From an uncultured Candidatus Bathyarchaeia archaeon (lineage in GTDB: Archaea; Thermoproteota; CALKCG01; B24): a stretch of DNA of 63,022 bases. Shown here piece after piece: positions 1 to 63,022 of the stretch; positions within the stretch are counted from its first letter, which is position 1, and the number at the start of each line of letters is the position of its first letter. The notes beneath the pieces were generated by a model. The model searched no databases, was not told the DNA's origin, and worked only from the letters and a program-made list of their open reading frames with translations. The translations under genes and the position numbers were made by a program. The stretch lies in contig CAZMSC010000007.1 in assembly GCA_964568845.1 (NCBI GenBank), forward strand, positions 1-63,022, given 5' to 3'.

Positions 1-102
1 TTGAAGTCGTTTTAACGGATACGATCATGAGCGACTTGACTAAGCAAACAGCCCTCGCTAGGGAAACTCTTAAAGCGGCTTTGAGGTCTCATATGTAGAC
101 TG

Positions 103-783
103 TTGAAGCGGATAGTCTATGCTGTAATACCGGTGAAAGACCCATGTGAAAGCAAGACGAGACTGTCTAGTATTTTGAACCCTGAGTCTAGGAAGAGGCT
201 GACGTTGCTTATGCTTGAAGATGTGATCTCAACTTTGAAACTCTCTAAAACGTTAACTGGAATAGTCGTCGTAAGCTCTAGTCCAGAGGTTTTAGATTTG
301 GGGAGAAGCTTAGGCTGTGAAACCGTTAGAGAAGAGGCTGGAGGCGTTGGACTCAACAAGGCTGTGGAATTGGGAGTGGAGTATGCTGGGAAACTCGGAG
401 CAGAAGCCGTACTGATACTGCCGGCGGATATACCTATGATAAACCCTGAAGACGTCGAAGGGCTACTTTTGATGGGTTTTAATTTGGAAAAACCCTACGT
501 AGTTGTATCTCCGTCTAAGGATGGAGGGACAAACGCTTTAATGCTAAGTCTCCCTACTCCGATAAACTTCAGGTTTGGACCTGATAGCTATAGGCTACAT
601 CTATACGAGGCAGAGAAAACAAGGTCTAATATAGCTGTCTTCCACTCTAGGAGGATGGTGCTGGACGTAGATAATGAGAAAGACGTCCTCCTCTTTTTAA
701 GATATGGGAGAGGTAGAAAATCTTGGACTTATTTAAAGGAGACGTTTAGAGCATCGTGTTGTCGGCTCCCTGTTAGACGTTAA
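103..783 (+). CDS. cofC: 2-phospho-L-lactate guanylyltransferase-like protein (CofC family, F420 biosynthesis)
   Basis: The N-terminus AVIPVKDPCESKTRLS, the later LILPADIPMI and the DGGTNAL motif resemble the CofC/MobA-like nucleotidyltransferase fold. The start codon is TTG. Confidence 0.65.
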   Translation: MKRIVYAVIPVKDPCESKTRLSSILNPESRKRLTLLMLEDVISTLKLSKTLTGIVVVSSSPEVLDLGRSLGCETVREEAGGVGLNKAVELGVEYAGKLGAEAVLILPADIPMINPEDVEGLLLMGFNLEKPYVVVSPSKDGGTNALMLSLPTPINFRFGPDSYRLHLYEAEKTRSNIAVFHSRRMVLDVDNEKDVLLFLRYGRGRKSWTYLKETFRASCCRLPVRR

Positions 784-793
784 CGTTCTAGTT

Positions 794-1408
794 TCAAGCC
801 TTTCTAGCAGAGGTAAACCTTCGGCTGAGGATGGGTAGAAGCCTCCCATATATCAGTTGAGCTGGGAGGAAGGCGATTAAGACTTGAGACGCATTGTACA
901 CTCCCGTGAGAGCCAGTATGTAGGCCGCGTTTGAAGTAAACCAATCTATCGTAGGCTGGGGGAATGGAAGTTTAGGTACTATTAGAAGAATGAAGGCTAG
1001 GTTTGGGAAAGTCATTAGAACAACTCTTAAAACTACAGCAGAACATACGGCGAGCTTCCACCGCTTCTCTTCGATTAAAGCCAGTCCGGCTAATGTCGAC
1101 GCTATGCCCAATCCCTTCATAATGGGTCCGAAGAAGGGTATGCCTGTACAACTCATTATAAGCACGCTAAAGCTATCTATGTTTATCGATAGTCCTAATA
1201 CTACTAAGACCGTTGAGAGCAGTGCGGGTTTGAGTCCAACCGCTAAGTATAGGAGGTATATGACTATTTCAGCGGGGTCGTAGAGTAGGTAGTTTAAAGG
1301 TGGAAACGGTAGGAAGTGGCTTACGCCTGTAAGTTCAATAAAATATGCTAGAGCTCCGAATACTGTTGAAAGCGCTACAACACCGCTGGCGCTCTTTAAA
1401 CGGCTCAC
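794..1408 (-). CDS. Polytopic membrane protein, possibly ECF-transporter S-component-like
   Basis: The 204-aa protein is mostly hydrophobic with about 6 TM segments. The LYDPAEIVIYLL..GLKP pattern is reminiscent of ECF S components. No specific family was recognised. Confidence 0.35.
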   Translation of the reverse strand: MSRLKSASGVVALSTVFGALAYFIELTGVSHFLPFPPLNYLLYDPAEIVIYLLYLAVGLKPALLSTVLVVLGLSINIDSFSVLIMSCTGIPFFGPIMKGLGIASTLAGLALIEEKRWKLAVCSAVVLRVVLMTFPNLAFILLIVPKLPFPQPTIDWFTSNAAYILALTGVYNASQVLIAFLPAQLIYGRLLPILSRRFTSARKA

Positions 1409-1459
1409 AAGGTCTTCTTTTTAGAAGGACTGACTTATATTTTTTACTCAAAATTTAAA

Positions 1460-1481
1460 TTTTACTCAATTTTGAGTAAAA
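1460..1481. promoter_or_regulatory. Perfect 10+10 bp inverted repeat, a candidate operator in a divergent promoter region
   Basis: The sequence is ttttactcaa|tt|ttgagtaaaa. An extra half-site copy, ttttactcaaaatt, lies at 1442-1455. The site sits between the divergent genes 794..1408(-) and 1601..2320(+). Confidence 0.4.
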
Positions 1482-1600
1482 TTCTGCCACGGCTTAAGAA
1501 GCCATACACCTCTCCCAGTGTCTTTTATGACTTAAAACTATCATTATAATCATCCAACTAATTATTTCATAAAAATAGTTAACAACATTTTAATTCATAA

Positions 1601-2320
1601 ATGATAAGTCTTAGGCTGATGCAAAAAGACTGGATTAAAACTGGGATTAAAGGCTTAGACGAACTTTTACAAGGTGGAGTCGTAGAGGGGTCGACTGTTG
1701 CCCTCGTGGGTCCTGTTGGAACGTTGAAGTCTTATATCGGCTATCAATTCCTCTGCGAAGGTTTGAGGAGGAATGAGAAATGCGTATGTATAAATACAAA
1801 CCAAGATTTAGATACTTTAGACTTCCAGATGAGGGTGAACTTCAACTATAATATGAAACAATACGTAAATATAGGGTTGTTGAGGTTTGTATATTATTCC
1901 CCCTTCCTCATAGAGTATCATCCTCCTCCATTGGGAGAACTGCCTACAAGGCCTTCAGACGCCGGAACTATTAGAGATACTATTCAGAAGATAGAAGACG
2001 ATGTTACTAGAATACTCATATGTACCTTATCTCAGTTCTTCACCATAATAGGGGATGAGCGTCTAGTCATAGACCTAGTTTATAGATTAAAGGCTAAGGC
2101 TAAGCGAAATCGCGGTGTAGCGGTTTTCATCCTCGACAGTGGTGTTCAAAGTAGAAATGTTGAAGAAAACGTGAAATCCATCTGCGACTACGTCTTAGAA
2201 ACTAAAGAGGATCAAACATTGAGGAAAATAAGAATAGTTAAAGCTTTAACAAAGCATAATTTAGAGTGGCATAAACTCAACTTGACGAGCGAAGGCGTAC
2301 AGGTTGAACCGTTATTTTAA
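1601..2320 (+). CDS. KaiC/RadA-like RecA-superfamily ATPase paralog with a degenerate Walker A
   Basis: The TGIKGLDELLQGGVVEGSTVALVGPVGTLKS architecture is typical of KaiC/RadB-like proteins. The P-loop reads GPVGTLKS, with Leu where GxxxxGK[ST] requires Gly. Confidence 0.55.
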   Translation: MISLRLMQKDWIKTGIKGLDELLQGGVVEGSTVALVGPVGTLKSYIGYQFLCEGLRRNEKCVCINTNQDLDTLDFQMRVNFNYNMKQYVNIGLLRFVYYSPFLIEYHPPPLGELPTRPSDAGTIRDTIQKIEDDVTRILICTLSQFFTIIGDERLVIDLVYRLKAKAKRNRGVAVFILDSGVQSRNVEENVKSICDYVLETKEDQTLRKIRIVKALTKHNLEWHKLNLTSEGVQVEPLF

Positions 2321-2569
2321 CGTGCAACAATAAAGCTCTTTTTTATTTTTGACTTGAATGATTTACAGAGTTTTAGCCATAGATTTTTTCCATACATCCC
2401 CCAGACCCGCCTGTACAGCCTCTGCAATATTCATTCACACAGCATTCGCCACTTGGACGGCAAGAAGGATCTATGCAAGTTCTCCATTTAAAATTTAAAA
2501 AATTGCTATCAGAAAGACATTCATAGTATTAAAATTGCAATTTAAAAGAGGTTTACATTCAAAAGGGAG

Positions 2570-2645
2570 TGGACCCGGCGGGATTCGAACCCGCGATCTT
2601 GGGCTCCGAAGGCCCATGTCCTGATCCGGGCTAGACGACGGGTCC
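2570..2645 (-). tRNA. tRNA-Arg (anticodon UCG), no encoded CCA
   Basis: The reverse complement folds as a cloverleaf with a 7-bp acceptor stem GGACCCG/CGGGUCC. The anticodon arm is UGGGC-CUUCGGA-GCCCA, and the T arm is GCGGG-UUCGAAU-CCCGC. Confidence 0.9.
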
Positions 2646-2673
2646 TACAAAATAGTATTTAGAAGGGGATTAG

Positions 2674-3948
2674 TTAAGTATTATCTGACTCCAAGGCCTC
2701 AGGTATAACATGCGTGCCTTCTGGAACTGCGAGCACCTCGGCACCTCTACTTGTCAAGGAGAACGCTATTTCTAAGGCTTCTTCAGGGCTTGAAGCTGGT
2801 ATTAACATCATGTTTTCAAGTTCTTGAGCCGTTACACCTTTTGCATAGACGACTATACGACTTTTCGCGAGTATTCTAGCCATTACCTGCGCCTCCCACT
2901 GGTCTCTGATAGGTTCATGCTCCTTTATATGTCTAAGTAAAGCTGTTGGGTCTTTAAACTTTGAAACGAGCTGGTAGAAGTGCTCATGTGCCACTCCATC
3001 TCTGCATTCGGCTAAAAGCACGATCACACCGTTATTCTTTACTAGAAGCTCACCAACAGCCATGCCTTTAACGGCCTGGTATAGGTTTCTATCAGCTGGG
3101 TAGCCTCCACCGCTAACCACAACTATGTCTGCTTTTCTCTCAACCTTGACCTTTACGAAGCGTTCTAGAAACTCTACGGCAGACCTGTGAGTTTTTATAG
3201 GATCGCCTGAGAAGCACTTTGAAATCCCCCCTTCGAAGCCTAAGACAACGTTTACAACGGCGTCGAGCTCAGACATGGAAGAGGCTTCGCAAATATCCCT
3301 GTAGATTATATTTCTATCTAAAACTCCAAGCCTAGAACCGGGGTGGTTTATCATGGCGTAGGAGTGGTTTCTGTAGATTGTTTCAACGCCTGAAACCCCT
3401 GGAAGAATGATCTTCCCACCTCCACTGTATCCTGCGAAGAAGTGGGGTTCCACTGTACCACAGCCAACCCGTAAATCGGCCTCGAAAAGCCTACTGTTAA
3501 CCCATAGGGGGGTGCCCCAAGACGTCTCACCTAGATATGTCAGCTCATCTACCTTTGAAGCGTCGTGATTTACGACTTCAGCCTCTTCAAAGACTCTCCC
3601 ACTTAGAAGCTCTTCAAGCTGTTTTTGAGACGCTGGCGCATGTAATCCATTTGCCACGAGAACTGTAAATTCTCTAAACCCTTCTCCTTTGAGCTTTCGA
3701 ATGAGTGGGGGTAGAACCCTACTTAGCGGGGTGGCCCTAGTATAATCTGTAACTATGAGCAGAGCCTTAGAGCCTTTCTTTATAAATGGTGTCACCGGGT
3801 TTTCTAGGCTTCTTAAAACTTCATATTCTCCATCCGCGGAGGATGAGGGCCTAGACGTCTTTAAAACACTTATGAGGCTTCTATCCGGTAGTTCAAGTTC
3901 AACGTGTTCTTCACCGTATAGGAAACCGACCTTCAAACACCTCGCCAC
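2674..3948 (-). CDS. larA: LarA-like nickel-pincer-dependent racemase/epimerase (DUF2088 family)
   Basis: The 424-aa protein has the pattern ..DYTRATP.., ..GLHAP.., ..PHFFAGYSGGGK.. and ..NHPG.., which is characteristic of lactate racemase homologues. Confidence 0.7.
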   Translation of the reverse strand: MARCLKVGFLYGEEHVELELPDRSLISVLKTSRPSSSADGEYEVLRSLENPVTPFIKKGSKALLIVTDYTRATPLSRVLPPLIRKLKGEGFREFTVLVANGLHAPASQKQLEELLSGRVFEEAEVVNHDASKVDELTYLGETSWGTPLWVNSRLFEADLRVGCGTVEPHFFAGYSGGGKIILPGVSGVETIYRNHSYAMINHPGSRLGVLDRNIIYRDICEASSMSELDAVVNVVLGFEGGISKCFSGDPIKTHRSAVEFLERFVKVKVERKADIVVVSGGGYPADRNLYQAVKGMAVGELLVKNNGVIVLLAECRDGVAHEHFYQLVSKFKDPTALLRHIKEHEPIRDQWEAQVMARILAKSRIVVYAKGVTAQELENMMLIPASSPEEALEIAFSLTSRGAEVLAVPEGTHVIPEALESDNT

Positions 3949-4049
3949 ACATTTAAAAGTTCAGGGTCTATTTAAACATCTCCATACGCTTAAATTGTGT
4001 GAAGACTTATCTAGTATAATTGTTCAGTTGATACTGGAGGTGTTTCCTT

Positions 4050-4565
4050 TTGGATGTTTTTGAAGCGATTAAAAAGAGGAGGAGTATTAGACGTTATAAG
4101 AGGGATGCTAAGATTCCGGAAGAGCATCTCCTAAAGATTCTTGAAGCAGCTAGATTGGCGCCCTCCGCTGGCAACCGTCAACCTTGGAGGTTTGTAGTTG
4201 TCAAAGACCCTGAGGTTAAACGTAAACTTGCGGAGGCGTGTAACAATCAAACCTTTATAGCAGATGCGCAGGTGGCTATCACAGCGATTGGAGATCCATC
4301 GGCCTCACGGTGGTTTGCTCAAGATCCCATGATAGCCGTTGAACACATGGTTTTAGAGGCTACAGAGCTCGGTTATGGAACATGTTGGATAGGCGCATTC
4401 AATGAAGATGCTGTTAAGAGGGTTTTAAACATACCTTCCGAGCTTAAAGTCATATGCGTAATTCCAATAGGCGTTCCAGACGAAGAACCACCGGCTAGAC
4501 CTAGGAAAGCGGTTGAAGAGGTATTCCACCTCGATAAGTATGGAAGCCCGTATAGGGTTAAATAA
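4050..4565 (+). CDS. Nitroreductase-family FMN oxidoreductase
   Basis: AIKKRRSIRRY, LEAARLAPSAGNRQPWRF and a GYGTCWIG-type motif are present. Confidence 0.75.
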   Translation: MDVFEAIKKRRSIRRYKRDAKIPEEHLLKILEAARLAPSAGNRQPWRFVVVKDPEVKRKLAEACNNQTFIADAQVAITAIGDPSASRWFAQDPMIAVEHMVLEATELGYGTCWIGAFNEDAVKRVLNIPSELKVICVIPIGVPDEEPPARPRKAVEEVFHLDKYGSPYRVK

Positions 4566-5087
4566 GTGATGGAGATGAATGTAATATTGGAAAGCCTCGA
4601 CAAGTATATGCCCACCACTTACAACGCCATGAAGAAGACCGGTTTACTGTTGGGTTCAGCTGGATCTAATGGAAAGCCAAACCTTATGACGATAGGATGG
4701 GGGTTGATTGGGATAATATGGGCTAAACCGGTCTTCCTAGCGGCCGTCAGGATAACTAGGTATACGCATAGGCTTTTAGAGGAGAGCGGCGAATTCACAG
4801 TGAACGTTCCCACTGAAGATATGGATGAGGCGTGTAGGATTTGTGGAACAACATCTGGTAGGGAGGTTGACAAGTTTAAGGAGACTGGTTTAAAGTGGAA
4901 GCGCGGTGAATTCGTCAAAGCACCAGTTGTAGAAGGATGCCCTGTAGTTTATGAGTGTAGAGTCCTCTACAAGGATTCCGTTAAACTTCAAACGCTACCT
5001 GAAGACCTAGTTGAGAACATATATCCAAGGAGAGACTGGCACATCCTATACTATGGGGAGATCCTTAAAGTGCATGGGAAAGTTTGA
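4566..5087 (+). CDS. Flavin reductase-like FMN-binding domain protein
   Basis: GKPNLMTIGWG followed by TRYTHRLLEESGEFTVNV is typical of the split-barrel flavin reductase domain. The gene directly abuts the nitroreductase gene. Confidence 0.6.
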   Translation: MMEMNVILESLDKYMPTTYNAMKKTGLLLGSAGSNGKPNLMTIGWGLIGIIWAKPVFLAAVRITRYTHRLLEESGEFTVNVPTEDMDEACRICGTTSGREVDKFKETGLKWKRGEFVKAPVVEGCPVVYECRVLYKDSVKLQTLPEDLVENIYPRRDWHILYYGEILKVHGKV

Positions 5088-5256
5088 GTAACAGCTCCCA
5101 AATTTTATTTTTAATAATGTTTTAGCCCCTCTCATGTATGTTTTATGGGTTTAAAGGGCGCCTTTAAGCCGGGTTGGAGGAACAGCCTCAAGGATTTAAA
5201 GGCGTAACGCTTTTTAAGGAGAGAGTAATGTGTGTATGTGCTAAAGGTGAGGCTAA

Positions 5257-5646
5257 GTGTCGGCTAAAAAACCGTTTTACGTAAGATTTAATGTGCCTAA
5301 GGAGCTGGCGGATGCAGCCTATGAGACGATATCCATGGTTAAAGATACTGGTAAAATTAGACGGGGGGTAAATGAAGTCACAAAGTCTGTAGATAGAGGT
5401 GTTGCTAAGCTGGTGGTCATAGCTGAGGATGTGGATCCGCCTGAAATCGTAGCGCACCTCCCCCTCTTATGTGAGGAGAGGAAAGTCCCATACATTTACG
5501 TGCCGTCTAAAAGGCAGCTCGGCATAGCTAGCGGCATTGAGGTGGCTGCGTCTTCGATAGCTGTAGTAGACCCGGGAGAAGCGAAGGGAGTGTTTGAGGA
5601 GCTTATCTCTAAGATTGAAGCTCTTAGAAAAGGTGGAAGTCGATGA
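5257..5646 (+). CDS. rpl7ae: Ribosomal protein L7Ae
   Basis: [56 protein letters not shown] is present. The start is GTG, preceded by ggtgagg. Confidence 0.9.
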
Positions 5647-5864
5647 GCTCTAAGAGACCTAGAGAAGAGGAGCCTAGCCCAGCCGAGGTTATTCAAATAA
5701 TAGAGCGGACCGGTGTTACAGGTGAAATAGAGCTTGTTAGAGTCAGGATTCTAGCTGGACGTGAGAAGGGTAGGGTGATATCTAGAAACGTTAAAGGACC
5801 TGTTAAAGTGGGCGATGTGGTTCTTCTTAAAGAGACTGAGAGAGAGGCTAAACGTATAAGGTAG
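5643..5864 (+). CDS. rps28e: Ribosomal protein S28e
   Basis: [56 protein letters not shown] is present. The gene has a 4-nt start/stop overlap with L7Ae. Confidence 0.9.
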
Positions 5865-5883
5865 TTGCAGAGGGAAATAAGTT

Positions 5884-6081
5884 ATGCTGTCTAGAGCTAG
5901 AAAATGCTCCTTCTGCGGCTCGGAAATACCCGTCGGATCGGGGCTTATGTACGTTAAACGAGACGGTACCATACTCTGGTTCTGTTCGAGAAAATGTAGG
6001 GTTAGTATGTTGGAGTTTCACAGAGACCCTAGAAAGCTCAAGTGGACGGAATATCACGGGAAGAGGGAGAGGGGAAGTTAA
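5884..6081 (+). CDS. rpl24e: Ribosomal protein L24e
   Basis: [31 protein letters not shown] is a zinc-ribbon signature. Confidence 0.9.
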
Positions 6082-6116
6082 GCTTATATTCAAATCACTA
6101 AAAGGTGGTGCCCTCT

Positions 6117-6704
6117 ATGAGGATAGTCGTTTTAGCTGTTCCGGGAGGAGGTAAAACCACTATAATGCGTTACGTTCAGATGAAGAAGCCTGACGTAACT
6201 ATTGTCAATTTTGGAGACTACATGTTTAAAGTTGCCCAAGAGCTCTACGGTGTTAAAGATAGGGATGAAATGCGTAAGAAGCTACCGCCTGAAGATTACG
6301 TTAAGCTTCAGGAGATTGCTGCTAGGGAAATATCCAACATACCCGGAGACGTTTTGATAGATACCCATGCATCTATAAAGATGGGGGGAGGCTATTATCC
6401 CGGATTGCCAGATGACGTAGTCAAACTGATGAAGCCGCACTACCTAATACTATTCGAATTCAACCCCGACGTCGTACTGTCTAGACGTATAAAAGACATA
6501 GGAGGCGTTAGAACAGGTAGAGACATGGAGGCTCCTGAAGAGATCGAACAGCAACAGCAAGTAAACAGGCTATTCGCAGCGGCTGCTGCAAACGCGGCTA
6601 GAGCCGTTTTACGCATAGTCAACCTACGCTTCCCCGAGAAACACCCATATGAGCACGCCGAAGTGGGAGCTGAAGAAATTCTGAAAATCCTTAGAACAGA
6701 GTAA
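6117..6704 (+). CDS. adkA: Archaeal-type adenylate kinase
   Basis: MRIVVLAVPGGGKTT is the P-loop. NFGDYMF..KDRDEMRK..LIDTHASIK..GYYPGLP is collinear with archaeal AdkA. The track ORF starts at 6105 (GTG), but the ATG at 6117 fits the family N-terminus. Confidence 0.85.
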   Translation: MRIVVLAVPGGGKTTIMRYVQMKKPDVTIVNFGDYMFKVAQELYGVKDRDEMRKKLPPEDYVKLQEIAAREISNIPGDVLIDTHASIKMGGGYYPGLPDDVVKLMKPHYLILFEFNPDVVLSRRIKDIGGVRTGRDMEAPEEIEQQQQVNRLFAAAAANAARAVLRIVNLRFPEKHPYEHAEVGAEEILKILRTE

Positions 6705-6975
6705 GCCATCTACGGCTTTACCAATGGACTTCCAGCGTTTAGAGTAGACCCCGCACTGCTCAACTCCTAGTTTGAGAGGTTCACAAGCCCAGTTAATGCA
6801 TAGACTATGCTAATGCGTAGGTTTAGGTTTTACTTCAGATTGGACTTTACTCAGGTATTTAAACTCCCTACGCTTCACTTAAGCAATGTTTTATGCACCC
6901 CCTCCATTGGGTGGGCAATCCTTTTATAAAACCCTACGGATAAAGCTTAAAAGTCTACATGCTCAATTTAACGTT

Positions 6976-7356
6976 ATGGCTATATTCCTTAGAATACTTC
7001 GGGAAGATTGGGCTCGTAGAGTTTTCGAAAATGGAACATACTATACTTCGCTTAGGAGAAAATGGGAGAAGGGTTTAGAATGCCTCTTCATAATGAAGAC
7101 AGATTTCGGGGACTCAGTGGTGGGCTACGGTATAATAGAAGATTATAAGACTAGGGAGGAGTGGCTTAAAAATGGAGGGGAGAACTTCACAGAGCATCCT
7201 TGGAAAACCGTCCTAATATTCGGGAAAACCGTGAAATTTCAAAACCCAGTCCCCATAAAAGAACTTCAACTCGACAAACGTTTGAGAGGCAAATATTTAC
7301 ATGGGCTGAAAGTGGATAGACTCTTAGTGAATAAGATACTTAACTTGTCAAGTTGA
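6976..7356 (+). CDS. Hypothetical protein, possibly a small PUA/EVE-like beta-barrel
   Basis: The track ORF is 6886..7356. The internal Met at 6976 (MAIFLRILREDW..) is the more plausible start. No motif was recognised, so the fold guess is weak. Confidence 0.3.
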   Translation: MAIFLRILREDWARRVFENGTYYTSLRRKWEKGLECLFIMKTDFGDSVVGYGIIEDYKTREEWLKNGGENFTEHPWKTVLIFGKTVKFQNPVPIKELQLDKRLRGKYLHGLKVDRLLVNKILNLSS

Positions 7357-7587
7357 CGTTGATAGAAATTTTAAAAGATTTATTACTACGTCAATCATTT
7401 AGACATATGAAAGTCGTTTGAGGAATTTTAGATTTTAAAGAAATATGCCTATGTTGAAAACATTTACACTGCGTTGGATCACTGGTTCAAATAGCATAGA
7501 CCAAGCCTATATAAAAATACGCCCTCTTGCATTGCTGACAGCAAAAGTTTTATAAATTATCTAGGGATATTAAGAGTCGGTGAAAGA

Positions 7588-9633
7588 TTGTCAAAGGAGG
7601 TTGTCGAGGAGAAGATTCCATGGCACTTTCTGATACCGTTCATGGTTGTCTTAGGAATATTTACAATGGCTATAAACCCTCTAAATCCAACTGGTACTTG
7701 GAGGAATCCACCCGGATATTCTGCGGCTATGGGGGTCGTCGTCATATGCTACTCGGCTTTAACAGCCCTACCATTCATATGCTTCTACTTCGCAGGTGCT
7801 TTGGGGAAGCTCAGCTTCTTCAAGAAGAGAGTCAACATGACGACTATGACTTGGCTGTACACTACGACGTTATGCCTCTCATTCTACCTCGGTAGACCTA
7901 CATCCGATACAGCTTGCGCCAGCTACGGCGTCTTCCTAGGTAATAGAATTATGTCTCCAGTTGAAGAGACAACAAGGCTCGTTCCATGGTTTATGGCTCC
8001 GTCACCAGAAATCGCTAGGCAATCGCTCTACGGTGGTGTTCCGGTGCCTTGGGCCGACCTAATGCCTATGATGATTTTCTGGAGCACATTTACAATAGTG
8101 TACGGTCTTCTGATGGTATCGATTGCCACAATATTTAGAAAGTACTGGATAGACGTTGAGAAGGTCCCATTCCCCCACGTCGGGGCTGCATATGAGCTTC
8201 TAGTGAGAACACTACCTGAAAGAAGGGCGAGGTTTTCAGGTCCTTTCTTAATCGGATTCGTACTGGGTATTATCGTTTGGATCCCAACATTCTTAACGGG
8301 TCTCTTCCCATGGTTTCCAGACATCTATGGGTGGAGGTGGGAGGCAAACGTATGCGGATACGGCTCTCACTTCGTAAGCACAGGCGAACCATTGGCAGCC
8401 CTCGTAGGTATGGCTAGAATTGGGAAGGAGCCGCTGGGTGTAGCTATAGCATACTTTGCACCATTAACGACTCTGTTCAATATGTGGTTCTGGTGGCTTA
8501 TTCTAGTAATACTATCTCAAGTAGCATACTTCCTTGGATACTATACGGGGCTTCCGACTACACCTGGTTGCGGTAGGGTTTGGTGTGGGGAAATATCTAT
8601 ATCTTACGGTGAGCCTTTTAAGTGGACGGCTGTATTGGTTGGAGGTATATGGGGTTTAACGATATTCCTGTTGATTTTAAGTAGACGGCACATAATAGAC
8701 ACACTTAAGGCCGCTTTTGGAAGAATGGATTCCCCGGCTAAGGTTGAATTTGAAAAAGGTGAACCCATAAGCTATAGAAGTGCATACCTCCTGTTAATAG
8801 CGACGTTTATCATAGCCATATTCATACATATTGCATGCGATATGAACCCGATATCTGCGCTACTAACGCCGATAAATATGATCGCGTTGTGGTTTGGCTC
8901 TATGAGGCTTTTAGGTTTAGGAGGAATCTACTATCGTAAAACTGATAAGGGCTATGCCTTACACAGACTTCTACTATGGCATCAAGCTCCCGAAGTCGTA
9001 GATAGAGACTTCGCCATGTCTGCACACTTTAACACGTGGTTTACAGACGCCCCCGACATGGGCAACCAAGTCGGTGGAAACTTCTTAACGGCTTTCGAAG
9101 CCTACAGAATGGCTAGCTTAACAGGAGTAAGCACTAAGAGCGTCTTTAAAGTTCTCGTAGCCTCCATAATAATATATTCACTGGTGACAATACCAACATG
9201 GCTATCAATCGCGTACACGTTCGGTATAACCAGAATTCAAGGCACTTGGGGCATGCATGGTTGTAACGCGGTAATGCAGAGGTCTGCAGACCCAGATAGC
9301 TGGAACAGCGCTCCGGGTACAGAACCCTGGGTACCTCACTTCGCAGCAGGCTTCATATTCGTAGGGCTTTTAAGCTGGCTACATGCAAGATACATATGGT
9401 TCCCGTTTGAGCCTGTAGGCTTCATACTGGGAATAGGTGCTGGCTTCGAATGGGGATTCTGGACTTACGCCCTCATAGCCTGGGCTCTTAAACAGATAAC
9501 ACTCAGAGTGGGAGGGAGTAAGCTATACGAAGAAGTTGGGGCTCCAGTAGCAGGCGGATACATAGCTGGACACATGTTAGCGCTAATACCCGGAATCATA
9601 GTAAGCAGATACAGGTTCTTCTTCCCATTCTAA
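7588..9633 (+). CDS. Large polytopic membrane protein of unknown function (681 aa, Trp/Gly/Phe-rich)
   Basis: It is a long uninterrupted ORF with many hydrophobic segments, roughly 14 or more. A TATA-like ttttataaatt lies about 40 nt upstream and a T-rich tract follows the stop. No family was recognised. Confidence 0.5.
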   Translation: MSKEVVEEKIPWHFLIPFMVVLGIFTMAINPLNPTGTWRNPPGYSAAMGVVVICYSALTALPFICFYFAGALGKLSFFKKRVNMTTMTWLYTTTLCLSFYLGRPTSDTACASYGVFLGNRIMSPVEETTRLVPWFMAPSPEIARQSLYGGVPVPWADLMPMMIFWSTFTIVYGLLMVSIATIFRKYWIDVEKVPFPHVGAAYELLVRTLPERRARFSGPFLIGFVLGIIVWIPTFLTGLFPWFPDIYGWRWEANVCGYGSHFVSTGEPLAALVGMARIGKEPLGVAIAYFAPLTTLFNMWFWWLILVILSQVAYFLGYYTGLPTTPGCGRVWCGEISISYGEPFKWTAVLVGGIWGLTIFLLILSRRHIIDTLKAAFGRMDSPAKVEFEKGEPISYRSAYLLLIATFIIAIFIHIACDMNPISALLTPINMIALWFGSMRLLGLGGIYYRKTDKGYALHRLLLWHQAPEVVDRDFAMSAHFNTWFTDAPDMGNQVGGNFLTAFEAYRMASLTGVSTKSVFKVLVASIIIYSLVTIPTWLSIAYTFGITRIQGTWGMHGCNAVMQRSADPDSWNSAPGTEPWVPHFAAGFIFVGLLSWLHARYIWFPFEPVGFILGIGAGFEWGFWTYALIAWALKQITLRVGGSKLYEEVGAPVAGGYIAGHMLALIPGIIVSRYRFFFPF

Positions 9634-9733
9634 ACATCCCATTTTTTATTTTCGTAAGGAAGGCGGAAAGTAGTAATCTACAATATATAGATCTATATAA
9701 TGAAGCAGACACTATAATAGTCTCGGTAATCCT

Positions 9734-10855
9734 TCATAGTTGCTTTAAAAGTTTTAAGGCTGCAAGTCTATATACCTCTATGCTATCTAAGTATTCTTCC
9801 ACGTCTATCCTCTCCGTGTCCGTGTGGCTCAGAGCCGAATCGCCTGGGCCATAGGTCACAGCGTCAATAGGTAAACCCGTTAAAAGGTTCATATCTCCAG
9901 TGCCGGTTTTACGGATAAGCTTAGGATACCTTCCCCTAACCTCCTTAACAGACTCTCTTAAAACCTTTAAAAGCATGGAATCCCTATCAACTTCATAAGC
10001 GTCACAGTATCCTTCAGACTCAACCTCTAACTGGGCCTCTGGGCGTTTATGCATGAAGTTTTTCATAAGCCTTTGAGAATACTCTACGACTTCTGAGGCT
10101 TTAACGCCTGGCGGAATCCTAACATCGACTTTAGCCTCGCAGAAACCTGGTACAACGTTTGGCGTATCTCCACCTCTGATCCAGGTAATCGACGTAGAAA
10201 CAGCGTAGTATTTGCTTGAAAACGTTTGAGTGGAATAACGTTCATAGATCTCTTTCTTTAAAGACGTGTAAAACTCGTAGAGGTCTTCAACAGCGTTCTC
10301 AAAAGCCCATGGCGACCCAGCATGTCCGGGTCTTGTTCTACATCTTATGGAGAGTTGGATTCTACCCCTATAGGCTATGGTTATGGCTTCAACCCCACCC
10401 GGCTCGCCTAAGACTACGTAATTAGCCTCAATACCTTTACATAGTACGTGTTTAAAGCCTAAACTAGAGCCTTCTTCATCAACAGTGCATGCAACAATAA
10501 GTCTACCATTTAGAGCCTCACTCTTAATGGAGGCTCCTGCAACAACCATAGCTATTAATGCAGATTTAGCATCCACAGCTCCCCTAGCATATATGTACCT
10601 TCCCTCCTCCCTATACGGTATGACCCCCGGAACAGTATCCATGTGGCCTACATACATGACCTTAGGTTCACCGACGCCTACAGATCCTAAAACGTTTCCC
10701 ACGTCATCGACGTATACGTCATCGTATCCTAGTTTTTCCATAGTGTCCATGAGGAAGAGCGCCAGCTCACCCTCATGTAAGGATGGGCTGTAGATCTTTA
10801 AAGCGTTCTTAAGTATATCTACCGCTTTAGCCTTCAACTCAAAGCCTATAGACAT
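9734..10855 (-). CDS. lysK: [LysW]-lysine/ornithine hydrolase (M20 peptidase, ArgE/LysK type)
   Basis: The M20 motifs HMDTVP, DAKS, DEEGSS and the C-terminal GPGD..HT are present. It is the last gene of the argG-lysW-lysZ-lysK string. Confidence 0.75.
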   Translation of the reverse strand: MSIGFELKAKAVDILKNALKIYSPSLHEGELALFLMDTMEKLGYDDVYVDDVGNVLGSVGVGEPKVMYVGHMDTVPGVIPYREEGRYIYARGAVDAKSALIAMVVAGASIKSEALNGRLIVACTVDEEGSSLGFKHVLCKGIEANYVVLGEPGGVEAITIAYRGRIQLSIRCRTRPGHAGSPWAFENAVEDLYEFYTSLKKEIYERYSTQTFSSKYYAVSTSITWIRGGDTPNVVPGFCEAKVDVRIPPGVKASEVVEYSQRLMKNFMHKRPEAQLEVESEGYCDAYEVDRDSMLLKVLRESVKEVRGRYPKLIRKTGTGDMNLLTGLPIDAVTYGPGDSALSHTDTERIDVEEYLDSIEVYRLAALKLLKQL

Positions 10856-10858
10856 TTA

Positions 10859-11671
10859 TCAACCTCTATAGACCACTGTTCCAGCCTTACCTTCGATGAC
10901 GGATGTTATGGGTTTAGGCTTCAGACCGGAAGATATCACAACCCTATCGACACCCATCTCCAAAGCCTCCATGGCAGCGTAGACTTTAGTAATCATACCT
11001 GGGCCTATTCTCTTAAGCTTCTCTTTCAATTGGCTAGAGGATATTTCCCTGCAAAGCTCTCCATTGAGTATTAAACCTTCTACGTCCGTTAAAAGTATGA
11101 GGTCGTCTGCCTTTAGAGCTCCCGCTACGTAAGAAGCCGCCCTATCTCCATCAACGTTTAAAATCTCATACTCTGAGCCTATGGCTAACGGTGAGATAAC
11201 AGGTAGGTAGCCTGAGTTTAAAAGGTTTTCCAATAGACCAGCGTTAACGGCTATTATCTTCCCAGTATATCCTCCGGGTATAACCCTCTTCCTACCCTTC
11301 TCATCGATTATGACGAGCTTCTTCTTTCTCTCCGCCCTTAGAAGCCCTCCATCTACACCTGAAACCCCCACTGCTGGAAGGCCGAATTCAAGTAGGGTTG
11401 AAACTATTTCTTTACTTATCTTGCCAGCCATAACCATAACGTAGATGTCGAGCGTCTCCTTATCAGTATACCTACTTCTAAAGCCGTCTGGAGATGTTAT
11501 GAAAACCTGCTCCTTACCCATTTTAGAAGCTATGCTTGTAACTTCATCTCCTCCCCCGTGGACTAAGACGAGCTTATGGTTTGAGAAAACCCCTCTAATA
11601 TCATCTATCAGGTTTACATCTGGGGCTCCGTCTTTAAGAATACTTCCGCCGATTTTAACCACAAGTTTCAA
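10859..11671 (-). CDS. lysZ: [LysW]-aminoadipate/glutamate kinase (ArgB/LysZ amino-acid kinase)
   Basis: VVKIGGS..VLVHGGG.. and the NVDGD..A motifs of acetylglutamate-kinase-like enzymes are present. Confidence 0.8.
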   Translation of the reverse strand: MKLVVKIGGSILKDGAPDVNLIDDIRGVFSNHKLVLVHGGGDEVTSIASKMGKEQVFITSPDGFRSRYTDKETLDIYVMVMAGKISKEIVSTLLEFGLPAVGVSGVDGGLLRAERKKKLVIIDEKGRKRVIPGGYTGKIIAVNAGLLENLLNSGYLPVISPLAIGSEYEILNVDGDRAASYVAGALKADDLILLTDVEGLILNGELCREISSSQLKEKLKRIGPGMITKVYAAMEALEMGVDRVVISSGLKPKPITSVIEGKAGTVVYRG

Positions 11672-11701
11672 GCGTCAACCCTCAACGTAATATTCTTCAG
11701 C

Positions 11702-11887
11702 CTATTCTCCCCAGTCTTCCCCCTCTATTTCCGCAGGTTTTAGCTCAACTTTACCATTATTTATATAAACTTCATACTCCATACCGCAATCTGGGCATGA
11801 GAATATTTCACCTTCTAGAGCGTCATCGGGAATCTTAATCTTACCACCACACTCAGAACACTCTAAAACTATAACCGTACATATCAC
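11702..11887 (-). CDS. lysW: Amino-group carrier protein LysW
   Basis: A CxxC..CxxC zinc ribbon (CSECGG...CPDCG) and the diagnostic acidic C-terminus EGEDWGE are present. I place the start at the GTG at 11887, giving 61 aa. That GTG overlaps the argG stop as GTGA. The 78-aa track ORF is over-extended. Confidence 0.85.
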   Translation of the reverse strand: MICTVIVLECSECGGKIKIPDDALEGEIFSCPDCGMEYEVYINNGKVELKPAEIEGEDWGE

Positions 11888-13104
11888 CTCCCACGGCTCT
11901 TCCGAACAGTATGAGCTGTCCTCAGGGGTAGGCTCCATATCTCTATAAACCCGGGGGCTGCAGATTGGTCGAAAACGCTTTTAACGCTGTAAGTGGCAAG
12001 ATCCTTACTATACAGCGAATACTTAGACATTCTTGAAACAACTCTTAATCCTCCCTTATAAAGCTTCAGCTTAACCCATCCTTCAACAAACCTCTGAGAA
12101 CTATTGATGAACTCCTCCAAGTCGTGTTTGAGAGGCTCATACCACATTCCGGCATAAACTAGAAGGCTCCATTGTCTATCTACAAGCTCTTTAAAACTCA
12201 ACTGGCTTGGAGTTAAAACTAGTTTCTCAAGGTCTTTATGTGCTTCTATTATGCAGACTGCCGCCGGGCACTCGTAGACTTCTCTAGTTTTAATCCCTAC
12301 AACTCTATCCTCGATGTGATCTATCCTACCCACCGCATTTCTCCCAGCAACCTCATTCAACCTAGTCAGGAGTGTGACCCCGTCTAAAACCTCTCCGTTA
12401 AGCGAAGTGGGCACACCATTTTCAAAGCCTATAGTCAAATACTCAGCTCTATCAGGGGCCTCCTCTGGATCTATAGTCCACTTGAAGACTTCACTCGGAG
12501 GCTCAAGCTCTACATCTTCTAAAGGTCCGCATTCTATGCTTCTACCCCATAGGTTTTGGTCAACGCTGTATATCTTCTCTCTACTAAATGGAATTCCATG
12601 TTTCTTAGCATATTCGAGCTCAAACTCCCTGTCTAAACCCCACTCTCTAACTGGAGCTAAAACTTTCAGATTGGGATTTAACGCTTTAACGGTCGCCTCT
12701 ATTCTAACCTGATCATTGCCTTTACCGGTACATCCATGTGCTACAGCATCGGCTTTAACGGCTTCAGCCACTTCGACAACATTCTTAGCTATCAAGGGTC
12801 TGGAGAGGGCGCTACTGAGGGGATATTTACCTTCATATAGTCCATTAGCTTTAATGCTTGGAAAAACGTAGTTCTCCACAAAATCCCTCTTGGCATCTAT
12901 GAAGAAGTGCTTTACAACGCCGAGCTTGTAAGCCATATCCTCTATGAATTTAAAGTCGCCACCTTGACCCACGTCAACGGTGACGGTATAGACCTCTACG
13001 TCATACTTTTCCTGAAGCCATATTATCGACACAGATGTATCTAAGCCTCCAGAGTACGCGAGTACGACCTTATTCAAGCCTCCCCCCTCATTCAAACTCT
13101 TCAA
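11884..13104 (-). CDS. argG: Argininosuccinate synthase
   Basis: VVLAYSGGLDTS is the PP-loop, and the protein has full-length collinearity with ArgG. The true start may be the TTG at 13077 (LNKVVLAYSGG), which is preceded by ggggggagg. Confidence 0.9.
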   Translation of the reverse strand: MKSLNEGGGLNKVVLAYSGGLDTSVSIIWLQEKYDVEVYTVTVDVGQGGDFKFIEDMAYKLGVVKHFFIDAKRDFVENYVFPSIKANGLYEGKYPLSSALSRPLIAKNVVEVAEAVKADAVAHGCTGKGNDQVRIEATVKALNPNLKVLAPVREWGLDREFELEYAKKHGIPFSREKIYSVDQNLWGRSIECGPLEDVELEPPSEVFKWTIDPEEAPDRAEYLTIGFENGVPTSLNGEVLDGVTLLTRLNEVAGRNAVGRIDHIEDRVVGIKTREVYECPAAVCIIEAHKDLEKLVLTPSQLSFKELVDRQWSLLVYAGMWYEPLKHDLEEFINSSQRFVEGWVKLKLYKGGLRVVSRMSKYSLYSKDLATYSVKSVFDQSAAPGFIEIWSLPLRTAHTVRKSRGR

Positions 13105-13150
13105 TCAAATCCAAGCATTAACTTAAGGAAACTCAACTAAAATATAAATT

Positions 13151-13546
13151 TTACTGAGAATCTTTAATTTTATCCCTTAGATATTCTGAAAATTCTTTAA
13201 CTCTACCCTTTCTCTCAACATAGATCTTCGTGTCAAGTCTAACTCTGATGCCGAGGCTTAGTAGAAGCTGATAAAACTCGCCACCACTTATTTCAGCGGG
13301 TATTTTACGGTCTGCTATCGCCTTACCAAGGGCATTAATTATCGCGTGGGCTTCATATGGATACTGGCTTTTAAGAGCTGATAGAACCCTTAAACCTGAA
13401 ATGTCTAAGGCGTTTCTAACGATGCTTTCATAGTCTGGGGCTCTATCCTCCTCCGAGGAGTCTTTTAAAGCTTTAGCCATAAGCTTTCGCTGAATTTCTA
13501 AATACTTTTTCTTCATCAGTAGGTTTAACTCGCTATCTTCACTCAA
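13151..13546 (-). CDS. PDCD5/TFAR19-like dsDNA-binding protein
   Basis: The N-terminus is charged and helical (LLMKKKYLEIQRKL). The later ..VLSALKSQYPYEAHAIINAL..IPAEISGGEFYQLLLSL..KIYVERKG pattern resembles the archaeal MTH1615/PDCD5 family. Confidence 0.55.
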   Translation of the reverse strand: MSEDSELNLLMKKKYLEIQRKLMAKALKDSSEEDRAPDYESIVRNALDISGLRVLSALKSQYPYEAHAIINALGKAIADRKIPAEISGGEFYQLLLSLGIRVRLDTKIYVERKGRVKEFSEYLRDKIKDSQ

Positions 13547-13691
13547 GACAATCCCTCCTAAAACAGTAGTAGATACAAGTGTTTAAACATGACTATTTAG
13601 ACTAAAGAAGCTTTCTCTAATTTGAGAGAAGGAAAGTCCATCGGCGACGGAGTAAAGGTTAAATGTTAAATATTACCCCATTCTGGAGGGG

Positions 13692-14750
13692 TTGCCTTTG
13701 AAGGTAAGCATCGTAGGAGGATCGGGGTTTACTGGGGGAGAACTCTTAAGAATACTTGCAACTCATCCGAACGTAGAAATCAAAATCGTTACCTCTAGGA
13801 GGTATGTAGGAGAGTACGTTCACAGAGTTCATCCAAACCTCAGAGGAATACTCGATATTCAATTTACAGACCCCAGTACGTCAAAGGTAGCTGAAGAAAG
13901 CGACGTTGTATTCTTATGTACGCCAGCAGGTGTCTCAGCAAAAACAACGCCAGAATTCCTGGAAGCTGGAGTTAAAGTAATCGACTTAAGTCCAGATTTT
14001 AGGCTTAAGAATCCTAAAGATTATGAGCGGTGGTATGGCTGGAGGCATCCAAGGCCAGATCTTCTGGAGAAAGCCGTCTACGGTTTACCGGAGCTTCATA
14101 GAGAAGAGATCCGGAAAGCCGATTTAGTCGCATGTCCAGGTTGCATGTCAACTGCTGCCATACTAGCTATGGCGCCTTTGGCTAAAGCAAGCTTTGTTAA
14201 GCAAAACGTCGTAGTGGTAGATGCCATGATAGGCTCTTCAGGCGCGGGTGCTACGCCTTCTCTTGCAAGTATACACGCTGAACGCTATGGCGTTATAAGA
14301 CCCTATAAACCAGTTGGGCATAGACATACGAGTGAAATAGAGCAGGAGCTCAGCATGTTAGCTGGTGGAAGTGTTAAAGTTGCATTCTCAGCAAGCTCCG
14401 TCAATATAGTGCGGGGGATACTGGTGGTATGCCACTGCTTTACTGAGAAAACTATAACTATCCGAGATCTTTGGAAGATTTATAGACAGTTCTATGGTAA
14501 TGAGCCTTTCGTAAGACTGGTTAGGGATGTAAAAGGGATATTCAGGTATCCGGATCCAAAACCCATAGTGGGCTCAAACTTCTGCGATGTTGGATTTGAA
14601 TTAGACCCGTATACGAATAGGGTAGTTGCTTTATCCGCCATAGATAACCTCGTTAAGGGTGCCGTCGGCAATGCTGTTCAGAGCCTAAACATCATCTATG
14701 GATTGGATGAAAAAACGGGATTGATGTATCCGGGGGTCCATCCAGTTTAG
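13692..14750 (+). CDS. lysY: N-acetyl-gamma-glutamyl-phosphate / [LysW]-aminoadipate-semialdehyde reductase (ArgC/LysY)
   Basis: IVGGSGFTGGELLR is the Rossmann motif and PGCMSTA carries the active-site Cys. The start is TTG. Confidence 0.85.
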   Translation: MPLKVSIVGGSGFTGGELLRILATHPNVEIKIVTSRRYVGEYVHRVHPNLRGILDIQFTDPSTSKVAEESDVVFLCTPAGVSAKTTPEFLEAGVKVIDLSPDFRLKNPKDYERWYGWRHPRPDLLEKAVYGLPELHREEIRKADLVACPGCMSTAAILAMAPLAKASFVKQNVVVVDAMIGSSGAGATPSLASIHAERYGVIRPYKPVGHRHTSEIEQELSMLAGGSVKVAFSASSVNIVRGILVVCHCFTEKTITIRDLWKIYRQFYGNEPFVRLVRDVKGIFRYPDPKPIVGSNFCDVGFELDPYTNRVVALSAIDNLVKGAVGNAVQSLNIIYGLDEKTGLMYPGVHPV

Positions 14751-14761
14751 GAGGAGCAATA

Positions 14762-15961
14762 TTGGATACACAAACGATCATCCAGCTTGAAGAAAAATAC
14801 ATGGTTAACGTTTACTTCAGATACCCGGTAGCTATTGTAGGTGGTAGTGGTGCAATACTGTGGGATGCTGAGGGGAAGCGCTACATAGACTTGATGGGTG
14901 GATACGGCGTTGCCATAGTGGGCTATTCCCACCCTAAAGTTGTTGAGGCGCTTAAAGCACAGCTTAATAGACTTACGATATGTCACCCAAGTTTATACAA
15001 CGACGTTAGAGCATCCCTCTTAGAGAAGCTTGTTGCCATAGCTCCAAGGGGCTTAAACAAGGTTTACCTATGCAATAGCGGAGCTGAAGCTATTGAAGCA
15101 GCTATTAAAATGGCTAAAAAGTATACTGGTAGATCTAAACTGGTTTCAACAATGGGAGGCTTCCACGGTAAAACTTTAGGGGCTTTATCATTGACGTGGA
15201 ATCCCAAGTATAGAGAACCTTTCAAAGATTTTCTGATCAAGGATGTAGAATTCGTGCCATATGGAAACCTTGAGAAAGCTGAAGAGGTGGTTGATGAAAA
15301 CACCGCCGCATTCATAGTGGAGCCGATTCAAGGTGAAAGCGGTGTGAGGGTTCCGCCAGATGGCTATCTAAAAGGCTTGAGGGATGTATGCGATAGAAGA
15401 GGGAGTCTACTTATAATCGATGAGATTCAGACTGGTCTCGGACGGACTGGAGCTATGTGGGCTTGTCAACATTGGAATGTAAAGCCAGATATAATGTGCG
15501 TCGCTAAAGGTTTAGCAGGGGGAGTCCCCATGGGAGCAGTCTTAGCGAGAGAAGATGTAGGCGGGAGTCTTAAACTTGGAGAGCATACGAGTACGTTCGG
15601 TGGAAACCCCCTCGCGTGTGCGGCAGCCTCAGCCGTAATAGACGTAATAGTCGGTGAAAAACTGCCTGAGAAGGCGGGGAGGCTGGGGGAGACATTTAAA
15701 CGTGAGTTGGAGAAACTTAAGCAAAGCCACTCATCTGTAAGAGAGGTTAGAGGCTTAGGCTTGATGAGGGCGGCGGAGCTAAAATTCGATGTAAAAGACG
15801 TCATCGTTAAAAGTCTTGAGAGCGGTCTTATAACTTTATACTCTGGCAGAAATATCCTGAGGTTTCTACCACCTCTAGTCATAGATGAAGGGCAAATACT
15901 AGAGGCTTTAAAAATCCTGGATAACGTGCTCGATACGGTCTCGCCAACCACTCACGGCTAA
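14762..15961 (+). CDS. lysJ: Acetylornithine/[LysW]-aminotransferase (class III PLP, ArgD/LysJ)
   Basis: GGYGVAIVGYSHPKV, LCNSGAEA, DEIQTG and CVAKGLAGG (the PLP Lys region) are present. Confidence 0.85.
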   Translation: MDTQTIIQLEEKYMVNVYFRYPVAIVGGSGAILWDAEGKRYIDLMGGYGVAIVGYSHPKVVEALKAQLNRLTICHPSLYNDVRASLLEKLVAIAPRGLNKVYLCNSGAEAIEAAIKMAKKYTGRSKLVSTMGGFHGKTLGALSLTWNPKYREPFKDFLIKDVEFVPYGNLEKAEEVVDENTAAFIVEPIQGESGVRVPPDGYLKGLRDVCDRRGSLLIIDEIQTGLGRTGAMWACQHWNVKPDIMCVAKGLAGGVPMGAVLAREDVGGSLKLGEHTSTFGGNPLACAAASAVIDVIVGEKLPEKAGRLGETFKRELEKLKQSHSSVREVRGLGLMRAAELKFDVKDVIVKSLESGLITLYSGRNILRFLPPLVIDEGQILEALKILDNVLDTVSPTTHG

Positions 15962-15962
15962 A

Positions 15963-16271
15963 CTACAGCCTCTTTCTACCATGTTTATATGGCCTGGTTT
16001 TATTTACTGACATTTTCACTTTGACCGCGTTTGATATGTCTATTTTAAGGTCTCCACACATGTGGAAGATTCTGATAAGCGTATCCGCCAATTCCTCTTT
16101 AAAGGCTTCAGAATCGTCGTCTCTCCAAGCCTCCATAGCTTCAGAAAGCTCGGTTACTATAAGCATTAGATATGTTGGCACGTTATCCCATGTCACGTGA
16201 AACCCTTTAGAATTGGCTATCTCAGCGGCTTCTCTTACATATTCTTCAAGAGTTTGCGGGTTTAAAGTCAT
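15963..16271 (-). CDS. MazG-like nucleotide pyrophosphohydrolase
   Basis: It is a small all-helical protein with the TELSEAMEAWR....EELADTLIRIF pattern (EExxE/D metal motifs). Confidence 0.65.
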   Translation of the reverse strand: MTLNPQTLEEYVREAAEIANSKGFHVTWDNVPTYLMLIVTELSEAMEAWRDDDSEAFKEELADTLIRIFHMCGDLKIDISNAVKVKMSVNKTRPYKHGRKRL

Positions 16272-16379
16272 CGGATATATGTAGCCGTAGAATTCTAATA
16301 AACATAGCTTTCAGTTTTCTAGGAAAAACTTCAGCTTAATTTAAATAAATTTTCTACGTCTATAGAACTCTGGATCCGA

Positions 16380-17729
16380 TTGGAGATTCTAATTAAAGAT
16401 TGCGATTGGATAATTACCCAAGATAAACATAGGAGAGTGTTGAGGAAGACGTCAGTCCTAGTAAAAGACGGGTTGATCGTTGATGTAAGCCGTGATCTGA
16501 CTGGGGGAGATGTGGTTGTAAATGGTGAAGGTAAGGCTTTGATGCCAGCCCTCATAAATACGCATACGCATCTTTCAATGAGCTTACTTAGAGGTTATGC
16601 CGAGGATTTACCGTTGGATAGATGGCTTAAAGAGAAGGTGTGGCCTTTAGAGCGTAAACTTACCGGGCAGCTTTGCTACGTGGGGGCTCTACTTGGATGT
16701 CTTGAAATGATAAGGACTGGTACGGCTTGTCTAGTCGACATGTATTATCATGCTGGAATGGTCGCTAAAGCTGTTAAAGAGGCTGGTTTAAGAGGTTTTA
16801 TAGGTCAAGGCTTGATAGATACAGTGTCAGATGATAGAGCTTCAGATGAAGACTTGAAGAGAAACTTTCTAACGGAAACGTATAAGACAGTTGAAACCAT
16901 ACGAGAGTTGAACGACCCTAAGATCAAACCTATAGTAGCTCCGCATGCTCCTTATACATGCTCCGATGAACTTCTCATGGAAAGTCAAACGATAGCTAAG
17001 AAATTCAACATGCTCATTCACATACATCTAGCTGAAACTAGAAGAGAGCAAATGATGTTTCAGAGAAAGTATGGATGTAGCGTTGTCGAGTATCTAGATA
17101 AGGTTGGCTTCCTAGATGGAAATGTTTTAGCTGCACACTGCGTTTGGCTGACGAGGAGGGATATTGAAGTTTTAGCGCTTAGAAGGGTTAAGGTTTCCCA
17201 TTGCCCGATTTCAAACATGAAGCTTGGAGTGGGAGGAGTATCTCCAATCCCAGAGCTCATAGAAGCTGGTGTGTTTGTAAGCCTAGGCACAGATGGACCT
17301 GCAAGCAATAATGCACTGGACATGTTTGAAACAATGAAGTTTACAGCTTTACTTCAAAAGCATACCCGTTGGGATCCGAGCGTTGTAAGCGTTCAGCAGG
17401 TTCTAGACATGGCTACGGTTAATGCTAGTGAAAGCCTAGGCCTTGGAAATGTCATCGGCCGTATTGAAAAGGGTTTTGAAGCGGATTTAATATTAGTAGA
17501 TATTAGAAGCCCTAGTCTTCAGCCGATTTACAGCCCGGAGAATTTAATATCAAACCTCATATATGCTGCTAAAGGTTTAAACGTAGATTCCTTACTCGTC
17601 CAAGGTAAGCTTCTAATGCTTAATGGGGTCTTTCAAACTCTGGATGAAGAGAAGATCTACAATTTGGTTGAAGACGCTTTGAGAGAGCTTGACATCAAGT
17701 CTTCCAATAGTATTCAACATGAAAAATGA
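16380..17729 (+). CDS. mtaD: 5'-methylthioadenosine/S-adenosylhomocysteine deaminase-like amidohydrolase
   Basis: LINTHTHLSMSLLRGYAEDLPLDRWL, HLAE.., GTDGPASNN and the other amidohydrolase metal ligands are present. Confidence 0.7.
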   Translation: MEILIKDCDWIITQDKHRRVLRKTSVLVKDGLIVDVSRDLTGGDVVVNGEGKALMPALINTHTHLSMSLLRGYAEDLPLDRWLKEKVWPLERKLTGQLCYVGALLGCLEMIRTGTACLVDMYYHAGMVAKAVKEAGLRGFIGQGLIDTVSDDRASDEDLKRNFLTETYKTVETIRELNDPKIKPIVAPHAPYTCSDELLMESQTIAKKFNMLIHIHLAETRREQMMFQRKYGCSVVEYLDKVGFLDGNVLAAHCVWLTRRDIEVLALRRVKVSHCPISNMKLGVGGVSPIPELIEAGVFVSLGTDGPASNNALDMFETMKFTALLQKHTRWDPSVVSVQQVLDMATVNASESLGLGNVIGRIEKGFEADLILVDIRSPSLQPIYSPENLISNLIYAAKGLNVDSLLVQGKLLMLNGVFQTLDEEKIYNLVEDALRELDIKSSNSIQHEK

Positions 17730-17751
17730 AAATTGCGTAATCAACGAGCTA

Positions 17752-18453
17752 TTAGAGTCTGTAAAAACTGTCCTTATCTTCTAAATAAGCCTCATCTACT
17801 TTCAGATAGCCGGAGTCTCCCATCCATACAGGTTTAGCCTTTTTGATCCGTAAACGTTTACTGAAGAATGCCGCATCTAAAACAAGCGTTTCATATTCAC
17901 CCCCCTCTCCTAGAAGGCTAAAATGGTACTTAGAGGCGAGCTGAGTAAACTCTACTATGGAATCAACGTCTAGGATTCTGCCCAACCATTTCTCCGTTAA
18001 TCCCTCGGCAGCTACGGCTACGATCATTATTAAAAATCCAAGCTCTAGCATCTCTTTCAAAATCCAGTCAGCCCTCTTACCCCACAGCGGTGTAAAGCTT
18101 TTAAGGCTAAGCTCTTCGCATATGGAATCTATCAGGTTCTTCTGGTAGACGCTTGCATGAACTCCTGAAATAACGGAATCCACCTGCAACTTTTCAACAG
18201 CTTCCTTAAGCACGTAGTAGAGGTCTCTCAAACTTCTATTTACGGAGTCTCCGGTCCTCTTCACAAGAAATGGCTTACCCATAGCTTCAGCTTGAAGCCT
18301 CACTAGCTCGACAGCTGGGTAGTGAAAAACCCAAGATTCGAAGCTCTCAGGAATGAGCGTTACAAGGCAAGCTATTTCAAAACCCTGGTTTGCGGAAATC
18401 CATAAAGCATACAGACTGTCCTTACCACCTGAAAGGAGAACTGCGCTCTTCAA
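17752..18453 (-). CDS. Diphthine-ammonia ligase-like PP-loop ATPase (MJ0570/Dph6 N-terminal family)
   Basis: LLSGGKDSLYAL is the PP-loop, and GEGGEYETLVLD lies near the C-terminus. Confidence 0.65.
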   Translation of the reverse strand: MKSAVLLSGGKDSLYALWISANQGFEIACLVTLIPESFESWVFHYPAVELVRLQAEAMGKPFLVKRTGDSVNRSLRDLYYVLKEAVEKLQVDSVISGVHASVYQKNLIDSICEELSLKSFTPLWGKRADWILKEMLELGFLIMIVAVAAEGLTEKWLGRILDVDSIVEFTQLASKYHFSLLGEGGEYETLVLDAAFFSKRLRIKKAKPVWMGDSGYLKVDEAYLEDKDSFYRL

Positions 18454-18470
18454 CCCTTACCCTCGAAGCG

Positions 18471-18992
18471 TTAAAATCTGGGAAGTTTGGCCTCTTTTAG
18501 GTTTGCTCCGCAGTATGGGCAGTAGATGGCTCCTGGAGGAATCTTAGCTTTACAATATGGGCAGACGTTTAGAGGCGGTGGTTGCGGTGGAGGTGTCATA
18601 CGTCTTTTGATGTAGGAGCCGACCACTCCCCCTCCAAATCCTATGCCTAGTTGTATTAGAAAACTTATGATCGATAATAATAGAAGCATCGGTAAACCCA
18701 ATGACTCTATCTCTGAGATCTCCGGAGGTATCGTTAGCAACCCCATCCCTATTAAAACCGTTTGTATAAGTTGCCTTATCAGTAGAGTGTCTATGACCGC
18801 CGTTAAAGCCCCCATTTTACCCCCATCTTTCATAGGCTCTAAGAAGAAGCTTCCAGCGACTAAGCCTCCTAAAAACGGAGAGACTAGGACTATGTCTGAA
18901 TAACCAGCCGTCAGTAGAATCGTTAGATCTAGAATTGCACATGTAGCAATACCTGAGAGTATAGCTAATCCGGTTCTAGGCTTCATTTCCAA
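18471..18992 (-). CDS. Membrane protein with a C-terminal double zinc ribbon
   Basis: About four TM segments are followed by a Pro-rich linker and CPYCKAKIPPGAIYCPYCG. Confidence 0.45.
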   Translation of the reverse strand: MEMKPRTGLAILSGIATCAILDLTILLTAGYSDIVLVSPFLGGLVAGSFFLEPMKDGGKMGALTAVIDTLLIRQLIQTVLIGMGLLTIPPEISEIESLGLPMLLLLSIISFLIQLGIGFGGGVVGSYIKRRMTPPPQPPPLNVCPYCKAKIPPGAIYCPYCGANLKEAKLPRF

Positions 18993-19087
18993 GATTTAGA
19001 AGAAAATCGTCGATTTAAGTGTTTAGTTTCTAAGACAATACTTAAACTCTACAGTCGACTAGATTTTGATGGGGTGTTAATCGTCTG

Positions 19088-20473
19088 ATGAAAATCATAC
19101 AAAACCTTGAAAGCTTGATCTCCAACGGTTTGACAGATGGAGATAGAAGGGCTAGAGCCGTCTGCTTAAACATCCTCGATGAAGTTATGGAGAAGTTGAA
19201 TCCGGTAGATATGGTAAAGTCAAGCGTTAAGAGGAACGGCTCAATGCTCAGCGTAGGCGATTTAAAGCTGAACCTTGATGATTTTAAACGCATTTATTTA
19301 GTTGGCTTCGGTAAAGCCAGCCACCTTATGGCTTTAGCGGTTGAACAGCTAATAGGCGATAAAATTACTAGAGGCTTCATAAATGTGCTCAAAGGTGTGA
19401 GATTTAAATCCCTGACCGGTAAGGTTGAATTTATAGAGGCCGGGCATCCAATACCCGATATTAATGGGCAGAGGGGTGCGGAGGAAATCGTAAGAATAGT
19501 TTCAGAGGCTTCCGAATACGACCTGGTGATATGTCTTATTTCAGGTGGTGGGTCTGCTATGACACCACTGCCCGCAGATGGTATATCACTCGAGGAAAAA
19601 CAGCAGGTCACGCAGCTTCTTCTTAAAAGCGGAGCCAATATAAACGAATTTAACGCCGTTAGAAAACATATATCGGCTTTCAAAGGCGGATTGCTGGCCA
19701 AATACGCGTATCCAGCTAGAGTTTTAAGTTTAATAATATCCGATGTAGTGGGCGATAGCTTAGACGTCATCTCATCTGGACCTACATCACCGGATACTTC
19801 AACTTTTCAAGACGCTTATCATGTGCTTGATAGGTACGGTTTATGGCATCACGTACCGGAATCCGTTAGAAGGCGGATAGAAGCCGGACTGAGGGGAGAA
19901 GTAGCGGAGACTCCAAAACCTGGAGATAGAGTGTTTGAAAAAGTCCACAATTTAATAATCGGAAGCAACAGGTTGGCATGTAGGCTAGCCGTTAAAACGG
20001 CTAGAAGATTGGGTTTAAATTCCATCATATTATCCTCCGTAGTTGAAGGGGAGGCTAGATACGTGGGAACGGTATACGGCAGTATACTCGTTGAAGAGGC
20101 TTTAGAAGACAGCCCCATTAAGAAACCTGCAGCTATAGTAGCTGGTGGTGAGACTACGGTAACGGTTAGAGGGTCTGGGGTTGGAGGTAGAAACCAGGAG
20201 CTTGTTCTTTCAGCATCCGTGAAAATACAGAACCTAAAAAACGTCGCAGTAGCATCTATCGGAACAGATGGGGTTGATGGTTTAACCGATGCGGCTGGAG
20301 CTGTAGCTGACGGTAAAACTATTCAAAGAGCATCTGAAGAGAACCTAGACCCGAAGGAGTGCCTCGACAATAACGACTCCCATAGGTTTTTTAAGAAGTT
20401 AGGCGACCTTATATTTACAGGACCAACTGGTGTCAATCTGATGGATATAACGGTTATGGTGGCATTAAAATAG
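19088..20473 (+). CDS. gck: Glycerate 2-kinase (MOFRL/TtuD family)
   Basis: AGHPIPD, ISGGGSA, and AGGETTVTVRGSGVGGRNQE..GTDGVDG are present. Confidence 0.75.
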   Translation: MKIIQNLESLISNGLTDGDRRARAVCLNILDEVMEKLNPVDMVKSSVKRNGSMLSVGDLKLNLDDFKRIYLVGFGKASHLMALAVEQLIGDKITRGFINVLKGVRFKSLTGKVEFIEAGHPIPDINGQRGAEEIVRIVSEASEYDLVICLISGGGSAMTPLPADGISLEEKQQVTQLLLKSGANINEFNAVRKHISAFKGGLLAKYAYPARVLSLIISDVVGDSLDVISSGPTSPDTSTFQDAYHVLDRYGLWHHVPESVRRRIEAGLRGEVAETPKPGDRVFEKVHNLIIGSNRLACRLAVKTARRLGLNSIILSSVVEGEARYVGTVYGSILVEEALEDSPIKKPAAIVAGGETTVTVRGSGVGGRNQELVLSASVKIQNLKNVAVASIGTDGVDGLTDAAGAVADGKTIQRASEENLDPKECLDNNDSHRFFKKLGDLIFTGPTGVNLMDITVMVALK

Positions 20474-20494
20474 TTCATGGCTTAGGTGCTCTAA

Positions 20495-21451
20495 ATGTAC
20501 ACTAGTTGCGTAGGAAGCTTTCCAGTAGAATTCTGTAGAGAATCTGTAGAAAAGATTGCGGAAGACATGTATAGCATTGGTTTAACGTATCCCAGCTATC
20601 CCCAACTCAGAGACTTCATAAGTATTTTTCTCGACCCTCTATCTTCTAAAGGGCTCATGTATAAAGAAGGTCTAGACTACGTATTTTCGGCTGATAGCGT
20701 TGAAGAATTAGAGAATACAGAGATACCTGTACCATTTGAAGCATTATGGTTTGTAGACCATGTTAGAAGATGTGGTTTAAATTTCACGGGCTTAAGAGCT
20801 CCCGTGACCGGGGTTTTCACACTAGCTTCAAGAATCTATCCGGCTGGAAGACCGCATTCAATAAGAGAATCTCTGATGAACGATTTGACATTTTTAGAAA
20901 GTTTAGCTTCTGCAATATCGAGTTTGATACGTAGACTTGAAGATCTAGGATACAGTCTGATAGTAATTGACGAGCCTATTCTTTCAGTCGTTTATGGAAG
21001 TGGGGTGTCGTTGATCAAACATAGGACTGAAGATGTTTTGAGAATATTTGGAAGGCTTGAACCATGCAAGTCCACATTTGGTATACACGTGTGCGGTAGA
21101 ATTTCACCAGCTTTATCCAGGTTGCTTTTAAAATCCAACTTCACGCTGTTAGACCATGAATTTAAAGATTCCCCGGAGAATTTTAGAAGCTTAAAACCAG
21201 ACGAACTTAAGGAATCAGGTAAACTTTTATCTGTAGGTTGCGCATCCTCTAGAAATGCTAAGGTTGAGAGTGTTGAAGAAGTTCAAAGCATTCTATCTAA
21301 AGCGTTAAACATTTATGGCGATAGAGTCTACATGGCTAAGCCGGACTGCGGATTTAGAGGCTTGAGCGGTATTCTACCTGAGGATAAGGCATATGAAGTT
21401 AGCATTATGAAGCTTAAAACGATAGTGGAGGCTGTGAAAAGGCTTAATTAG
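20495..21451 (+). CDS. MetE C-terminal-domain-like methyltransferase (cobalamin-independent methionine synthase family)
   Basis: The Zn-ligand-like motifs IHVCG and PDCGF(R)GL are present, and the length fits archaeal short MetE homologues. Confidence 0.55.
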   Translation: MYTSCVGSFPVEFCRESVEKIAEDMYSIGLTYPSYPQLRDFISIFLDPLSSKGLMYKEGLDYVFSADSVEELENTEIPVPFEALWFVDHVRRCGLNFTGLRAPVTGVFTLASRIYPAGRPHSIRESLMNDLTFLESLASAISSLIRRLEDLGYSLIVIDEPILSVVYGSGVSLIKHRTEDVLRIFGRLEPCKSTFGIHVCGRISPALSRLLLKSNFTLLDHEFKDSPENFRSLKPDELKESGKLLSVGCASSRNAKVESVEEVQSILSKALNIYGDRVYMAKPDCGFRGLSGILPEDKAYEVSIMKLKTIVEAVKRLN

Positions 21452-21483
21452 TCTAAATCCAATTATGCTTAGAGGTGGTTTGA

Positions 21484-21966
21484 ATGGTTAAAGTTTTGGT
21501 GGTTTACTATTCGCGTGGGGGGAATACGCGGAAGCTTGCGGAAATGCTTACGACGGCGCTTAGAGAGGAAAACCTAGAAGTCTCTATGAAAACAGTGTCT
21601 GATACTAGAGTAGAAGAACTTTTAGATTATGATGGAATAGCCATAGGCTCTCCAACATACTACGGTCAAATGGCGGGAGAGGTTAAAGCGTTTTTAGATG
21701 AAACCGTTAGGCTTCACGGTAAACTTGACGGTAAGGTTGGGCTGGCTTTTACAACGGCTGGCGGACATGGAACTGGAGGTGAAACCACCGTATTATCGAT
21801 CATTTACACAATGTTGATACACGGAATGATCATTCAAGGAGACCCGGAAGATTTACATTATGGAATAGTAGTCAGAGGAATGCCTAAAGATGAAGACTTC
21901 GATGTTGTTAAGCTTAAAGCTAGAAAGTTTGCCGGATTGATTAAAAAATTGAAGGTTGAAACTTAA
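21484..21966 (+). CDS. Flavodoxin-like/WrbA-type NAD(P)H-dependent FMN protein
   Basis: KVLVVYYSRGGNTRKLAE and GSPTYYGQMAG are present. Confidence 0.7.
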   Translation: MVKVLVVYYSRGGNTRKLAEMLTTALREENLEVSMKTVSDTRVEELLDYDGIAIGSPTYYGQMAGEVKAFLDETVRLHGKLDGKVGLAFTTAGGHGTGGETTVLSIIYTMLIHGMIIQGDPEDLHYGIVVRGMPKDEDFDVVKLKARKFAGLIKKLKVET

Positions 21967-22067
21967 CCTCATATTTTTTTAAACATCTGTACATTCATCT
22001 GTTAATAGAAATATTTATTAGAGACTTAGTATTATCTTGCTTAGCACCTTCTAAGCGGGTTTTACGC

Positions 22068-22322
22068 ATGAGTACTCAACAGAAAATAAAGTTTGATATA
22101 TTTCAACATGAGCTCGTACCTAAACATAGCATTTTAACGAAAGATGAGATGGATGATCTTTTAAGAAGATATCATATTGAGAAATATCAACTTCCGAAGA
22201 TTAGAGCCCGAGACCCAGCTGCTCTACTAATAGGTGCTAAGCCTGGAGATATTGTAAGGATTGTTAGAAGAAGCCCTACAGCCGGATTAGCCGTGTTTTA
22301 CAGGTTTGTTGTAGGTGGTTGA
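22068..22322 (+). CDS. rpoH: RNA polymerase subunit H (Rpo5)
   Basis: HELVPKHSILTKDEMDDLLRRY..LPKI...DP......GD(I)VRI(V)R.S.TAG is present. The gene lies directly upstream of rpoB. Confidence 0.85.
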   Translation: MSTQQKIKFDIFQHELVPKHSILTKDEMDDLLRRYHIEKYQLPKIRARDPAALLIGAKPGDIVRIVRRSPTAGLAVFYRFVVGG

Positions 22323-22323
22323 A

Positions 22324-25300
22324 ATGTATACGCGAGAAGATATGTGGTTTTTGATGAAAGCCTTCTTTCAAGAGAAAGGCTTAGTTAGACAGCATTTAGA
22401 CTCTTACAATGAATTTGTCGAGAAAGAGTTACAGCAGATTATAGACTCCATAGGTGGTGTAGAAATACCTACCAGTAGCGGTAGCCTATATATAAAGTTT
22501 GGTGAAATTAGCGTAGGTGATCCAAGGGTTACAGAGGTCGACGGCTCATCTCATAGTGTCACCCCACTTGAATGCAGACTTAGAAATCTCACTTATGCAG
22601 CACCCCTCTTTTTAGAGATGACGCCAATATTTAACGGTAAGACTATAACCACTGATACCATTTACATCGGCGATTTACCGATTATGCTTAAGTCTGAAAT
22701 CTGTCCTCTAAGTAAAATGACTAGGAGGGAGCTTTTAGAGATAGGTGAAGACCCCGACGACCCTGGTGGCTACTTCATAATAAACGGCTCAGAGAGACTT
22801 ATTATAGGTCTCGAAGACCTTGCCCCCAACAAGGTCATAGTGGATGTCGACAGAAGCACTTCTAGGTTTGTCTACAGGGCTAAAGTTTTCTCTACAACGG
22901 TAGGCTTTAGGACGAGGGTTGAAGTTAAGCTTAAACCTGATGGAGCTATATACGTTTCAATACCGGGTGTACCTGTAGAGCTTCCATTTGTAGTACTTAT
23001 GAAAGCCCTTGGAGTTGAAAAAGACAGTGAAATTGCAGATATGGTTTCACTAGACCCTGTGATCAGAGAGCAGCTTGAACCGTCATTCGATAAATCCCCT
23101 AGAATCGACAACGCTGAGAAGGCTATAGTTTTTATAGGTAATAAGATCGCATACGGTCAAGAGGAGGCGCGTAGAATACAGAGAGCCAATTCAATACTAG
23201 ATAATAATCTATTTCTACACCTAGGTACGAGCACTGAAGCTAGACCTACCAAAGCCAGATACCTAGCGGAAATAGCTTGTCGGCTTATAGAGCTTAAACT
23301 CGGCCTTAGAGCTGAGGATGATAAAGACCATTATGCTAACAAACGTATCAGACTTTCAGGTCCATTGCTTGGAGACCTATTCAGAACAATTTTTCGAGAT
23401 ATGATTAAAGATATGAGTTATCAACTGGAACGTCTATCTGCTAAGAAGCTTGTAAACGAATCTATTAAATTAGCCATCAGGCCAGGCATCCTCACAGAGA
23501 GGTTGCAACATGCTATTGCTACAGGCAATTGGGGTAGGAATAGAGTTGGTGTCAGCCAGCTCGTAGATAGGACGAATATACTGTCAACACTTAGCCACTT
23601 GCGTAGACTACAATCTCCTTTAAGCAGAAGCCAACCAAACTTTGAAGCCAGAGAACTCCATTCAACACATTTCGGTAGACTATGCCCAGTCGAAACACCA
23701 GAAGGGTCAAACTGCGGTCTTGTTAAGAACCTAGCCCTCATGGCTACGATATCAGTATCAGCGGATACAGATCATGTTTGTAAAGTTTTAAAGGATCTAG
23801 GATGCATCCCTGTTGAAGACGCAGATAAGGAGGCCCGTATTAGAGGCGTAAAGGTTTACATTAATGGAACACTAAGCTTCTACACTTTGAAGCCGGAGAA
23901 GCTTGTAAGAGATTTTATACGATATCGACGTAGAGGACGCGTAAGCATTGAAGTAAATATAGCATATCTTAAGGCTAAGAATGAGGTTCAAGTTAACTGT
24001 GACGCAGGTAGATGTAGAAGACCTCTAATAGTCGTTGAAAATGGCTCTCCAATGCTTAAACAAGAGCATTTGAATGCTTTAAAGAGGGGGCTATTAAAGT
24101 GGGACGACCTAGTAAAGATGGGCGTCATAGAGTATCTAGACGCCGAAGAAGAGGAGAATGCTTACATAGCTTTAAGACCTGAAGACATTAAACCTGAGAC
24201 AACTCATTTAGAGATATGTCCCTCTACTATTCTTGGAATATGCGGCTCGATCATACCTTTTGCTGAACACAACCATTCACCTAGAAACAGCTATGAAGCA
24301 GCTATGGCTAAACAAGCTATAGGCGTATATGCAACAAACTACTTTCTAAGGATGGATTCTAGAGCACACTTCCTACATTATCCTCAGAAACCTATTGTAG
24401 AAACCAAATCTATGGAAGTTATGGGTTTCCACAAAAGACCGACTGGCCAGAATATGGTAGTCGCTATTTTAACAATGGGCGGGTATAACATGGAGGATGC
24501 TATAATATTCAATAAACACTCTATAGAGAGGGGTTTGGCAAGGTCCTCATTCTTCCAACTGTATGAGGCCGAATGTTACCAATATATGGGAGGGGAGAAG
24601 GACGCCATCGAAATACCGTCAAGTGGGATGAGAGGTTATATGGGTGATGAATACTATAAGGTTTTAGAGGAGGATGGAATAGCCAGTGTTGAAAGTGAGG
24701 TTCAAGGTGGTGACGTTTTAATCGGTAGGACAAGCCCACCCAGGTTCATAGAGGAGTATCGGGAATTAGAAGCTAAAGGTCCATCTAGAAGAGATACTTC
24801 AGTAGTCTTAAGACCGTCTACAAGGGGGATTGTAGATACAGTTATACTAACTGAAACGTCTCAAGGCAATAAAATAGTTAAAGTGAGGGTCAGAAGCAAT
24901 AGGATACCTGAAATAGGGGATAAGTTTGCATCCAGACACGGTCAAAAGGGTGTCATAGGGATGATCTATCCCTCTGAAGATATGCCGTTTACGGAAGATG
25001 GAGTTGTCCCGGACGTTATAATAAATCCGCACGCTTTTCCATCTAGGATGACTGTAGGTCAACTTCTAGAGTCGTTATTCGGTAAAGCCGCCGCTCTTAT
25101 GGGTAGACCTGTAGACGGTACTGCATTTCAGGAGGAAAAAATCGAGGATATAGAAGCTGTGTTAAAACGTTATGGTTTTGAACCCACTGGTAGAGAAGTC
25201 ATGTATAGCGGTTTAACAGGTGAGAAGCTCGAGGCTAAGGTTTACATAGGTCTTGTCTACTATCAGAGGCTTCACCATATGGTCGCCGATAAAATACACG

Positions 25301-25653
25301 CTAGAGCTAGAGGGCAGGTTCAAATGCTTACAAGACAGCCGACGGAAGGTAGAGCGAGGGGAGGAGGGTTAAGATTTGGTGAAATGGAGAGAGATTGCTT
25401 GATAGGTTACGGTGCAGCTATGCTCATTAAAGATAGGATGCTGGAAGAGTCGGATAAGTTTACGGCATACGTTTGTGCTAAATGTGGGCTCTTAGCTTAC
25501 TATGACTCTAAAACTAATAAACATGTCTGTAGAATTTGTGGAGACGGCACTAAAATTTATCCAGTAGTCATGCCTTACGCATTTAAGTTGCTGCTTCAGG
25601 AGCTTATGAGCATGTGCATTGCCCCTAGAATCGTAGTTGAGGAGGGAATTTAA
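22324..25653 (+). CDS. rpoB: RNA polymerase subunit B (Rpo2), unsplit
   Basis: The ORF has full-length collinearity, with GKFASRHGQKG, GEMERDC and a C-terminal CxxCG..CxxC zinc ribbon. The ATG at 22324 lies 1 nt after the rpoH stop. The track ORF begins at a GTG at 22315. Confidence 0.95.
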   Translation: MYTREDMWFLMKAFFQEKGLVRQHLDSYNEFVEKELQQIIDSIGGVEIPTSSGSLYIKFGEISVGDPRVTEVDGSSHSVTPLECRLRNLTYAAPLFLEMTPIFNGKTITTDTIYIGDLPIMLKSEICPLSKMTRRELLEIGEDPDDPGGYFIINGSERLIIGLEDLAPNKVIVDVDRSTSRFVYRAKVFSTTVGFRTRVEVKLKPDGAIYVSIPGVPVELPFVVLMKALGVEKDSEIADMVSLDPVIREQLEPSFDKSPRIDNAEKAIVFIGNKIAYGQEEARRIQRANSILDNNLFLHLGTSTEARPTKARYLAEIACRLIELKLGLRAEDDKDHYANKRIRLSGPLLGDLFRTIFRDMIKDMSYQLERLSAKKLVNESIKLAIRPGILTERLQHAIATGNWGRNRVGVSQLVDRTNILSTLSHLRRLQSPLSRSQPNFEARELHSTHFGRLCPVETPEGSNCGLVKNLALMATISVSADTDHVCKVLKDLGCIPVEDADKEARIRGVKVYINGTLSFYTLKPEKLVRDFIRYRRRGRVSIEVNIAYLKAKNEVQVNCDAGRCRRPLIVVENGSPMLKQEHLNALKRGLLKWDDLVKMGVIEYLDAEEEENAYIALRPEDIKPETTHLEICPSTILGICGSIIPFAEHNHSPRNSYEAAMAKQAIGVYATNYFLRMDSRAHFLHYPQKPIVETKSMEVMGFHKRPTGQNMVVAILTMGGYNMEDAIIFNKHSIERGLARSSFFQLYEAECYQYMGGEKDAIEIPSSGMRGYMGDEYYKVLEEDGIASVESEVQGGDVLIGRTSPPRFIEEYRELEAKGPSRRDTSVVLRPSTRGIVDTVILTETSQGNKIVKVRVRSNRIPEIGDKFASRHGQKGVIGMIYPSEDMPFTEDGVVPDVIINPHAFPSRMTVGQLLESLFGKAAALMGRPVDGTAFQEEKIEDIEAVLKRYGFEPTGREVMYSGLTGEKLEAKVYIGLVYYQRLHHMVADKIHARARGQVQMLTRQPTEGRARGGGLRFGEMERDCLIGYGAAMLIKDRMLEESDKFTAYVCAKCGLLAYYDSKTNKHVCRICGDGTKIYPVVMPYAFKLLLQELMSMCIAPRIVVEEGI

Positions 25654-25655
25654 GC

Positions 25656-28600
25656 ATGGTATTAGAAACACATAGAAGTTTAACTGGAATAAAGTTCGGC
25701 TTACTTTCACCGCATGAAATTAGAAAAATGTCTGTTGTAGAAATTCGAGCAGCTGATACATATGATGAAGATGGCTTACCAATACCGACCGGTCTTATGG
25801 ATAATAGGCTTGGCACGTTGGAGCCTAGACAGAGGTGTGCGACATGCGGAAATACCGCAGCGTCATGCCCTGGACATTTTGGACACATAGAGCTTGCGGT
25901 CCCCATAATACACGTTGGCTTCGTTAAGTATGTTCAAGAGCTTCTAACAATAACATGCAGAGAATGTGGTAGAATTCTCATTCCAACAGATAAAATTGAA
26001 GAGCTTCAGAGTAGGATGGAGCAACTTAAGAAGGTATTCGGAGAAGTTCCAAAGGATTTCTTCGATAGCATTAAGAAGGAGGCTAGAAAAAGGTCAGAGT
26101 GTCCCCACTGTGGAAGCACTCAATATCATATAGAGCTCATAAAACCCACGTCATTCTATGAGCATCAGAAAGACGGAGGCGTTACTAGGCTAGATTCAAG
26201 CATTATAAGAAGTAGACTTGAAAGGATACCTGACGAAGACCTTAAGCTTCTGGGATACGACCCATCTTTGGCGAGGCCTGAATGGGTGATCCTTCAAGCC
26301 CTTCCAGTTCCGCCAGTATACGTCAGACCATCTATAACGCTTGAAACTGGTATAAGGTCTGAGGATGATTTAACCCATAAACTTGTAGATATAATACGTA
26401 TTAATGAGAGGCTTAAAGAAGCTGTTTCAAGCGGAGCCCCGACGGTTATAAGGGAGGAGCTTTCAGACCTTCTCCAGTACCATGTAACCACCTATATAGA
26501 TAACGAGACTTCGGGAATCCCACCATCCAGACATAGGTCTGGCAGAGCGCTTAAAACTTTAAGTCAGAGGCTTAAAGGGAAGGAGGGAAGGTTTAGGTTA
26601 AACCTCACTGGTAAAAGGGTCGACTTCTCAGCTAGAACAGTCATATCTCCTGACCCGTATCTAAGTATAGATGAAGTGGGTGTCCCAATAGACGTAGCTA
26701 AGAAGCTTACGGTTTCTGAACGGGTCACCCCTTGGAATGTAGAAGAGATGAAAAAGCTTGTTATAAACGGCCCTGACAATTATCCCGGAGCGCTCTACGT
26801 AACTAGACCCGACGGTAGGAAAATCAGGCTCGACTTCGTAGCTGACAGGAGTAAACTGGCAGATGAACTGCAACCTGGCTACACGGTTGAGCGACATATT
26901 AGAGATGGAGATATCGCGTTGTTTAACCGGCAACCATCGCTTCATAGAATATCGATAATGGCGCATAGAGTTAAAATTCTACCTTATAAGACTTTTAGGC
27001 TTCACTTAGCTGTGTGCATACCGTATAATGCTGACTTTGACGGGGATGAGATGAACCTTCACATCCCTCAGAGTGAGGAAGCTAGATCAGAAGCCCGTCT
27101 ACTCATGCAGGTTCAAGATCAGATAATATCTCCCAGATATGGGGCACCTATAATAGGTTCAACGAGGGACTTCCTGACGGCAGCGTACCTCCTCACGCGG
27201 AAAGATACATATGTCAATAGGGAGCAACTACATACTCTTCTAGCAGCTATAAGTTACAATGGCGACATCCCTCCGCCTGCTAAAACAGAGCCGGAGCCAC
27301 TATGGAGCGGTAAACAGGTTTTCAGTCTACTTCTACCGAAAGACTTTAACTACTTTGGAAGAGCAGCCGTATGTAAACATAAACATACATCTCCGGATGA
27401 AGACTGCCCCTTAGAAGGTGTGGTTGTTGTTAGAAATGGGCAGTTGATTAAAGGAGTTATAGATAAGAATTCTATAGGGGCTGAGAAAGCGGAAACATTG
27501 TATCATAGAATCGTTAGAGACTACGGCACGGCTTTTGCAGCAGACTTCCTCAATAAACTATGTAGGCTACTAAACACATTTATAACGATTAGAGGCTTTA
27601 GCTTTTCTCTTGACGAGCTAAACTTACCTGAAAATGTCAGAGAATCTATACGCCAGGTTATAGAAGAGTCTGAAAAGACAGTTCACCAGTTAATTGACGA
27701 GTATAAAAAAGGCACATTGAGAAGGATTCCTGGAAAGACTATGGAAGAGTCGCTTGAGATGCTTATAATGAACGAGCTTTCTAAAGCGAGAGACCGTTGT
27801 GATGAAATCGCCTCCTCTTCATTGCATTTAGACAACCAAGGTATAGTAATGGTTAGATGTGGGGCTAGAGGGTCTGAGCTTAATATTGGCCATATGACTG
27901 CTTGTCTAGGTCAGCAGTCTGTAAGAGGTAGGAGAATTTCATATGGTTATCTTGAAAGAGCCTTACCTCATTTTAAATGGGGCGATCAAAGTCCGAAGGC
28001 CAGAGGATTCATAGAGTCGTCTTTCTATATGGGTCTATCTCCTATAGAGTTCTTCTTCCACTCAATGGCGGGTAGAGAAGGTTTAATCGATACAGCCGTT
28101 AGAACTCAGCAGAGCGGTTATATGCAGAGGAGGCTTATTCATGCGCTTGAATTCCTGAGGGTTGAATACGATGGAACTGTTAGGACAACCGACGGTGAAA
28201 TAGTACAGTTTAAGTACGGTGAAGATGGAGTAGACCCGTCCAAGAGCGATCATGGTAAAGCTGTAAATCTCCAACGTCTGTTGGAGAGGATGGGCATCAA
28301 AGAAGCTGCCTCCCCTCTAAAACTCAGTGAAATTAATTGGATCTTGGAGAAGTATCGTACTAGACTTACACACTTCTACACTTCCAGCCTTAGAAAGCTG
28401 ATACATGATAAGCGCTTAACTAGAGAAGATGCAATTAGACTTGTAGAGGCTACTGTAGCGGAACTTGAAAAATCTCAAGTAGACCCCGGAGAAGCCGTTG
28501 GAGTTGTAGCGGCTCAATCTATAGGTGAACCTGGTACGCAAATGACCCTCAGGGTATTCCACTTTGCCGGTGTTAGAGAGAGGGATGTAACCTTAGGATT

Positions 28601-29486
28601 ACCAAGGCTTTTGGAAATCGTTGACGCTAGGAAGAATCCATCAACACCGATAATGACGATAAGGCTCGATAAAGAACATCGCGTCGATAAAGATAAAGCT
28701 TTAAAGGTAGCTCAATCCCTCACCTATACTACAGTAAGCGACTTGACGGCTAAGGGCGAATACCGAATATATTTGGAGGAAGGGGTTGTTAGGGTTAAAA
28801 TCGACAGCTCTCTTATGGAGAGTAGAGGGGTGACTACTGAAGATTTAAAGAATTTAACGATTAGCGGTGCCTCGTTGGAGTTTTCAGGTGACGAGCTTAT
28901 AATTAAGCCCAAGTCCGCTATGGATATTTTAGTGTTAAAAAGGCTTATTAGTAGAGTGATGAAGCTTCCTGTAAAAGGAATGCCTGGGATCAACAGGGTT
29001 CAAGTTGTTATGGAAGGAGATGAATGGGTTATCCAAGCCGACGGGTCGAATCTAAATAAAGTCGTTCAGGTTCCAGGTGTAGATCCAACTAGGACATTAA
29101 CTAACAACATATATGAGATCTATGAAACGCTCGGTGTTGAAGCGGCCAGAAACGCCATCATAAGGGAGGCTAAAGATGTTTTTGAAGGTATAGGTGGTGG
29201 CTTAGATCTTGATATTAGACACCTCATGCTTGTGGCAGACGTTATGACAGCCACGGGTAGGATACGTCAAGTAGGTAGACATGGTGTGACTGGAGAAAAA
29301 TCGAGTGCATTAGCTAAAGCGGCGTTTGAAATAACTGTTTCAAGTATTGTAGATGCTGCACTGAGAGGGGTTGAAGATACTCTTAAAGGCGTTACGGAGA
29401 ACATCATAGCTGGTCAAGACATGAAGGTTGGAACCGGTATAGTTGACATATATATGACACCAAATCCGCCCTCAAGAGGTGAGTGA
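25656..29486 (+). CDS. rpoA: RNA polymerase largest subunit, A' and A'' parts fused in one ORF (Rpo1)
   Basis: The N-terminal zinc motifs, [10 protein letters not shown] (catalytic), the bridge-helix region and the A''-type trigger-loop region [29 protein letters not shown] all lie in one 1276-codon frame with no stop at the usual A'/A'' boundary (about 28.23-28.33 kb). Confidence 0.95.
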   Translation: [1276 protein letters not shown]

Positions 29487-29487
29487 A

Positions 29488-29799
29488 ATGGTTGATGTGA
29501 ATAAAGCTATATATAGTGTAATAAAAACTGGAAAAGTTGTATTTGGTTCTAGGAGATCCCTCAATTTTCTCAAGTTGGGGAAAGCTAAATTGGTGATAGT
29601 TGCATCTAATGTTCCAAAAGACTTAAGAGAGGTTATCGATTACTATAGTAAATTAACGTTGATACCGGTTTACACGTACAAGGGTACGAGTATGGATCTG
29701 GGACGTGTCTGCGGAAAGTCATTTCCCATAATGGTGATAGCCATTAGAGAGCCGGGCGATTCAAACATAATGGAACTGGTGGAGAAGCATGAAGAGTGA
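29488..29799 (+). CDS. rpl30e: Ribosomal protein L30e
   Basis: GKVVFGSRRSLNFLKLGKAKLVIVASNVP...Y....IPVY.Y.G.S.DLG..CGK is present. The ATG lies 1 nt after the rpoA stop. Confidence 0.9.
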   Translation: MVDVNKAIYSVIKTGKVVFGSRRSLNFLKLGKAKLVIVASNVPKDLREVIDYYSKLTLIPVYTYKGTSMDLGRVCGKSFPIMVIAIREPGDSNIMELVEKHEE

Positions 29800-30229
29800 T
29801 AGTATAAGGCTTACTGCTGAGGAAATGGGGTTGATAAATATAGTTGAAAGTCTAACCGGAGCTAAGTGTAGAGACTGTTTGATAGACTCCAGTAGTGGCA
29901 GAGTAACGTTTGTAATGGAAGAAGGTGACCTGAAACTTGTTCTAGGTAGAAGAGGCTCCAATGTGAGGCTTATACGGAGGCTTCTTAAACGTGAGGTAGA
30001 CTTCTTAGAGTACTCTCCAACTCCTGAAGTTTTCATAGCTAAATCGCTTACACCAGCCAGGGTTAGGGAAGTTAGGATAACGGAGAAGCCTAACGGTGAG
30101 AAACTAGCAGTCATAACAGTCGAGCCTAAAGATAAGGGTCTCGCTATAGGTAAAAACGGTAGGGTTATAGAGAGGACTAGAAAGTTGGCTCGAAGATACT
30201 TCAACATACATAACATAATAGTTGTATAA
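29789..30229 (+). CDS. nusA: Archaeal NusA-like KH-domain transcription factor
   Basis: It has two KH-like units (..GRRGSNVRLI.. and ..AIGKNGRVIERTRKL..) and sits in the conserved position after L30e. Confidence 0.8.
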   Translation: MKSDSIRLTAEEMGLINIVESLTGAKCRDCLIDSSSGRVTFVMEEGDLKLVLGRRGSNVRLIRRLLKREVDFLEYSPTPEVFIAKSLTPARVREVRITEKPNGEKLAVITVEPKDKGLAIGKNGRVIERTRKLARRYFNIHNIIVV

Positions 30230-30338
30230 TCTAACAATTAATCGGCCGGTTGAAAACACTTTACCGGATTTTACGGTAATAGTAGGCGAGGCAGACATTT
30301 AAACTTTAAATAGTCGTTATAGTAGTTAGCTATTCGCT

Positions 30339-30764
30339 ATGCCTGGTGAATTTGCTGCTAGATCGCTTGAAAAGAAGAGGAAAAAGTTCAGGTGGAGCTA
30401 TAGATACTATAAGCGTAAAATGCTTGGCTTAGATATAAAAGCAGACCCACTTGAAGGCGCACCTATGGCTAGGGGTATAGTGCTTGAAAAGGTTGGCGTA
30501 GAATCTAAGCAACCTAACTCAGCTATAAGAAAATGCGTTCGCGTCCAGCTTATAAAAAATGGACGGGTTGTGACGGCGTTCCTACCCGGCGATGGCGCTT
30601 TAAACTTCGTAGATGAACATGATGAAGCTTTAATTGAAAGTATCGGGGGGACGAGAGGTAGGTCTATGGGCGACATACCAGGTGTCAGGTTTAAAGTTAT
30701 ATCTATTAATGGTGTTCCTCTAAATAGGCTTATAACTGGAAAAGCTCAAAAACCGACTAGGTGA
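30339..30764 (+). CDS. rps12: Ribosomal protein S12 (uS12)
   Basis: [28 protein letters not shown] is present. Confidence 0.95.
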
Positions 30765-30782
30765 TCTTAAGGGGTGGATAAG

Positions 30783-31352
30783 ATGTCTGAAGAAATTAAA
30801 CTTTTCGGAAAATGGTCGTATGAGGGGGTTGACGTTAAAGATCCAAGTCTTAAGTCGTACATATGTCTTAAACCAGTCCTATATCCTAGGACTGGTGGTC
30901 GACATGCACGTAAGCCATTCGCTCGAATAAACACTCCCATTATTGAAAGACTTGCAGATCAACTTATGCGTCCGGGTAGAAACGGCGGTTTAAAAGTGAA
31001 GGCTTTAAACATTGTGAAGAATGCATTTGAAATAGTCCACCTTAAGACTGGGGAAAACCCGCTTCAAGTCCTCGTCAGGGCTTTAGAGAATTCTGCTCCC
31101 TGCGAAGATATTACACGTGTTGCTTATGGAGGCATAGTGTATCATAGGGCTGTCGACGTAGCACCATCTAGAAGGCTGGATTTAGCTTTAAGATTTCTCG
31201 TAGACGGTGCTAGACTTAAAGCCTTTAGCAACCCTAAAACCATAGACGAATGCTTAGCTGATGAGATAATAAACGCAGCTGAAGGCTCACAAGACTCGTA
31301 TGCAATACAGCGTAAAGATGAACTTGAACGTATAGCATTGGCTTCAAGGTAG
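30783..31352 (+). CDS. rps7: Ribosomal protein S7 (uS7)
   Basis: LFGKWSYEGVDVKDPSL..., NIVKNAFEIV and the ..AIQRKDELERIA tail are present. The ATG at 30783 is preferred over the GTG at 30774. Confidence 0.95.
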   Translation: MSEEIKLFGKWSYEGVDVKDPSLKSYICLKPVLYPRTGGRHARKPFARINTPIIERLADQLMRPGRNGGLKVKALNIVKNAFEIVHLKTGENPLQVLVRALENSAPCEDITRVAYGGIVYHRAVDVAPSRRLDLALRFLVDGARLKAFSNPKTIDECLADEIINAAEGSQDSYAIQRKDELERIALASR

Positions 31353-31548
31353 TGCTTTTCCATTTGCAGATGAAAAAGTGAATTTGGGTTTTAGGAAAAA
31401 GTTGAATAGGTTATTCAAGGATGAGACAAAGGGTTCATAAGGATGAAAGAGTTTATGAACGTTAAGTATTGAGTTTCTGTTGTGAATATGGAAGTCTGTA
31501 AAAATGTAGACTGTTGAGGAATAGATTTATTCTACTTAATTCTTTCTA

Positions 31549-31671
31549 ATGGAAGAAGAGCTGTTACGTCCCTTAGACGTCGCTAAGAAGTTTGGAATCT
31601 CCATGAAGACACTGTAAAAGTAGCAGAAGTGAGGGATTATAAAGGCTATTGGAGACTCTGGAGTTATGTAG
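31549..31671 (+). pseudogene. Decayed small HTH (excisionase/MerR-like) gene fragment with in-frame stops
   Basis: The frame reads MEEELLRPLDVAKKFGISMKTL*K*QK*GIIKAIGDSGVM*. The first 22 codons look like the first two helices of an HTH_17-type domain. Three stops interrupt the expected recognition-helix/wing region. Confidence 0.35.
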
Positions 31672-31923
31672 GCAATTCTATAATCATTTTTTGACCCATT
31701 GGAATGGGAAAATAAGATGCCAAGCATACTTGAAGTTCAAAGCCCAACTGCATTAAAAACTTCAAAACTCATAAAGGTTGGATTCAAATATGTTGTTGCA
31801 TTTAATGGGACGTTGCTCCTCAGGAAACACGAGTAAAGTTTAAACTTAAGCTAACAGTAAAGGTTTGAGCTAAAACTTTTTATAACGGATACTTGAGTTA
31901 ATCTTTAGAAAGGTGGTTATTGT

Positions 31924-33222
31924 ATGAGTCAAAAACCCCATTTAAACTTGGTAGTCTGTGGACATGTAGATCATGGTAAGAGTACCCTGACAGGACATAT
32001 GCTGTACTTAACTGGTACTATAGATGAAAGAACGATAAAAGAGTATGAAGAGCAGGCTAAAGCCTTAGGTAAGGAGACGTTCAAATACGCTTGGGTTTTA
32101 GATACACTTAAAGAGGAAAGGGAAAGAGGGTTAACGATAGACTTAGAGTTCGTTAAATTTGAAACCGATAAATTCTTCTTCACGATCATAGATGCTCCGG
32201 GACATAGAGACTTCATTAAAAACATGATTACCGGTGCGAGTCAGGCAGATGCCGCGCTGCTGGTGGTTTCAGCTAAAACTGGCGAGTATGAAACTGGAAT
32301 ACAGCCTGGTGGGCAGGCTAGAGAACACGCATTCCTATTGATGACTTTAGGTGTCCGCCAGTTGGTTGTCGCCATAAATAAGATGGATGATGTCACCGTC
32401 AATTGGAGCCAGAAGAGGTTTGAAGAGTGTAAAAACGGAGTAATTAGACTTTTAAAGACAATTGGATATAACGTTGAGAAAACACCGATAGTGCCAGTTT
32501 CAGGGTGGACTGGAGACAACATAGTTAAGCCTAGTGAAAAAATGCCGTGGTATAAAGGGCCAACCCTTCTACAGGCTTTAGATGTATTTGAAGTCCCACC
32601 TAAACCAGTTGATAAACCTCTGAGAATACCGATTCAAGATGTGTATACAATAACTGGCGTAGGGACTGTCCCAGTGGGGAGGGTTGAGACTGGGATTCTA
32701 AAAGAGGGACAGACTGTAGTGTTTATGCCATCTGGCGCTAAGGGTGAAATTAGATCCATTGAGACGCATCACGTTAGAATTAAAGAGGCATATCCTGGCG
32801 ACAACATAGGCTTTAACGTTAGGGGTGTTTCTAAGACAGATATTAGAAGGGGAGATGTCGCCGGGCCGGTCGATAATCCGCCCACTGTAGCTAAAGAAAT
32901 CATAGCTAGAATAATAGTGGTCTACCATCCTACTGCCATAGCAGTAGGATATACACCGGTAATGCACATACACACCGCTCACGTCCCATGTAAATTCGTC
33001 GAATTGATTAGGAAGATAAATCCAAGGACAGGCGAAACAATTGAAGAGAACCCGTCATTCCTTAGAACGGGTGAATGTGCGATAGTAAAACTGCAACCTC
33101 TAAAGCCCGTTGTAGCTGAAGAATACACGGTTATTCCTCAACTTGGTAGATTTGCGATCAGAGACATGGGTACGACGATCGCAGCAGGCATAGTTGAAAA
33201 AATAGTTGCAAAAGGACCATAG
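31924..33222 (+). CDS. tuf: Translation elongation factor EF-1alpha
   Basis: GHVDHGKST, DAPGHRDF and NKMD are present, and the protein is collinear with EF-1alpha over its full length. Confidence 0.95.
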   Translation: MSQKPHLNLVVCGHVDHGKSTLTGHMLYLTGTIDERTIKEYEEQAKALGKETFKYAWVLDTLKEERERGLTIDLEFVKFETDKFFFTIIDAPGHRDFIKNMITGASQADAALLVVSAKTGEYETGIQPGGQAREHAFLLMTLGVRQLVVAINKMDDVTVNWSQKRFEECKNGVIRLLKTIGYNVEKTPIVPVSGWTGDNIVKPSEKMPWYKGPTLLQALDVFEVPPKPVDKPLRIPIQDVYTITGVGTVPVGRVETGILKEGQTVVFMPSGAKGEIRSIETHHVRIKEAYPGDNIGFNVRGVSKTDIRRGDVAGPVDNPPTVAKEIIARIIVVYHPTAIAVGYTPVMHIHTAHVPCKFVELIRKINPRTGETIEENPSFLRTGECAIVKLQPLKPVVAEEYTVIPQLGRFAIRDMGTTIAAGIVEKIVAKGP

Positions 33223-33264
33223 TGGCTTTAGCTAATCTTCCAATATTTTCTTACCGCTGAAAAT

Positions 33265-33672
33265 TTGGAGGTCTACTGTGTGAAGGTTAAAATCCCCAGG
33301 TCTTTTTTAATAATATTTTTGATAGGAGTATCACTGTACTTAAGTTGCGGAGGACTATACGTATTAATTGAAGGGAAAGATGAGAGTATTATAAATCAGC
33401 CTTGGATTGTAGTTCAATGGGGTCAATCTCAGAGAATATCTATAACTATTCCTGGGTTAAGAAGTCAAACCTTAGGCGAAGGTTATATCGTAGGCATTAT
33501 ACTCTCAATATCTATATTGGGGCTTTCAATACCCTACCTATGTTTAAAATTTAAAGTGGACGCTAAAACGATGAGAAATGTGATCGTAGTATCTATGATT
33601 CTTCTGCTCGCATCTGCATATCTAGTTTTCAGCATATACTTCTCTAAGTATTGGGGTGCACCATGGCCGTGA
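33265..33672 (+). CDS. Small membrane protein, unknown function
   Basis: There are three hydrophobic segments and no recognised motif. The start is uncertain. Confidence 0.3.
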   Translation: MEVYCVKVKIPRSFLIIFLIGVSLYLSCGGLYVLIEGKDESIINQPWIVVQWGQSQRISITIPGLRSQTLGEGYIVGIILSISILGLSIPYLCLKFKVDAKTMRNVIVVSMILLLASAYLVFSIYFSKYWGAPWP

Positions 33673-33921
33673 GTTGCTACTGTTAAAACTTGTGGATTTT
33701 ACGGTATAGGATTAGAGTAGCCATTGTTTCCAGTTTAATACCTATGAATGTACAAAATGACTAACTTTGTGAATTTTATCTACTCCAATCCCACATTTGA
33801 ACGGTGTTGGCTTTATAACATGGTGTTAAATTTTCTCTCAATCGATTTCAGCTGGTCAATTCTCAGATTTATCCTCGCGTTTAAATGCATCATATCTTTC
33901 CATGTGCTTTAATAAGCGTAA

Positions 33922-35427
33922 ATGAGAAATAGTTGTATACTGGAAGATATGTGGGAGGTGGTTGTGCTGGAATGTAGAGCATCTGTTGATGTAACATCGC
34001 CGATTGGAAGGTTTGACAGAAGATGTTATGGGCAATTCATTGAACACTTGGGCGAATGTATATATGGAGGTATATGGGTTGGTGAAGGCTCCAATATACG
34101 GAACATAGGAGGATACCGTTTAGATGTTCTAGAGGCAATTAAACGGTTGAACTGTCCCATAGTTAGATGGCCTGGTGGGAACTTCGCCAGCGGATACCAT
34201 TGGCAGGATGGTATTGGACCTAGAGATCAAAGGTCTAAGCTTTATGATATGGCATGGAGTCAAGATGAGCCCAATACGTTTGGAACGGATGAATTCATAG
34301 ATTGGTGTAAGCTTGTGGGAACCGAGCCTTGGATAGTCGTAAATGCTGGAAACGGAACACCTGAAGAAGCCGCACAGTGGGTAGAGTACTGCAACTCTAA
34401 TAGAAACACCTACTACGCACAACTCAGACGCAAATATGGACATGCAGAACCGTATCGTGTTAAAATATGGGGGATAGGAAACGAGCTTTACGGAAGATGG
34501 CAGATCGGTTTTTGCGTAGACGGTTTTGAATGCGCGAGGAGAACCGTTGAATTTGCAAATGAGATGAGAGCTGTAGACCCGGAGATAAAGCTCGTAGCGG
34601 TTGGATGTGAAGATCCGGAGTGGAACATCGCTATGGTGAAAAACGCAGGGGGATACTTCGACTACCTATCTATCCACATATATGTTAGTGGAGACAAATC
34701 CTATAGAGAACTTATAGCCTACAGTTTAGACATAGCGAAAAGGTTGAGAAACACCTATGAGCTTATTCAAACCGTAAGGAAAAAATACAACATTAAACGT
34801 GAAATAAAACTGGCTTTTGATGAGTGGAACGTTTGGTATTCGGAGGCAAAACCTCCACTACTTAGACAGGTTACGAGCGTTAAAGACGCCGTTTTTACAG
34901 CGGGGGTTTTAAACTCTCTACACAGGTTATGTAATGAAGTTCCCATAGCGGCATTTGCACAAACAGTAAACGTCATCCCATTAATAGTTGCTTCAGAAGA
35001 CGGAAGGATGGTTTTAACGCCTCAATACTTCGTATTTAAATTGTATGGTGAAAACGTCGGGGATTACGTTCTTCCAACGTTTGTAGATTCACAGCTTTAT
35101 AAGTCAAGTGAGCTTAACTGCTACGTTCCATTCGTAGACTTCTCAGCGGCGATCGCAGGGGATGGAAAAACCCTATACTTGTACGTAGTCAATAGACATG
35201 AAACAGAGCATGCGTACATTCAAACAACTTTCAAGGGTTTCAAGCCCAGTAGGGCATTTATGGAAACAATCGCAGGTGAAAGTGTTGAAGATAAGAATAC
35301 TCTTGAAAATCCCAATGCTGTAGGAGTTGAAGAAGGCTACGTTAAGATAGAGAATGGCAAAGTTAACCTTGAACTTAAACCGCATTCAGTTAACGTCGTA
35401 AAGATTCTGGGTGAAACAAATACGTAG
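33922..35427 (+). CDS. Alpha-L-arabinofuranosidase (GH51-like)
   Basis: YGQFIEHLGECIYGGIW, RWPGGNFASGYHWQDGIGP, and WGIGNE (acid/base Glu region) are present. The start may be the internal Met at 33949. Confidence 0.7.
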   Translation: MRNSCILEDMWEVVVLECRASVDVTSPIGRFDRRCYGQFIEHLGECIYGGIWVGEGSNIRNIGGYRLDVLEAIKRLNCPIVRWPGGNFASGYHWQDGIGPRDQRSKLYDMAWSQDEPNTFGTDEFIDWCKLVGTEPWIVVNAGNGTPEEAAQWVEYCNSNRNTYYAQLRRKYGHAEPYRVKIWGIGNELYGRWQIGFCVDGFECARRTVEFANEMRAVDPEIKLVAVGCEDPEWNIAMVKNAGGYFDYLSIHIYVSGDKSYRELIAYSLDIAKRLRNTYELIQTVRKKYNIKREIKLAFDEWNVWYSEAKPPLLRQVTSVKDAVFTAGVLNSLHRLCNEVPIAAFAQTVNVIPLIVASEDGRMVLTPQYFVFKLYGENVGDYVLPTFVDSQLYKSSELNCYVPFVDFSAAIAGDGKTLYLYVVNRHETEHAYIQTTFKGFKPSRAFMETIAGESVEDKNTLENPNAVGVEEGYVKIENGKVNLELKPHSVNVVKILGETNT

Positions 35428-35527
35428 CTTTATAATGGTTACGTAGCGCGTATTGGCTGTAAAAGACTTTGACTTCCTCTACACTATGGTTAAAAATTAA
35501 AAGCCCTCTGATGATAGAAATTTACTG

Positions 35528-36223
35528 ATGAAAGCCGTCATTTTAGCTGGCGGGCAGGGTAAACGTTTAAGACCTTTAACAAACGATGTACCTAAGCCTC
35601 TGGTGGAGGTTGCTGGTAAACCTATTATAGTCTATCAGATTGAGTGGCTGAAGAAATACGGGATTAGGGAATTCATAGTGACTGTTGGGTATCTTAAGGA
35701 GAAGTTTATAGAATCTCTCGGCAGTGGTAGAAAGTATGGAGTACACATATCTTACGTCGTAGAGGAAGAACCCTTAGGCACGGGTGGTGGGCTTAAAAAT
35801 GCCGCAAGTCTTCTAGACAAGGAGGAGATATTCTACGTTGTCAACGGAGACGTGATAACAGATATAGACCCAACTAAACTCGCAGGTATGCTTGATGAAA
35901 ATCTAATAGGAGCCATAGCTACAGTACCTCTACCTTCACCATATGGAATAGTCTTCTCAGACAGTAAGGATTATGTCATCCTCTTCCAGGAGAAGCCCCT
36001 CATCCGCGAATACTGGATAAATGCAGGATTATACCTATTCAAACCTGAAGTGTTTAAGTATCTACCGGATAGAGGAGACTTGGAGAGGGAGCTGTTTCCA
36101 AAACTTGCAGATGCTAGGAAGCTTAAAACCGTAAAATACTACGATTTTACAATTTGGAGAAGTATAGATACCTATAAAGACCTAGAAGAAGCTGAGAAGA
36201 TGATTTCAAAGAGATTTGTATAG
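35528..36223 (+). CDS. Sugar-1-phosphate nucleotidyltransferase
   Basis: AVILAGGQGKRLRPLTNDVPKPLV is the canonical N-terminal motif. Confidence 0.75.
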   Translation: MKAVILAGGQGKRLRPLTNDVPKPLVEVAGKPIIVYQIEWLKKYGIREFIVTVGYLKEKFIESLGSGRKYGVHISYVVEEEPLGTGGGLKNAASLLDKEEIFYVVNGDVITDIDPTKLAGMLDENLIGAIATVPLPSPYGIVFSDSKDYVILFQEKPLIREYWINAGLYLFKPEVFKYLPDRGDLERELFPKLADARKLKTVKYYDFTIWRSIDTYKDLEEAEKMISKRFV

Positions 36224-36485
36224 GGCTAATCTAAGATCGTAGCCGTCCACGTCGATAATAATCCATACTTTGTTCGACTACGATTTTGCTGAAGCCGACA
36301 GTTTCTTAGAACTTAATGTAATAATACGGTTCTAAAGACGAATTAAAGCTTCCAAGTCAGATGTTTAATTGTTTTTGTTTTAATTGATCACAATGGAATA
36401 AATCCTATGAGTCATTTTAAATATATTACCGCTAAATTTTGAAATTCTTTAAAATCTTTATAAGCTTAAATTGAGTATTTATTGA

Positions 36486-37154
36486 TTGAAAAAAATGGAA
36501 ATAAGAAAAATAGATTTTCGTTTGGGTAGCCAAAGCCTCGCTCTTGAGGTCCCTCCATTTTACTTAAACTTTGAAAAGAGAAGCTTCAGCTCTATTATGA
36601 CTAGAGGAGGGTCGCAATTTAAATGTAGGAGAGCCCTGTTTTACGTTTACATCTCTAGGGAGAATCAACTCTCCAAACTTTTGCTGATTAAAGCTTTACA
36701 TCCCTCCCTCTACATTCCACGCTCGCTTAAAGTAAATGAAGAAATAGGAAGAGAAGAGGTCAACGAATTCATAGACTCTGTAAAATACATTGAAAACAAG
36801 TGGAAGTACATTGACTCCGGTTTATGGAGGAGGAACTTCAACGGCTGCGGTGTCTACATGGTTTTAATAATAGGTGAGAACCGATGGACAGTACGTCCCA
36901 TCGTCTCTAAAGAGGGCTTAGAAGGATATGGTGTAGAAATACCAGTAGATGCTAAAAGAGATGAGGGCTTCTTAGAAGAGCTCACGGAAGATGAGAAGAA
37001 AGGTTTGGAAGTTCACAAGCATGTTCAGAATAGGCATTTCCACTTCACAGTATTCGGTATTGAAAGATTCATAGAGTTAGTTAAAGAATGGGATTATTAC
37101 TTCGCCAATAAAGAAGTATGGAAGCAGAGCGTGAGGATAACACACCTTGAATGA
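36486..37154 (+). CDS. Hypothetical protein (orphan by eye)
   Basis: It is a 222-codon ORF between two long A/T-rich spacers. No motif was recognised. The start may be the ATG at 36495. Confidence 0.4.
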   Translation: MKKMEIRKIDFRLGSQSLALEVPPFYLNFEKRSFSSIMTRGGSQFKCRRALFYVYISRENQLSKLLLIKALHPSLYIPRSLKVNEEIGREEVNEFIDSVKYIENKWKYIDSGLWRRNFNGCGVYMVLIIGENRWTVRPIVSKEGLEGYGVEIPVDAKRDEGFLEELTEDEKKGLEVHKHVQNRHFHFTVFGIERFIELVKEWDYYFANKEVWKQSVRITHLE

Positions 37155-37563
37155 GTACGCTCTTAGATTATTTTTAATCTTCTGATACCGAGATGGATTT
37201 GTCAGCAGTTTTCTAAATATTAAGATGCGCTTATTGTCTTTAGGGCCTCCTCAGGTTATGAACCAGATGAACGGTTGAAGAAGGTTTTAAAGGTCTTCAT
37301 AGACCTGGTTAACTTCTACATGAAATTCACGTAAAGCAAGGGATAATGTCTTATATGATACTTTTAAGAGAAACCTATAATAAGTATAAGACTAGCCTCA
37401 GATTAATATAGAGTTTTAAGGTACAGATGTGGATTTGAAGAAGACAGAGACATACCATATGGTTTAATATGCTTAAGATGAAGAAGGAAAGGGATTTAAC
37501 CGCGGTGGCAATAAACCTTTAAGATTTTACCGCGTATACTCTCCTTTGACAAAGTGGTCCTAT

Positions 37564-38847
37564 ATGGCTAAGATAGTTTTTATTGGTGCGGGAAGCGTCG
37601 TCTTCGCCAGCCGACTACTTACAGACATAGTTTACCATCAAGAGCTTAGGAATTCTACAGTAGCCCTCATGGATATTGACGCTGAGCGTCTTGAATTGAT
37701 AACTCAGTTTACACGTGTATTAGCTTCTAAATATGCACCTAACCTGAAGATCGAATCTACTCTAAACCGTAGAGAGGCTTTGAAAGACGCCGATTACGTG
37801 ATAATAATGATTCAAGTTGGAGGGCTTGAAGCCTTCGAATATGATATATACGTTCCGTTAAAATACGGTGTAAATCAGGAGGTTGGTGATACCATTGGCC
37901 CTGGGGGAGTTTTCCGAGGTCTTAGGACGATCCCAGTTCTACTAGACATATGCTATGATATGGAGGATTTATGTCCAGGTGCGCTTTTAATCAACTATGC
38001 TAATCCCATGGCGATCAACTGCTGGGCTATGAATAAGGCGTCGAAGATTAGAAACGTTGGGCTCTGTCACAGCGTTCAAGGAACGGCTATGCAGTTAGCG
38101 GATTATATAAACGTTCCATATGAAGACGTTTACTACTGGGTTGCTGGAATAAACCATCAAGCCTTCTTCCTAGAGTTTAAGTATAAAGGTAAAGATGCGT
38201 ATCCGCTTCTCTGGAAGGCTATGGAAAAGAAAGAAATCTATGAAAAGGATAGGGTTAGATTTGAGATGATGAAGTATCTAGGCTATTTTATAACGGAGTC
38301 GAGTCATCACCTAGGTGAATATGTGCCATATTTTAGAACTACTGAAGAGAGGCGTAAAATGTACTGTGAACCGAGGTGGTTTTACTTAGAGATATGTAAA
38401 GAAGCGTGGAAACCGCATTTTGAACATATAAAAAGGCAGGTACGGGGTGAAGTGTCAATAGAGCTTACAAGATCACACGAGTATGGTGTAGACATCATAT
38501 ACTCCATGGAGACTGGTAAGGCGTGTAGGGTAAATGGCAACGTTGGAAATAAATGGTTGATAACGAATCTTCCAAACGGCTGTTGCGTTGAAGTCCCATG
38601 TTTAGTCGATAGAGGGGGTCTACATCCATGTCATGTCGGAGACCTACCGCCTCAATGCGCCGCTTTAAACAGAACAAACATAAACGTTCAAGAGCTTGCT
38701 GTTAAAGCGGCTTTAGAGAGGGATAGGAATGCGGCTTTACAGGCGATAATGTTTGACCCATTAACATCAGCCATTTTAACGCCTAGGGAAATAGAGAAAA
38801 TGGTTGATGAAATGTTTAAAGTTGAAGCTAAATGGATTCCTTTTTAA
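37564..38847 (+). CDS. GH4-family NAD-dependent alpha-glucosidase/galactosidase
   Basis: KIVFIGAGSVVF is the Rossmann motif. NYANPM, GLCHSVQG and ..INH.. are typical of GH4. The track ORF starts upstream at a TTG at 37546. Confidence 0.75.
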   Translation: MAKIVFIGAGSVVFASRLLTDIVYHQELRNSTVALMDIDAERLELITQFTRVLASKYAPNLKIESTLNRREALKDADYVIIMIQVGGLEAFEYDIYVPLKYGVNQEVGDTIGPGGVFRGLRTIPVLLDICYDMEDLCPGALLINYANPMAINCWAMNKASKIRNVGLCHSVQGTAMQLADYINVPYEDVYYWVAGINHQAFFLEFKYKGKDAYPLLWKAMEKKEIYEKDRVRFEMMKYLGYFITESSHHLGEYVPYFRTTEERRKMYCEPRWFYLEICKEAWKPHFEHIKRQVRGEVSIELTRSHEYGVDIIYSMETGKACRVNGNVGNKWLITNLPNGCCVEVPCLVDRGGLHPCHVGDLPPQCAALNRTNINVQELAVKAALERDRNAALQAIMFDPLTSAILTPREIEKMVDEMFKVEAKWIPF

Positions 38848-38906
38848 ATAAAATTTAATTGCCCTGATGGTTGAACAATAGTGTCTTCCATAAATCTTTC
38901 CCCCCA

Positions 38907-38915
38907 TTTTTTTTT
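38907..38915 (+). terminator. Oligo-T tract (9 T) between convergent genes
   Basis: The sequence cccccattttttttt lies about 60 nt after the GH4 stop. Archaeal intrinsic termination uses oligo-T. Confidence 0.4.
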
Positions 38916-38961
38916 AAAGCGATCTAACTTTTACTGTAGAAGTTTAAATGCCTCCTTTCTT

Positions 38962-41313
38962 CTAGAAAAGTGTTCTCTGTCCTTTCTTCTCTACGGTTTT
39001 TCCAACAGCCTTTAAATCCCCCTCTCCATATCCAAAGACGCTGAGAATTCTAAGTATGGCTGGTATAATTTGATTCTCAATGTAATATCCGTAGTCAACA
39101 TCTTCCGGTTTGACGAGTTGGTACGGCTCAACTCTATCATAAAGCCTACCAGTGCCTTTGACTACAACAATACCGACTTTATCGCCAAGTCCTATATCCC
39201 AGCCCATATCTGCAAGCTTTTGAGCGGCTTTCACGTGGGCAGTTTTTACTTTGTAATCTTCCGCCGTCTTTGTCAGAGTTTTCCATATGATGAGTTCTGT
39301 AATGGAGACTTTACCCGCTTCAACTTCATTCAACATTTTTCTAGCCTCCTCCAAAGCCTGCTTTGCAGATCCAGTTTCAAGAATTACTCTGATGACTTCG
39401 CGCTGAATTTTCTTTGCGACTTCAGGCCAATCTCCTCTTACAGCTTCTAAACCAGTTATATCTATCCTACCATCTGTAAGTAGACCGGCATACCTCTTCT
39501 TAGCTTCCGTGAAAATTATCCGTCTGTAGACTGTTTCAGGCTTTATTTCCAACCCGAGTTTTTCAGAGACGTAATTTATGAGTTTTTCAATCTTCTCCCG
39601 GTCGTACTTGACGAATATAGAATCTGTATCTCCGTAGATTATGGGAAGCCCTATTTCCGTGGCATGATTCACGGTTTCCATAAGGACTTCCCTACCCCAA
39701 GCCGTGGTAGATTCAGCTATGGGCCGCCTATACCATCTTGCACCTATCCAACCGGCATAACCGTACATAGCGTTTGTAATAACCTTTATGGCCTTCTGTC
39801 TAGCGTCTAAAACCCTGTATTCGGCCGAATCTGGGCTTAAACCCTTAAGTCTTCTACTGATCTCTGCTCTAGCCTCCAATAGTCTTTTTAAAGCCTCTCT
39901 ATAGAAGCCGTCGGGTTTTTTAAGAAACTTATGTCCAACCTCAGGGGCTGTGTAAACGTCTTCAAGCCTTGCTTCGGCTTCAGGTTCTACATAGGTGTCT
40001 GGAGATACGTTGAATTTCATCATTATACTGGGATACATGGATCTAAAGTCTAGAACCGCTATATTCTCATGTAGCCCTGGCTTAGGCTCTAAAACTATTG
40101 CTCCGGCGTAAGACTGGTATGGCTTTTCAACACGTTTAGGTATTAGTTCGCTGAACTTTCTACTACACTTCATAAGATACGATTCAACTCTGAATCCAAC
40201 AGCCGCCGTACATACGTGATCCAAAGGTATGCAAACTAGGTTTGAAAGTTGACAACCATACTCAATAAATTCCCTGAAGCTCTCCATAATAACTCTACAC
40301 CTGTCTGATGCGTAGTCTAGTATTCTCCGCCTTCCATCGTGCGACGACCATAATTTTGATACGTCATACTCCTCTATGGGTTCGCCCTCCACTTTAACAC
40401 CTAGATAGGTGGCGAGGTTCTCCAAGGTCTTAATCTTTATATCTGCTATGTCTTCAGCGTAGTCGTAAAGGTCTAAAGCTATTCTACCAGCTACTGAAAT
40501 GTGGCCATAAAGGCTTCTATGGGGTTCAGACCCATCCCTACCAACTTTAAGTCTTAAGCCGTTAACTTCAGCCCTCCTAGATAGATAGTCCCAGTCCCTC
40601 GCATTTGTACCATAGCCTACTATAATGTCTGGATTGAACTTTTCGATTATATCCATAAACCTTTCGATCAAAGTCCTTTCCAACATATCCTCCGAGTTTA
40701 AAACCTCTGCATACCCTTCACTTGTTCTAAAAGCTAGACAGGCAATCTTATCTCTCTCAGGCTTAGGCGAACCTTTAGAAGGTAGTGGGATCATGTAGAA
40801 AGCTAAGACTCGGAAAGTCACACTTTTCTGATATTCGATAGCGGTTGGCGGCTTCAAAAGCCTGTACGCATCGTCCACTCTGATGTTCTCCTTATCCGTA
40901 GGCTCTACATCGACTGTATGCCATCCACATGGTTGAACGTCATAGTCTAAAAGATAATGCTGAGTATGTCTCAAATCGTCGTCGTAGGTTCCTCCACACC
41001 CCTCAAGTTTTGAAACAGCCTCAGCCGTAGAATCCACCTTATCTGGGTCCAAAACGTGGACTTTAAAAGCTTTAACTGGTTTTCCAAAAACTTTAGCTTC
41101 TTTCAATTCAAACCCTTTAACGTCTTTAATCGTTCTCAAACGCATTTCCAACAATTCAACGTTTTCAGCAACAGCGTAGAAATACGGCTTCAACGTATCA
41201 TCGAATAGGATGACGCGCTTCCCGTCGTCTGTTAAACCCCAAAGTCTAACCTCAGCCTCCCCTTCTCGAAAACGGCTGTCAACATCTAAAAGGTAGAACT
41301 TTAAACTTGTCAA
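38962..41313 (-). CDS. polB: Family B DNA polymerase
   Basis: The exonuclease motifs, LDFRSMYPSI (motif A), KVITNAMYGY (motif B) and IIYGDTDSIF (motif C) are present. No intein-sized insertion is evident. Confidence 0.9.
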   Translation of the reverse strand: MTSLKFYLLDVDSRFREGEAEVRLWGLTDDGKRVILFDDTLKPYFYAVAENVELLEMRLRTIKDVKGFELKEAKVFGKPVKAFKVHVLDPDKVDSTAEAVSKLEGCGGTYDDDLRHTQHYLLDYDVQPCGWHTVDVEPTDKENIRVDDAYRLLKPPTAIEYQKSVTFRVLAFYMIPLPSKGSPKPERDKIACLAFRTSEGYAEVLNSEDMLERTLIERFMDIIEKFNPDIIVGYGTNARDWDYLSRRAEVNGLRLKVGRDGSEPHRSLYGHISVAGRIALDLYDYAEDIADIKIKTLENLATYLGVKVEGEPIEEYDVSKLWSSHDGRRRILDYASDRCRVIMESFREFIEYGCQLSNLVCIPLDHVCTAAVGFRVESYLMKCSRKFSELIPKRVEKPYQSYAGAIVLEPKPGLHENIAVLDFRSMYPSIMMKFNVSPDTYVEPEAEARLEDVYTAPEVGHKFLKKPDGFYREALKRLLEARAEISRRLKGLSPDSAEYRVLDARQKAIKVITNAMYGYAGWIGARWYRRPIAESTTAWGREVLMETVNHATEIGLPIIYGDTDSIFVKYDREKIEKLINYVSEKLGLEIKPETVYRRIIFTEAKKRYAGLLTDGRIDITGLEAVRGDWPEVAKKIQREVIRVILETGSAKQALEEARKMLNEVEAGKVSITELIIWKTLTKTAEDYKVKTAHVKAAQKLADMGWDIGLGDKVGIVVVKGTGRLYDRVEPYQLVKPEDVDYGYYIENQIIPAILRILSVFGYGEGDLKAVGKTVEKKGQRTLF

Positions 41314-41365
41314 ACTTCCTCAAGTTATACATAAGCTACTTTCTTTTGATAAATTTTTCACAATA

Positions 41366-42031
41366 TCAACCTAGGAGGACTCTAATGTAATCAGCGGTCC
41401 CGGCACATGTATCAGCGGCTTTCTCCAAAAACTCTAAGAGGCTCTTCAAAGTCATAAGAACACCAGGTTTAAATTCCTCAGACCCCACAAGCATCTCCAT
41501 AATCGACACGTACTGTTCATCTATAACGTTTTCAAGCCTATCGACTTCAACAACATAACGCATAACTTCCTCACCTTTGCCGGTCAATTCTTCAATCGCT
41601 CTTAAAAGAGCTCTGGTACACAGGACAATATTGTCCACAAGGTTAAGGTAGCTTACCCAGACTTCCCTAGGCACAATTTTCTTTCCTCTTAAGAGAACTA
41701 GGAGGCTTCTAGCCGAATCCTTAACATGGTCAGCCATTAAATCCAATCCCTGAACCAAATGTGCGAAGTCTTCTCTAAATTTAGAGGGCTCCTCCTTAGC
41801 CAGCCCGATGAGGACTTTCCTCCTAAGCTCATCCACATCCACCTCCATGAGGAAAAGCCTTCCAATACTTTTCTCAGCTTCTGTAAAATCCCCATCTATA
41901 ATAGCCGTCAAACATCTTCTAAGCTCTACGACGGTTTCAACCGAGCTTTTCATCTGCTTATAAGCGATCTCGATGCTTCTGTTGCGTCTTCTCCTCGTCA
42001 ACCACTCTTTAAGTAAACCTTTCTCAGCCAT
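41366..42031 (-). CDS. DUF47/PhoU-related helical protein (TIGR00153-like)
   Basis: It has a helical repeat pattern, ..VETVVELRRCL..GDF..AEK...L..E.D.DELRRKV...L.....F..ED...L...LD..AD...D.A..L.L. Confidence 0.6.
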   Translation of the reverse strand: MAEKGLLKEWLTRRRRNRSIEIAYKQMKSSVETVVELRRCLTAIIDGDFTEAEKSIGRLFLMEVDVDELRRKVLIGLAKEEPSKFREDFAHLVQGLDLMADHVKDSARSLLVLLRGKKIVPREVWVSYLNLVDNIVLCTRALLRAIEELTGKGEEVMRYVVEVDRLENVIDEQYVSIMEMLVGSEEFKPGVLMTLKSLLEFLEKAADTCAGTADYIRVLLG

Positions 42032-42460
42032 TTAAACACCTTTCGCTAACTTCTCCGAAGAATACAGTTTTAAATACTTTCTACCAGCTAATATTAAAAT
42101 CGCTATAAAAATGACTGTTAAAATTAAGGCGAAAATCAGCAGAATGCCGCCGTAAGGGCCTGCTGCAACACCTATAGGTATTGGCAGGAGTAATATTATA
42201 AAGCTTAAACCACTTAGCTCCTCGGATAAAATTGCTAGTATGATCGTGACAAGTATCCCTAGAAAAGCCAAGACGAAGCCTAAAACCATTATCTTAAAAC
42301 CAGCTCCGCATTTTAACTCTCCTTCAATAGGGCTTTTCTCTACGCATTTTATGCAAAATTCTAAGCTTGGGTTGAAACATGACGTGCATACTCTAGACCC
42401 GCAATTTTGACACACATACTTAGCATTACGGATGCCGCAGATCTCGCATTTGACGGTCAT
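42032..42460 (-). CDS. Zinc-ribbon protein fused to a DUF131-like membrane domain
   Basis: An N-terminal CEICG..CQNCG..C..C...C.KC is followed by TM helices and LLLPIPIGVAAGPYG. Confidence 0.5.
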   Translation of the reverse strand: MTVKCEICGIRNAKYVCQNCGSRVCTSCFNPSLEFCIKCVEKSPIEGELKCGAGFKIMVLGFVLAFLGILVTIILAILSEELSGLSFIILLLPIPIGVAAGPYGGILLIFALILTVIFIAILILAGRKYLKLYSSEKLAKGV

Positions 42461-42708
42461 ATTAAAACACCTGATACGATGATTAAAACCAACGTTAAAA
42501 CAGTCATCAAAATCAGAAGAACCACTGAATACTTTACAAGGTCCTTATCTCCAAATACTATGGGAAATGGTCCTATTAAAACAGCTCCAGCCGTCTTCAC
42601 TTTACCCGTCTTCTTCGAGCATTTTAGAAACTCCAGTAGAAATCCTATAAAGATCAAGGCAACTCCAACCATAAATAAGGTCAAACCTACGGCCACTAAA
42701 CCATCCAT
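42457..42708 (-). CDS. DUF131-family small membrane protein
   Basis: Two TM helices flank GAVLIGPFPIVFGDKD, the signature I associate with DUF131/TIGR00304. The gene has a 4-nt overlap with the downstream gene. Confidence 0.55.
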   Translation of the reverse strand: MDGLVAVGLTLFMVGVALIFIGFLLEFLKCSKKTGKVKTAGAVLIGPFPIVFGDKDLVKYSVVLLILMTVLTLVLIIVSGVLI

Positions 42709-43106
42709 CTCAAACTATTAATTTTCTAAACGAAAATTTAAAGCTAGCTACTATATGGGTTAACTTTGAACGTTGTTACATATTTAAACCCTGCTTCTAT
42801 GAATTTTGAAGCCTCTTTATGGATGAAGCTATTTTACAGTGGAATTGGTCGTTTTTATATTGGAATAGAAGCTTCTCTATCGTTATACACTATTATACTG
42901 TTTACGCTCTTATGACTCAGCAGCTCTTTTACATGCATTACGTCTTCAGTCTTATAATGCATCCGTCAACCGCTCATCTTACTACACCAGAAATTACTAC
43001 AGTAGTAATATTCACACATACTCTAGCGTAAACAGGCTGTGAAGAAGTAGACTAAACCAATTATGGGAGAATTAAGATTAAACGCAGGGAATACCTACCA
43101 ATAAAG

Positions 43107-43877
43107 CTAGCTTATGAAGTCCGAGATCTTAGACGTTTCACCCGTAGACTCTAGAATTTCAATACACTTCTTAACGCTGAGCCTCTTAAATTCTAATTTT
43201 AAACTATTCAATTTGCCGTAAGCTTCCTTCGTCAAGGAAGGCGCCACCAACACCCCTCTAACTTCCGAACCGCTGGACCTTAATTCTCGAACATAGTTTG
43301 AGAGCTGCTCAACTGCATCAACGCCCGCCCTATTCTTCTTAAACTCGACGATAACAATTCCTCCATTTAAATCTAAGCAAAGACAATCTACTAAACCGCT
43401 TCCAACTTTCTTCTCCTCTGAAATTACTCTAAGACCTTTTTCGACGATTTCAGGACGTTTAATAAACGCCTTCTTCATTATTTCTTCGCTCGTATAAAGC
43501 CTGAATGAAGCGTCATCCCTAAGACCGAGGGGTGCGAGAAACAATACTCTCTTAAAAGTCACTATAATTTTCTCCTCGGGACTCCTTCTATAGGCTTCTA
43601 CGATTAGGCTTCCACTTTTAATATACGCTCTGTACATGCTTCCGGGAGGTTGCCAGTTCACGGGCTCTAAACCGAAGGGTCTATGTATCACGAGAGCCCC
43701 ATCGCTTTTAATCACTACTGCTCTATCTCCATAGTCGAGCTCGGAGTGTCCTCTACCGAAGTAGTCGATCCTACATTCCCCTACCGCTATGATCGTTCTC
43801 CTATTACTAATCCCGAGTTTAAACGCCTCTAAACTCTCCTCTAAGTTGGGCTTCTCTATCACAATTCTGCTTGACAA
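43107..43877 (-). CDS. nucS: Endonuclease NucS (EndoMS)
   Basis: The N-terminal half-barrel (..GECRIDYFGRG...L..GDR.V.IK.DG...IH) and the C-terminal RecB-like nuclease domain (..D.LC.D..G..VIVEFK..R) are present. Confidence 0.85.
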   Translation of the reverse strand: MSSRIVIEKPNLEESLEAFKLGISNRRTIIAVGECRIDYFGRGHSELDYGDRAVVIKSDGALVIHRPFGLEPVNWQPPGSMYRAYIKSGSLIVEAYRRSPEEKIIVTFKRVLFLAPLGLRDDASFRLYTSEEIMKKAFIKRPEIVEKGLRVISEEKKVGSGLVDCLCLDLNGGIVIVEFKKNRAGVDAVEQLSNYVRELRSSGSEVRGVLVAPSLTKEAYGKLNSLKLEFKRLSVKKCIEILESTGETSKISDFIS

Positions 43878-44023
43878 GTCCCTATCAATATAAACAATAC
43901 GTAACTTTTAAATACTGACCTTCAAGGTTAATATGACCTTGAGGACTATGGGTGAGTGTAAAATTAAGCGTTAAAACCGCTAATTCAAATCGTAGAAGCT
44001 TAAGTTTAAACGGATGTGATTTT

Positions 44024-47000
44024 ATGCAAGTCGGTCTCCTACCTAAAACATACGAGCCTAAGAAGATCGAGGACGAAGCCTCTAAATTGTGGGCTGAGAA
44101 CAAGATATATGAGAAGGTTAAAAATCTTTCCGAACACGGTGAGAAATTCTATTTTCTAGACGGGCCACCTTATGTGACAAGCTCCATCCACCTTGGAACT
44201 GCTTGGAACAAGATAATCAAAGACAGCGTTCTCCGCTATAGGCGAATGAGGGGGTTTAAGGTTAGAGATAGACCCGGGTTCGACATGCACGGTTTGCCAA
44301 TAGAGGTCATGGTTGAACGTCTACTAAACATAGGGAGTAAGAGGGAGATAGAAAACCGCATAGGTATTGACCGTTTCGTTGAAGAATGCGAACGGTTTGC
44401 GTTGAAAAACCTAAAGATTCTCACAGAGCAGTTTAAAAACCTAGGCGTTTGGATGGATTGGGACAACCCATACATGACGATTAAAGACGAGTATATAGAG
44501 GCAATATGGCTTGTGGTTAAAAAGTCTGAAGAACTTGGACTTTTAGAGAATGTTTTAAGAGTTACCCACTGGTGTCCAAGGTGTGAAACGGCTCTAGCCG
44601 CGGGATACGAGGTTTCACAAGAGTATAGAGATGTAGAAGACCCATCAATATACGTGAAGCTTCCCTTGGAAGGCAGGGAGAATGAATACCTACTCATATG
44701 GACGACTACGCCATGGACCCTCCCAGCAAACATCGCCGTTATGGCCCATCCAAATTACATGTATGTACGGGTCAAAGTCGGCGCAGACATCTACATTCTA
44801 GCTAAAGAAAGGGTTAAACCGGTTTTTGAGGAAATTGGAGTTGAATTTGAAATAGTTGAAGAGTTCGAAGGTAAGCGGCTTGAAGGCTTAAAATACAAAC
44901 ACCCGCTTGCTGAAGAGGTCCCTATTCAAAAGGAGTTTGAAAACGCCCACATGGTAGTTTTATCTGAAGAATTCGTACGTTTAACTGAAGGCACGGGTTT
45001 AGTTCATTCAGCACCTGGACATGGTGAAGAAGACTTTGAAGTTGGTTTAAGATACAACCTACCAGTATTTTCACCCGTAGACCACTCTGGCAGGTTTACA
45101 TCTGAAGCTGGTAAATACGTAGGAATGTACATCAAAGAGGCTGATAAGATAATTCTAGAGGATCTTCAGAGGAAGGGGCTCCTCCTCTATAGTGGAACCG
45201 TGGTACATAGATACCCACACTGCTGGAGGTGTAAAACCCCGCTACTGCTTAGAGCCACCAAACAGTGGGTTATACGTATGAGTAAGCTTAGAGAAACGCT
45301 CATCAAGGAAAATGAGAAAGTTAAATGGGTTCCAGAGTGGGCTGGTAAAAGTAGGTTCGGAAACTGGCTTATAGAGATATCGGATTGGGTCATATCCAGA
45401 CAGAGGTACTGGGGTGTTCCACTACCCATATGGATATGTGAAAAATGTGGAAAGCGTAGAGTTATCGGGTCTAAGAAGGAGCTTTCAGAAGCCTGCAACG
45501 TCGAAGAGGTTAAGTTACATAGACCATGGGTTGATAAATTGGTTCTGAAGTGTAAATGCGGCGGAGATATGCATAGGGTTGCAGACGTCATAGACGTTTG
45601 GATGGATTCCGGATCTGCCTCCTGGGCGTCACTAGGATACCCGTCTGATAATAGGGAGTTTAAAGAATGGTATCCAGTAGACTTCATAGTTGAAGGTCAC
45701 GATCAGACTAGAGGATGGTTCTACTCTCTACTAGCTTGCTCTACGTTGGTATTCAATTCAACACCCTACAAATGCGTCGCAATGCATGGTTTTGTCCTAG
45801 ATGAAACTGGCAGGGAGATGCATAAATCATGGGGCAATTACATAGCGCCTGAGGAGGTTATAGAAAAGTACGGTAGAGACGTATTGAGGTTTTACGAGCT
45901 TCAGCACACCCTATGGGAAGACTTGAGGTTTTCATGGAAAGGTGTAGCCGAGACGTTTTCATTTATGAACATCCTCTGGAACGTTTACGTATTTGCATCT
46001 ACTTACATGAACCTCGATAGGTTTGATCCATCTAAGTGGAGTATTGAACAGGTTAAAGGCTTCATGTCTCCAGAAGACTTATGGATCCTATCAAAAACTC
46101 AACATCTTGTAGAGAAGGTTACAGAGGCTTTTGAAAACTACTATCTGCATAATGCCGTTAAACTACTTAGAGATTTCATGGTTGAAGACGTCAGTAGATG
46201 GTATATAAGGCTTATAAGACGTAAGACGTGGATCGAGGAAGAGGCCCCTGAAAAACTCGCATCTTACAGTGCACTATACAACGTTTTAAAGACATTCCTA
46301 CTGTTATCAGCTCCGATAATACCGTTCACGTGCGAATCAATCTACCAATACGTCTTCAGGTTTGCAGAGCCAAACCAACCTGAAAGCATACATATGCATA
46401 AATGGCCTCAATTAGACAAGTCTTGGAGGAACACCGAGCTTGAGGAAGCTATGGATGTTGTCAAAGACATAGTTGAAGCATCAGCTAAGGTTAGACAAGA
46501 GGCTGGATTGAAGCTTAGACAACCTTTAAAATGTGTATTTCTGAGAATTCCAGATGAATCAGCAGGTAAACTTAAACCTTTGACGGATGTGTTGAAAGAG
46601 CAAGTGAACGTTAAAGAGCTGTTTTTCCTCAAAGCTGGTGAAGATGAAAAACTATGGGTTAAGGTAGCCGAGCCAAATATGAGTGCGATAGGTAGAGAGT
46701 TCAGGTCTAAGGCTCCAGCCGTGGCTGAAGCCATCAGAAGAATGTCCAGCGATCAGATCAACGAACTAATCAGCCGTCAAAAATACACACTTAAAGTCGG
46801 AGAAGAACTCCTAGACATTAAACCCGACCATGTCTCCGTTAAGTCAGAGTTGGCTGAAGGCTTCGCCTACGCAGAGCTGAAGAATGGAGTATTATACCTA
46901 GACGTTAGAATCGATAGGATGCTCCAAGCTGAGGGTTTAAGTAGAGACGTGGTTAGGAGAATTCAGTATATGCGTAAAGAAATGAACCTCCCCGTAGACG

Positions 47001-47206
47001 CTTACGTAGAGGTTTATGTAAAAGCCTCAAACCAAGAAACGTTAAACCTTCTAGAAGAAACCAGAGCCTACATAGCCGGTGAGGTGAGAGCTAAGAAGTT
47101 GATGTTTACGTTAGATGAAATACCTAAAACAGAGTACAGCAAAACCTGGAGCTTAGACGGAGAAGAGCTCTTAATAGGAATAAATAGGCTTCATTCATAT
47201 TTATAA
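44024..47206 (+). CDS. ileS: Isoleucyl-tRNA synthetase
   Basis: PPYVTSSIHLGTAWNK is the HIGH region. GFDMHGLPIE, zinc CxxC pairs and MHKSWGN (the KMSKS region) are present. I prefer the ATG at 44024 over the GTG at 43952. Confidence 0.95.
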   Translation: MQVGLLPKTYEPKKIEDEASKLWAENKIYEKVKNLSEHGEKFYFLDGPPYVTSSIHLGTAWNKIIKDSVLRYRRMRGFKVRDRPGFDMHGLPIEVMVERLLNIGSKREIENRIGIDRFVEECERFALKNLKILTEQFKNLGVWMDWDNPYMTIKDEYIEAIWLVVKKSEELGLLENVLRVTHWCPRCETALAAGYEVSQEYRDVEDPSIYVKLPLEGRENEYLLIWTTTPWTLPANIAVMAHPNYMYVRVKVGADIYILAKERVKPVFEEIGVEFEIVEEFEGKRLEGLKYKHPLAEEVPIQKEFENAHMVVLSEEFVRLTEGTGLVHSAPGHGEEDFEVGLRYNLPVFSPVDHSGRFTSEAGKYVGMYIKEADKIILEDLQRKGLLLYSGTVVHRYPHCWRCKTPLLLRATKQWVIRMSKLRETLIKENEKVKWVPEWAGKSRFGNWLIEISDWVISRQRYWGVPLPIWICEKCGKRRVIGSKKELSEACNVEEVKLHRPWVDKLVLKCKCGGDMHRVADVIDVWMDSGSASWASLGYPSDNREFKEWYPVDFIVEGHDQTRGWFYSLLACSTLVFNSTPYKCVAMHGFVLDETGREMHKSWGNYIAPEEVIEKYGRDVLRFYELQHTLWEDLRFSWKGVAETFSFMNILWNVYVFASTYMNLDRFDPSKWSIEQVKGFMSPEDLWILSKTQHLVEKVTEAFENYYLHNAVKLLRDFMVEDVSRWYIRLIRRKTWIEEEAPEKLASYSALYNVLKTFLLLSAPIIPFTCESIYQYVFRFAEPNQPESIHMHKWPQLDKSWRNTELEEAMDVVKDIVEASAKVRQEAGLKLRQPLKCVFLRIPDESAGKLKPLTDVLKEQVNVKELFFLKAGEDEKLWVKVAEPNMSAIGREFRSKAPAVAEAIRRMSSDQINELISRQKYTLKVGEELLDIKPDHVSVKSELAEGFAYAELKNGVLYLDVRIDRMLQAEGLSRDVVRRIQYMRKEMNLPVDAYVEVYVKASNQETLNLLEETRAYIAGEVRAKKLMFTLDEIPKTEYSKTWSLDGEELLIGINRLHSYL

Positions 47207-47250
47207 ACAAGGATGATTTTAAATTCTCCAATAAATCGTCGAGTGAGATA

Positions 47251-49668
47251 ATGGATTCTGGAGGATTTAAACCGAAGATTAGAGAGAAGAGGTGGACGCC
47301 TGAAAATGAAGCTAAACTTATAGAACTCTGGGAGAAAGAAGAACAGTACAAGTTTAATCCAAACTCCGGCAAAACAATAGTCGTCATAGATACACCTCCT
47401 CCCTACGCGTCAGGAAAGTGGCATGTAGGAGGGGCCGCACACTACGCGCAGATAGATATGGTTGCTAGAAGCCTTAGAATGCGAGGCTATGAAGTACTAT
47501 TCCCCTTCGGAGTGGATAGGAATGGGCTTCCAGTTGAGGTTCAGGTTGAGAAGAAGTACGCTGTGAAGGCGTATGAAATCGATAGAGTGAAGTTTGAAGA
47601 ACTCTGTCGACAGTTCTTAGACGAGGTTGAAGTTGAACTTCTGAACATAGCTAGACGTTTAGGTTTAAGTTGCGACTTTAAAAACTACTATCAAACGGAC
47701 AGTTCGGATTACAGGAGGATTACTCAAGCTACTTTCATAGAGCTCTGGCATAGAGGGTTGATTTATGAAGCCGAGTATCCCGTAAACTGGTGTCCATCAT
47801 GTAGAACATCGATAGCAGATGCTGAAGTTGAGTACGAGGAGAAAGACACCCCGTTTGTATACATGAGGTTTAAAGTTAAAGAGTCCGGTGAAACCATACT
47901 TGTTGCTTCTACAAGGCCGGAGCTTCTATGCACTTGTTCAGCCGTAATGTTCAACCCGAAAGATGATAGATACAAGCACTTGGAAGGGAAAACAGCAGTA
48001 GTTCCAATATATGGGAGGGAGGTTCCCATAATACCGCATCCCTATGCTAAACCGGAGTTCGGCTCAGGGCTTGTAATGGTTTGCTCCTACGGTGATAAGG
48101 CAGACATCCAGTTATTCAGAGAACTTAATTTAAAGCCAGTTATAGCGATAAACCTTGATGGGAGAATGAATGAGAATGCTGGAGATTATATTGGCCTCAC
48201 GGTTAAAGAGGCCAGAAACAGAATAATCGAAGATCTACGTAGTAGGAATATGCTTGAAAAGGTAGAAAAACTACGTCATAAAACACCCATCTGCTGGAGG
48301 TCTAAGGATCCGATCGAATTCGTACTTGTAAGAGAATACTATCTGAAGCAGTTAGACTTCCTAGATGAGATAAGGAAGGTCGTAGATAAAATGAAGTTTT
48401 ACCCTGAAAGAGGTAGACAGTTGCTTTTAGAATGGGTGAATAGTATTTCAATGGACTGGCCTATTTCAAGGAGAAGGTTTTACGCAACTGAAATACCCAT
48501 ATGGTACTGTAAGAACTGTGGCAGGCCGAGCCTCCCAGAACCCGGAAGATACTATAAGCCTTGGAATGAAAGACCCCCGTTCAGCAAATGTCACTATTGT
48601 GGCGGTTCGGAATTCGAAGGAGAGTGGCGGACGTTTGACACATGGATCGACTCAAGTATAAGTCCACTATACATATCGATGTACGGTAGAGACCATAAAA
48701 TGTTTGAAAAGGTTTTCCAACTCGTCCTTAGACCTCAAGGATATGAAATAATCAGGACATGGCTCTACTATACTATTCTAAGAGTTTACCAGCTCTTAGG
48801 GAAGCCTGCTTTCGCATGGGTTAGAATATCTGGAATGGGTTTAGATGAGAAGGGTGAGGCTATGCATAAATCTAAGGGGAACGTTGTTGACCCTGAACCC
48901 GTGGTCAAACGTTATGGTGCTGACGCCTTCCGATTCTGGGCTTCTTCAGAGGTCAAACTCGGATCTGATTACAGGTATTCAGATGAGAAGATTAAATCTG
49001 CATGGCTTTTCGTGACTAAGCTTTGGAACGTGGCGAGATTTATATCATGTTTCCCCCAAGTCGATAAACCGGATAAACTGGAACCGCTTGACCAGTGGAT
49101 TCTCGCTGAGGTTAATAGACTTATTGAAGTATGCCTGAAAGACTTTGAAAACCTCGACTTCTTTGAAGCCAGTAACGGCATTAGGTTCTTCCTATGGCAT
49201 GTTTTAGCGGATCACTATTTAGAGGCCGTTAAACCTAGAGCTTACAATAAAAATGGGGCTTTCAAACCGGAAGCTCAGCGTTCAGCATGGTATACACTTC
49301 ACGAGGTTCTCAAAACTATATTGAGACTTCTAGCACCTATATGCCCCTTTATAACAGACGAGTTGTGGAGAGAACTCTACGGTGGAAGCATCCACTTAGA
49401 GGAGATGCCCGTTAAAAAATCTGTTGACGAGAGGCTCACAAGGCTTACGGAGACGTTGATCGAATTCAACAGCAGTATTTGGAAGCTTAAAAAAAGGCTT
49501 AAAATACCCTTAAGCGGTTCATTGAAGGGTACCGTTTATACGTCGAAAGAACTTGAACCCTTCTCTGAAGACTTAAGGTTGATGCATGGTTTGGAAAGAC
49601 TGAGGTTCACTCCCCCTCCGGCTGAAGCAGAGCAGGTAGGCGGTTCTACTTACTATTCTCCAGTTTAA
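47251..49668 (+). CDS. valS: Valyl-tRNA synthetase
   Basis: TPPPYASGKWHVGG..Y...D...R..RMRGYEVLFPFGVDRNGLPVE is the archaeal ValS pattern. The CP1 editing domain and AMHKSKGNVV (KMSKS) are present. LeuRS is less likely given the 805-aa length. Confidence 0.85.
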   Translation: MDSGGFKPKIREKRWTPENEAKLIELWEKEEQYKFNPNSGKTIVVIDTPPPYASGKWHVGGAAHYAQIDMVARSLRMRGYEVLFPFGVDRNGLPVEVQVEKKYAVKAYEIDRVKFEELCRQFLDEVEVELLNIARRLGLSCDFKNYYQTDSSDYRRITQATFIELWHRGLIYEAEYPVNWCPSCRTSIADAEVEYEEKDTPFVYMRFKVKESGETILVASTRPELLCTCSAVMFNPKDDRYKHLEGKTAVVPIYGREVPIIPHPYAKPEFGSGLVMVCSYGDKADIQLFRELNLKPVIAINLDGRMNENAGDYIGLTVKEARNRIIEDLRSRNMLEKVEKLRHKTPICWRSKDPIEFVLVREYYLKQLDFLDEIRKVVDKMKFYPERGRQLLLEWVNSISMDWPISRRRFYATEIPIWYCKNCGRPSLPEPGRYYKPWNERPPFSKCHYCGGSEFEGEWRTFDTWIDSSISPLYISMYGRDHKMFEKVFQLVLRPQGYEIIRTWLYYTILRVYQLLGKPAFAWVRISGMGLDEKGEAMHKSKGNVVDPEPVVKRYGADAFRFWASSEVKLGSDYRYSDEKIKSAWLFVTKLWNVARFISCFPQVDKPDKLEPLDQWILAEVNRLIEVCLKDFENLDFFEASNGIRFFLWHVLADHYLEAVKPRAYNKNGAFKPEAQRSAWYTLHEVLKTILRLLAPICPFITDELWRELYGGSIHLEEMPVKKSVDERLTRLTETLIEFNSSIWKLKKRLKIPLSGSLKGTVYTSKELEPFSEDLRLMHGLERLRFTPPPAEAEQVGGSTYYSPV

Positions 49669-50401
49669 CATGTGCTTTTCCGCTTGTAAGCTTCAAAATT
49701 CCGACCCTACTTAAGGTTTTAATGAGCGGTAGTGCCACTATTAATCCTATGACCATTTGGCCGATGTTTACAGGGACTTCTGCTAATGCATAATAGCCCA
49801 ATACTAGGCTTTCGTAAAGATAGTAGCCCAAAACCATCTCTACTCCTCCAATCAGGATGGAGATCGCGTACATGGTTAAATTATGCTCTACTTTAAAGGA
49901 GAATGTAGCCATAGCTAGAAAAACTAGGCAGGCTAAAATCGTCCAGATAACTGTTGAAAGCTCACCTCTGACTATGATGAGTGAGCCCAAGTATGCCTCT
50001 GTAACACCACTATATACAGTTGAGCCGACAATTCCGAGAGTTAGACTGATGAGGGCTGGTAGTGTCATGTTCATAGTTTTTAAACTCCAACCTTTTAGTT
50101 TAAGCTTCTGAACTAGAAGGCCGACTATGAATCCTTCCACTCCCTTAATCACAAGGGTTCCCGGAGCATAGATATGGTAGCCAAGTATTATATCGGCTAA
50201 CATGGATCCAACGCCGCCAGCCACGGCCCCTATGAAAGGTCCGAGTAGTATGGCTGTTGTGTAAACCATTACTTCTCCTAGATTGAAATATCCCTTCGTA
50301 GCTGGCACGTATACCGAGAAGCTTATGGTGGCTACTGTTGTTAAAGCCGTAAATATGGCAGTTAGACTTACCTTTAAAGACTTTTTAGAGGATAACGTCA
50401 T
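49646..50401 (-). CDS. ECF-transporter S-component-like membrane protein
   Basis: LTAIFTALTTVATI...GYFNLGEVMVYTTAILLGPFIGAVAGGVGSMLADIILGY is present. Its 3' end overlaps the valS 3' end convergently by 23 nt. Confidence 0.5.
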   Translation of the reverse strand: MTLSSKKSLKVSLTAIFTALTTVATISFSVYVPATKGYFNLGEVMVYTTAILLGPFIGAVAGGVGSMLADIILGYHIYAPGTLVIKGVEGFIVGLLVQKLKLKGWSLKTMNMTLPALISLTLGIVGSTVYSGVTEAYLGSLIIVRGELSTVIWTILACLVFLAMATFSFKVEHNLTMYAISILIGGVEMVLGYYLYESLVLGYYALAEVPVNIGQMVIGLIVALPLIKTLSRVGILKLTSGKAHVKLENSK

Positions 50402-50494
50402 TATCCTAGGATATGATATCTACTCAGTATTTAAGTTTTAACTTGAATACTGGAAAACCATATAGTGTTGTAAAAGGCTTATTCTATACCAGGT

Positions 50495-51211
50495 ATGGTT
50501 AAACTCGGCTTAACCGCGGATATACACGCACCAAAATACCTTCCACTCCTCAGAGCATCTATTCAACGTTTGAAAAATATAGACCTCATGTTGCTAGCTG
50601 GAGATTTGGTCTACAGGAATACGTATGATCAGCTTCCTGAGCTTGTAAAGGTCATTAGAGAGTTTTCCCAAGCATCTATAATTGCCTGTTTCGGTAATGA
50701 GGAGTGGGAAGGCTATGAAGATAAGTATAAAGAAGTTGGAGAGATTACCTGGCTTAACGATGAAAGCTTAACTGTAGACATTGAAGGATTGAGGGTTCGT
50801 TTAATAGGTTCGAGAGGCGTACTAGACCGTCCAACCTTCTGGCAGAGGACACATATTAGAGATATACGTCGACGTTATGATGCAAGGCTTTCAAAAATCA
50901 ATAGGATGCTTAGGGAGGTTAAGGGAGATTACGTCGTCGTTATAACCCATTATGCTCCAACCTATACAACACTTGAAGGTGAAGTTGAAAATGCCTGGCC
51001 TGAGATGGGCTGTAAGAGATTGGAGAGTATTATAAGGGAAACCAACCCGCTTCTATGGATTCACGGTCATGCCCACAAATCCACTAAGCCTGAAACTTGG
51101 GTTGGTTTTACGTACGTCTTAAACGTTTCACTTCCAGCTAGAGGCGAAATAGTAGTTTTAGATCTTGAGGAGGTTAAAAGCGAAAGACTTAAGAGAGCTT
51201 GGGGTTCTTAA
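50495..51211 (+). CDS. Calcineurin-like metallophosphoesterase
   Basis: The motifs DIH, GDLV, GNEE, THYAP and GHAH occur in canonical order. Confidence 0.65.
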   Translation: MVKLGLTADIHAPKYLPLLRASIQRLKNIDLMLLAGDLVYRNTYDQLPELVKVIREFSQASIIACFGNEEWEGYEDKYKEVGEITWLNDESLTVDIEGLRVRLIGSRGVLDRPTFWQRTHIRDIRRRYDARLSKINRMLREVKGDYVVVITHYAPTYTTLEGEVENAWPEMGCKRLESIIRETNPLLWIHGHAHKSTKPETWVGFTYVLNVSLPARGEIVVLDLEEVKSERLKRAWGS

Positions 51212-51225
51212 GTTGAGGGGTAGCT

Positions 51226-52329
51226 ATGTCGGATAAGGTAACAATATCCCTCATAAAAGCAGACGTAGGCTCCCTAGCTGGACACCACATAGTCTACCGA
51301 GAGCAGATAGAACTTGCTAGGAAGAAATTGCAGGAAGCTAAGGAGAAAGGGCTTCTAATCGACTACTACGTATTTAACGCTGGCGACGACCTCGAGCTTT
51401 TGATGACGCATAGGGAAGGGGAGAGTAGCCCTAAGATACACGGTTTAGCTTGGGATACTTTTAAAGAAGTTACTGAGAAGGTTTCTAGACCTCTTAAGCT
51501 TTATGCAGCTGGTCAAGACCTCCTCGTAGAAGCGTTTTCAGGAAACGTTAAAGGCATGGGTCCTGGAGTAGCGGAAATGGAGATAGAGGAGCGTAGAAGT
51601 GAGCCTATAGTTGTTTTTGCCGCTGATAAGACTGAGCCTGGCGCTTGGAACCTAATACTATACAAGATTTTCGCGGATCCTTGGAATACCGCAGGTCTCA
51701 TACTAGACCCTGTCATGCACGACGGCTTCACGTTCAGAGTTATGGACGTTCAGAAGGGTGAGTGCATAGACCTATCTACTCCAAGTGAAATCTACAGTCT
51801 ACTGGCCCTCATAGGTACAACAGGTAGATACGTTATCGAGAGGATCTGGAGGAATTCAGATAAATTGATAGCCGCGGTCGCCAGCGTTACAAGGCTCTCT
51901 CTAATAGCTGGTAGGTATGTAGGTAAAGACGACCCAGTTTGCATCGTGAGATGTCAACATGGACTCCCGGCAGTCGGCGAAGCTCTAGCACCATTCTTCA
52001 CACCCCACTTCGTAGCTGGTTGGATGAGGGGGTCGCATTATGGCCCTCTAATGCCCGTAGGCTTAAAAGACAGCAGATGCTCATTCTTCGATGGACCGCC
52101 TAGAGTAGTAGCTTTAGGCTTTCAGCTTTCAGCCGGAAAGCTTGTAGGGCCAGCTGATCTGTTTGAAGACGCAGCCTTCGACCACGCCAGAAGAACAGCT
52201 CTACAGATGGCTGAATTGATCAGGAGAAACGGACCAATAGCTCCAGCAATACTTGGAATGGAAGAACTAGAGTATACTGGTATCGTTGAGACTTTAAAGA
52301 AGCTTCAAAGCAGATTCTTTAAAGTATAA
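51226..52329 (+). CDS. fbp: Fructose-1,6-bisphosphate aldolase/phosphatase (class V FBPase)
   Basis: ISLIKADVGSLAGHH is present, and the protein is collinear with the archaeal bifunctional FBPA/P over its full length. Confidence 0.9.
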   Translation: MSDKVTISLIKADVGSLAGHHIVYREQIELARKKLQEAKEKGLLIDYYVFNAGDDLELLMTHREGESSPKIHGLAWDTFKEVTEKVSRPLKLYAAGQDLLVEAFSGNVKGMGPGVAEMEIEERRSEPIVVFAADKTEPGAWNLILYKIFADPWNTAGLILDPVMHDGFTFRVMDVQKGECIDLSTPSEIYSLLALIGTTGRYVIERIWRNSDKLIAAVASVTRLSLIAGRYVGKDDPVCIVRCQHGLPAVGEALAPFFTPHFVAGWMRGSHYGPLMPVGLKDSRCSFFDGPPRVVALGFQLSAGKLVGPADLFEDAAFDHARRTALQMAELIRRNGPIAPAILGMEELEYTGIVETLKKLQSRFFKV

Positions 52330-52345
52330 ACTCCCTTCTCTCCCA

Positions 52346-52352
52346 TTTTTTT
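52346..52352 (+). terminator. Oligo-T tract after fbp
   Basis: The sequence tcccattttttt lies 17 nt after the fbp stop. Confidence 0.4.
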
Positions 52353-52454
52353 AATTTTAAAAGATTTAAATGTATTAAATATCATTAGCTCTCAGTATTT
52401 TTAGTCTTATATAGTTTATTAGATTAATCTATTTAAAAAAATAGTCAGTTAACC

Positions 52455-52463
52455 TTAAAAATA
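52455..52463 (+). promoter_or_regulatory. TATA-like box positioned for the RNA candidate
   Basis: The sequence ttaaaaata is centred about 27-29 nt upstream of the first paired base (52488) of the structured element. Confidence 0.35.
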
Positions 52464-52487
52464 GAGTCTTGACAAAAATTAACCTCG

Positions 52488-52757
52488 GTCAAAAGGTAGC
52501 GTCGTCTAAAGTCGAAAGGTCCCGCTCAACGGAGATTGTTACGTCCCTTTAACCCGCCCTTCGGGGTGGTTTAAAGGTACGTAATAAATCCCAGCGAGCG
52601 AGGCTAAGTAGATAGGTCGTGCGGGGTGTTTCCAAGTCGAAAGGCTTGGAAACGGGCTAACCGCAAGGTTAGCTTAAACCTGCAGAAATGACGTCCATAA
52701 CCACCCCTCGGGTTGGTTATGGAAGGTGGGAGGATCGGCCTCTCTCCGCTACCTGAC
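52488..52757 (+). ncRNA. Structured ncRNA candidate of unassigned family
   Basis: The terminal helix pairs GUCA-(AAA)-GGUAGCG at 52488-52501 with CGCUACC-UGAC at 52747-52757. It encloses four hairpins. Hairpin A is 52531-52592 with a UUCG loop, about 25 bp with bulges. Hairpin B is 52628-52653, 11 bp with a GAAA loop. Hairpin C is 52656-52673, 7 bp with a GCAA loop. Hairpin D is 52694-52723, about 13 bp. G.U pairs (G52556.U52567 and U52637.G52644) work only on the + strand. No ORF is present. An oligo-T (tttt, 52766-52769) follows. The element is G+C-rich relative to the A/T-rich flanks. Confidence 0.6.
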
Positions 52758-52769
52758 AAGCGACATTTT

Positions 52770-53036
52770 CTAAACTCTATATATCAGAATGCTCCGTTGC
52801 CCTTTATCTGTTAAAAACCATTTAACGGGTCTACCTTTACGTTTAATGACAACCCCCTCTTTCTCCAGGTTCTTAATCTGTTTGAATAACGTCTGATAGC
52901 TTATACCCGTGGTTTTCGAGACCTCTTCTATGCTTGTGCATCCGCTTTTAAGGGCTTTTATTATTAAGGTTCTGGTTTTAAGTCCTCTATTCACATTCCG
53001 TATTACCGTTAAATGGGATTGCGGTTCATACTCCAT
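52770..53036 (-). CDS. Small winged-helix-turn-helix transcriptional regulator
   Basis: The 88-aa protein has ..IIKALKSGCTSIEEVSKTTGISYQTLFKQIKNLEKEGVVIKRKG..W.LT.KG, an ArsR/MarR-like wHTH layout. Confidence 0.55.
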   Translation of the reverse strand: MEYEPQSHLTVIRNVNRGLKTRTLIIKALKSGCTSIEEVSKTTGISYQTLFKQIKNLEKEGVVIKRKGRPVKWFLTDKGQRSILIYRV

Positions 53037-53379
53037 TTTAAATAACTTCTATGCTTTGGAAATTTAAATGTCTATTTTTTGTGACTCTATGAAGGTCTTA
53101 ACCCAGGCTTCTTCACAACCATGATACTCTTTTAAAACCCTTCCTCAGAAGGGAAGTCTAAAAGTTTAACTTTATCGACGGGGATCCTCCCCCTGCGAAA
53201 CTGGTGGTAGTTCACTGAAGCCCCTCACAATTGCCGTTTAAACTATAGCTTTTTATCCTCCCGCATATTGAGTCTTTCACCTATCAAACACAACCGTCTG
53301 CGGCGAACTTGTTAAACCTTTTTAAACTTCTATCTTTAGAATTCTTTTGAAGAAGACTTCCAGAGGTTTGGATTAGCCT

Positions 53380-54402
53380 ATGTCTGAAAGACTCATCGAT
53401 GGGGATATCGTTAAGACAGAGGACGGATTCATCTTCTACGTTTTCGGCTATGAACACCCTGAGGATCGCTATATAACGTATTTAAAGTATGTGCCTGAGC
53501 GTTTTAAAAGCCTCTTTAAAATCGAGTTTCTACCGTGGGTTTGGAGGCTTGAGGAAGAAATATACGTAAGACCAGTTAACCTGTACAGTCCTGAGAATAT
53601 TCAGGAGATTGTAAGGGTTTTCAATGAGCGCTTCCCAAAATACGTATATGAATGTCCATACAATTCTAAAGTTTTAATATCTGTCCCTAGAGACATGGTG
53701 AGGTATACCTTTAAACCAGGGGAAGCGTTCTCCAGGCTTATGAGTAAAACCAACCGCCTTCCAGTGGAGAATGTAGCCGTTGAATGGATTAAGCTGATTT
53801 CTTCTGAGGCTGATGTTGATTTAAAAAGCTTCGGTATACACGGCTCTCTATGTCTAGGTATGACATCTGAAAAACCCGATGTAGACGTTGTCATATATGG
53901 TGGGTTAAACTTCAGAAAGGTGAGAAATACCGTGAGTAAATTAGTCTCTAAGGGCATTATAAAGTACATGTACGAGAACGAGTTCGATAAGTTTAGGAAG
54001 AATAAACTCTCCTACAAGGGTTTTAAAGTAGTCTTCAACGCCGTCAGGAAGCCTGATGAAATAAGAGATTTTTACGGTGCCTACAGGAGAATGCCTATAA
54101 AGACCGTGAAGTTTAGATGTATGGTTGAATCCGCTGAAGAGTCTTTCTTCAGACCAGCGATATATAGTATTTCAGAGTACAGGGCTGTCAACGAAGAGTC
54201 TAGGCTTCCCCCTGAGATGAGGCCTAGAGAAGTCGTTGTTATGGATAGCACATATAGAGGCTTAGCATATGAGGGTGATCTGCTTGAAGTTCAGGGGCTG
54301 TTAGAACGTGAAGTATCCACTTCAAGCAACGTTGAGAAATATAGAGTTGTAGTAGGCTCCGGTAGACCGGGTGAATACGTTCAAGTTAGGAAGCTGTACT
54401 AG
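53380..54402 (+). CDS. Pol-beta-fold nucleotidyltransferase with an OB-like C-terminal domain (paralog 1)
   Basis: The NTase signature is [24 protein letters not shown] (hG[GS]x10DxD). The N-terminal module is [33 protein letters not shown]. The C-terminal beta-rich segment (..FRCMVES....FRPAIYSI........[25 protein letters not shown]) looks OB-like. Confidence 0.6.
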
Positions 54403-54403
54403 A

Positions 54404-55471
54404 ATGAGATTGAGAGATAGAGACTACATAGTAGGTTTAAACGGTCTGATATTTAGAGTCTTGGGGTATTCTCATCCATCAGATGGATACGTGTGCGACC
54501 TTGAATACGTCCCCTCAAGCCTATACCGTTCTAATAACGCTAGAGCTCCAAGAGGATATGGCACTATATCCCATTACAAGCTTTACGGTGACGAGCCGTT
54601 TAAACTCATAAACGGTTGTTTTCCAGAATACAGGGTCTACTACAGGCCTTTAAATACATATCTACCGGGTGTTCCAGCAAACCTCATAGGCGAGGTTAAA
54701 CTTCCAAGAGGCGGTTTGACGAGGCTCATCAGCTCTTTAAGGGATGGGCTTTCAATAGCTCTAGAGAATCTCATCGGTATGGTTTTAGAGTCTTCGAAGT
54801 TGAGTCTAGGAGATTTCGGGGTCTTCGGCTCTCTACTCTTAAACTTCTATCATCCAGACTTCTCAGACTTCGACCTTATCGTTTACGGGTCTGAGAATTT
54901 GAGGGAGCTTAGAGATTGTTTAAGTGCACTCTACGATGGGCGTTTCCTTAGAAATGAGTTTGAATTCCCGTCTGAAGACTCACGTCTTAAATGGAAGTTT
55001 AAAAACTACCCTTACAGACTATTTATTCTTCATCAGAAGAGGAAGCTGATATATGCCATTTATAAGCCATCCGGCTTCAGACCGGTTAAAGTAGAGTTTG
55101 AACCTGTTAAGGGTTATGGAGAAATAGTGGATGAATACGGCTCTATAAAAAGCATCGTTAGGTTAGGGTGGTTTAAGGCTTTTGCAACAATACTCGACGA
55201 TTCTGAGGCGGCGTTTATGCCATCCATATACAAAGTTGAGGTTGAGAGTGTTGTAGAAGGATTCAAAGTAGATGATGTAAGACGTATAGTATCCTATGTG
55301 GAAGAATATAGGCTTCAAGCCTTCAAAGATGAACGGGTATACGTTGAAGGATGGCTTGAGAAAGTTGAAACCTCAACCGGGGCCTTCCATCAGATAGCCT
55401 TAACGTATGGTCCAAGATACTATGAGCAGACGTTATACTCCCTAGACCTGCTTTCATCTCCCTATTCCTGA
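54404..55471 (+). CDS. Pol-beta-fold nucleotidyltransferase with an OB-like C-terminal domain (paralog 2)
   Basis: It has the same architecture as paralog 1: RDRDYIVGLNGLIFRVLGYSHPSDGYVCDLEYVP, then FGVFGSLLLNFYHPDFSDFDLIVYG. I place the start at the ATG at 54404, 1 nt after the upstream TAG. The track ORF begins at 54371. Confidence 0.6.
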   Translation: MRLRDRDYIVGLNGLIFRVLGYSHPSDGYVCDLEYVPSSLYRSNNARAPRGYGTISHYKLYGDEPFKLINGCFPEYRVYYRPLNTYLPGVPANLIGEVKLPRGGLTRLISSLRDGLSIALENLIGMVLESSKLSLGDFGVFGSLLLNFYHPDFSDFDLIVYGSENLRELRDCLSALYDGRFLRNEFEFPSEDSRLKWKFKNYPYRLFILHQKRKLIYAIYKPSGFRPVKVEFEPVKGYGEIVDEYGSIKSIVRLGWFKAFATILDDSEAAFMPSIYKVEVESVVEGFKVDDVRRIVSYVEEYRLQAFKDERVYVEGWLEKVETSTGAFHQIALTYGPRYYEQTLYSLDLLSSPYS

Positions 55472-55570
55472 AACCAAATCTAGATGAAGCGCTTAGAATT
55501 TAGAATTAACCGGTTTACATAATAGAAAAGGTTTTCAGGCCGATCATGGTAGTTCATTATGAGTTGAGTC

Positions 55571-56134
55571 ATGGTGTTATACTTCGCTACCAGGAATGAG
55601 GGGAAGTTTAAAGAAGCTAAACTTGTCTTTGAAAGTCTAGACTTAGAGTTGACTATGTTGAATGCCGATAAGGTTGAAATACAGTCTGACAGCTTGGAAG
55701 ACATAGCATCCTATGCTGCTAGAGAATTAGCTGAACGTTTGGGTTTAGAGGTGATAGTGGAAGATGCTGGTTTATTCATAAGAAGTCTTAACGGTTTTCC
55801 AGGTCCCTATTCGGCTTACACGTATAAAACGATAGGTTTAAGCGGGATCCTCAAGCTTATGGAAAGTTTAAGCGATAGATATGCGTACTTCCTATCAGTC
55901 GTAGCGTATGCGAAGCCTGGAAAGCCTGTTAGGGTCTTTCATGGCCGAGTGGAAGGGCTGATAACTTATACGCCTAGAGGCCTTGGAGGGTTTGGCTTTG
56001 ATCCGATATTCCAACCGTTGGAGGGGGATGGAAGGACATTTGCCGAAATGACGAGTGAAGAGAAGAACGTGCTCTCTCATAGGGCTAGGGCCTTCAGAAA
56101 ACTGGCACTATGGATTAGAGAGAACCGGGTTTGA
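55571..56134 (+). CDS. rdgB: Non-canonical purine NTP pyrophosphatase (RdgB/HAM1/ITPase)
   Basis: FATRNEGKFKEA, EDAGLFI..LNGFPGPYSAY, FGFDPIF and SHRARAF are present. Confidence 0.85.
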   Translation: MVLYFATRNEGKFKEAKLVFESLDLELTMLNADKVEIQSDSLEDIASYAARELAERLGLEVIVEDAGLFIRSLNGFPGPYSAYTYKTIGLSGILKLMESLSDRYAYFLSVVAYAKPGKPVRVFHGRVEGLITYTPRGLGGFGFDPIFQPLEGDGRTFAEMTSEEKNVLSHRARAFRKLALWIRENRV

Positions 56135-56170
56135 ATCCTGTATCATAGGTGTGATTTTACAGTGGGAGGG

Positions 56171-56923
56171 TCAGCTTTCTAAGAACTCTAGAAGCTTATC
56201 TGCGAAACTATTGTCGAGCTTTTCGTATTTCTCTGTTGAGCCTATGTCGTACCATGAGGCGTTGGTTTCATACGCGTATACAACTCCTCTAGCCGTTAAT
56301 TCGGGAATTAAATGGCCCATTAAGTCGTACTCCTCATTGACGTATTTTTTGGAGACTTCAGCCATAATGTTGAAAACCTCCCGTCTGATCATTAGGATTC
56401 CGATGCAGACTGGCACGTTGATTAGCGGCTTCTCCTCAAATTTGATTATTCTCGACCCCTCTATGTAGGCTACTCCCACAGGGATTCTATACCCTCTTGA
56501 AACGGCTATTGTAGCTGTGGACTTTAAATTTTCATGGTAGTTTACGAAGTCTCTAATGTTAATATCTGTCAGTATATCTCCATAGTACACTAGGGTGTTT
56601 TCAAATTTGCTGAAATAGCCCTGTTCGTAGGCATTCAGCATCGCCCAGCCAGTTCCTCTAAACCCCTTTCTATCGAGGACGTAGTTTATCTTCACATTGA
56701 ACCTATCTCCATTACCAAAATAGTTTACGATCTGCTGATACTTGTAGCCGCATAGGAGGTTTACGTTTTCAACACCACTCTTCTTCAGCAACAGAATTAT
56801 GTATTCAAGGAGAGGCTTCTGTTTAGAGCCTACAGGTATCATGGCTTTCTGGAAGTAGTACGTTAAGGGTCTAAGCCTGCTACCAATACCGCCACACAGT
56901 ATGGCGGCGCAAACTCCATCCAT
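56171..56923 (-). CDS. Sugar-phosphate nucleotidyltransferase
   Basis: AAILCGGIGSRLRPLT is the N-terminal motif, and the length matches a GlmU/RmlA-like N-terminal domain. Confidence 0.7.
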   Translation of the reverse strand: MDGVCAAILCGGIGSRLRPLTYYFQKAMIPVGSKQKPLLEYIILLLKKSGVENVNLLCGYKYQQIVNYFGNGDRFNVKINYVLDRKGFRGTGWAMLNAYEQGYFSKFENTLVYYGDILTDINIRDFVNYHENLKSTATIAVSRGYRIPVGVAYIEGSRIIKFEEKPLINVPVCIGILMIRREVFNIMAEVSKKYVNEEYDLMGHLIPELTARGVVYAYETNASWYDIGSTEKYEKLDNSFADKLLEFLES

Positions 56924-56932
56924 ATATATCTA

Positions 56933-59551
56933 TTAGGTTTTCTCACCATAGGGCCTTATATGTTTTAACATTCCGGTGAAGCGCTTTCCTAATAGAGAAA
57001 TTGTGATAAAGCCTGAAATCGCAAAGACCATGGAGACTGCTCTAAGCATCTCCATTAAAAGTTGAGGTCTATATACTATAGTTATTGTAAGCGGCTTCTC
57101 TTCTCCGTTTTCAATATACCATCCATTGAAGAAGCCGTTGACCTTCACATGTTTTACGTCCCGTTGCTCTGTTCCGGTTAAAATATCTACTGGGTTGGGG
57201 TCTCTGATGTATAATCTCCATCCCGGATCAAACCACTCATTCAAGGCTATTAGAATCCTATCTTGGAAATGGTCAACCGTCACCTTGTAGTATGTAGGGT
57301 TTTCCTCTATATAGTCCAGTTTAGTATGGGAGACTTGCGTCACAGCGTCTTCTACATAAGCCTTGCTCTTAGGGTCGAATTCATCCTTTAAGAGGTTTTC
57401 AAAGATATCTCCCTCATATCTTAAAGCCTCTTTTACCAAGTAGATCTTCGACGTTTTAAATTCGTCTCTAAGCCTGTATACTGTGAATTGCTGATCGAAC
57501 TTTACGAATAATTCTAAAGGCGTAACTTCCGCCTCAACTCCTTTATCTAGGAAAATGCCGCCAACCTCCGCCTCTACTATTCCACCCGGCGGAGCATGCA
57601 TCGAGAAAACGATTGCAGCCACCCTCGACCTATCTAAACCAACGTCTAAGGTTGCGTCACTCAAACGTACTACTGCGAGGTTCCAACTCTGCTCCCTTAA
57701 ATCAAGCCTCCATGTAGCCCATCTGCCGAAAACGTCTTGGACCTGAATATCCGCTGTGTTTGAACCATTTACTTTAATCCAGAATTCCAAGTAGTTGTAT
57801 TCTAGCCAGTTCGATACTGCTGGGAGAGTATATGCAAAGCTGAATGTTCCATTAAAAGCTGGCTGTTCACTCGTCCATGACTCTCCGCATGCATATAAAT
57901 GGATTTCAGATCGAGCCTCCTCTACTTCTACATACCTGGCCTCAGCCTCATAATGTCTCTCCGGGTTGAAGTTTACGACCTGGATGAATCCTAAATCCCT
58001 CATAATTGGTTCAACGTCTTCAGACGATACGTTAACGACACCGTTCGCCAAGTTTGGGCTTACTATGAAGCTGTAGTTAAGCTTCGCCTCTATAAGACGT
58101 GGATTTACGGTTTGTACTCTGTCTTGGTCGATATCGTAATGGAGCACCACGAATCCGACGTCTAAGGCAGATAAGACCTTCCAGAACTCTGTTTTGCCAG
58201 TTAGATCGTTTAAGACTTTGAAATCGTAACCGTAGATTATTGGATTATTTAAGATTAAGTTTTCAACAGGCTTTTCATACCTTCTAGTACTCCAACTATA
58301 GTAGAATTCTCCACTTGTAATAGGCATGGTTAATACCCTGCAGTCTTCAAGTTGAAGGAGTTGGCTTAACTCCTCATATTGCTCTGGTACGTTTAAGCTA
58401 CTGGTCCATGAGAGTGGAGTTGTTAAGCCTTGATATATAACCATGCCCGAAACAAGTAAGAAGATAAAGGGTTTTACTAGATCGTACTCTCTAGCACAGT
58501 CTTCATCTATGACGAGCGATACGGATATGTAATCGCTAACCCTTTCAGAGAACCTTTTAGCTCCTAAAGCCACTAGTAGAGATATACATGTCGAAGTTAT
58601 GGCTAAGACGTCTGACGTTGCGTTTGATGTGACGATGGTCTGCGGGTCCATTAAAACTACCACCAGCGCTACAACTGCTAACGCCTGAACCAGGCTCAGC
58701 TTACCCGCCTCAAATAGCAGTAGAAACGTTGAAGCCGCTATGGGGAAGACCGTTAAACATAGGGGGCTGAAGCCTTCGACGTTTAAGCCTGGAGGTGTAG
58801 CTATCCACCAGGCATTCATGATAAGCCATGAAAACCCGGCTAACGTTAGAAACATAACCATCCACTTCAACCCTAAGGTTTTCCCGCGGGTTCTAACGAT
58901 AAAGTACGCCAGAACTGTCAGCGTTAAAGCTGTTAGATTGCCGAGTTTAATTAAAGCGCCTGAGAGTAGTGTGGATGCTAGAGCCGTGTAGAATCCGTAA
59001 GATATACTCCCCCTTTTATACGCCTCATCCACCGTTAAGAGGGCTAGGGGTGTTAAGACGTATAGAGCTGAAGCCTCTAAACCATGCCATAAACCTCTCA
59101 AAGCCACAGCAGACCCCAGGTATATGAGCATAGCTGTTAAACCGGCTAAACGGCTTCCGGAAAACCTCTTAGCCAGTATGTAAATAGGGCATCCGCCTAA
59201 AACCCATAGGGTTAGTAGAAGCGTAAAGCCAATCGCGTTTAGATCTGCCCCTAGGAGCCTCATGAAAGCTGGAAGCACGTATATCGTCGCAAAGGCTAAT
59301 CTGTCATTCGGCTTGCCAAGCTCATCTGAAATCCAGCCATACTTTAACACTTCAAAGTCGCGTTTTAAGACCTGGTGTAAATCCGTCAGCAGACCGTAGG
59401 GTAAACCACCCAAGAAAGTAGTATAAGCATATGTCAAAAACGCTACTACAAACACTATAGCTAAAGCCTCTAAAGCTCTCTCACTCTTCGGAGACAATGT
59501 TAAATTAATAGTCTGGAAGGCTTCAGATAAAAGTTTACTATGCTCTTCCAA
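56933..59551 (-). CDS. Large integral membrane protein with a C-terminal extracytoplasmic domain, a candidate GT-C-type glycosyltransferase
   Basis: The 872-aa protein has about 11-13 TM helices in its N-terminal ~350 aa, then a soluble beta-rich region and one C-terminal TM. It lies immediately downstream of an NDP-sugar-forming enzyme gene. No WWDYG-type motif was seen. Confidence 0.45.
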   Translation of the reverse strand: MEEHSKLLSEAFQTINLTLSPKSERALEALAIVFVVAFLTYAYTTFLGGLPYGLLTDLHQVLKRDFEVLKYGWISDELGKPNDRLAFATIYVLPAFMRLLGADLNAIGFTLLLTLWVLGGCPIYILAKRFSGSRLAGLTAMLIYLGSAVALRGLWHGLEASALYVLTPLALLTVDEAYKRGSISYGFYTALASTLLSGALIKLGNLTALTLTVLAYFIVRTRGKTLGLKWMVMFLTLAGFSWLIMNAWWIATPPGLNVEGFSPLCLTVFPIAASTFLLLFEAGKLSLVQALAVVALVVVLMDPQTIVTSNATSDVLAITSTCISLLVALGAKRFSERVSDYISVSLVIDEDCAREYDLVKPFIFLLVSGMVIYQGLTTPLSWTSSLNVPEQYEELSQLLQLEDCRVLTMPITSGEFYYSWSTRRYEKPVENLILNNPIIYGYDFKVLNDLTGKTEFWKVLSALDVGFVVLHYDIDQDRVQTVNPRLIEAKLNYSFIVSPNLANGVVNVSSEDVEPIMRDLGFIQVVNFNPERHYEAEARYVEVEEARSEIHLYACGESWTSEQPAFNGTFSFAYTLPAVSNWLEYNYLEFWIKVNGSNTADIQVQDVFGRWATWRLDLREQSWNLAVVRLSDATLDVGLDRSRVAAIVFSMHAPPGGIVEAEVGGIFLDKGVEAEVTPLELFVKFDQQFTVYRLRDEFKTSKIYLVKEALRYEGDIFENLLKDEFDPKSKAYVEDAVTQVSHTKLDYIEENPTYYKVTVDHFQDRILIALNEWFDPGWRLYIRDPNPVDILTGTEQRDVKHVKVNGFFNGWYIENGEEKPLTITIVYRPQLLMEMLRAVSMVFAISGFITISLLGKRFTGMLKHIRPYGEKT

Positions 59552-59738
59552 GCCTTAGAAGGCGGCTTGAAGCCTTAAAGGTTGAAAATCAGCAACCCCT
59601 CAGCTTCAGCCGACCAAGCTAGAATACCACACTCCATCAAAGTACTCATCAGACCACCTCAAAGAAACCCGCGTCATTTATGAATGGGAGGAATTGAGGT
59701 CTAAAGTTTAAACATTCGAATTTGCATATATGCTTTTG

Positions 59739-60617
59739 ATGAAGCTCTCTAAAACCGTAGTCTGCAAACTTCAACCGTCTGAAGAGGATGCAAAAACTTC
59801 CCGCCGCTCTTGAGGCTTTTCGCGATACCTGCAACTATATATCTAAGATAGCGTTTAAACGTAGAACCTTCAACCCCGTTGCTCTCCACCACATGGTCTA
59901 CCGTGAAACAGAGAGAAGTTCAAGCTTCCAGCAAACCTTGCCATAAGAGCTAGAGACAGGGTTGCTAAAGCTTACAAGCAAAGAAGAGACTGGCTTCTTA
60001 AGTTCACGAAGCTTTCGATGGATTTGGATGAGAGGCTTTTCAGCCCATGTGATGATCACCCGTATTTCCGCAGCGGAAATATTTTCTCCGCAGATTTCAG
60101 CAGCGGAAATCTCAACGCTTCTCCCTCCCCCAAGATTTTCCAAACCTCACCTCTAACAACTTCTTCAATAAACTTCCTCACATCATCCGCCATCTACAAG
60201 CCTAACGGAATCTACACTTCCACATCCACGCTTCAGAAGAGAGTTAAACCTGTGCTTGATACAGGCGACTACCAGAGAAAGCTTCCTGAAGATGCCAAGC
60301 CAACACATGCCGTCTTGGTTTACAGAAATAGAACCTTCTACCTCCACATCGCCATTGAAAGACAGGTTCCAAAGCCCAAAGGAAACAACCCTGCTGGCGT
60401 GGACACTGGAATGAGAAACCTTCTCGTAGCCTCTAACTACTTCAAGATTAAAGTCGGAGTTCTATCCGTAGCAGAATTAAACATAATAGAAGCCTGAATG
60501 GAGACTTCAGATGAGCCGTTATGATTCACCTGCAAGTCCACAGGCTTCAGCCGTGATTTCAACTGTAGTGACTCCAGACATAAAGGTCTCCACAACGTAA
60601 AGAGATCATTATATTAA
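59739..60617 (+). pseudogene. tnpB: IS200/IS605-family tnpB (OrfB) remnant, frameshifted and internally deleted
   Basis: The pieces read across three frames. They are MKLSKTVVCKLQPSEEDAKT, LPAALEAFRDTCNYISKIAFKRRTFNPVALHHMVYRE, and KFKLPANLAIRARDRVAKAYKQRRDW...HAVLVYRNRTFYLHIAIERQVPKPKGNNPAGVDTGMRNLLVASN (RuvC-I). After a gap comes FTCKSTGFSRDFNCSDSRHKGLHNV, a decayed zinc-finger/RuvC-III tail. The central RuvC-II region is missing. Confidence 0.7.
60064..60111. repeat. Two adjacent hairpin-forming palindromes inside the tnpB remnant
   Basis: The first, atttccgc-a-gcggaaat (60064-60080), has perfect 8-bp arms. The second, tccgcagatttcagcagcggaaatc (60087-60111), carries gatttc/gaaatc and tccgc/gcgga arms. 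Both share the ccgcag..gcggaaat core. Confidence 0.6.
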
Positions 60618-60682
60618 TCAGCTAGAACTAGAATATATTCAATTTGAAGGTGGTGAGTGATCGTGCGAGGTCGACCTGCCGT

Positions 60683-60817
60683 ATGAAGAAGACAGTAATA
60701 GCCGTCTCAACCAACAACATCAAGAAGCCCTTCTCCAACCGGCTTCTAGACATACACTCCCTAGGCTTCCGACACCTCGCCGTCGAATTCTTCAAGGTTC
60801 TAGACGAATGCGGCTGA
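60683..60817 (+). CDS. Small hypothetical ORF (44 aa), not in the ORF track
   Basis: The ATG-initiated ORF MKKTVIAVSTNNIKKPFSNRLLDIHSLGFRHLAVEFFKVLDECG overlaps the start of the next ORF by 10 nt (ATGCGGCTGA). Coding status is uncertain. Confidence 0.3.
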   Translation: MKKTVIAVSTNNIKKPFSNRLLDIHSLGFRHLAVEFFKVLDECG

Positions 60818-61134
60818 GTGGTACTATGGATGAGGAGAGTAAGACCATAAAAGCGTACATTTCGATCCTAAGGGAAAATCTAGCAGGTCTCGTAGAGAGG
60901 TATAATAAGGCTAGGGCTGAGTTGAAGAAGCTAGAAGAAGAGTTGAAAGAGCATAAAGCCCTCATAGATTGGATGGATAAATCCATTAAGATGTTTGAGA
61001 AGGCGAAAAGCATAGATGAGTTGAACAAGATGATAGATAAGTCTCTAAAAAAGCTTGAGAAAAAGCATCCGCGAGTTGCGGAGAAGTTTAAACAGATAAA
61101 ACCCTCCATTGGGAAAGACACCATGGTCGTATAG
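60808..61134 (+). CDS. Coiled-coil hypothetical protein
   Basis: The 108-aa protein has a heptad-like charged pattern (..LVERYNKARAELKKLEEELKEHKALIDWMDKSIKMFEKAKSIDELNKMIDKSLKKLEKK..). Confidence 0.4.
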   Translation: MRLSGTMDEESKTIKAYISILRENLAGLVERYNKARAELKKLEEELKEHKALIDWMDKSIKMFEKAKSIDELNKMIDKSLKKLEKKHPRVAEKFKQIKPSIGKDTMVV

Positions 61135-61503
61135 ATCAGCATCCTCTAAGACTGAAGTCGGGAGATTTTGCTTCTAGGGTTTTTCACCAGTTTGTTGTTC
61201 ATCGCCCTTTTAATCTCCCACCATCCCATTCCACCTCAGAAGCAGGAGGATACTTCAAAGGATAGAGATAGCTAAGTGATGGCACGTCCATCGCAGATAG
61301 CCGCCGAACGGTGAAGAGATGAACTACCTTTATACTTGCTAATCGGGAAACACTTTAAAATCATTTTTCTCTACAATATGTCTACAGTTTATTTAAAAGT
61401 CAATGACGGAGAATTTAGATCGGATAGATTTTCATGGAGATCTTCCCTCATAAGCAGTCTTCATGAGCCTCCCTACTCTCGGGCGGAATCGTGTTAATAA
61501 ACG

Positions 61504-61517
61504 TATACAATTGTATA
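61504..61517. promoter_or_regulatory. Perfect 14-bp palindrome upstream of the surface-protein gene
   Basis: The sequence tatacaa|ttgtata lies about 125 nt upstream of the ATG at 61642 and is followed by A/T-rich TATA-like tracts. Confidence 0.3.
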
Positions 61518-61641
61518 TTTTGATATTTTCTTTTAAAAAGACTTAGCCTCAAGTATAAAGTTTCGTCTACAAGATTATAGGTTAATCTTATAAGCAGTTT
61601 AAGAGTGATATTTCTCCGTCGAAAGTTTCGGTGGATCCGTC

Positions 61642-63022
61642 ATGTCTACCAAGAAGTTTAGTCTAGTCCTTATAGCCCTATTAGCCCTAGCACCGCTGTT
61701 AATAGCAATACCGACGACGCCGGCGTTGGCCGCCGTCAAGGAGCCTACCGTATCCATAGACTACCCCTACATGGTTGTTGGAGACGTTAGAGGTGATAGA
61801 ACGATAACGATTGATAACCCGCTTGGCAACCCAGACATCAAGGAGATTAGAATATATGTGCCAGCCGCTGCGGCTGAAGATGTAGACTATGTAAGTTGCT
61901 CAGGCTTCGTATCTGGTACTGGCTTCGTTGTAATAGGCGCTGGCCCATGGACAATAGTAAGTAGCTTACCAGACGGCTTCGATTATATTCTCCCAGGTGG
62001 TATGACAGGTAAAATAAAGGTTAACATAGACCCTGAGGATGCTGAAGCCACTGAAGGCGTTGTAGACAAGTATGAGCTGACCGTTACGATCAAGTTTGTA
62101 GACGGCACAACTGTGACTAAGAAGCTATATCTCTACGAGGGTTTAGCCGACGCGATAGTGTTAACGCTCGATTATACTGCTCCTGTAAAGGCTGGCGACA
62201 AAGTCACGATAAAGGTTTCAACGTACTCAGAGGGCTACGAGAAGGCTGATAAAGGCCTACCCCTAGTCATCTGGGCTGTAAACCCAGACGGTGATAATGT
62301 TAAAATAGCCGACGTCGTCACCGATGCAAACGGTAAGGCTTCAGCCACCTACACACCCACTAAAGCTGGCAGTTGGACGTTTAAAGCAGACGCCGTTATA
62401 GACGCTCCATCTGTTGGAGCACAGCTGACGCCTGGTGCAGCATCTTTAACCGTTAAGCCTGCAGCTCCTACAAAGGTAGTCGTTAAAACCCCGTTCGATG
62501 AAGAAGGGTACACCATATCATACCTCACTGAAGACTCATTCGAGATAACCGTTTCCGTTACAGATAAATATGATAACCCTGTTGAAATGGAGGTGACTTC
62601 TACTGTAACATTGACGGCTACTAAGGGTACGCTTGTAAGCACCACCACTACAATACCCGCAGGCTCTGATGAATCATTACCCGTAGTATACGAGCCCGAT
62701 CCACTATACGGTACTTACGCGATGATATCCGCCAAGGTCTCAGTCCCTAGTGGGACGTATGCTGGAACCTACAGCGGCACTTCCAAATCCCTTAGAACTT
62801 CGACGTTCGCAACAGAAGCCACAACAACGATCACCGTTGACGATACTACTATTGAAGCTGGGAGATATGCGAAGATAACTGTAACGTTGAGCCCTGCTCA
62901 GAAGGGTGTTCCAGTTAAGTTTGAGTTTACAGCTGAAGACTATACAGGTAGATTTTCACCAGTCTCTACGACGACAGATGAAGATGGCAAGGCAACGACC
63001 AAGTTCTACGTAGATACAGAGG
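61642..63022 (+). CDS. Secreted surface (S-layer-like) protein with repeated Ig-like beta domains; 3' end is outside the window
   Basis: This is not in the ORF track because it runs off the window. My own translation found no stop from the ATG at 61642 to 63022. It has a Sec-type signal peptide, MSTKKFSLVLIALLALAPLLIAIPTTPALA|AV. It is Thr/Val-rich with recurring ..TDANGKASATYTPTKAGSWTF.. and ..TTDEDGKATTKFYVD.. motifs, which are typical of Big/invasin-like repeats. Confidence 0.6.
   Translation, partial: MSTKKFSLVLIALLALAPLLIAIPTTPALAAVKEPTVSIDYPYMVVGDVRGDRTITIDNPLGNPDIKEIRIYVPAAAAEDVDYVSCSGFVSGTGFVVIGAGPWTIVSSLPDGFDYILPGGMTGKIKVNIDPEDAEATEGVVDKYELTVTIKFVDGTTVTKKLYLYEGLADAIVLTLDYTAPVKAGDKVTIKVSTYSEGYEKADKGLPLVIWAVNPDGDNVKIADVVTDANGKASATYTPTKAGSWTFKADAVIDAPSVGAQLTPGAASLTVKPAAPTKVVVKTPFDEEGYTISYLTEDSFEITVSVTDKYDNPVEMEVTSTVTLTATKGTLVSTTTTIPAGSDESLPVVYEPDPLYGTYAMISAKVSVPSGTYAGTYSGTSKSLRTSTFATEATTTITVDDTTIEAGRYAKITVTLSPAQKGVPVKFEFTAEDYTGRFSPVSTTTDEDGKATTKFYVDTE

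Follow-up and report, generated by a model that had tools for sequence, protein, structure and literature searches.

A candidate stand-alone gene for a circular structured RNA, framed by a bulge-helix-bulge motif, in hot-spring Bathyarchaeia

To our knowledge, the natural substrates of the archaeal tRNA-splicing endonuclease (EndA) outside tRNA and rRNA are very few: the cbf5 mRNA intron, one Haloferax 5′ UTR and the SRP RNA of Thermoproteus. In every such substrate that we know of, the RNA that is excised or closed into a circle can be ascribed to a known gene. In Thermoproteus, the SRP RNA gene carries a TATA box and a short leader, recombinant EndA cut its bulge-helix-bulge (BHB) motif, and the product is circular (PMC4731332). 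One study, with Bathyarchaeia among its archaeal genomes, looked for EndA and RtcB and identified both, and it reports circular rRNAs for Bathyarchaeia (PMC12918454). At the locus described here, what the gene makes appears to be the circle itself, and no described RNA family matches it.

The putative RNA gene occupies positions 52488-52757 on the + strand of the whole stretch of DNA that was analysed (63,022 nt, hereafter the window). Upstream lies an FBP aldolase/phosphatase gene (FBPase; PF01950, E = 1e-170) and downstream a gene for a wHTH protein (52770-53036, - strand), which is convergent with the FBPase side. An earlier note on this DNA had proposed a structured + strand RNA of about 270 nt at this place, and everything it described was found there. 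The G+C content is 0.50-0.55 within the block and 0.16-0.25 in the upstream spacer, in agreement with its description. The + strand of 52480-52765 folded at -133.9 kcal/mol, compared with -90.6 ± 4.6 kcal/mol for 200 dinucleotide shuffles (z = -9.37), and none of the 200 shuffles was as good. The - strand folded more weakly (z = -5.05). Three G.U pairs are invariant in the alignments (columns 225-246, 226-245 and 302-316). Because these pairs work on the + strand only, as had been argued from the single sequence, the RNA was assigned to that strand. The four hairpins already recognised, with caps UUCG, GAAA (52639-42), GCAA (52663-66) and CUCG, are all present, and a fifth, P6, had gone uncounted (Table 1).

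Table 1. Positions of the structural elements and of the signals around them, in window coordinates
Feature	Position	Strand	Remarks
T7 run	52346-52352	+	17 nt past the FBPase stop codon; read from the sequence
Promoter block AATAGTCAGTTAACCTTAAAAAT	52440-52462	+	near-identical across clade A loci
BHB outer helix, 5′ strand UCG	52485-52487	+	pairs with 52761-63; compensatory changes (columns 3-5/42-44)
BHB central helix, 5′ strand GUCA	52488-52491	+	48 of 48 cells paired
BHB 5′ bulge AAA	52492-52494	+	predicted EndA cut after A52493
P1, 5′ strand GGUAGCG	52495-52501	+	pairs with 52747-53; 5 of 7 pairs doubly changed between the two clades
P2, 5′ strand CGUC (proposed)	52503-52506	+	pairs with GACG 52690-93
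GUC then GAA	52511-52516	+	GUC pairs with GAU 52611-13; GAA opposite AGUA 52607-10
P3, long variable arm	52518-52605	+	cap UUCG 52560-63; from fold and alignments
AGUA and GAU	52607-52613	+	3′ side of the loop and of the GUC/GAU helix; invariant in clade A
P4 domain	52621-52683	+	stem 52621-25/52679-83 bearing two adjacent GNRA-capped hairpins
P2, 3′ strand GACG (proposed)	52690-52693	+	partner CGUC 52503-06
P5 hairpin	52694-52723	+	loop CUCG 52707-10; 4 pairs changed on both sides (helix 12)
P6 hairpin GG-U-GGGAGG / AUCGG / CCUCUC-UC	52725-52746	+	invariant pairs; position and energy
P1, 3′ strand CGCUACC	52747-52753	+	ends-only alignment
BHB central helix, 3′ strand UGAC	52754-52757	+	pairs with 52488-91
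BHB 3′ bulge AAG	52758-52760	+	predicted EndA cut after A52759
BHB outer helix, 3′ strand CGA	52761-52763	+	pairs with 52485-87
T-run UUUU	52766-52769	+	abuts the stop codon of the wHTH gene

BLAST searches together with pattern and energy scans revealed 16 further homologous loci in hot-spring Bathyarchaeia, always between FBPase and wHTH genes. They came from 11 GTDB Bathyarchaeia genomes, from FBPase homologues (two loci) and from JGI contigs (four, one of which duplicates a GTDB sequence). The predicted RNAs measure 266-322 nt and fall into two clades. In clade A, 95.9-96.4% of the cells are paired and 20 pairs changed on both sides, compared with 1-5 when the partners were slid; none of 500 shuffles reached this level. 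Similarly, 96.0% of the cells are paired in clade B, with 36 pairs changed on both sides as against 3-7 after sliding. Between the clades the RNAs are 0.51 identical, which is the random level (0.49-0.53 for shuffles), whereas FBPase is 85% identical. Since sequence identity is at the random level, we infer the homology of the clades from what else they share: synteny, BHB ends, promoter spacing and architecture. The RNA is single-copy and strictly syntenic in all 17 loci, and no further copy was found in the window, in the compared loci or in the JGI contigs outside the locus. Related lineages have an empty FBPase/wHTH spacer or none at all. The interior of the RNA changes very rapidly, with arms of variable length. 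The purine-rich junction strands are invariant in clade A.

The common architecture may be written P1-P2-[P3 long variable arm + P4]-P2′-P5-P6, which on the modelled folds would make a near-perfect four-way junction plus a three-way junction. The proposed P2 is 100% paired yet invariant in clade A; clade B has CCCC/GGGG at this position, and CCUC/GAGG in one locus, L013 (columns 19-22/239-242). The GUC/GAU helix shows GU in five and AU in three sequences at columns 28-183 and also appears in the MFE folds of two homologues. By inspection, GAA/AGUA might tentatively be read as a sarcin-ricin-like internal loop stacked under P3. P3 is 56 nt longer and branched in three homologues, and in clade B it is a branched helix of about 70 bp. 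Covariation was seen in all three helices of the P4 domain (helices 9-11), whose two hairpins (52628-53, GAAA; 52654-75, GCAA) keep GNRA loops that alternate between GAAA and GCAA among homologues. The pairs of P6 are invariant, so that its position and energy are what point to it; clade B has a GGAGG...CUCC hairpin at the same place, and the P6 loop varies freely. When the RNA was folded as a circle, the architecture was retained and was stable at 75 °C. The product would thus be a very stable, almost fully base-paired molecule.

The 11-bp terminal helix described earlier does exist, as 4 bp followed by 7 bp with a 3-nt AAA bulge between them. What had been missed is that this helix is the inner part of a canonical archaeal BHB, with a 4-bp helix between two staggered 3-nt bulges. 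Together with the flanking helices, these give the canonical hBHBh′ form. The geometry is exact in all 13 tabulated homologues and in the four JGI loci. In an alignment of the ends only, all 48 cells of the central helix are paired in 12 distinct homologues, and one of its pairs (column 9-35) is AU in seven, GC in four and GU in one. The covariation score was 0.412, compared with 0.04-0.13 when the partners were slid. The inner P1 has 7 bp, or 5 bp in L013 and L014. The outer helix has 3-5 bp in most homologues and 1-2 bp in L009 and L010, which would count as the relaxed HBh′ form.

Under a strict filter, this is the sole fully intergenic BHB without G.U pairs in the window. A generic scan of the window and 82 loci, with G.U pairs allowed, gave 8900 matches in about 0.6 Mb. 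BHB-like geometry is thus common by chance in a single sequence, and the case rests on conservation rather than on the motif itself. A filter on bulge composition and energy density left nothing but the family members and one outsider (L050:3998-4288), which was rejected as GC-rich coding sequence (z = -1.7). In folding-energy density, the family members stand far above all other BHB-like candidates. We also observed a second BHB-framed element, of about 75 nt, in five other Bathyarchaeia loci. A stretch of one of the compared loci (L078:1993-2076) was tried as a tRNA-intron control for the cut-site rule and discarded, as it is not a tRNA.

The TATA-like box and the downstream oligo-T mentioned in the earlier note were both found. 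The box, TTAAAAAT (52455-62), lies inside the conserved promoter block and is followed, after the end of the block, by about 22 nt without conservation in clade A loci. From the start of the TATA box to the first G of the central helix there are 30-37 nt in 13 of 13 homologues. The archaeal TATA-to-start spacing predicts transcription to begin at about 52484-87, 0-6 nt 5′ of the BHB. The T-run at the other end is likely to be an archaeal terminator, and homologues carry T- or pyrimidine-rich tracts just 3′ of the BHB. The T7 run behind the FBPase stop codon (TAA, 52327-29) is probably the terminator of that gene; if so, the RNA would not be an FBPase 3′ UTR. No tRNA, rRNA or ORF flanks the RNA on the + strand.

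Functional coupling of the RNA to its neighbours was considered and rejected, as the conserved neighbours are also present where the RNA is missing. The wHTH gene accompanies FBPase, and a neighbouring pair of nucleotidyltransferase-like genes (340 aa and 366 aa) is widespread without the RNA. The neighbour genes gave no match to defence systems, and a search for an analogous structured RNA upstream of the 340-aa gene found none in 32 more distant loci.

The RNA had been described as unassignable to a known archaeal family, and our searches agree. Rfam at gathering score gave no match anywhere in the window, and none in 10 related loci. At E ≤ 10, a 521-nt search returned chance miRNA-type matches only, and the locus and its homologues (E ≤ 10 or E ≤ 1) returned only chance miRNA, PhotoRC and telomerase fragments. 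The absence of ORFs that had been claimed for both strands does not hold literally, as there are short ones of 51 aa (- strand) and 33 aa (+ strand); among homologues, none is conserved by frame or length, and reading round the circle does not change this. In the 63-kb window, no antisense target was found for the two longest conserved junction strands, and a search for transcript-derived contigs via spurious ORFs in a collection of 5.8 billion proteins gave no match. A C/D box or H/ACA guide was rejected, with no Rfam match and, by inspection, no conserved RUGAUGA/CUGA boxes or large internal loops; the earlier note likewise saw no C/D boxes and no ACA box. Omega-RNA of IS200/IS605 elements is reported to circularise in archaea (PMC12558985); this identity was also rejected, as the neighbours are FBPase and wHTH and no tnpB or iscB overlaps. 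A resemblance of three short strings to the 16S rRNA 3′ end was dropped, as they are not kept in clade B. We regard the RNA as a family that matches no described RNA and would use a known maturation route.

Our best explanation, to which we give a probability of about 70%, is a stand-alone, lineage-specific ncRNA gene: the tRNA-splicing endonuclease would cut its transcript, and ligation would close the released piece into a circle of about 266 nt. Transcription would start about 25 nt 3′ of the TATA-like box, at or a few nucleotides before 52485, and would stop at the T-run. The ends of the transcript would then pair into the BHB, with the outer helix, the 4-bp helix, the staggered 3-nt bulges and the 7-bp P1; this pairing is visible in the sequence and has covariation. 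EndA would cut both bulges at the sites in Table 1, which follow the canonical 37/38 tRNA-intron geometry, and would trim about 9 nt from either end of the transcript, as leader and trailer. RtcB is expected, by analogy with tRNA introns, pre-rRNAs and the Thermoproteus SRP RNA, to join the released ends into a covalently closed circle (52494-52759, 266 nt). The predicted A52759-A52494 junction, ...GCUACCUGACAA / AGGUAGCGUC... (also given as ...CUACCUGACAA / AGGUAGCG...), would lie inside a GAYAA apical loop capping P1.

A genuine structured ncRNA might instead stay linear from start to terminator, its BHB-like base being a fold that is never cut. We think this unlikely, yet it is the most serious competitor. 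MFE and alifold prefer P1 extended by one or two pairs over the bulged central helix, so the BHB would need to be captured by the enzyme. Such capture is usual for the BHB motif. The very short outer helix of some homologues also suits an uncut RNA. On the other hand, the exact geometry of 4 bp and two 3-nt bulges was kept while nearly all other nucleotides changed between the clades, and there is no other obvious reason why a one-sided internal loop should be conserved to the nucleotide. Moreover, EndA cleaves such motifs wherever they are present (PMC4731332, PMC7714728).

It is also conceivable, at distinctly longer odds, that an orphan or selfish BHB intron-like element sits in the FBPase/wHTH spacer and that its circle is a functionless by-product. 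Its limitation to two clades, the spacers that are empty or absent in related lineages, and the fast-evolving interior with variable arms would fit this. However, single-copy synteny in 17 of 17 loci, with no other copy found, would be strange for such an element, as would its own conserved promoter at fixed spacing. Pairing is under strong purifying selection (96% paired, with double compensation at 56 pairs), and the clade A junction strands are invariant. No match suggesting a viral or mobile origin was found in IMG/VR or in phage and archaeal-virus genomes. An ordinary archaeal intron was rejected: no host RNA with conserved exons to rejoin was seen, the flanks being a promoter about 30 nt upstream, an unconserved leader and the T-run.

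We see hardly any chance that this is an RNase P RNA of a highly divergent or minimal kind. There is a loose resemblance between GAAAGGUCC at 52514-22 and the conserved P4 segment CR-I, and between CAGAAAU at 52683-89 and the ACAGAA of CR-V. The P4-like pairing of GAAAGG-U-CC with GGCCU suggested earlier did not survive: the covariation partner of GGUC (52518-21) is the 3′ base of the arm to which it belongs (clade A columns 35-38/172-175; A-U in L009 and L011), and the candidate 3′ strand is the freely varying loop plus stem of P6. CAGAAA is CUAAAA in L008-L010, and clade B has none of these strings. The CR-I motif GAGGAAAGUCC and the CR-V motif ACAGAAnnCGGCUUA are absent, and no RNase P model of any type matches at E ≤ 10. 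A universal catalytic RNA would also not be expected to be missing from close relatives or to fall to random identity between clades. A divergent, BHB-circularised SRP RNA like that of Thermoproteus is equally far-fetched. The two RNAs have biogenesis signals in common and are of similar size (266-322 nt here), and a three-way junction bears two neighbouring hairpins with GNAR-compatible tetraloops. However, both hairpins are paired throughout, with neither the internal loops of helix 8 nor, by inspection, the AGCA/GGAA signature, in line with the earlier reading; clade B does not have two hairpins at that position, Archaea_SRP gave no match at E ≤ 10, and the Thermoproteus RNA retained all conserved SRP features. 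Finally, a DNA-level or cis element, such as a bidirectional terminator or a cluster of protein-binding palindromes, would suit a place between convergent genes with many inverted repeats, but it has next to no prospect in view of the + strand-only G.U pairs, a + strand z-score about twice that of the - strand, the separate promoter block, the FBPase T7 run 140 nt upstream and the relatives that do without any spacer.

As to the role of the proposed circle, it would most likely be a thermostable, exonuclease-proof RNA that serves as structure or scaffold for one or more bound proteins. We favour this role because selection keeps the helices, the GNRA/UNCG caps and the purine-rich junction strands of clade A, because no long single strand that could pair with an antisense target is conserved, and because the clades share no core that could serve as a ribozyme active site. 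A broader reading, which we put at even odds, is that Bathyarchaeia encode mini-genes (promoter, BHB, cargo, BHB, terminator) that yield only a closed structured RNA, and that this locus is the founding member of a class of stand-alone archaeal circular ncRNAs that act in lineage-specific ribonucleoproteins. The ~75-nt elements hint that the mini-gene strategy may have been used more than once. If true, archaea evolve new circular structured RNAs as independent genes, and the locus is a natural minimal 'circRNA expression cassette' functioning at high temperature, as well as an entry point into the RNA biology of an abundant uncultivated archaeal class. There is also a practical warning, as covariance-model annotation misses such genes entirely.

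Among known systems, viroid-like rod-shaped circular RNAs are similar in size (250-400 nt) and extremely base-paired, and in clade B more than half of the RNA consists of a helix of about 55 bp with a branched tip. Unlike them, the RNA here has a chromosomal syntenic locus and a cellular promoter, contains no ribozyme motifs, and is predicted to use the EndA/RtcB route rather than rolling-circle replication. Archaeal RNase P RNAs (types A, M and T) resemble it in size, in a multi-helix fold on a terminal stem and in tetraloop caps, but it has no P4 pseudoknot, CR-I/CR-V or model match and is lineage-restricted and fast-evolving. The circular pre-16S and pre-23S rRNAs and the mature circular 23S rRNA (PMC12918454; PMC7714728) share the BHB in a terminal processing stem, excision and circularisation. 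They are cut from long precursors, whereas the 266-322-nt RNA would come from a monocistronic mini-gene. The circular SRP RNA of Thermoproteus tenax and T. uzoniensis (Plagens et al. 2015, PMC4731332) also has its own TATA box, a BHB between leader and trailer, an endonuclease cut, ligation presumably by RtcB and a functional circle of about 300 nt. It is a permuted universal RNA with all SRP motifs, in which circularisation repairs the permutation. In contrast, the RNA here is not visibly permuted (the BHB is on the natural closing stem), has a leader of a few nucleotides and matches no family. Archaeal introns (tRNA, rRNA, cbf5 mRNA and the HVO_1309 5′ UTR) have the same hBHBh′ signal and the same expected circle, but rejoining of their host exons yields something functional. 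At this locus the 'exons' are an unconserved leader of a few nucleotides and a short trailer, and thus the excised part itself would be the gene product.

The earlier note had described a candidate structured RNA at 52488-52757 that it could not assign to a known archaeal family. The block was found as described in the window sequence. All four of its tetraloop hairpins (UUCG, GAAA, GCAA and CUCG) were present, as was the terminal pairing; a TATA-like box lay at 52455-62 and a T-run at 52766-69. We found a fifth hairpin at 52725-46 with the loop AUCGG. The G+C content was 0.50-0.55 in the RNA block vs 0.16-0.25 in the spacer. The segment 52480-52765 (+) folded at -133.9 kcal/mol, compared with -90.6 +/- 4.6 in dinucleotide shuffles (z = -9.37); the z value of its minus strand, also against dinucleotide shuffles, was -5.05. 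At the gathering score of Rfam 15, the whole window gave tRNA-Arg only. A permissive Rfam search of 521 nt returned chance miRNA-type fragments at best; none of the models for RNase P, SRP, rRNA or snoRNA appeared at E ≤ 10. No Rfam family was found in the homologous loci either.

Syntenic loci were collected through FBPase homologues and a scan for the 340-aa protein, with one genome per GTDB species. BLAST detected the RNA in 12 further loci, which formed two clades. Clade A comprised the window, L007-L012 and L002, whose RNAs shared 67-90% identity with that of the window; clade B comprised L003 and L013-L016. All named records with the RNA were hot-spring MAGs of Candidatus Bathyarchaeia/Bathyarchaeota. 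Four more members of clade A, every one at the same locus, came from a pattern scan of JGI metagenomes, and no loci with the RNA were found in IMG/VR or phage genomes. In every homologue the RNA lay between FBPase and the wHTH gene, which were convergent in all RNA-bearing loci. The RNA was absent where the FBPase of the lineage was ~75% identical; there, no spacer separated FBPase from the adjoining gene, which was the wHTH gene or TIM. The RNA was also missing from the surroundings of the 340-aa gene in 60+ loci that were more distant. Therefore, the window RNA is a lineage-restricted insertion into the FBPase/wHTH spacer. In a Nitrososphaerota MAG without the RNA (L004:11170-11463), the wHTH gene directly overlaps the end of FBPase.

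The terminal helix reads 5'-UCG-GUCA-AAA-GGUAGCG...CGCUACC-UGAC-AAG-CGA-3'. Its parts are a 4-bp helix between an outer and an inner helix, and two bulges of 3 nt each, one on either strand in staggered positions. It is the canonical hBHBh' (bulge-helix-bulge, BHB) signal of the archaeal tRNA-splicing endonuclease, EndA, by the definition in PMC6379350 and PMC4731332. The exact geometry was observed in 13/13 homologues and the four JGI loci. In an alignment of the ends only, 48/48 cells of the central helix were paired, one position being AU in seven cases, GC in four and GU in one. Double changes were found in 5/7 pairs of helix P1 and, within the outer helix, in its three inner pairs. The covariation score of the ends was 0.412, vs 0.235 in shuffles (reached by 0/500) and 0.04-0.13 with slid partners. 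BHB-like geometry is common by chance once G.U pairs are allowed. Under a strict filter, the BHB of the window RNA was the only candidate in the window that was free of G.U pairs and fully intergenic, and family members ranked top in energy density among all BHB-like candidates. A linear noncoding RNA with an unprocessed BHB-like base is the strongest alternative. We consider it unlikely, because it leaves the nucleotide-exact conservation of the bulge geometry unexplained.

A TATA-like block was kept within each clade (AGTCAGTTAAYCTTAAAAA in clade A and TTTCCAACAGACTTAAAT in clade B), with an unconserved spacer of ~22 nt on its 3' side. The TATA start lay 30-37 nt upstream of the BHB central helix in 13/13 loci; from the spacing common in archaea, transcription is expected to begin 0-6 nt upstream of the BHB. 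T- or pyrimidine-rich tracts followed within a few nt after the BHB. The leader and trailer predicted to be removed were short (~9 nt each) and unconserved, which implied that the excised part is the product. In canonical 37/38 tRNA introns, the cut in either bulge follows its second nucleotide. By this geometry, the excised RNA is predicted to be 52494-52759 (266 nt), and the same rule gave 265-322 nt in the homologues. tRNA introns are cut by EndA and circularised by the ligase RtcB. We conclude that the window RNA is probably made in the same way: EndA would cut the transcript in the BHB and RtcB would join the released piece into a circle. Folded as a circle, the RNA kept its architecture and was still stable at 75 C, and the predicted ligation junction fell in a GAYAA loop capping P1. 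A search of transcript-derived contigs via spurious ORFs found nothing.

RNAalifold predicted 95 pairs in clade A (eight sequences). Once the BHB had been added to this structure, 95.9% of cells were paired and 20 pairs had changed on both sides; only 1-5 had done so when the 3' partners were slid by 1-3 columns, and 0/500 shuffles reached the observed pairing values. In clade B (five sequences), 96.0% of cells were paired, with 36 pairs changed on both sides vs 3-7 after sliding. Its long-range helix had ~55 bp and a branched tip, and in one segment 22/43 pairs had changed on both sides. The RNA strand was fixed by invariant G.U pairs. Between the clades, RNA identity was at the random level (0.51 vs 0.49-0.53 for shuffles), FBPase was 85% identical and the 340-aa protein ~44%. 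Synteny, promoter spacing, RNA ends and architecture were common to both; we read the latter as P1(7 bp)-P2(4 bp)-(long variable arm P3; P4)-P2'-P5-P6-P1'. The model preferred for clade A, which is not proven, has P2 and a GUC/GAU helix below P3, linked by a GAA/AGUA (sarcin-ricin-like) loop. It had 96.4% of cells paired and agreed with the covarying CCCC/GGGG of clade B; its own pairs hardly vary. The alifold alternative, a mini-hairpin with a lower P4 stem that breaks in L002 and L012, is less favoured.

The P3 arm behaves like an expansion segment. Relative to the window, a branched insertion of ~56 nt was seen at its tip in L002 (~2625-2700), L012 and L084 (columns 73-132 of the clade A alignment). 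In L003, the strands of the long P3 helix (4744-4781 and 4879-4914) were near-palindromes, ACAUCUCUAUAGAUCUCUAUAGGGAUGU on one and the reverse complement on the other, as in L015, so each strand could also fold locally. The remaining clade B members had no such palindromy, and the long-range helix was backed by covariation. The 11-mer AAGUCGAAAGG occurred twice in the window RNA, in a conserved junction strand and the GAAA hairpin tip (52509-52519 and 52634-52644). A selfish orphan intron is still less probable than a linear RNA: the single-copy synteny contradicts it, as do the promoter that belongs to the RNA itself and the strong selection on pairing. RNase P RNA, SRP RNA and a DNA-level element each fail a tested defining feature and are hardly credible.

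Selection has kept the helices, the GNRA/UNCG caps and near-perfect junctions, and in clade A also invariant purine-rich junction strands. As such a pattern is typical of structural RNAs that bind protein, we favour, with low confidence, a scaffold, thermostable and resistant to exonucleases, for an RNP specific to the lineage. Several findings speak against other functions. For an antisense regulator, conserved single strand is nearly absent; the clade B circle was 78-84% paired in its minimum-free-energy fold, and no antisense target was found within the window. For a ribozyme or universal RNA, the clades have no common core and the interior evolves fast; for a peptide product, there is no conserved ORF. 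As to coupling with the neighbours, the wHTH gene also occurs without the RNA, and so does the 340-aa/366-aa pair. The neighbours had no defence-system match.

The 340-aa and 366-aa proteins are paralogues (27-30% identity, tblastn) of an uncharacterised family, and their gene pair is kept in Bathyarchaeia, Odin-, Baldr- and Hydrothermarchaeota and Methanobacteria. A Pol-beta-type nucleotidyltransferase signature (24 residues) and a weakly EF-Tu-domain-2-like C-terminus were seen in the 340-aa protein. The wHTH product (88 aa, TrmB/ArsR-like) may regulate gluconeogenesis instead of acting with the RNA. The window, a metagenome contig (ENA ERZ27245638), is core chromosome, encoding RNA polymerase subunits B and A, EF-1alpha, PolB and several aminoacyl-tRNA synthetases. 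In most archaea, subunit A is split into A' and A''. Four window ORFs had no Pfam match.

Features of the window and of loci with the small BHB-framed element
Feature	Position	Strand	Remarks
RNA polymerase subunit B	22315-25653	+	1112 aa; unsplit
RNA polymerase subunit A	25656-29486	+	1276 aa; unsplit, Rpb1 domains 1-5 within a single ORF
222-aa ORF	36486-37154	+	no Pfam match at E ≤ 1e-5
142-aa ORF	42032-42460	-	no Pfam match at E ≤ 1e-5
FBPase	51226-52329		PF01950; own T7 run at 52346-52
P2 in clade A	52503-06 / 52690-93		CGUC / GACG; preferred model
wHTH gene	52770-53036	-	convergent on RNA 3' end
340-aa protein	53380-54402	+	no Pfam or NCBIfam match
366-aa protein	54371-55471	+	NTP_transf_2
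872-aa ORF	56933-59551	-	no Pfam match at E ≤ 1e-5
159-aa ORF	60018-60497	+	no Pfam match at E ≤ 1e-5
Small BHB-framed element	L078:1988-2081	+	
Small BHB-framed element	L072 ~1978-2065		
Small BHB-framed element	L075 ~1843-1932		
Small BHB-framed element	L018 ~2550-2644		
Small BHB-framed element	L074 ~1967-2075		

Other Bathyarchaeia had a further BHB-framed element of much smaller size. It reads GUUGG-GUGG-AAA-GGUUUGGAGA, ~50 nt, UCUCCAAACC-CCAC-UAA-CCAAC, with a conserved pyrimidine-rich stretch, UCUCCUUUCUCCCCCU, in its interior. It is intergenic, ~35 nt 3' of a plus-strand ORF and between convergent genes. A tRNA was ruled out. The unconstrained minimum-free-energy fold gave the BHB (z = -3.5), and the element may be another stand-alone EndA substrate.

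We found no paper describing the window RNA. Transcriptome-wide surveys revealed very few BHB substrates outside tRNA and rRNA (PMC7714728, PMC3326292). Among seven BHB-flanked circles in Haloferax, only one was of this kind (PMC7714728), and the Sulfolobus circles were small or derived from known RNAs (PMC3326292). Pre-rRNAs, those of Bathyarchaeia included, are cut and circularised by this route (PMC12918454). So is the SRP RNA of Thermoproteus, presumably with RtcB as the ligase; its gene is laid out like that of the window RNA, with a TATA box, then a short leader and the BHB (PMC4731332). The predicted maturation route is already known; what is new is the RNA family and the arrangement in which a predicted circle is the sole gene product.

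Follow-up and report, generated by a model that had tools for sequence, protein, structure and literature searches.

What might two adjacent, related genes of an uncultured archaeon do, if each appears to join a Pol-beta-type nucleotidyltransferase (NTase) core to an OB fold? The genes, here called A and B, come from a hot-spring organism and lie within the window, by which we mean the whole 63,022-nucleotide stretch of DNA that was analysed. A first-pass annotation, made from the letters alone, had proposed an RNA or tRNA 3'-end or base-modifying activity for their products. The analysis presented here points elsewhere: A and B are more likely to be cofactor-building than RNA-modifying enzymes, since their family travels with a CitG-like gene and with methanopterin genes across many archaea.

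The gene pair and its predicted domains

The features of the pair are listed below; the Z scores are from VIA-align and, for both the NTase and the OB domains, fall in the range that is common for unrelated models.

53380..54402, + strand: gene A (P0001, clade A), from the ORF of 340 residues and its translation
53842..53886, + strand: catalytic motifs of A, G155-S156 ... D167-x-D169; frequency 1.00 in 52 clade-A proteins and no variation in an alignment of 120 sequences
54082..54390, + strand: OB fold of A, residues ~235-337; Z 8.8 to SSB 3ulp_A, 83 residues aligned, rmsd 2.4
54400..54406, + strand: A/B junction (TAG of A, one base, ATG of B), read directly from the sequence
54404..55471, + strand: gene B (P0002, clade B), from the ORF of 355 residues and its translation
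54404..54733, + strand: beta-rich N-terminal domain of B, residues 1-110, with the motif F..V.G..HP, common to all four clades
54734..55120, + strand: Pol-beta-type NTase core of B, residues ~111-239; Z 7.3 to TUT7 and 7.0 to Trf4
54827..54874, + strand: catalytic motifs of B, G142-S143 ... D155-x-D157; without variation across 148 diverse family members and 43 clade-B proteins
55145..55441, + strand: OB fold of B, residues ~248-346; Z 6.9 to SSB 3lgj_B and the MCM N-domain 4me3_A

The ORF list offers two starts for gene B, 54371 and 54404, with the end at 55471 on the forward strand. Translation from the second begins MRLRDRD and agrees with the N-termini of the other paralogues. At the junction the letters read CTG TAC TAG A ATG AGA, the stop of A occupying 54400-54402 and the ATG of B beginning at 54404. 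The ORFs and this direct reading thus bear out the earlier description of two tandem genes of about 340-355 codons separated by a single nucleotide, while their proposed paralogy is confirmed by 28% identity over 351 columns (E = 4e-20). Complex prediction for A with B, using both alignments, returned scores of 0.00, 0.33 and 0.01, which are uninformative on binding either way.

Three parts are predicted in each protein, an N-terminal domain followed by a Pol-beta nucleotidyltransferase core and, at the C-terminus, an OB fold; this is the same architecture that had been read from the translations. In the AlphaFold2 models (pLDDT 94.6 for A and 94.2 for B) fold matches support the core of B and both OB folds; the NTase core of A rests on its motifs and its homology to B, because all of the best 50 structural matches listed for A were OB folds, with SSB OB folds matching its residues 240-338. 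VIA-align places residues 111-238 of B on TUT7 (95 aligned, rmsd 3.6) and the core on Pol beta, mu and X (Z 5.8-6.5), and superimposes residues 254-348 on the OB folds of SSB and MCM (82 aligned, rmsd 2.7), again with Z scores in the range noted above. Foldseek gave the OB domain of B a probability of 1.00 against SSB (E = 2.8e-3) and found no match in the PDB at E ≤ 0.001. The N-terminal domain had no fold match among the matches listed for A or B, and residues 1-110 of B had no usable match in the Atlas.

Sequence profiles add little more. PF01909 matches B at 23.3 bits against a Pfam cut-off of 21, and A has no Pfam match; among 35 family proteins scanned, 13 scored above that cut-off, 14 below it and eight did not match at all. 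Of the domains that flank the core in RNA-specific NTases, the one trace was PF22600, which scored 19.4 and 16.4 bits in two of the 35, short of its threshold of 27, and did not appear in A or B. NCBIfam and a PDB search by sequence returned nothing for A or B, in keeping with the initial impression that neither belongs to a characterised family.

These folds are the starting point for the idea that A and B are 3'-end nucleotidyltransferases of RNA, tRNA or ssDNA, in which the OB fold would hold the nucleic acid and the core would add nucleotides, the two proteins forming a heteromer or having different nucleotide specificities. We regard this as an unlikely explanation. The core is indeed closest to TUT7, Trf4 (TRAMP), TUT1, GLD-2 and Pol X (Z 6-7.3), with which it shares the NTase fold and the hG[GS] and DxD motifs and which are the best matches to residues 111-239 of B; the OB fold is likewise closest to those of bacterial SSB, archaeal RPA and the N-terminal domain of MCM (Z up to 8.8). 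However, these values are common for unrelated models, identity to the NTases is 8-19%, and Pfam detects neither a PAP-associated nor a central nor a tRNA-NTase domain, nor any other RNA-NTase accessory domain, in A or B. The likeness to SSB, RPA and MCM is one of predicted fold only, and unlike those proteins the OB domain here is fused to an NTase and, in every clade of the family but C, is acidic (median pI values of 5.2-5.5 in A, B and D).

Four clades with conserved catalytic motifs

Searches recovered 254 homologues of A at E ≤ 0.001 among 1263 candidates and 1337 of B at the same threshold among 3538. A tree built from 172 family proteins, taken from 80 loci and from this genome, resolves clades A to D with supports of 1.0, 1.0, 0.98 and 0.83, respectively; these are four ancient clades of an uncharacterised archaeal family of three-domain Pol-beta nucleotidyltransferases. 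The JGI annotation of relatives reads 'predicted nucleotidyltransferase', a search of the Atlas with clade D returned the same uncharacterised family only, and our literature search, which included full-text queries for COG1665 and MJ1086, found no paper on it. One member, P0337 (505 residues), carries an HPPK domain (PF01288, E = 3e-40, residues 8-134) fused to the family domain at 173-497; fusions of 614 residues or longer were not found in the family, which is weak evidence.

The genome studied here has exactly four copies, one from each clade, arranged as the A>B tandem of the window and a divergent C<D> pair on contig 38. B lies downstream of A, within 300 bp and on the same strand, at 42 of 55 informative clade-A ORFs (60 in total, less five at locus ends), so that the tandem is a conserved arrangement rather than a peculiarity of this genome. 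Such A>B tandems recur in both the Bathyarchaeia and the Asgard archaea, two or more clades are present in 37 of the 42 loci of at least 12 kb, and A/B usually adjoin C or D. We infer that C and D form a widespread core pair, and that A and B form a faster-evolving pair which is co-inherited and usually co-transcribed.

The conserved motifs of A and B had been recognised at the outset, and they can be read in both translations: the N-terminal motif is D.D...G.IF.V.GY.HP.D....L.YVP, and GS...DxD is present with a spacing of 10 residues from S to D in A and 11 in B. In an alignment of 148 diverse family members G139, G142, S143, D155 and D157 (B numbering) are invariant, and the catalytic aspartates on which the first-pass reading depended are thereby upheld. 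G..GS and DxD occur at a frequency of 1.00 in every one of the four clades, matching the hG[GS] and [DE]h[DE]h signature of the Pol-beta-type superfamily. A further acid, a candidate for the third catalytic carboxylate, is kept throughout (E227 in A, E240 in B, E231 in C and D239 in D), and in clade B alone the strand following that of the DxD carries two more invariant glutamates (E231 and E233). The clades differ at one clade-invariant residue inside the loop, G-x-[H/F/S/T]-G-S. This combination of retained catalytic motifs with a differing loop residue suggests that all four clades act on different substrates or at different steps, and are not dead copies; different nucleotide specificities in an RNA-directed enzyme would fit the same pattern.

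A and B, or one of them, might instead lack a catalytic role and serve the core C/D proteins as partners or regulators, for example as a scaffold in a hetero-oligomer, or have an unrelated lineage-specific role. Their branches are long (0.76 for clade A and 1.49 for clade B), the family profile gives them 300 and 264 bits, less than the 406-428 that C and D reach, A is the one without a Pfam match, and the pair usually sits next to C or D. The complete conservation of GS and DxD in both clades, the additional acid shared by all clades and the glutamates specific to clade B nevertheless argue against this possibility, which we consider very improbable.

Gene neighbourhoods and phyletic partners

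We typed the neighbours of the family at 80 loci across the archaea. At least one C1-cofactor gene lies within 6 kb in 48 of these, and none is present in the flanks of the other 32. Within that distance FTR was found at 23 loci, the CitG-like gene at 21, the ECF-S-like gene at 19, the FwdD-like gene at 15, the AfpA-like gene at 12, FwdA at six, and Mch, the DHPS-like gene and beta-RFAP synthase at five each; those recurring across phyla include an MJ0301-type DHPS-like protein, an AfpA/DmrX-like flavoprotein and an ECF S-component-like membrane protein. Certain orders are shared between distant organisms. RFAP synthase > flavoprotein > DHPS-like > C > D > CitG< is found in an uncultured archaeon (L069), in Jordarchaeia (L073) and in Freyarchaeota (L079), and Baldrarchaeum (L062) has the same order without the CitG-like gene. 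In Vulcanisaeta the order is FwdD, FwdA, Mch, D, CitG. Among the carriers of the family are a Sulfolobales MAG (L072) and Vulcanisaeta sp. JCM 14467 (L082). Within the order to which this genome belongs the CitG-like gene and a family gene are immediate neighbours in four genomes (G006, G007, G008 and G011), and a hand comparison of the listed rows of the phylum sample shows that in at least 38 genomes the two lie within 5 kb of each other.

The same partner emerges from phyletic distribution. Across 301 Thermoproteota genomes, which as relatives are not independent, so that the counts overstate the support, the family and the CitG-like gene are both present in 141 and both absent from 145, with only 13 having the family alone and two the CitG-like gene alone. 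For RFAP synthase in the same genomes the corresponding figures are 115 with both, 143 with neither, 39 with the family only and four with RFAP synthase only, a match to it thus being absent from 39 of 154 family-positive genomes. The CitG-like gene is the closest genomic and phyletic partner of the family.

This pattern bears directly on an activity toward RNA, since the recurrent neighbours are cofactor genes, those of the methanopterin/methanofuran pathway among them, rather than RNA-processing genes and the phyletic distribution tracks the CitG-like gene. Taken with the HPPK fusion and the mostly acidic OB domains, it led us to regard the RNA- or tRNA-modifying role first proposed for the pair as unsupported. 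Contextual evidence in favour of that role comes from Asgard archaea, where a KTI12/PSTK-like kinase gene lies directly upstream of A>B in three of the five loci examined (L089, L090 and L092), with SelB and SepSecS nearby in L089 providing a tRNA-related context; however, these three loci are syntenic kin of one another. A structured ncRNA 620 bp upstream of A/B in the window could be counted on the same side. The first-pass annotation had asked for a survey of whether this RNA and a wHTH gene co-occur with the pair in related genomes; outside this genome the two were seen with A/B in just three loci, all from close relatives (L005-L007), where the only genes downstream are Ham1 and a sugar nucleotidyltransferase.

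No Rfam family was matched by this RNA, and we rejected RNase P RNA and SRP RNA as its identity, since the genome has each of them at another position. Bathyarchaeum-type loci have two genes between D and A, one an Asn-synthetase-like PP-loop gene and the other Rce1-like; we took both as local synteny, and the Asn-synthetase-like query had no match in this genome.

In the window itself no pathway gene lies beside A/B. The genome does possess FTR, Mch, FwdA, FwdD and a CitG-like gene with an adjacent ECF-S-like gene, this CitG-like gene (PF01874, E = 6e-55) being on contig 21 and not adjacent to A/B. At 88% completeness it shows no beta-RFAP synthase above cut-off, no DHPS-like gene and no MptA-type cyclohydrolase, and RFAP synthase matches number 0 of 8 in families f1 and f2 of its order. 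Profiles detect two clear ECF-S-like copies and one weak one here that single-sequence tblastn had missed, and for that reason the other negative results for this genome are weak evidence.

A putative role in a methanopterin-type cofactor

The reading that we favour, tentatively and at somewhat short of even odds, is a phosphoribosyl transfer like that of CitX or MdcG, following a CitG-type reaction and building the side chain of methanopterin. The family and the CitG-like enzyme would together make a methanopterin-type one-carbon carrier or re-tail it after uptake. By analogy with the pairs CitG+CitX and MdcB+MdcG, we infer both the pathway and each of its chemical steps. The CitG-like enzyme would use ATP to modify a hydroxyl of the pterin-aminophenyl-ribitol intermediate with a 5-triphosphoribosyl group in alpha linkage, freeing adenine. 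At the two-metal GS/DxD site of the family NTase a hydroxyl acceptor would then attack the alpha-phosphate of that triphosphate, with PPi leaving and a phosphodiester being formed, for which the obvious candidate is the link between ribose-5-phosphate and hydroxyglutarate in methanopterin.

Both known pairs, which serve the prosthetic groups of citrate lyase (CitG+CitX) and malonate decarboxylase (MdcB+MdcG), resemble the proposed one in that a gene of the CitG family (PF01874) partners the NTase family, and in the predicted chemistry of a DxD enzyme that transfers from a triphosphate with release of PPi. MdcG is itself said, in work by Hoenke and colleagues from 2000, to be a Pol-beta-type NTase. 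In other respects the family is distinct: its profile (148 members) lacks similarity to E. coli CitX (hhalign probability 0.6%), neither CitX nor MdcG was found by Pfam in 37 members scanned, and its proteins, of about 350 residues, have three domains including the OB fold, occur as up to four paralogues and have no ACP or lyase genes nearby. As the genomic context consists of pterin and C1-cofactor genes, the acceptor is probably a small molecule.

Were the analogy to hold more literally, the CitG-like enzyme would make triphosphoribosyl-dephospho-CoA or a similar compound, and the NTases would load the phosphoribosyl prosthetic group onto a serine in a carrier or C1-pathway protein, the reaction that CitX and MdcG carry out on acyl carrier proteins. 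Such a holo-protein synthase would fit the tight adjacency and co-occurrence with the CitG-like gene; the transferases known to partner CitG and MdcB modify proteins (citX and citG being adjacent in E. coli), protein docking could fall to the OB fold or to the N-terminal domain, and some genomes that lack RFAP synthase still have the family. On the other hand, genes for an acyl carrier protein, citrate lyase or malonate decarboxylase were not seen among the recurrent neighbours, similarity to CitX is lacking, and a small-molecule pterin pathway is indicated by the pterin-specific neighbours (RFAP synthase and DHPS-like) together with the HPPK fusion. We therefore give it little credence.

For the core the best structural matches are to RNA-tailing NTases, and for the C-terminus to ssDNA/RNA-binding OB folds; both speak against the methanopterin reading. 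The dissimilarity to CitX, the 32 of 80 loci without a C1-cofactor gene and the PSTK-like Asgard context are also counted against it, as are the absence of a pathway gene beside A/B in the window, the downstream genes at L005-L007, the negative searches of this genome for early pathway genes, and the 39 family-positive genomes without an RFAP synthase match.

To our knowledge, which here derives from White's work, the late steps of tetrahydromethanopterin synthesis, namely attachment of the alpha-ribose-5-phosphate and its joining to hydroxyglutarate, have no assigned enzymes, and no paper assigning them was found in our literature search. The CitG-like enzyme and the family NTases would be a concrete and chemically coherent candidate pair for these steps in a cofactor on which methanogenesis, archaeal Wood-Ljungdahl carbon fixation and bacterial formaldehyde oxidation all depend.

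The CitG-like gene also has a bacterial link to this cofactor: in methylotrophs, according to two papers (PMC3615186, PMC11533326), it is orf7 of the mch-orf5-orf7 island, where its annotation is 'H4MPT-linked C1 transfer pathway protein'. A further paper identifies orf21 as MfnE (PMC8141765); it is not the CitG homologue.

The conserved four-clade structure, and the persistence of the module in lineages that lack the early pathway genes, raise the question of undescribed variants of the cofactor tail. One more speculative possibility, to which we attach only a small likelihood, is that A-D constitute an assembly line or hetero-oligomer, each NTase adding a different phosphodiester-linked unit to the tail of a methanopterin-like C1 carrier that is built, or rebuilt after uptake via the linked ECF-type S component. 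Lineages without detectable RFAP synthase, DHPS-like protein or MptA that nonetheless have FTR, Mch, Fwd, the CitG-like gene and A-D would then salvage and re-tail an imported pterin precursor. Persistence of the module in such lineages does in itself suggest cofactor salvage in the uncultured Bathyarchaeia and Asgard archaea.

A conserved tandem pair and its four-clade family

Genes A and B are encoded in tandem on the window:

53380-54402, + strand: gene A, 340 aa, from its open reading frame and translation
54404-55471, + strand: gene B, 355 aa, from the ATG at 54404

The first-pass annotation had described a tandem pair of paralogues uniting a Pol-beta nucleotidyltransferase (NTase) core with an OB fold, and the tandem and its paralogy are borne out by the reading frames, by the junction (TAC TAG A ATG), where B starts 1 nt past the stop of A, and by the 28% identity of the two proteins (E 4e-20). 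A longer B frame with a GTG start runs from 54371; the ATG start yields MRLRDRD..., matching the N-termini of other paralogues. The source genome (1.55 Mb, 50 contigs, 88% complete) belongs to Bathyarchaeia; the closest homologues carry the names Candidatus Bathyarchaeia or Bathyarchaeota. In Pfam only B had a match, to PF01909, at 23.3 bits (cut-off 21), and A had none; neither protein matched NCBIfam, and no PDB sequence was related to either.

AlphaFold2 models of A and B, built on alignments of 120-121 sequences, were predicted with confidence (pLDDT 94.6 and 94.2). Foldseek found nothing in the PDB at E<=0.001, its top rows being SSB OB folds. A VIA-align fold search spanning 48,161 chains likened B residues 111-238 to TUT7 (Z 7.3) and Trf4 (Z 7.0), as well as Pol beta, mu and X, B residues 254-348 to the OB folds of SSB and MCM (Z 6.9), and the OB domain of A (residues 240-338) to SSB (Z 8.8). 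For these predicted models, the Z values establish folds, not functions. The matches of the B core and of both OB domains bear out the three-part anatomy proposed earlier, namely an N-terminal module, NTase core and OB C-terminus; among the matches listed in the fold searches, none covered the N-terminal 110 residues.

Using a profile made from the paralogues of this genome, we recovered 1599 representative clusters at E<=0.001, 503 of them at E<=1e-30. The genome itself has four family copies: A and B, together with a divergent pair from contig 38, C (343 aa) and D (350 aa). In a maximum-likelihood tree, 172 full-length proteins from 80 public loci and this genome (ORFs <300 aa, >420 aa or <200 bits being left out) fall into four clades: A (n=52, support 1.0), B (n=43, 1.0), C (n=33, 0.98) and D (n=44, 0.83). 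In B numbering, G139, G142, S143, D155 and D157 do not vary among 148 diverse members, the G..GS, SD.D and YG motifs are at or near 1.00 in all four clades, and each clade keeps a further acid (E227 in A, E240 in B, E231 in C, D239 in D). The invariant residue of the glycine loop is clade-specific (H in A, F in B, S in C, T in D), and two invariant glutamates on the next strand, E231 and E233, are specific to clade B. Given the kept catalytic motifs and clade-specific loop residues, the pattern looks like one of subfunctionalised active enzymes rather than decayed copies.

The A>B tandem is conserved. Counting fragments separately, the loci contain 60 clade-A ORFs, 5 of them at locus ends; among the 55 informative ones, B follows in the same orientation within 300 bp in 42. 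For the other 13, B lies 327-4194 bp downstream in four, D falls between A and B in three, D is 1.3 kb away in one, and the flank is without B in five. C or D is usually near A/B: among the 42 loci spanning 12 kb or more, 3 hold four clades, 22 three, 12 two and 5 one. The family is found in 12 of 14 genomes of the order-level sample (four matches in 11, five in one), in 154 of 301 of the phylum sample (1-5 matches) and in 56 of 81 sampled Asgard genomes (four matches in 19, five in 2, three in 2, two in 24 and one in 9), with the tandem present in all five Asgard regions examined.

An upstream structured RNA and the proposed RNA target

Two further features precede gene A:

52495-52757, + strand: structured RNA, ~260 nt, between the upstream gene (end 52329) and the winged-helix gene
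52770-53036, - strand: winged-helix (wHTH) gene, 88 aa, matching HTH_29, TrmB and HTH_24 (E about 1e-6)

The RNA has a minimum free energy of -133.7 kcal/mol (z -8.08 against shuffles), with a TATA-like A/T-rich stretch ~25 nt ahead of the 5' helix. No Rfam family matched it, and RNase P RNA and SRP RNA are excluded as its identity, those being on contig 11 and contig 31. The wHTH gene is transcribed divergently from gene A, and its DNA is 77-82% conserved in the window's closest relatives (loci L005-L007), where copies of the RNA occupy the same place at 87-89% identity; the four RNA sequences show compensatory change in 7 of 101 predicted pairs.

This conserved RNA favours the earlier proposal that the family acts on RNA or tRNA, as do the family's structural neighbours, RNA-tailing enzymes and nucleic-acid-binding OB folds; however, the RNA is found with A/B in L005-L007 alone, and a median pI of 5.2-5.5 marks the OB domains of clades A, B and D as acidic. 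Further in its favour, a gene for a KTI12/PSTK-like P-loop kinase directly precedes A>B in three syntenic Asgard loci, with archaeal SelB and SepSecS a few kb downstream in L089:

L089, 6378-7148: KTI12/PSTK-like kinase gene
L092, 5761-6633: KTI12/PSTK-like kinase gene
L090, 9735-10595: KTI12/PSTK-like kinase gene

An RNA-NTase accessory domain was absent from A, B and the family members scanned with Pfam. Given the acidic OB domains, this absence and the restricted occurrence of the upstream RNA, the RNA interpretation is not supported.

Association with C1-cofactor genes

Neighbouring ORFs from all 80 loci were clustered, and those clusters that recurred were annotated.

Recurrent neighbours of the family (loci out of 80)
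FTR, PF01913/PF02741: 23
CitG-like, PF01874 (E 3e-76): 21
163-aa winged-helix-like protein, no confident family: 20
ECF-type S-component-like membrane protein, PF07155/PF12822: 19
FwdD-like: 15
AfpA/DmrX-like flavoprotein, TIGR02699/TIGR02700: 12
FwdA, TIGR03121: 6
Mch, TIGR03120: 5
MJ0301-type DHPS-like protein, TIGR00284 (375 bits): 5
beta-RFAP synthase, NF040726/TIGR00144: 5

The 163-aa protein differs from the 88-aa wHTH protein of the window. At least one C1-cofactor gene (CitG-like, RFAP synthase, DHPS-like, AfpA-like, Mch, FTR, FwdA or FwdD-like) occurs in 48 of the 80 loci; the 32 without one include L005-L007. The order RFAP synthase > flavoprotein > DHPS-like > C > D > CitG< is seen in an uncultured archaeon (L069), Jordarchaeia (L073) and Freyarchaeota (L079), and without the CitG-like gene in Baldrarchaeum (L062). 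Vulcanisaeta has FwdD, FwdA, Mch, D, CitG; Desulfurococcaceae and Sulfolobales have CitG< ABC ABC D>; many Bathyarchaeia have A> B> C< ECF-S< CitG> or FTR> D< ... A> B>. Given these lineage-to-lineage differences, the link between the family and the cofactor genes is not a single inherited block. A record labelled Anaerolineae bacterium (L074), from a genome with two family copies (G305), has C > flavoprotein > DHPS-like > D > RFAP synthase, representing either bacterial acquisition of an archaeal module or a mis-binned contig.

The family, CitG-like and beta-RFAP synthase were each searched in the same 301 Thermoproteota genomes. Family and CitG-like gene are both present in 141, the family only in 13, CitG-like only in 2 and neither in 145; for RFAP synthase the corresponding counts are 115, 39, 4 and 143. 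One taxonomic family (f5) has none of the three in any of its 45 genomes and another (f12) has all three in 13 of 13. As related genomes are not independent, these counts describe a pattern and do not amount to a test. Comparing the listed matches by hand gives at least 38 genomes with a family gene and a CitG-like gene no more than 5 kb apart, among them G006, G007, G008 and G011 from the window's own order.

A public 505-aa protein (P0337) combines a bacterial-type HPPK (PF01288, E 3e-40) with a complete family module. Forming a singleton cluster, found on two contigs, it counts as one observation, but the fusion connects the family with pterin chemistry by a route separate from gene neighbourhood. 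Methylotrophs have an mch-orf5-orf7 island in which the annotation of orf7 is H4MPT-linked C1 transfer pathway protein (PMC3615186), and a Methylomonas gene table places Mch, alpha-L-glutamate ligase and triphosphoribosyl-dephospho-CoA synthase consecutively (PMC11533326); these data link CitG-like genes to the H4MPT pathway. Our literature search found no paper on this NTase family, nor any on enzymes for the ribose-phosphate-hydroxyglutarate steps.

A candidate role in cofactor-tail synthesis

The tail of methanopterin is ribitol-(alpha)ribose-5-phosphate-hydroxyglutarate; White is said to have proposed a pathway for methanopterin, and MdcG is reportedly a Pol-beta-type NTase. By analogy, a CitG-like enzyme could place an alpha-linked 5-triphosphoribosyl group onto a hydroxyl, releasing adenine, after which the DxD NTase would promote attack on the alpha-phosphate by a hydroxyl acceptor, with loss of PPi, leaving a phosphodiester. 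The expected product of such a pair would be this methanopterin tail. The family profile showed no sequence relationship to E. coli CitX (hhalign probability 0.6%), and hence the claim is limited to a likeness in way of working, not membership. The best reading of the family, held with at most moderate confidence, is a proposed role in making a methanopterin-type cofactor tail, coupled to a CitG-like enzyme.

The present genome has FTR, Mch, FwdA and FwdD, and its contig 21 carries a CitG-like gene with an ECF-S-like gene after it. Beta-RFAP synthase above cut-off, the DHPS-like protein and an MptA-type GTP cyclohydrolase were not found in this 88% complete assembly; in the same order, families f1 and f2 likewise gave 0 of 8 matches for RFAP synthase. 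Either the early pathway genes are too divergent or unassembled, or a precursor is imported and merely finished. This result weakens a simple pathway account for A and B here and motivates a salvage variant of the cofactor-tail role.

The same genome has nitroreductase-family (PF00881) paralogues by C/D on contig 38 (L002, 2590-3108) and by the CitG-like gene on contig 21 (L085, 811-1335). On the window, an ECF-type riboflavin-transporter S component (49646-50401, - strand; PF07155, E 1.4e-34) lies 3 kb upstream of A and shows a weak relationship (E 5.5e-6) with the ECF-S-like family accompanying the CitG-like gene, clear copies of which are on contigs 3 and 21.
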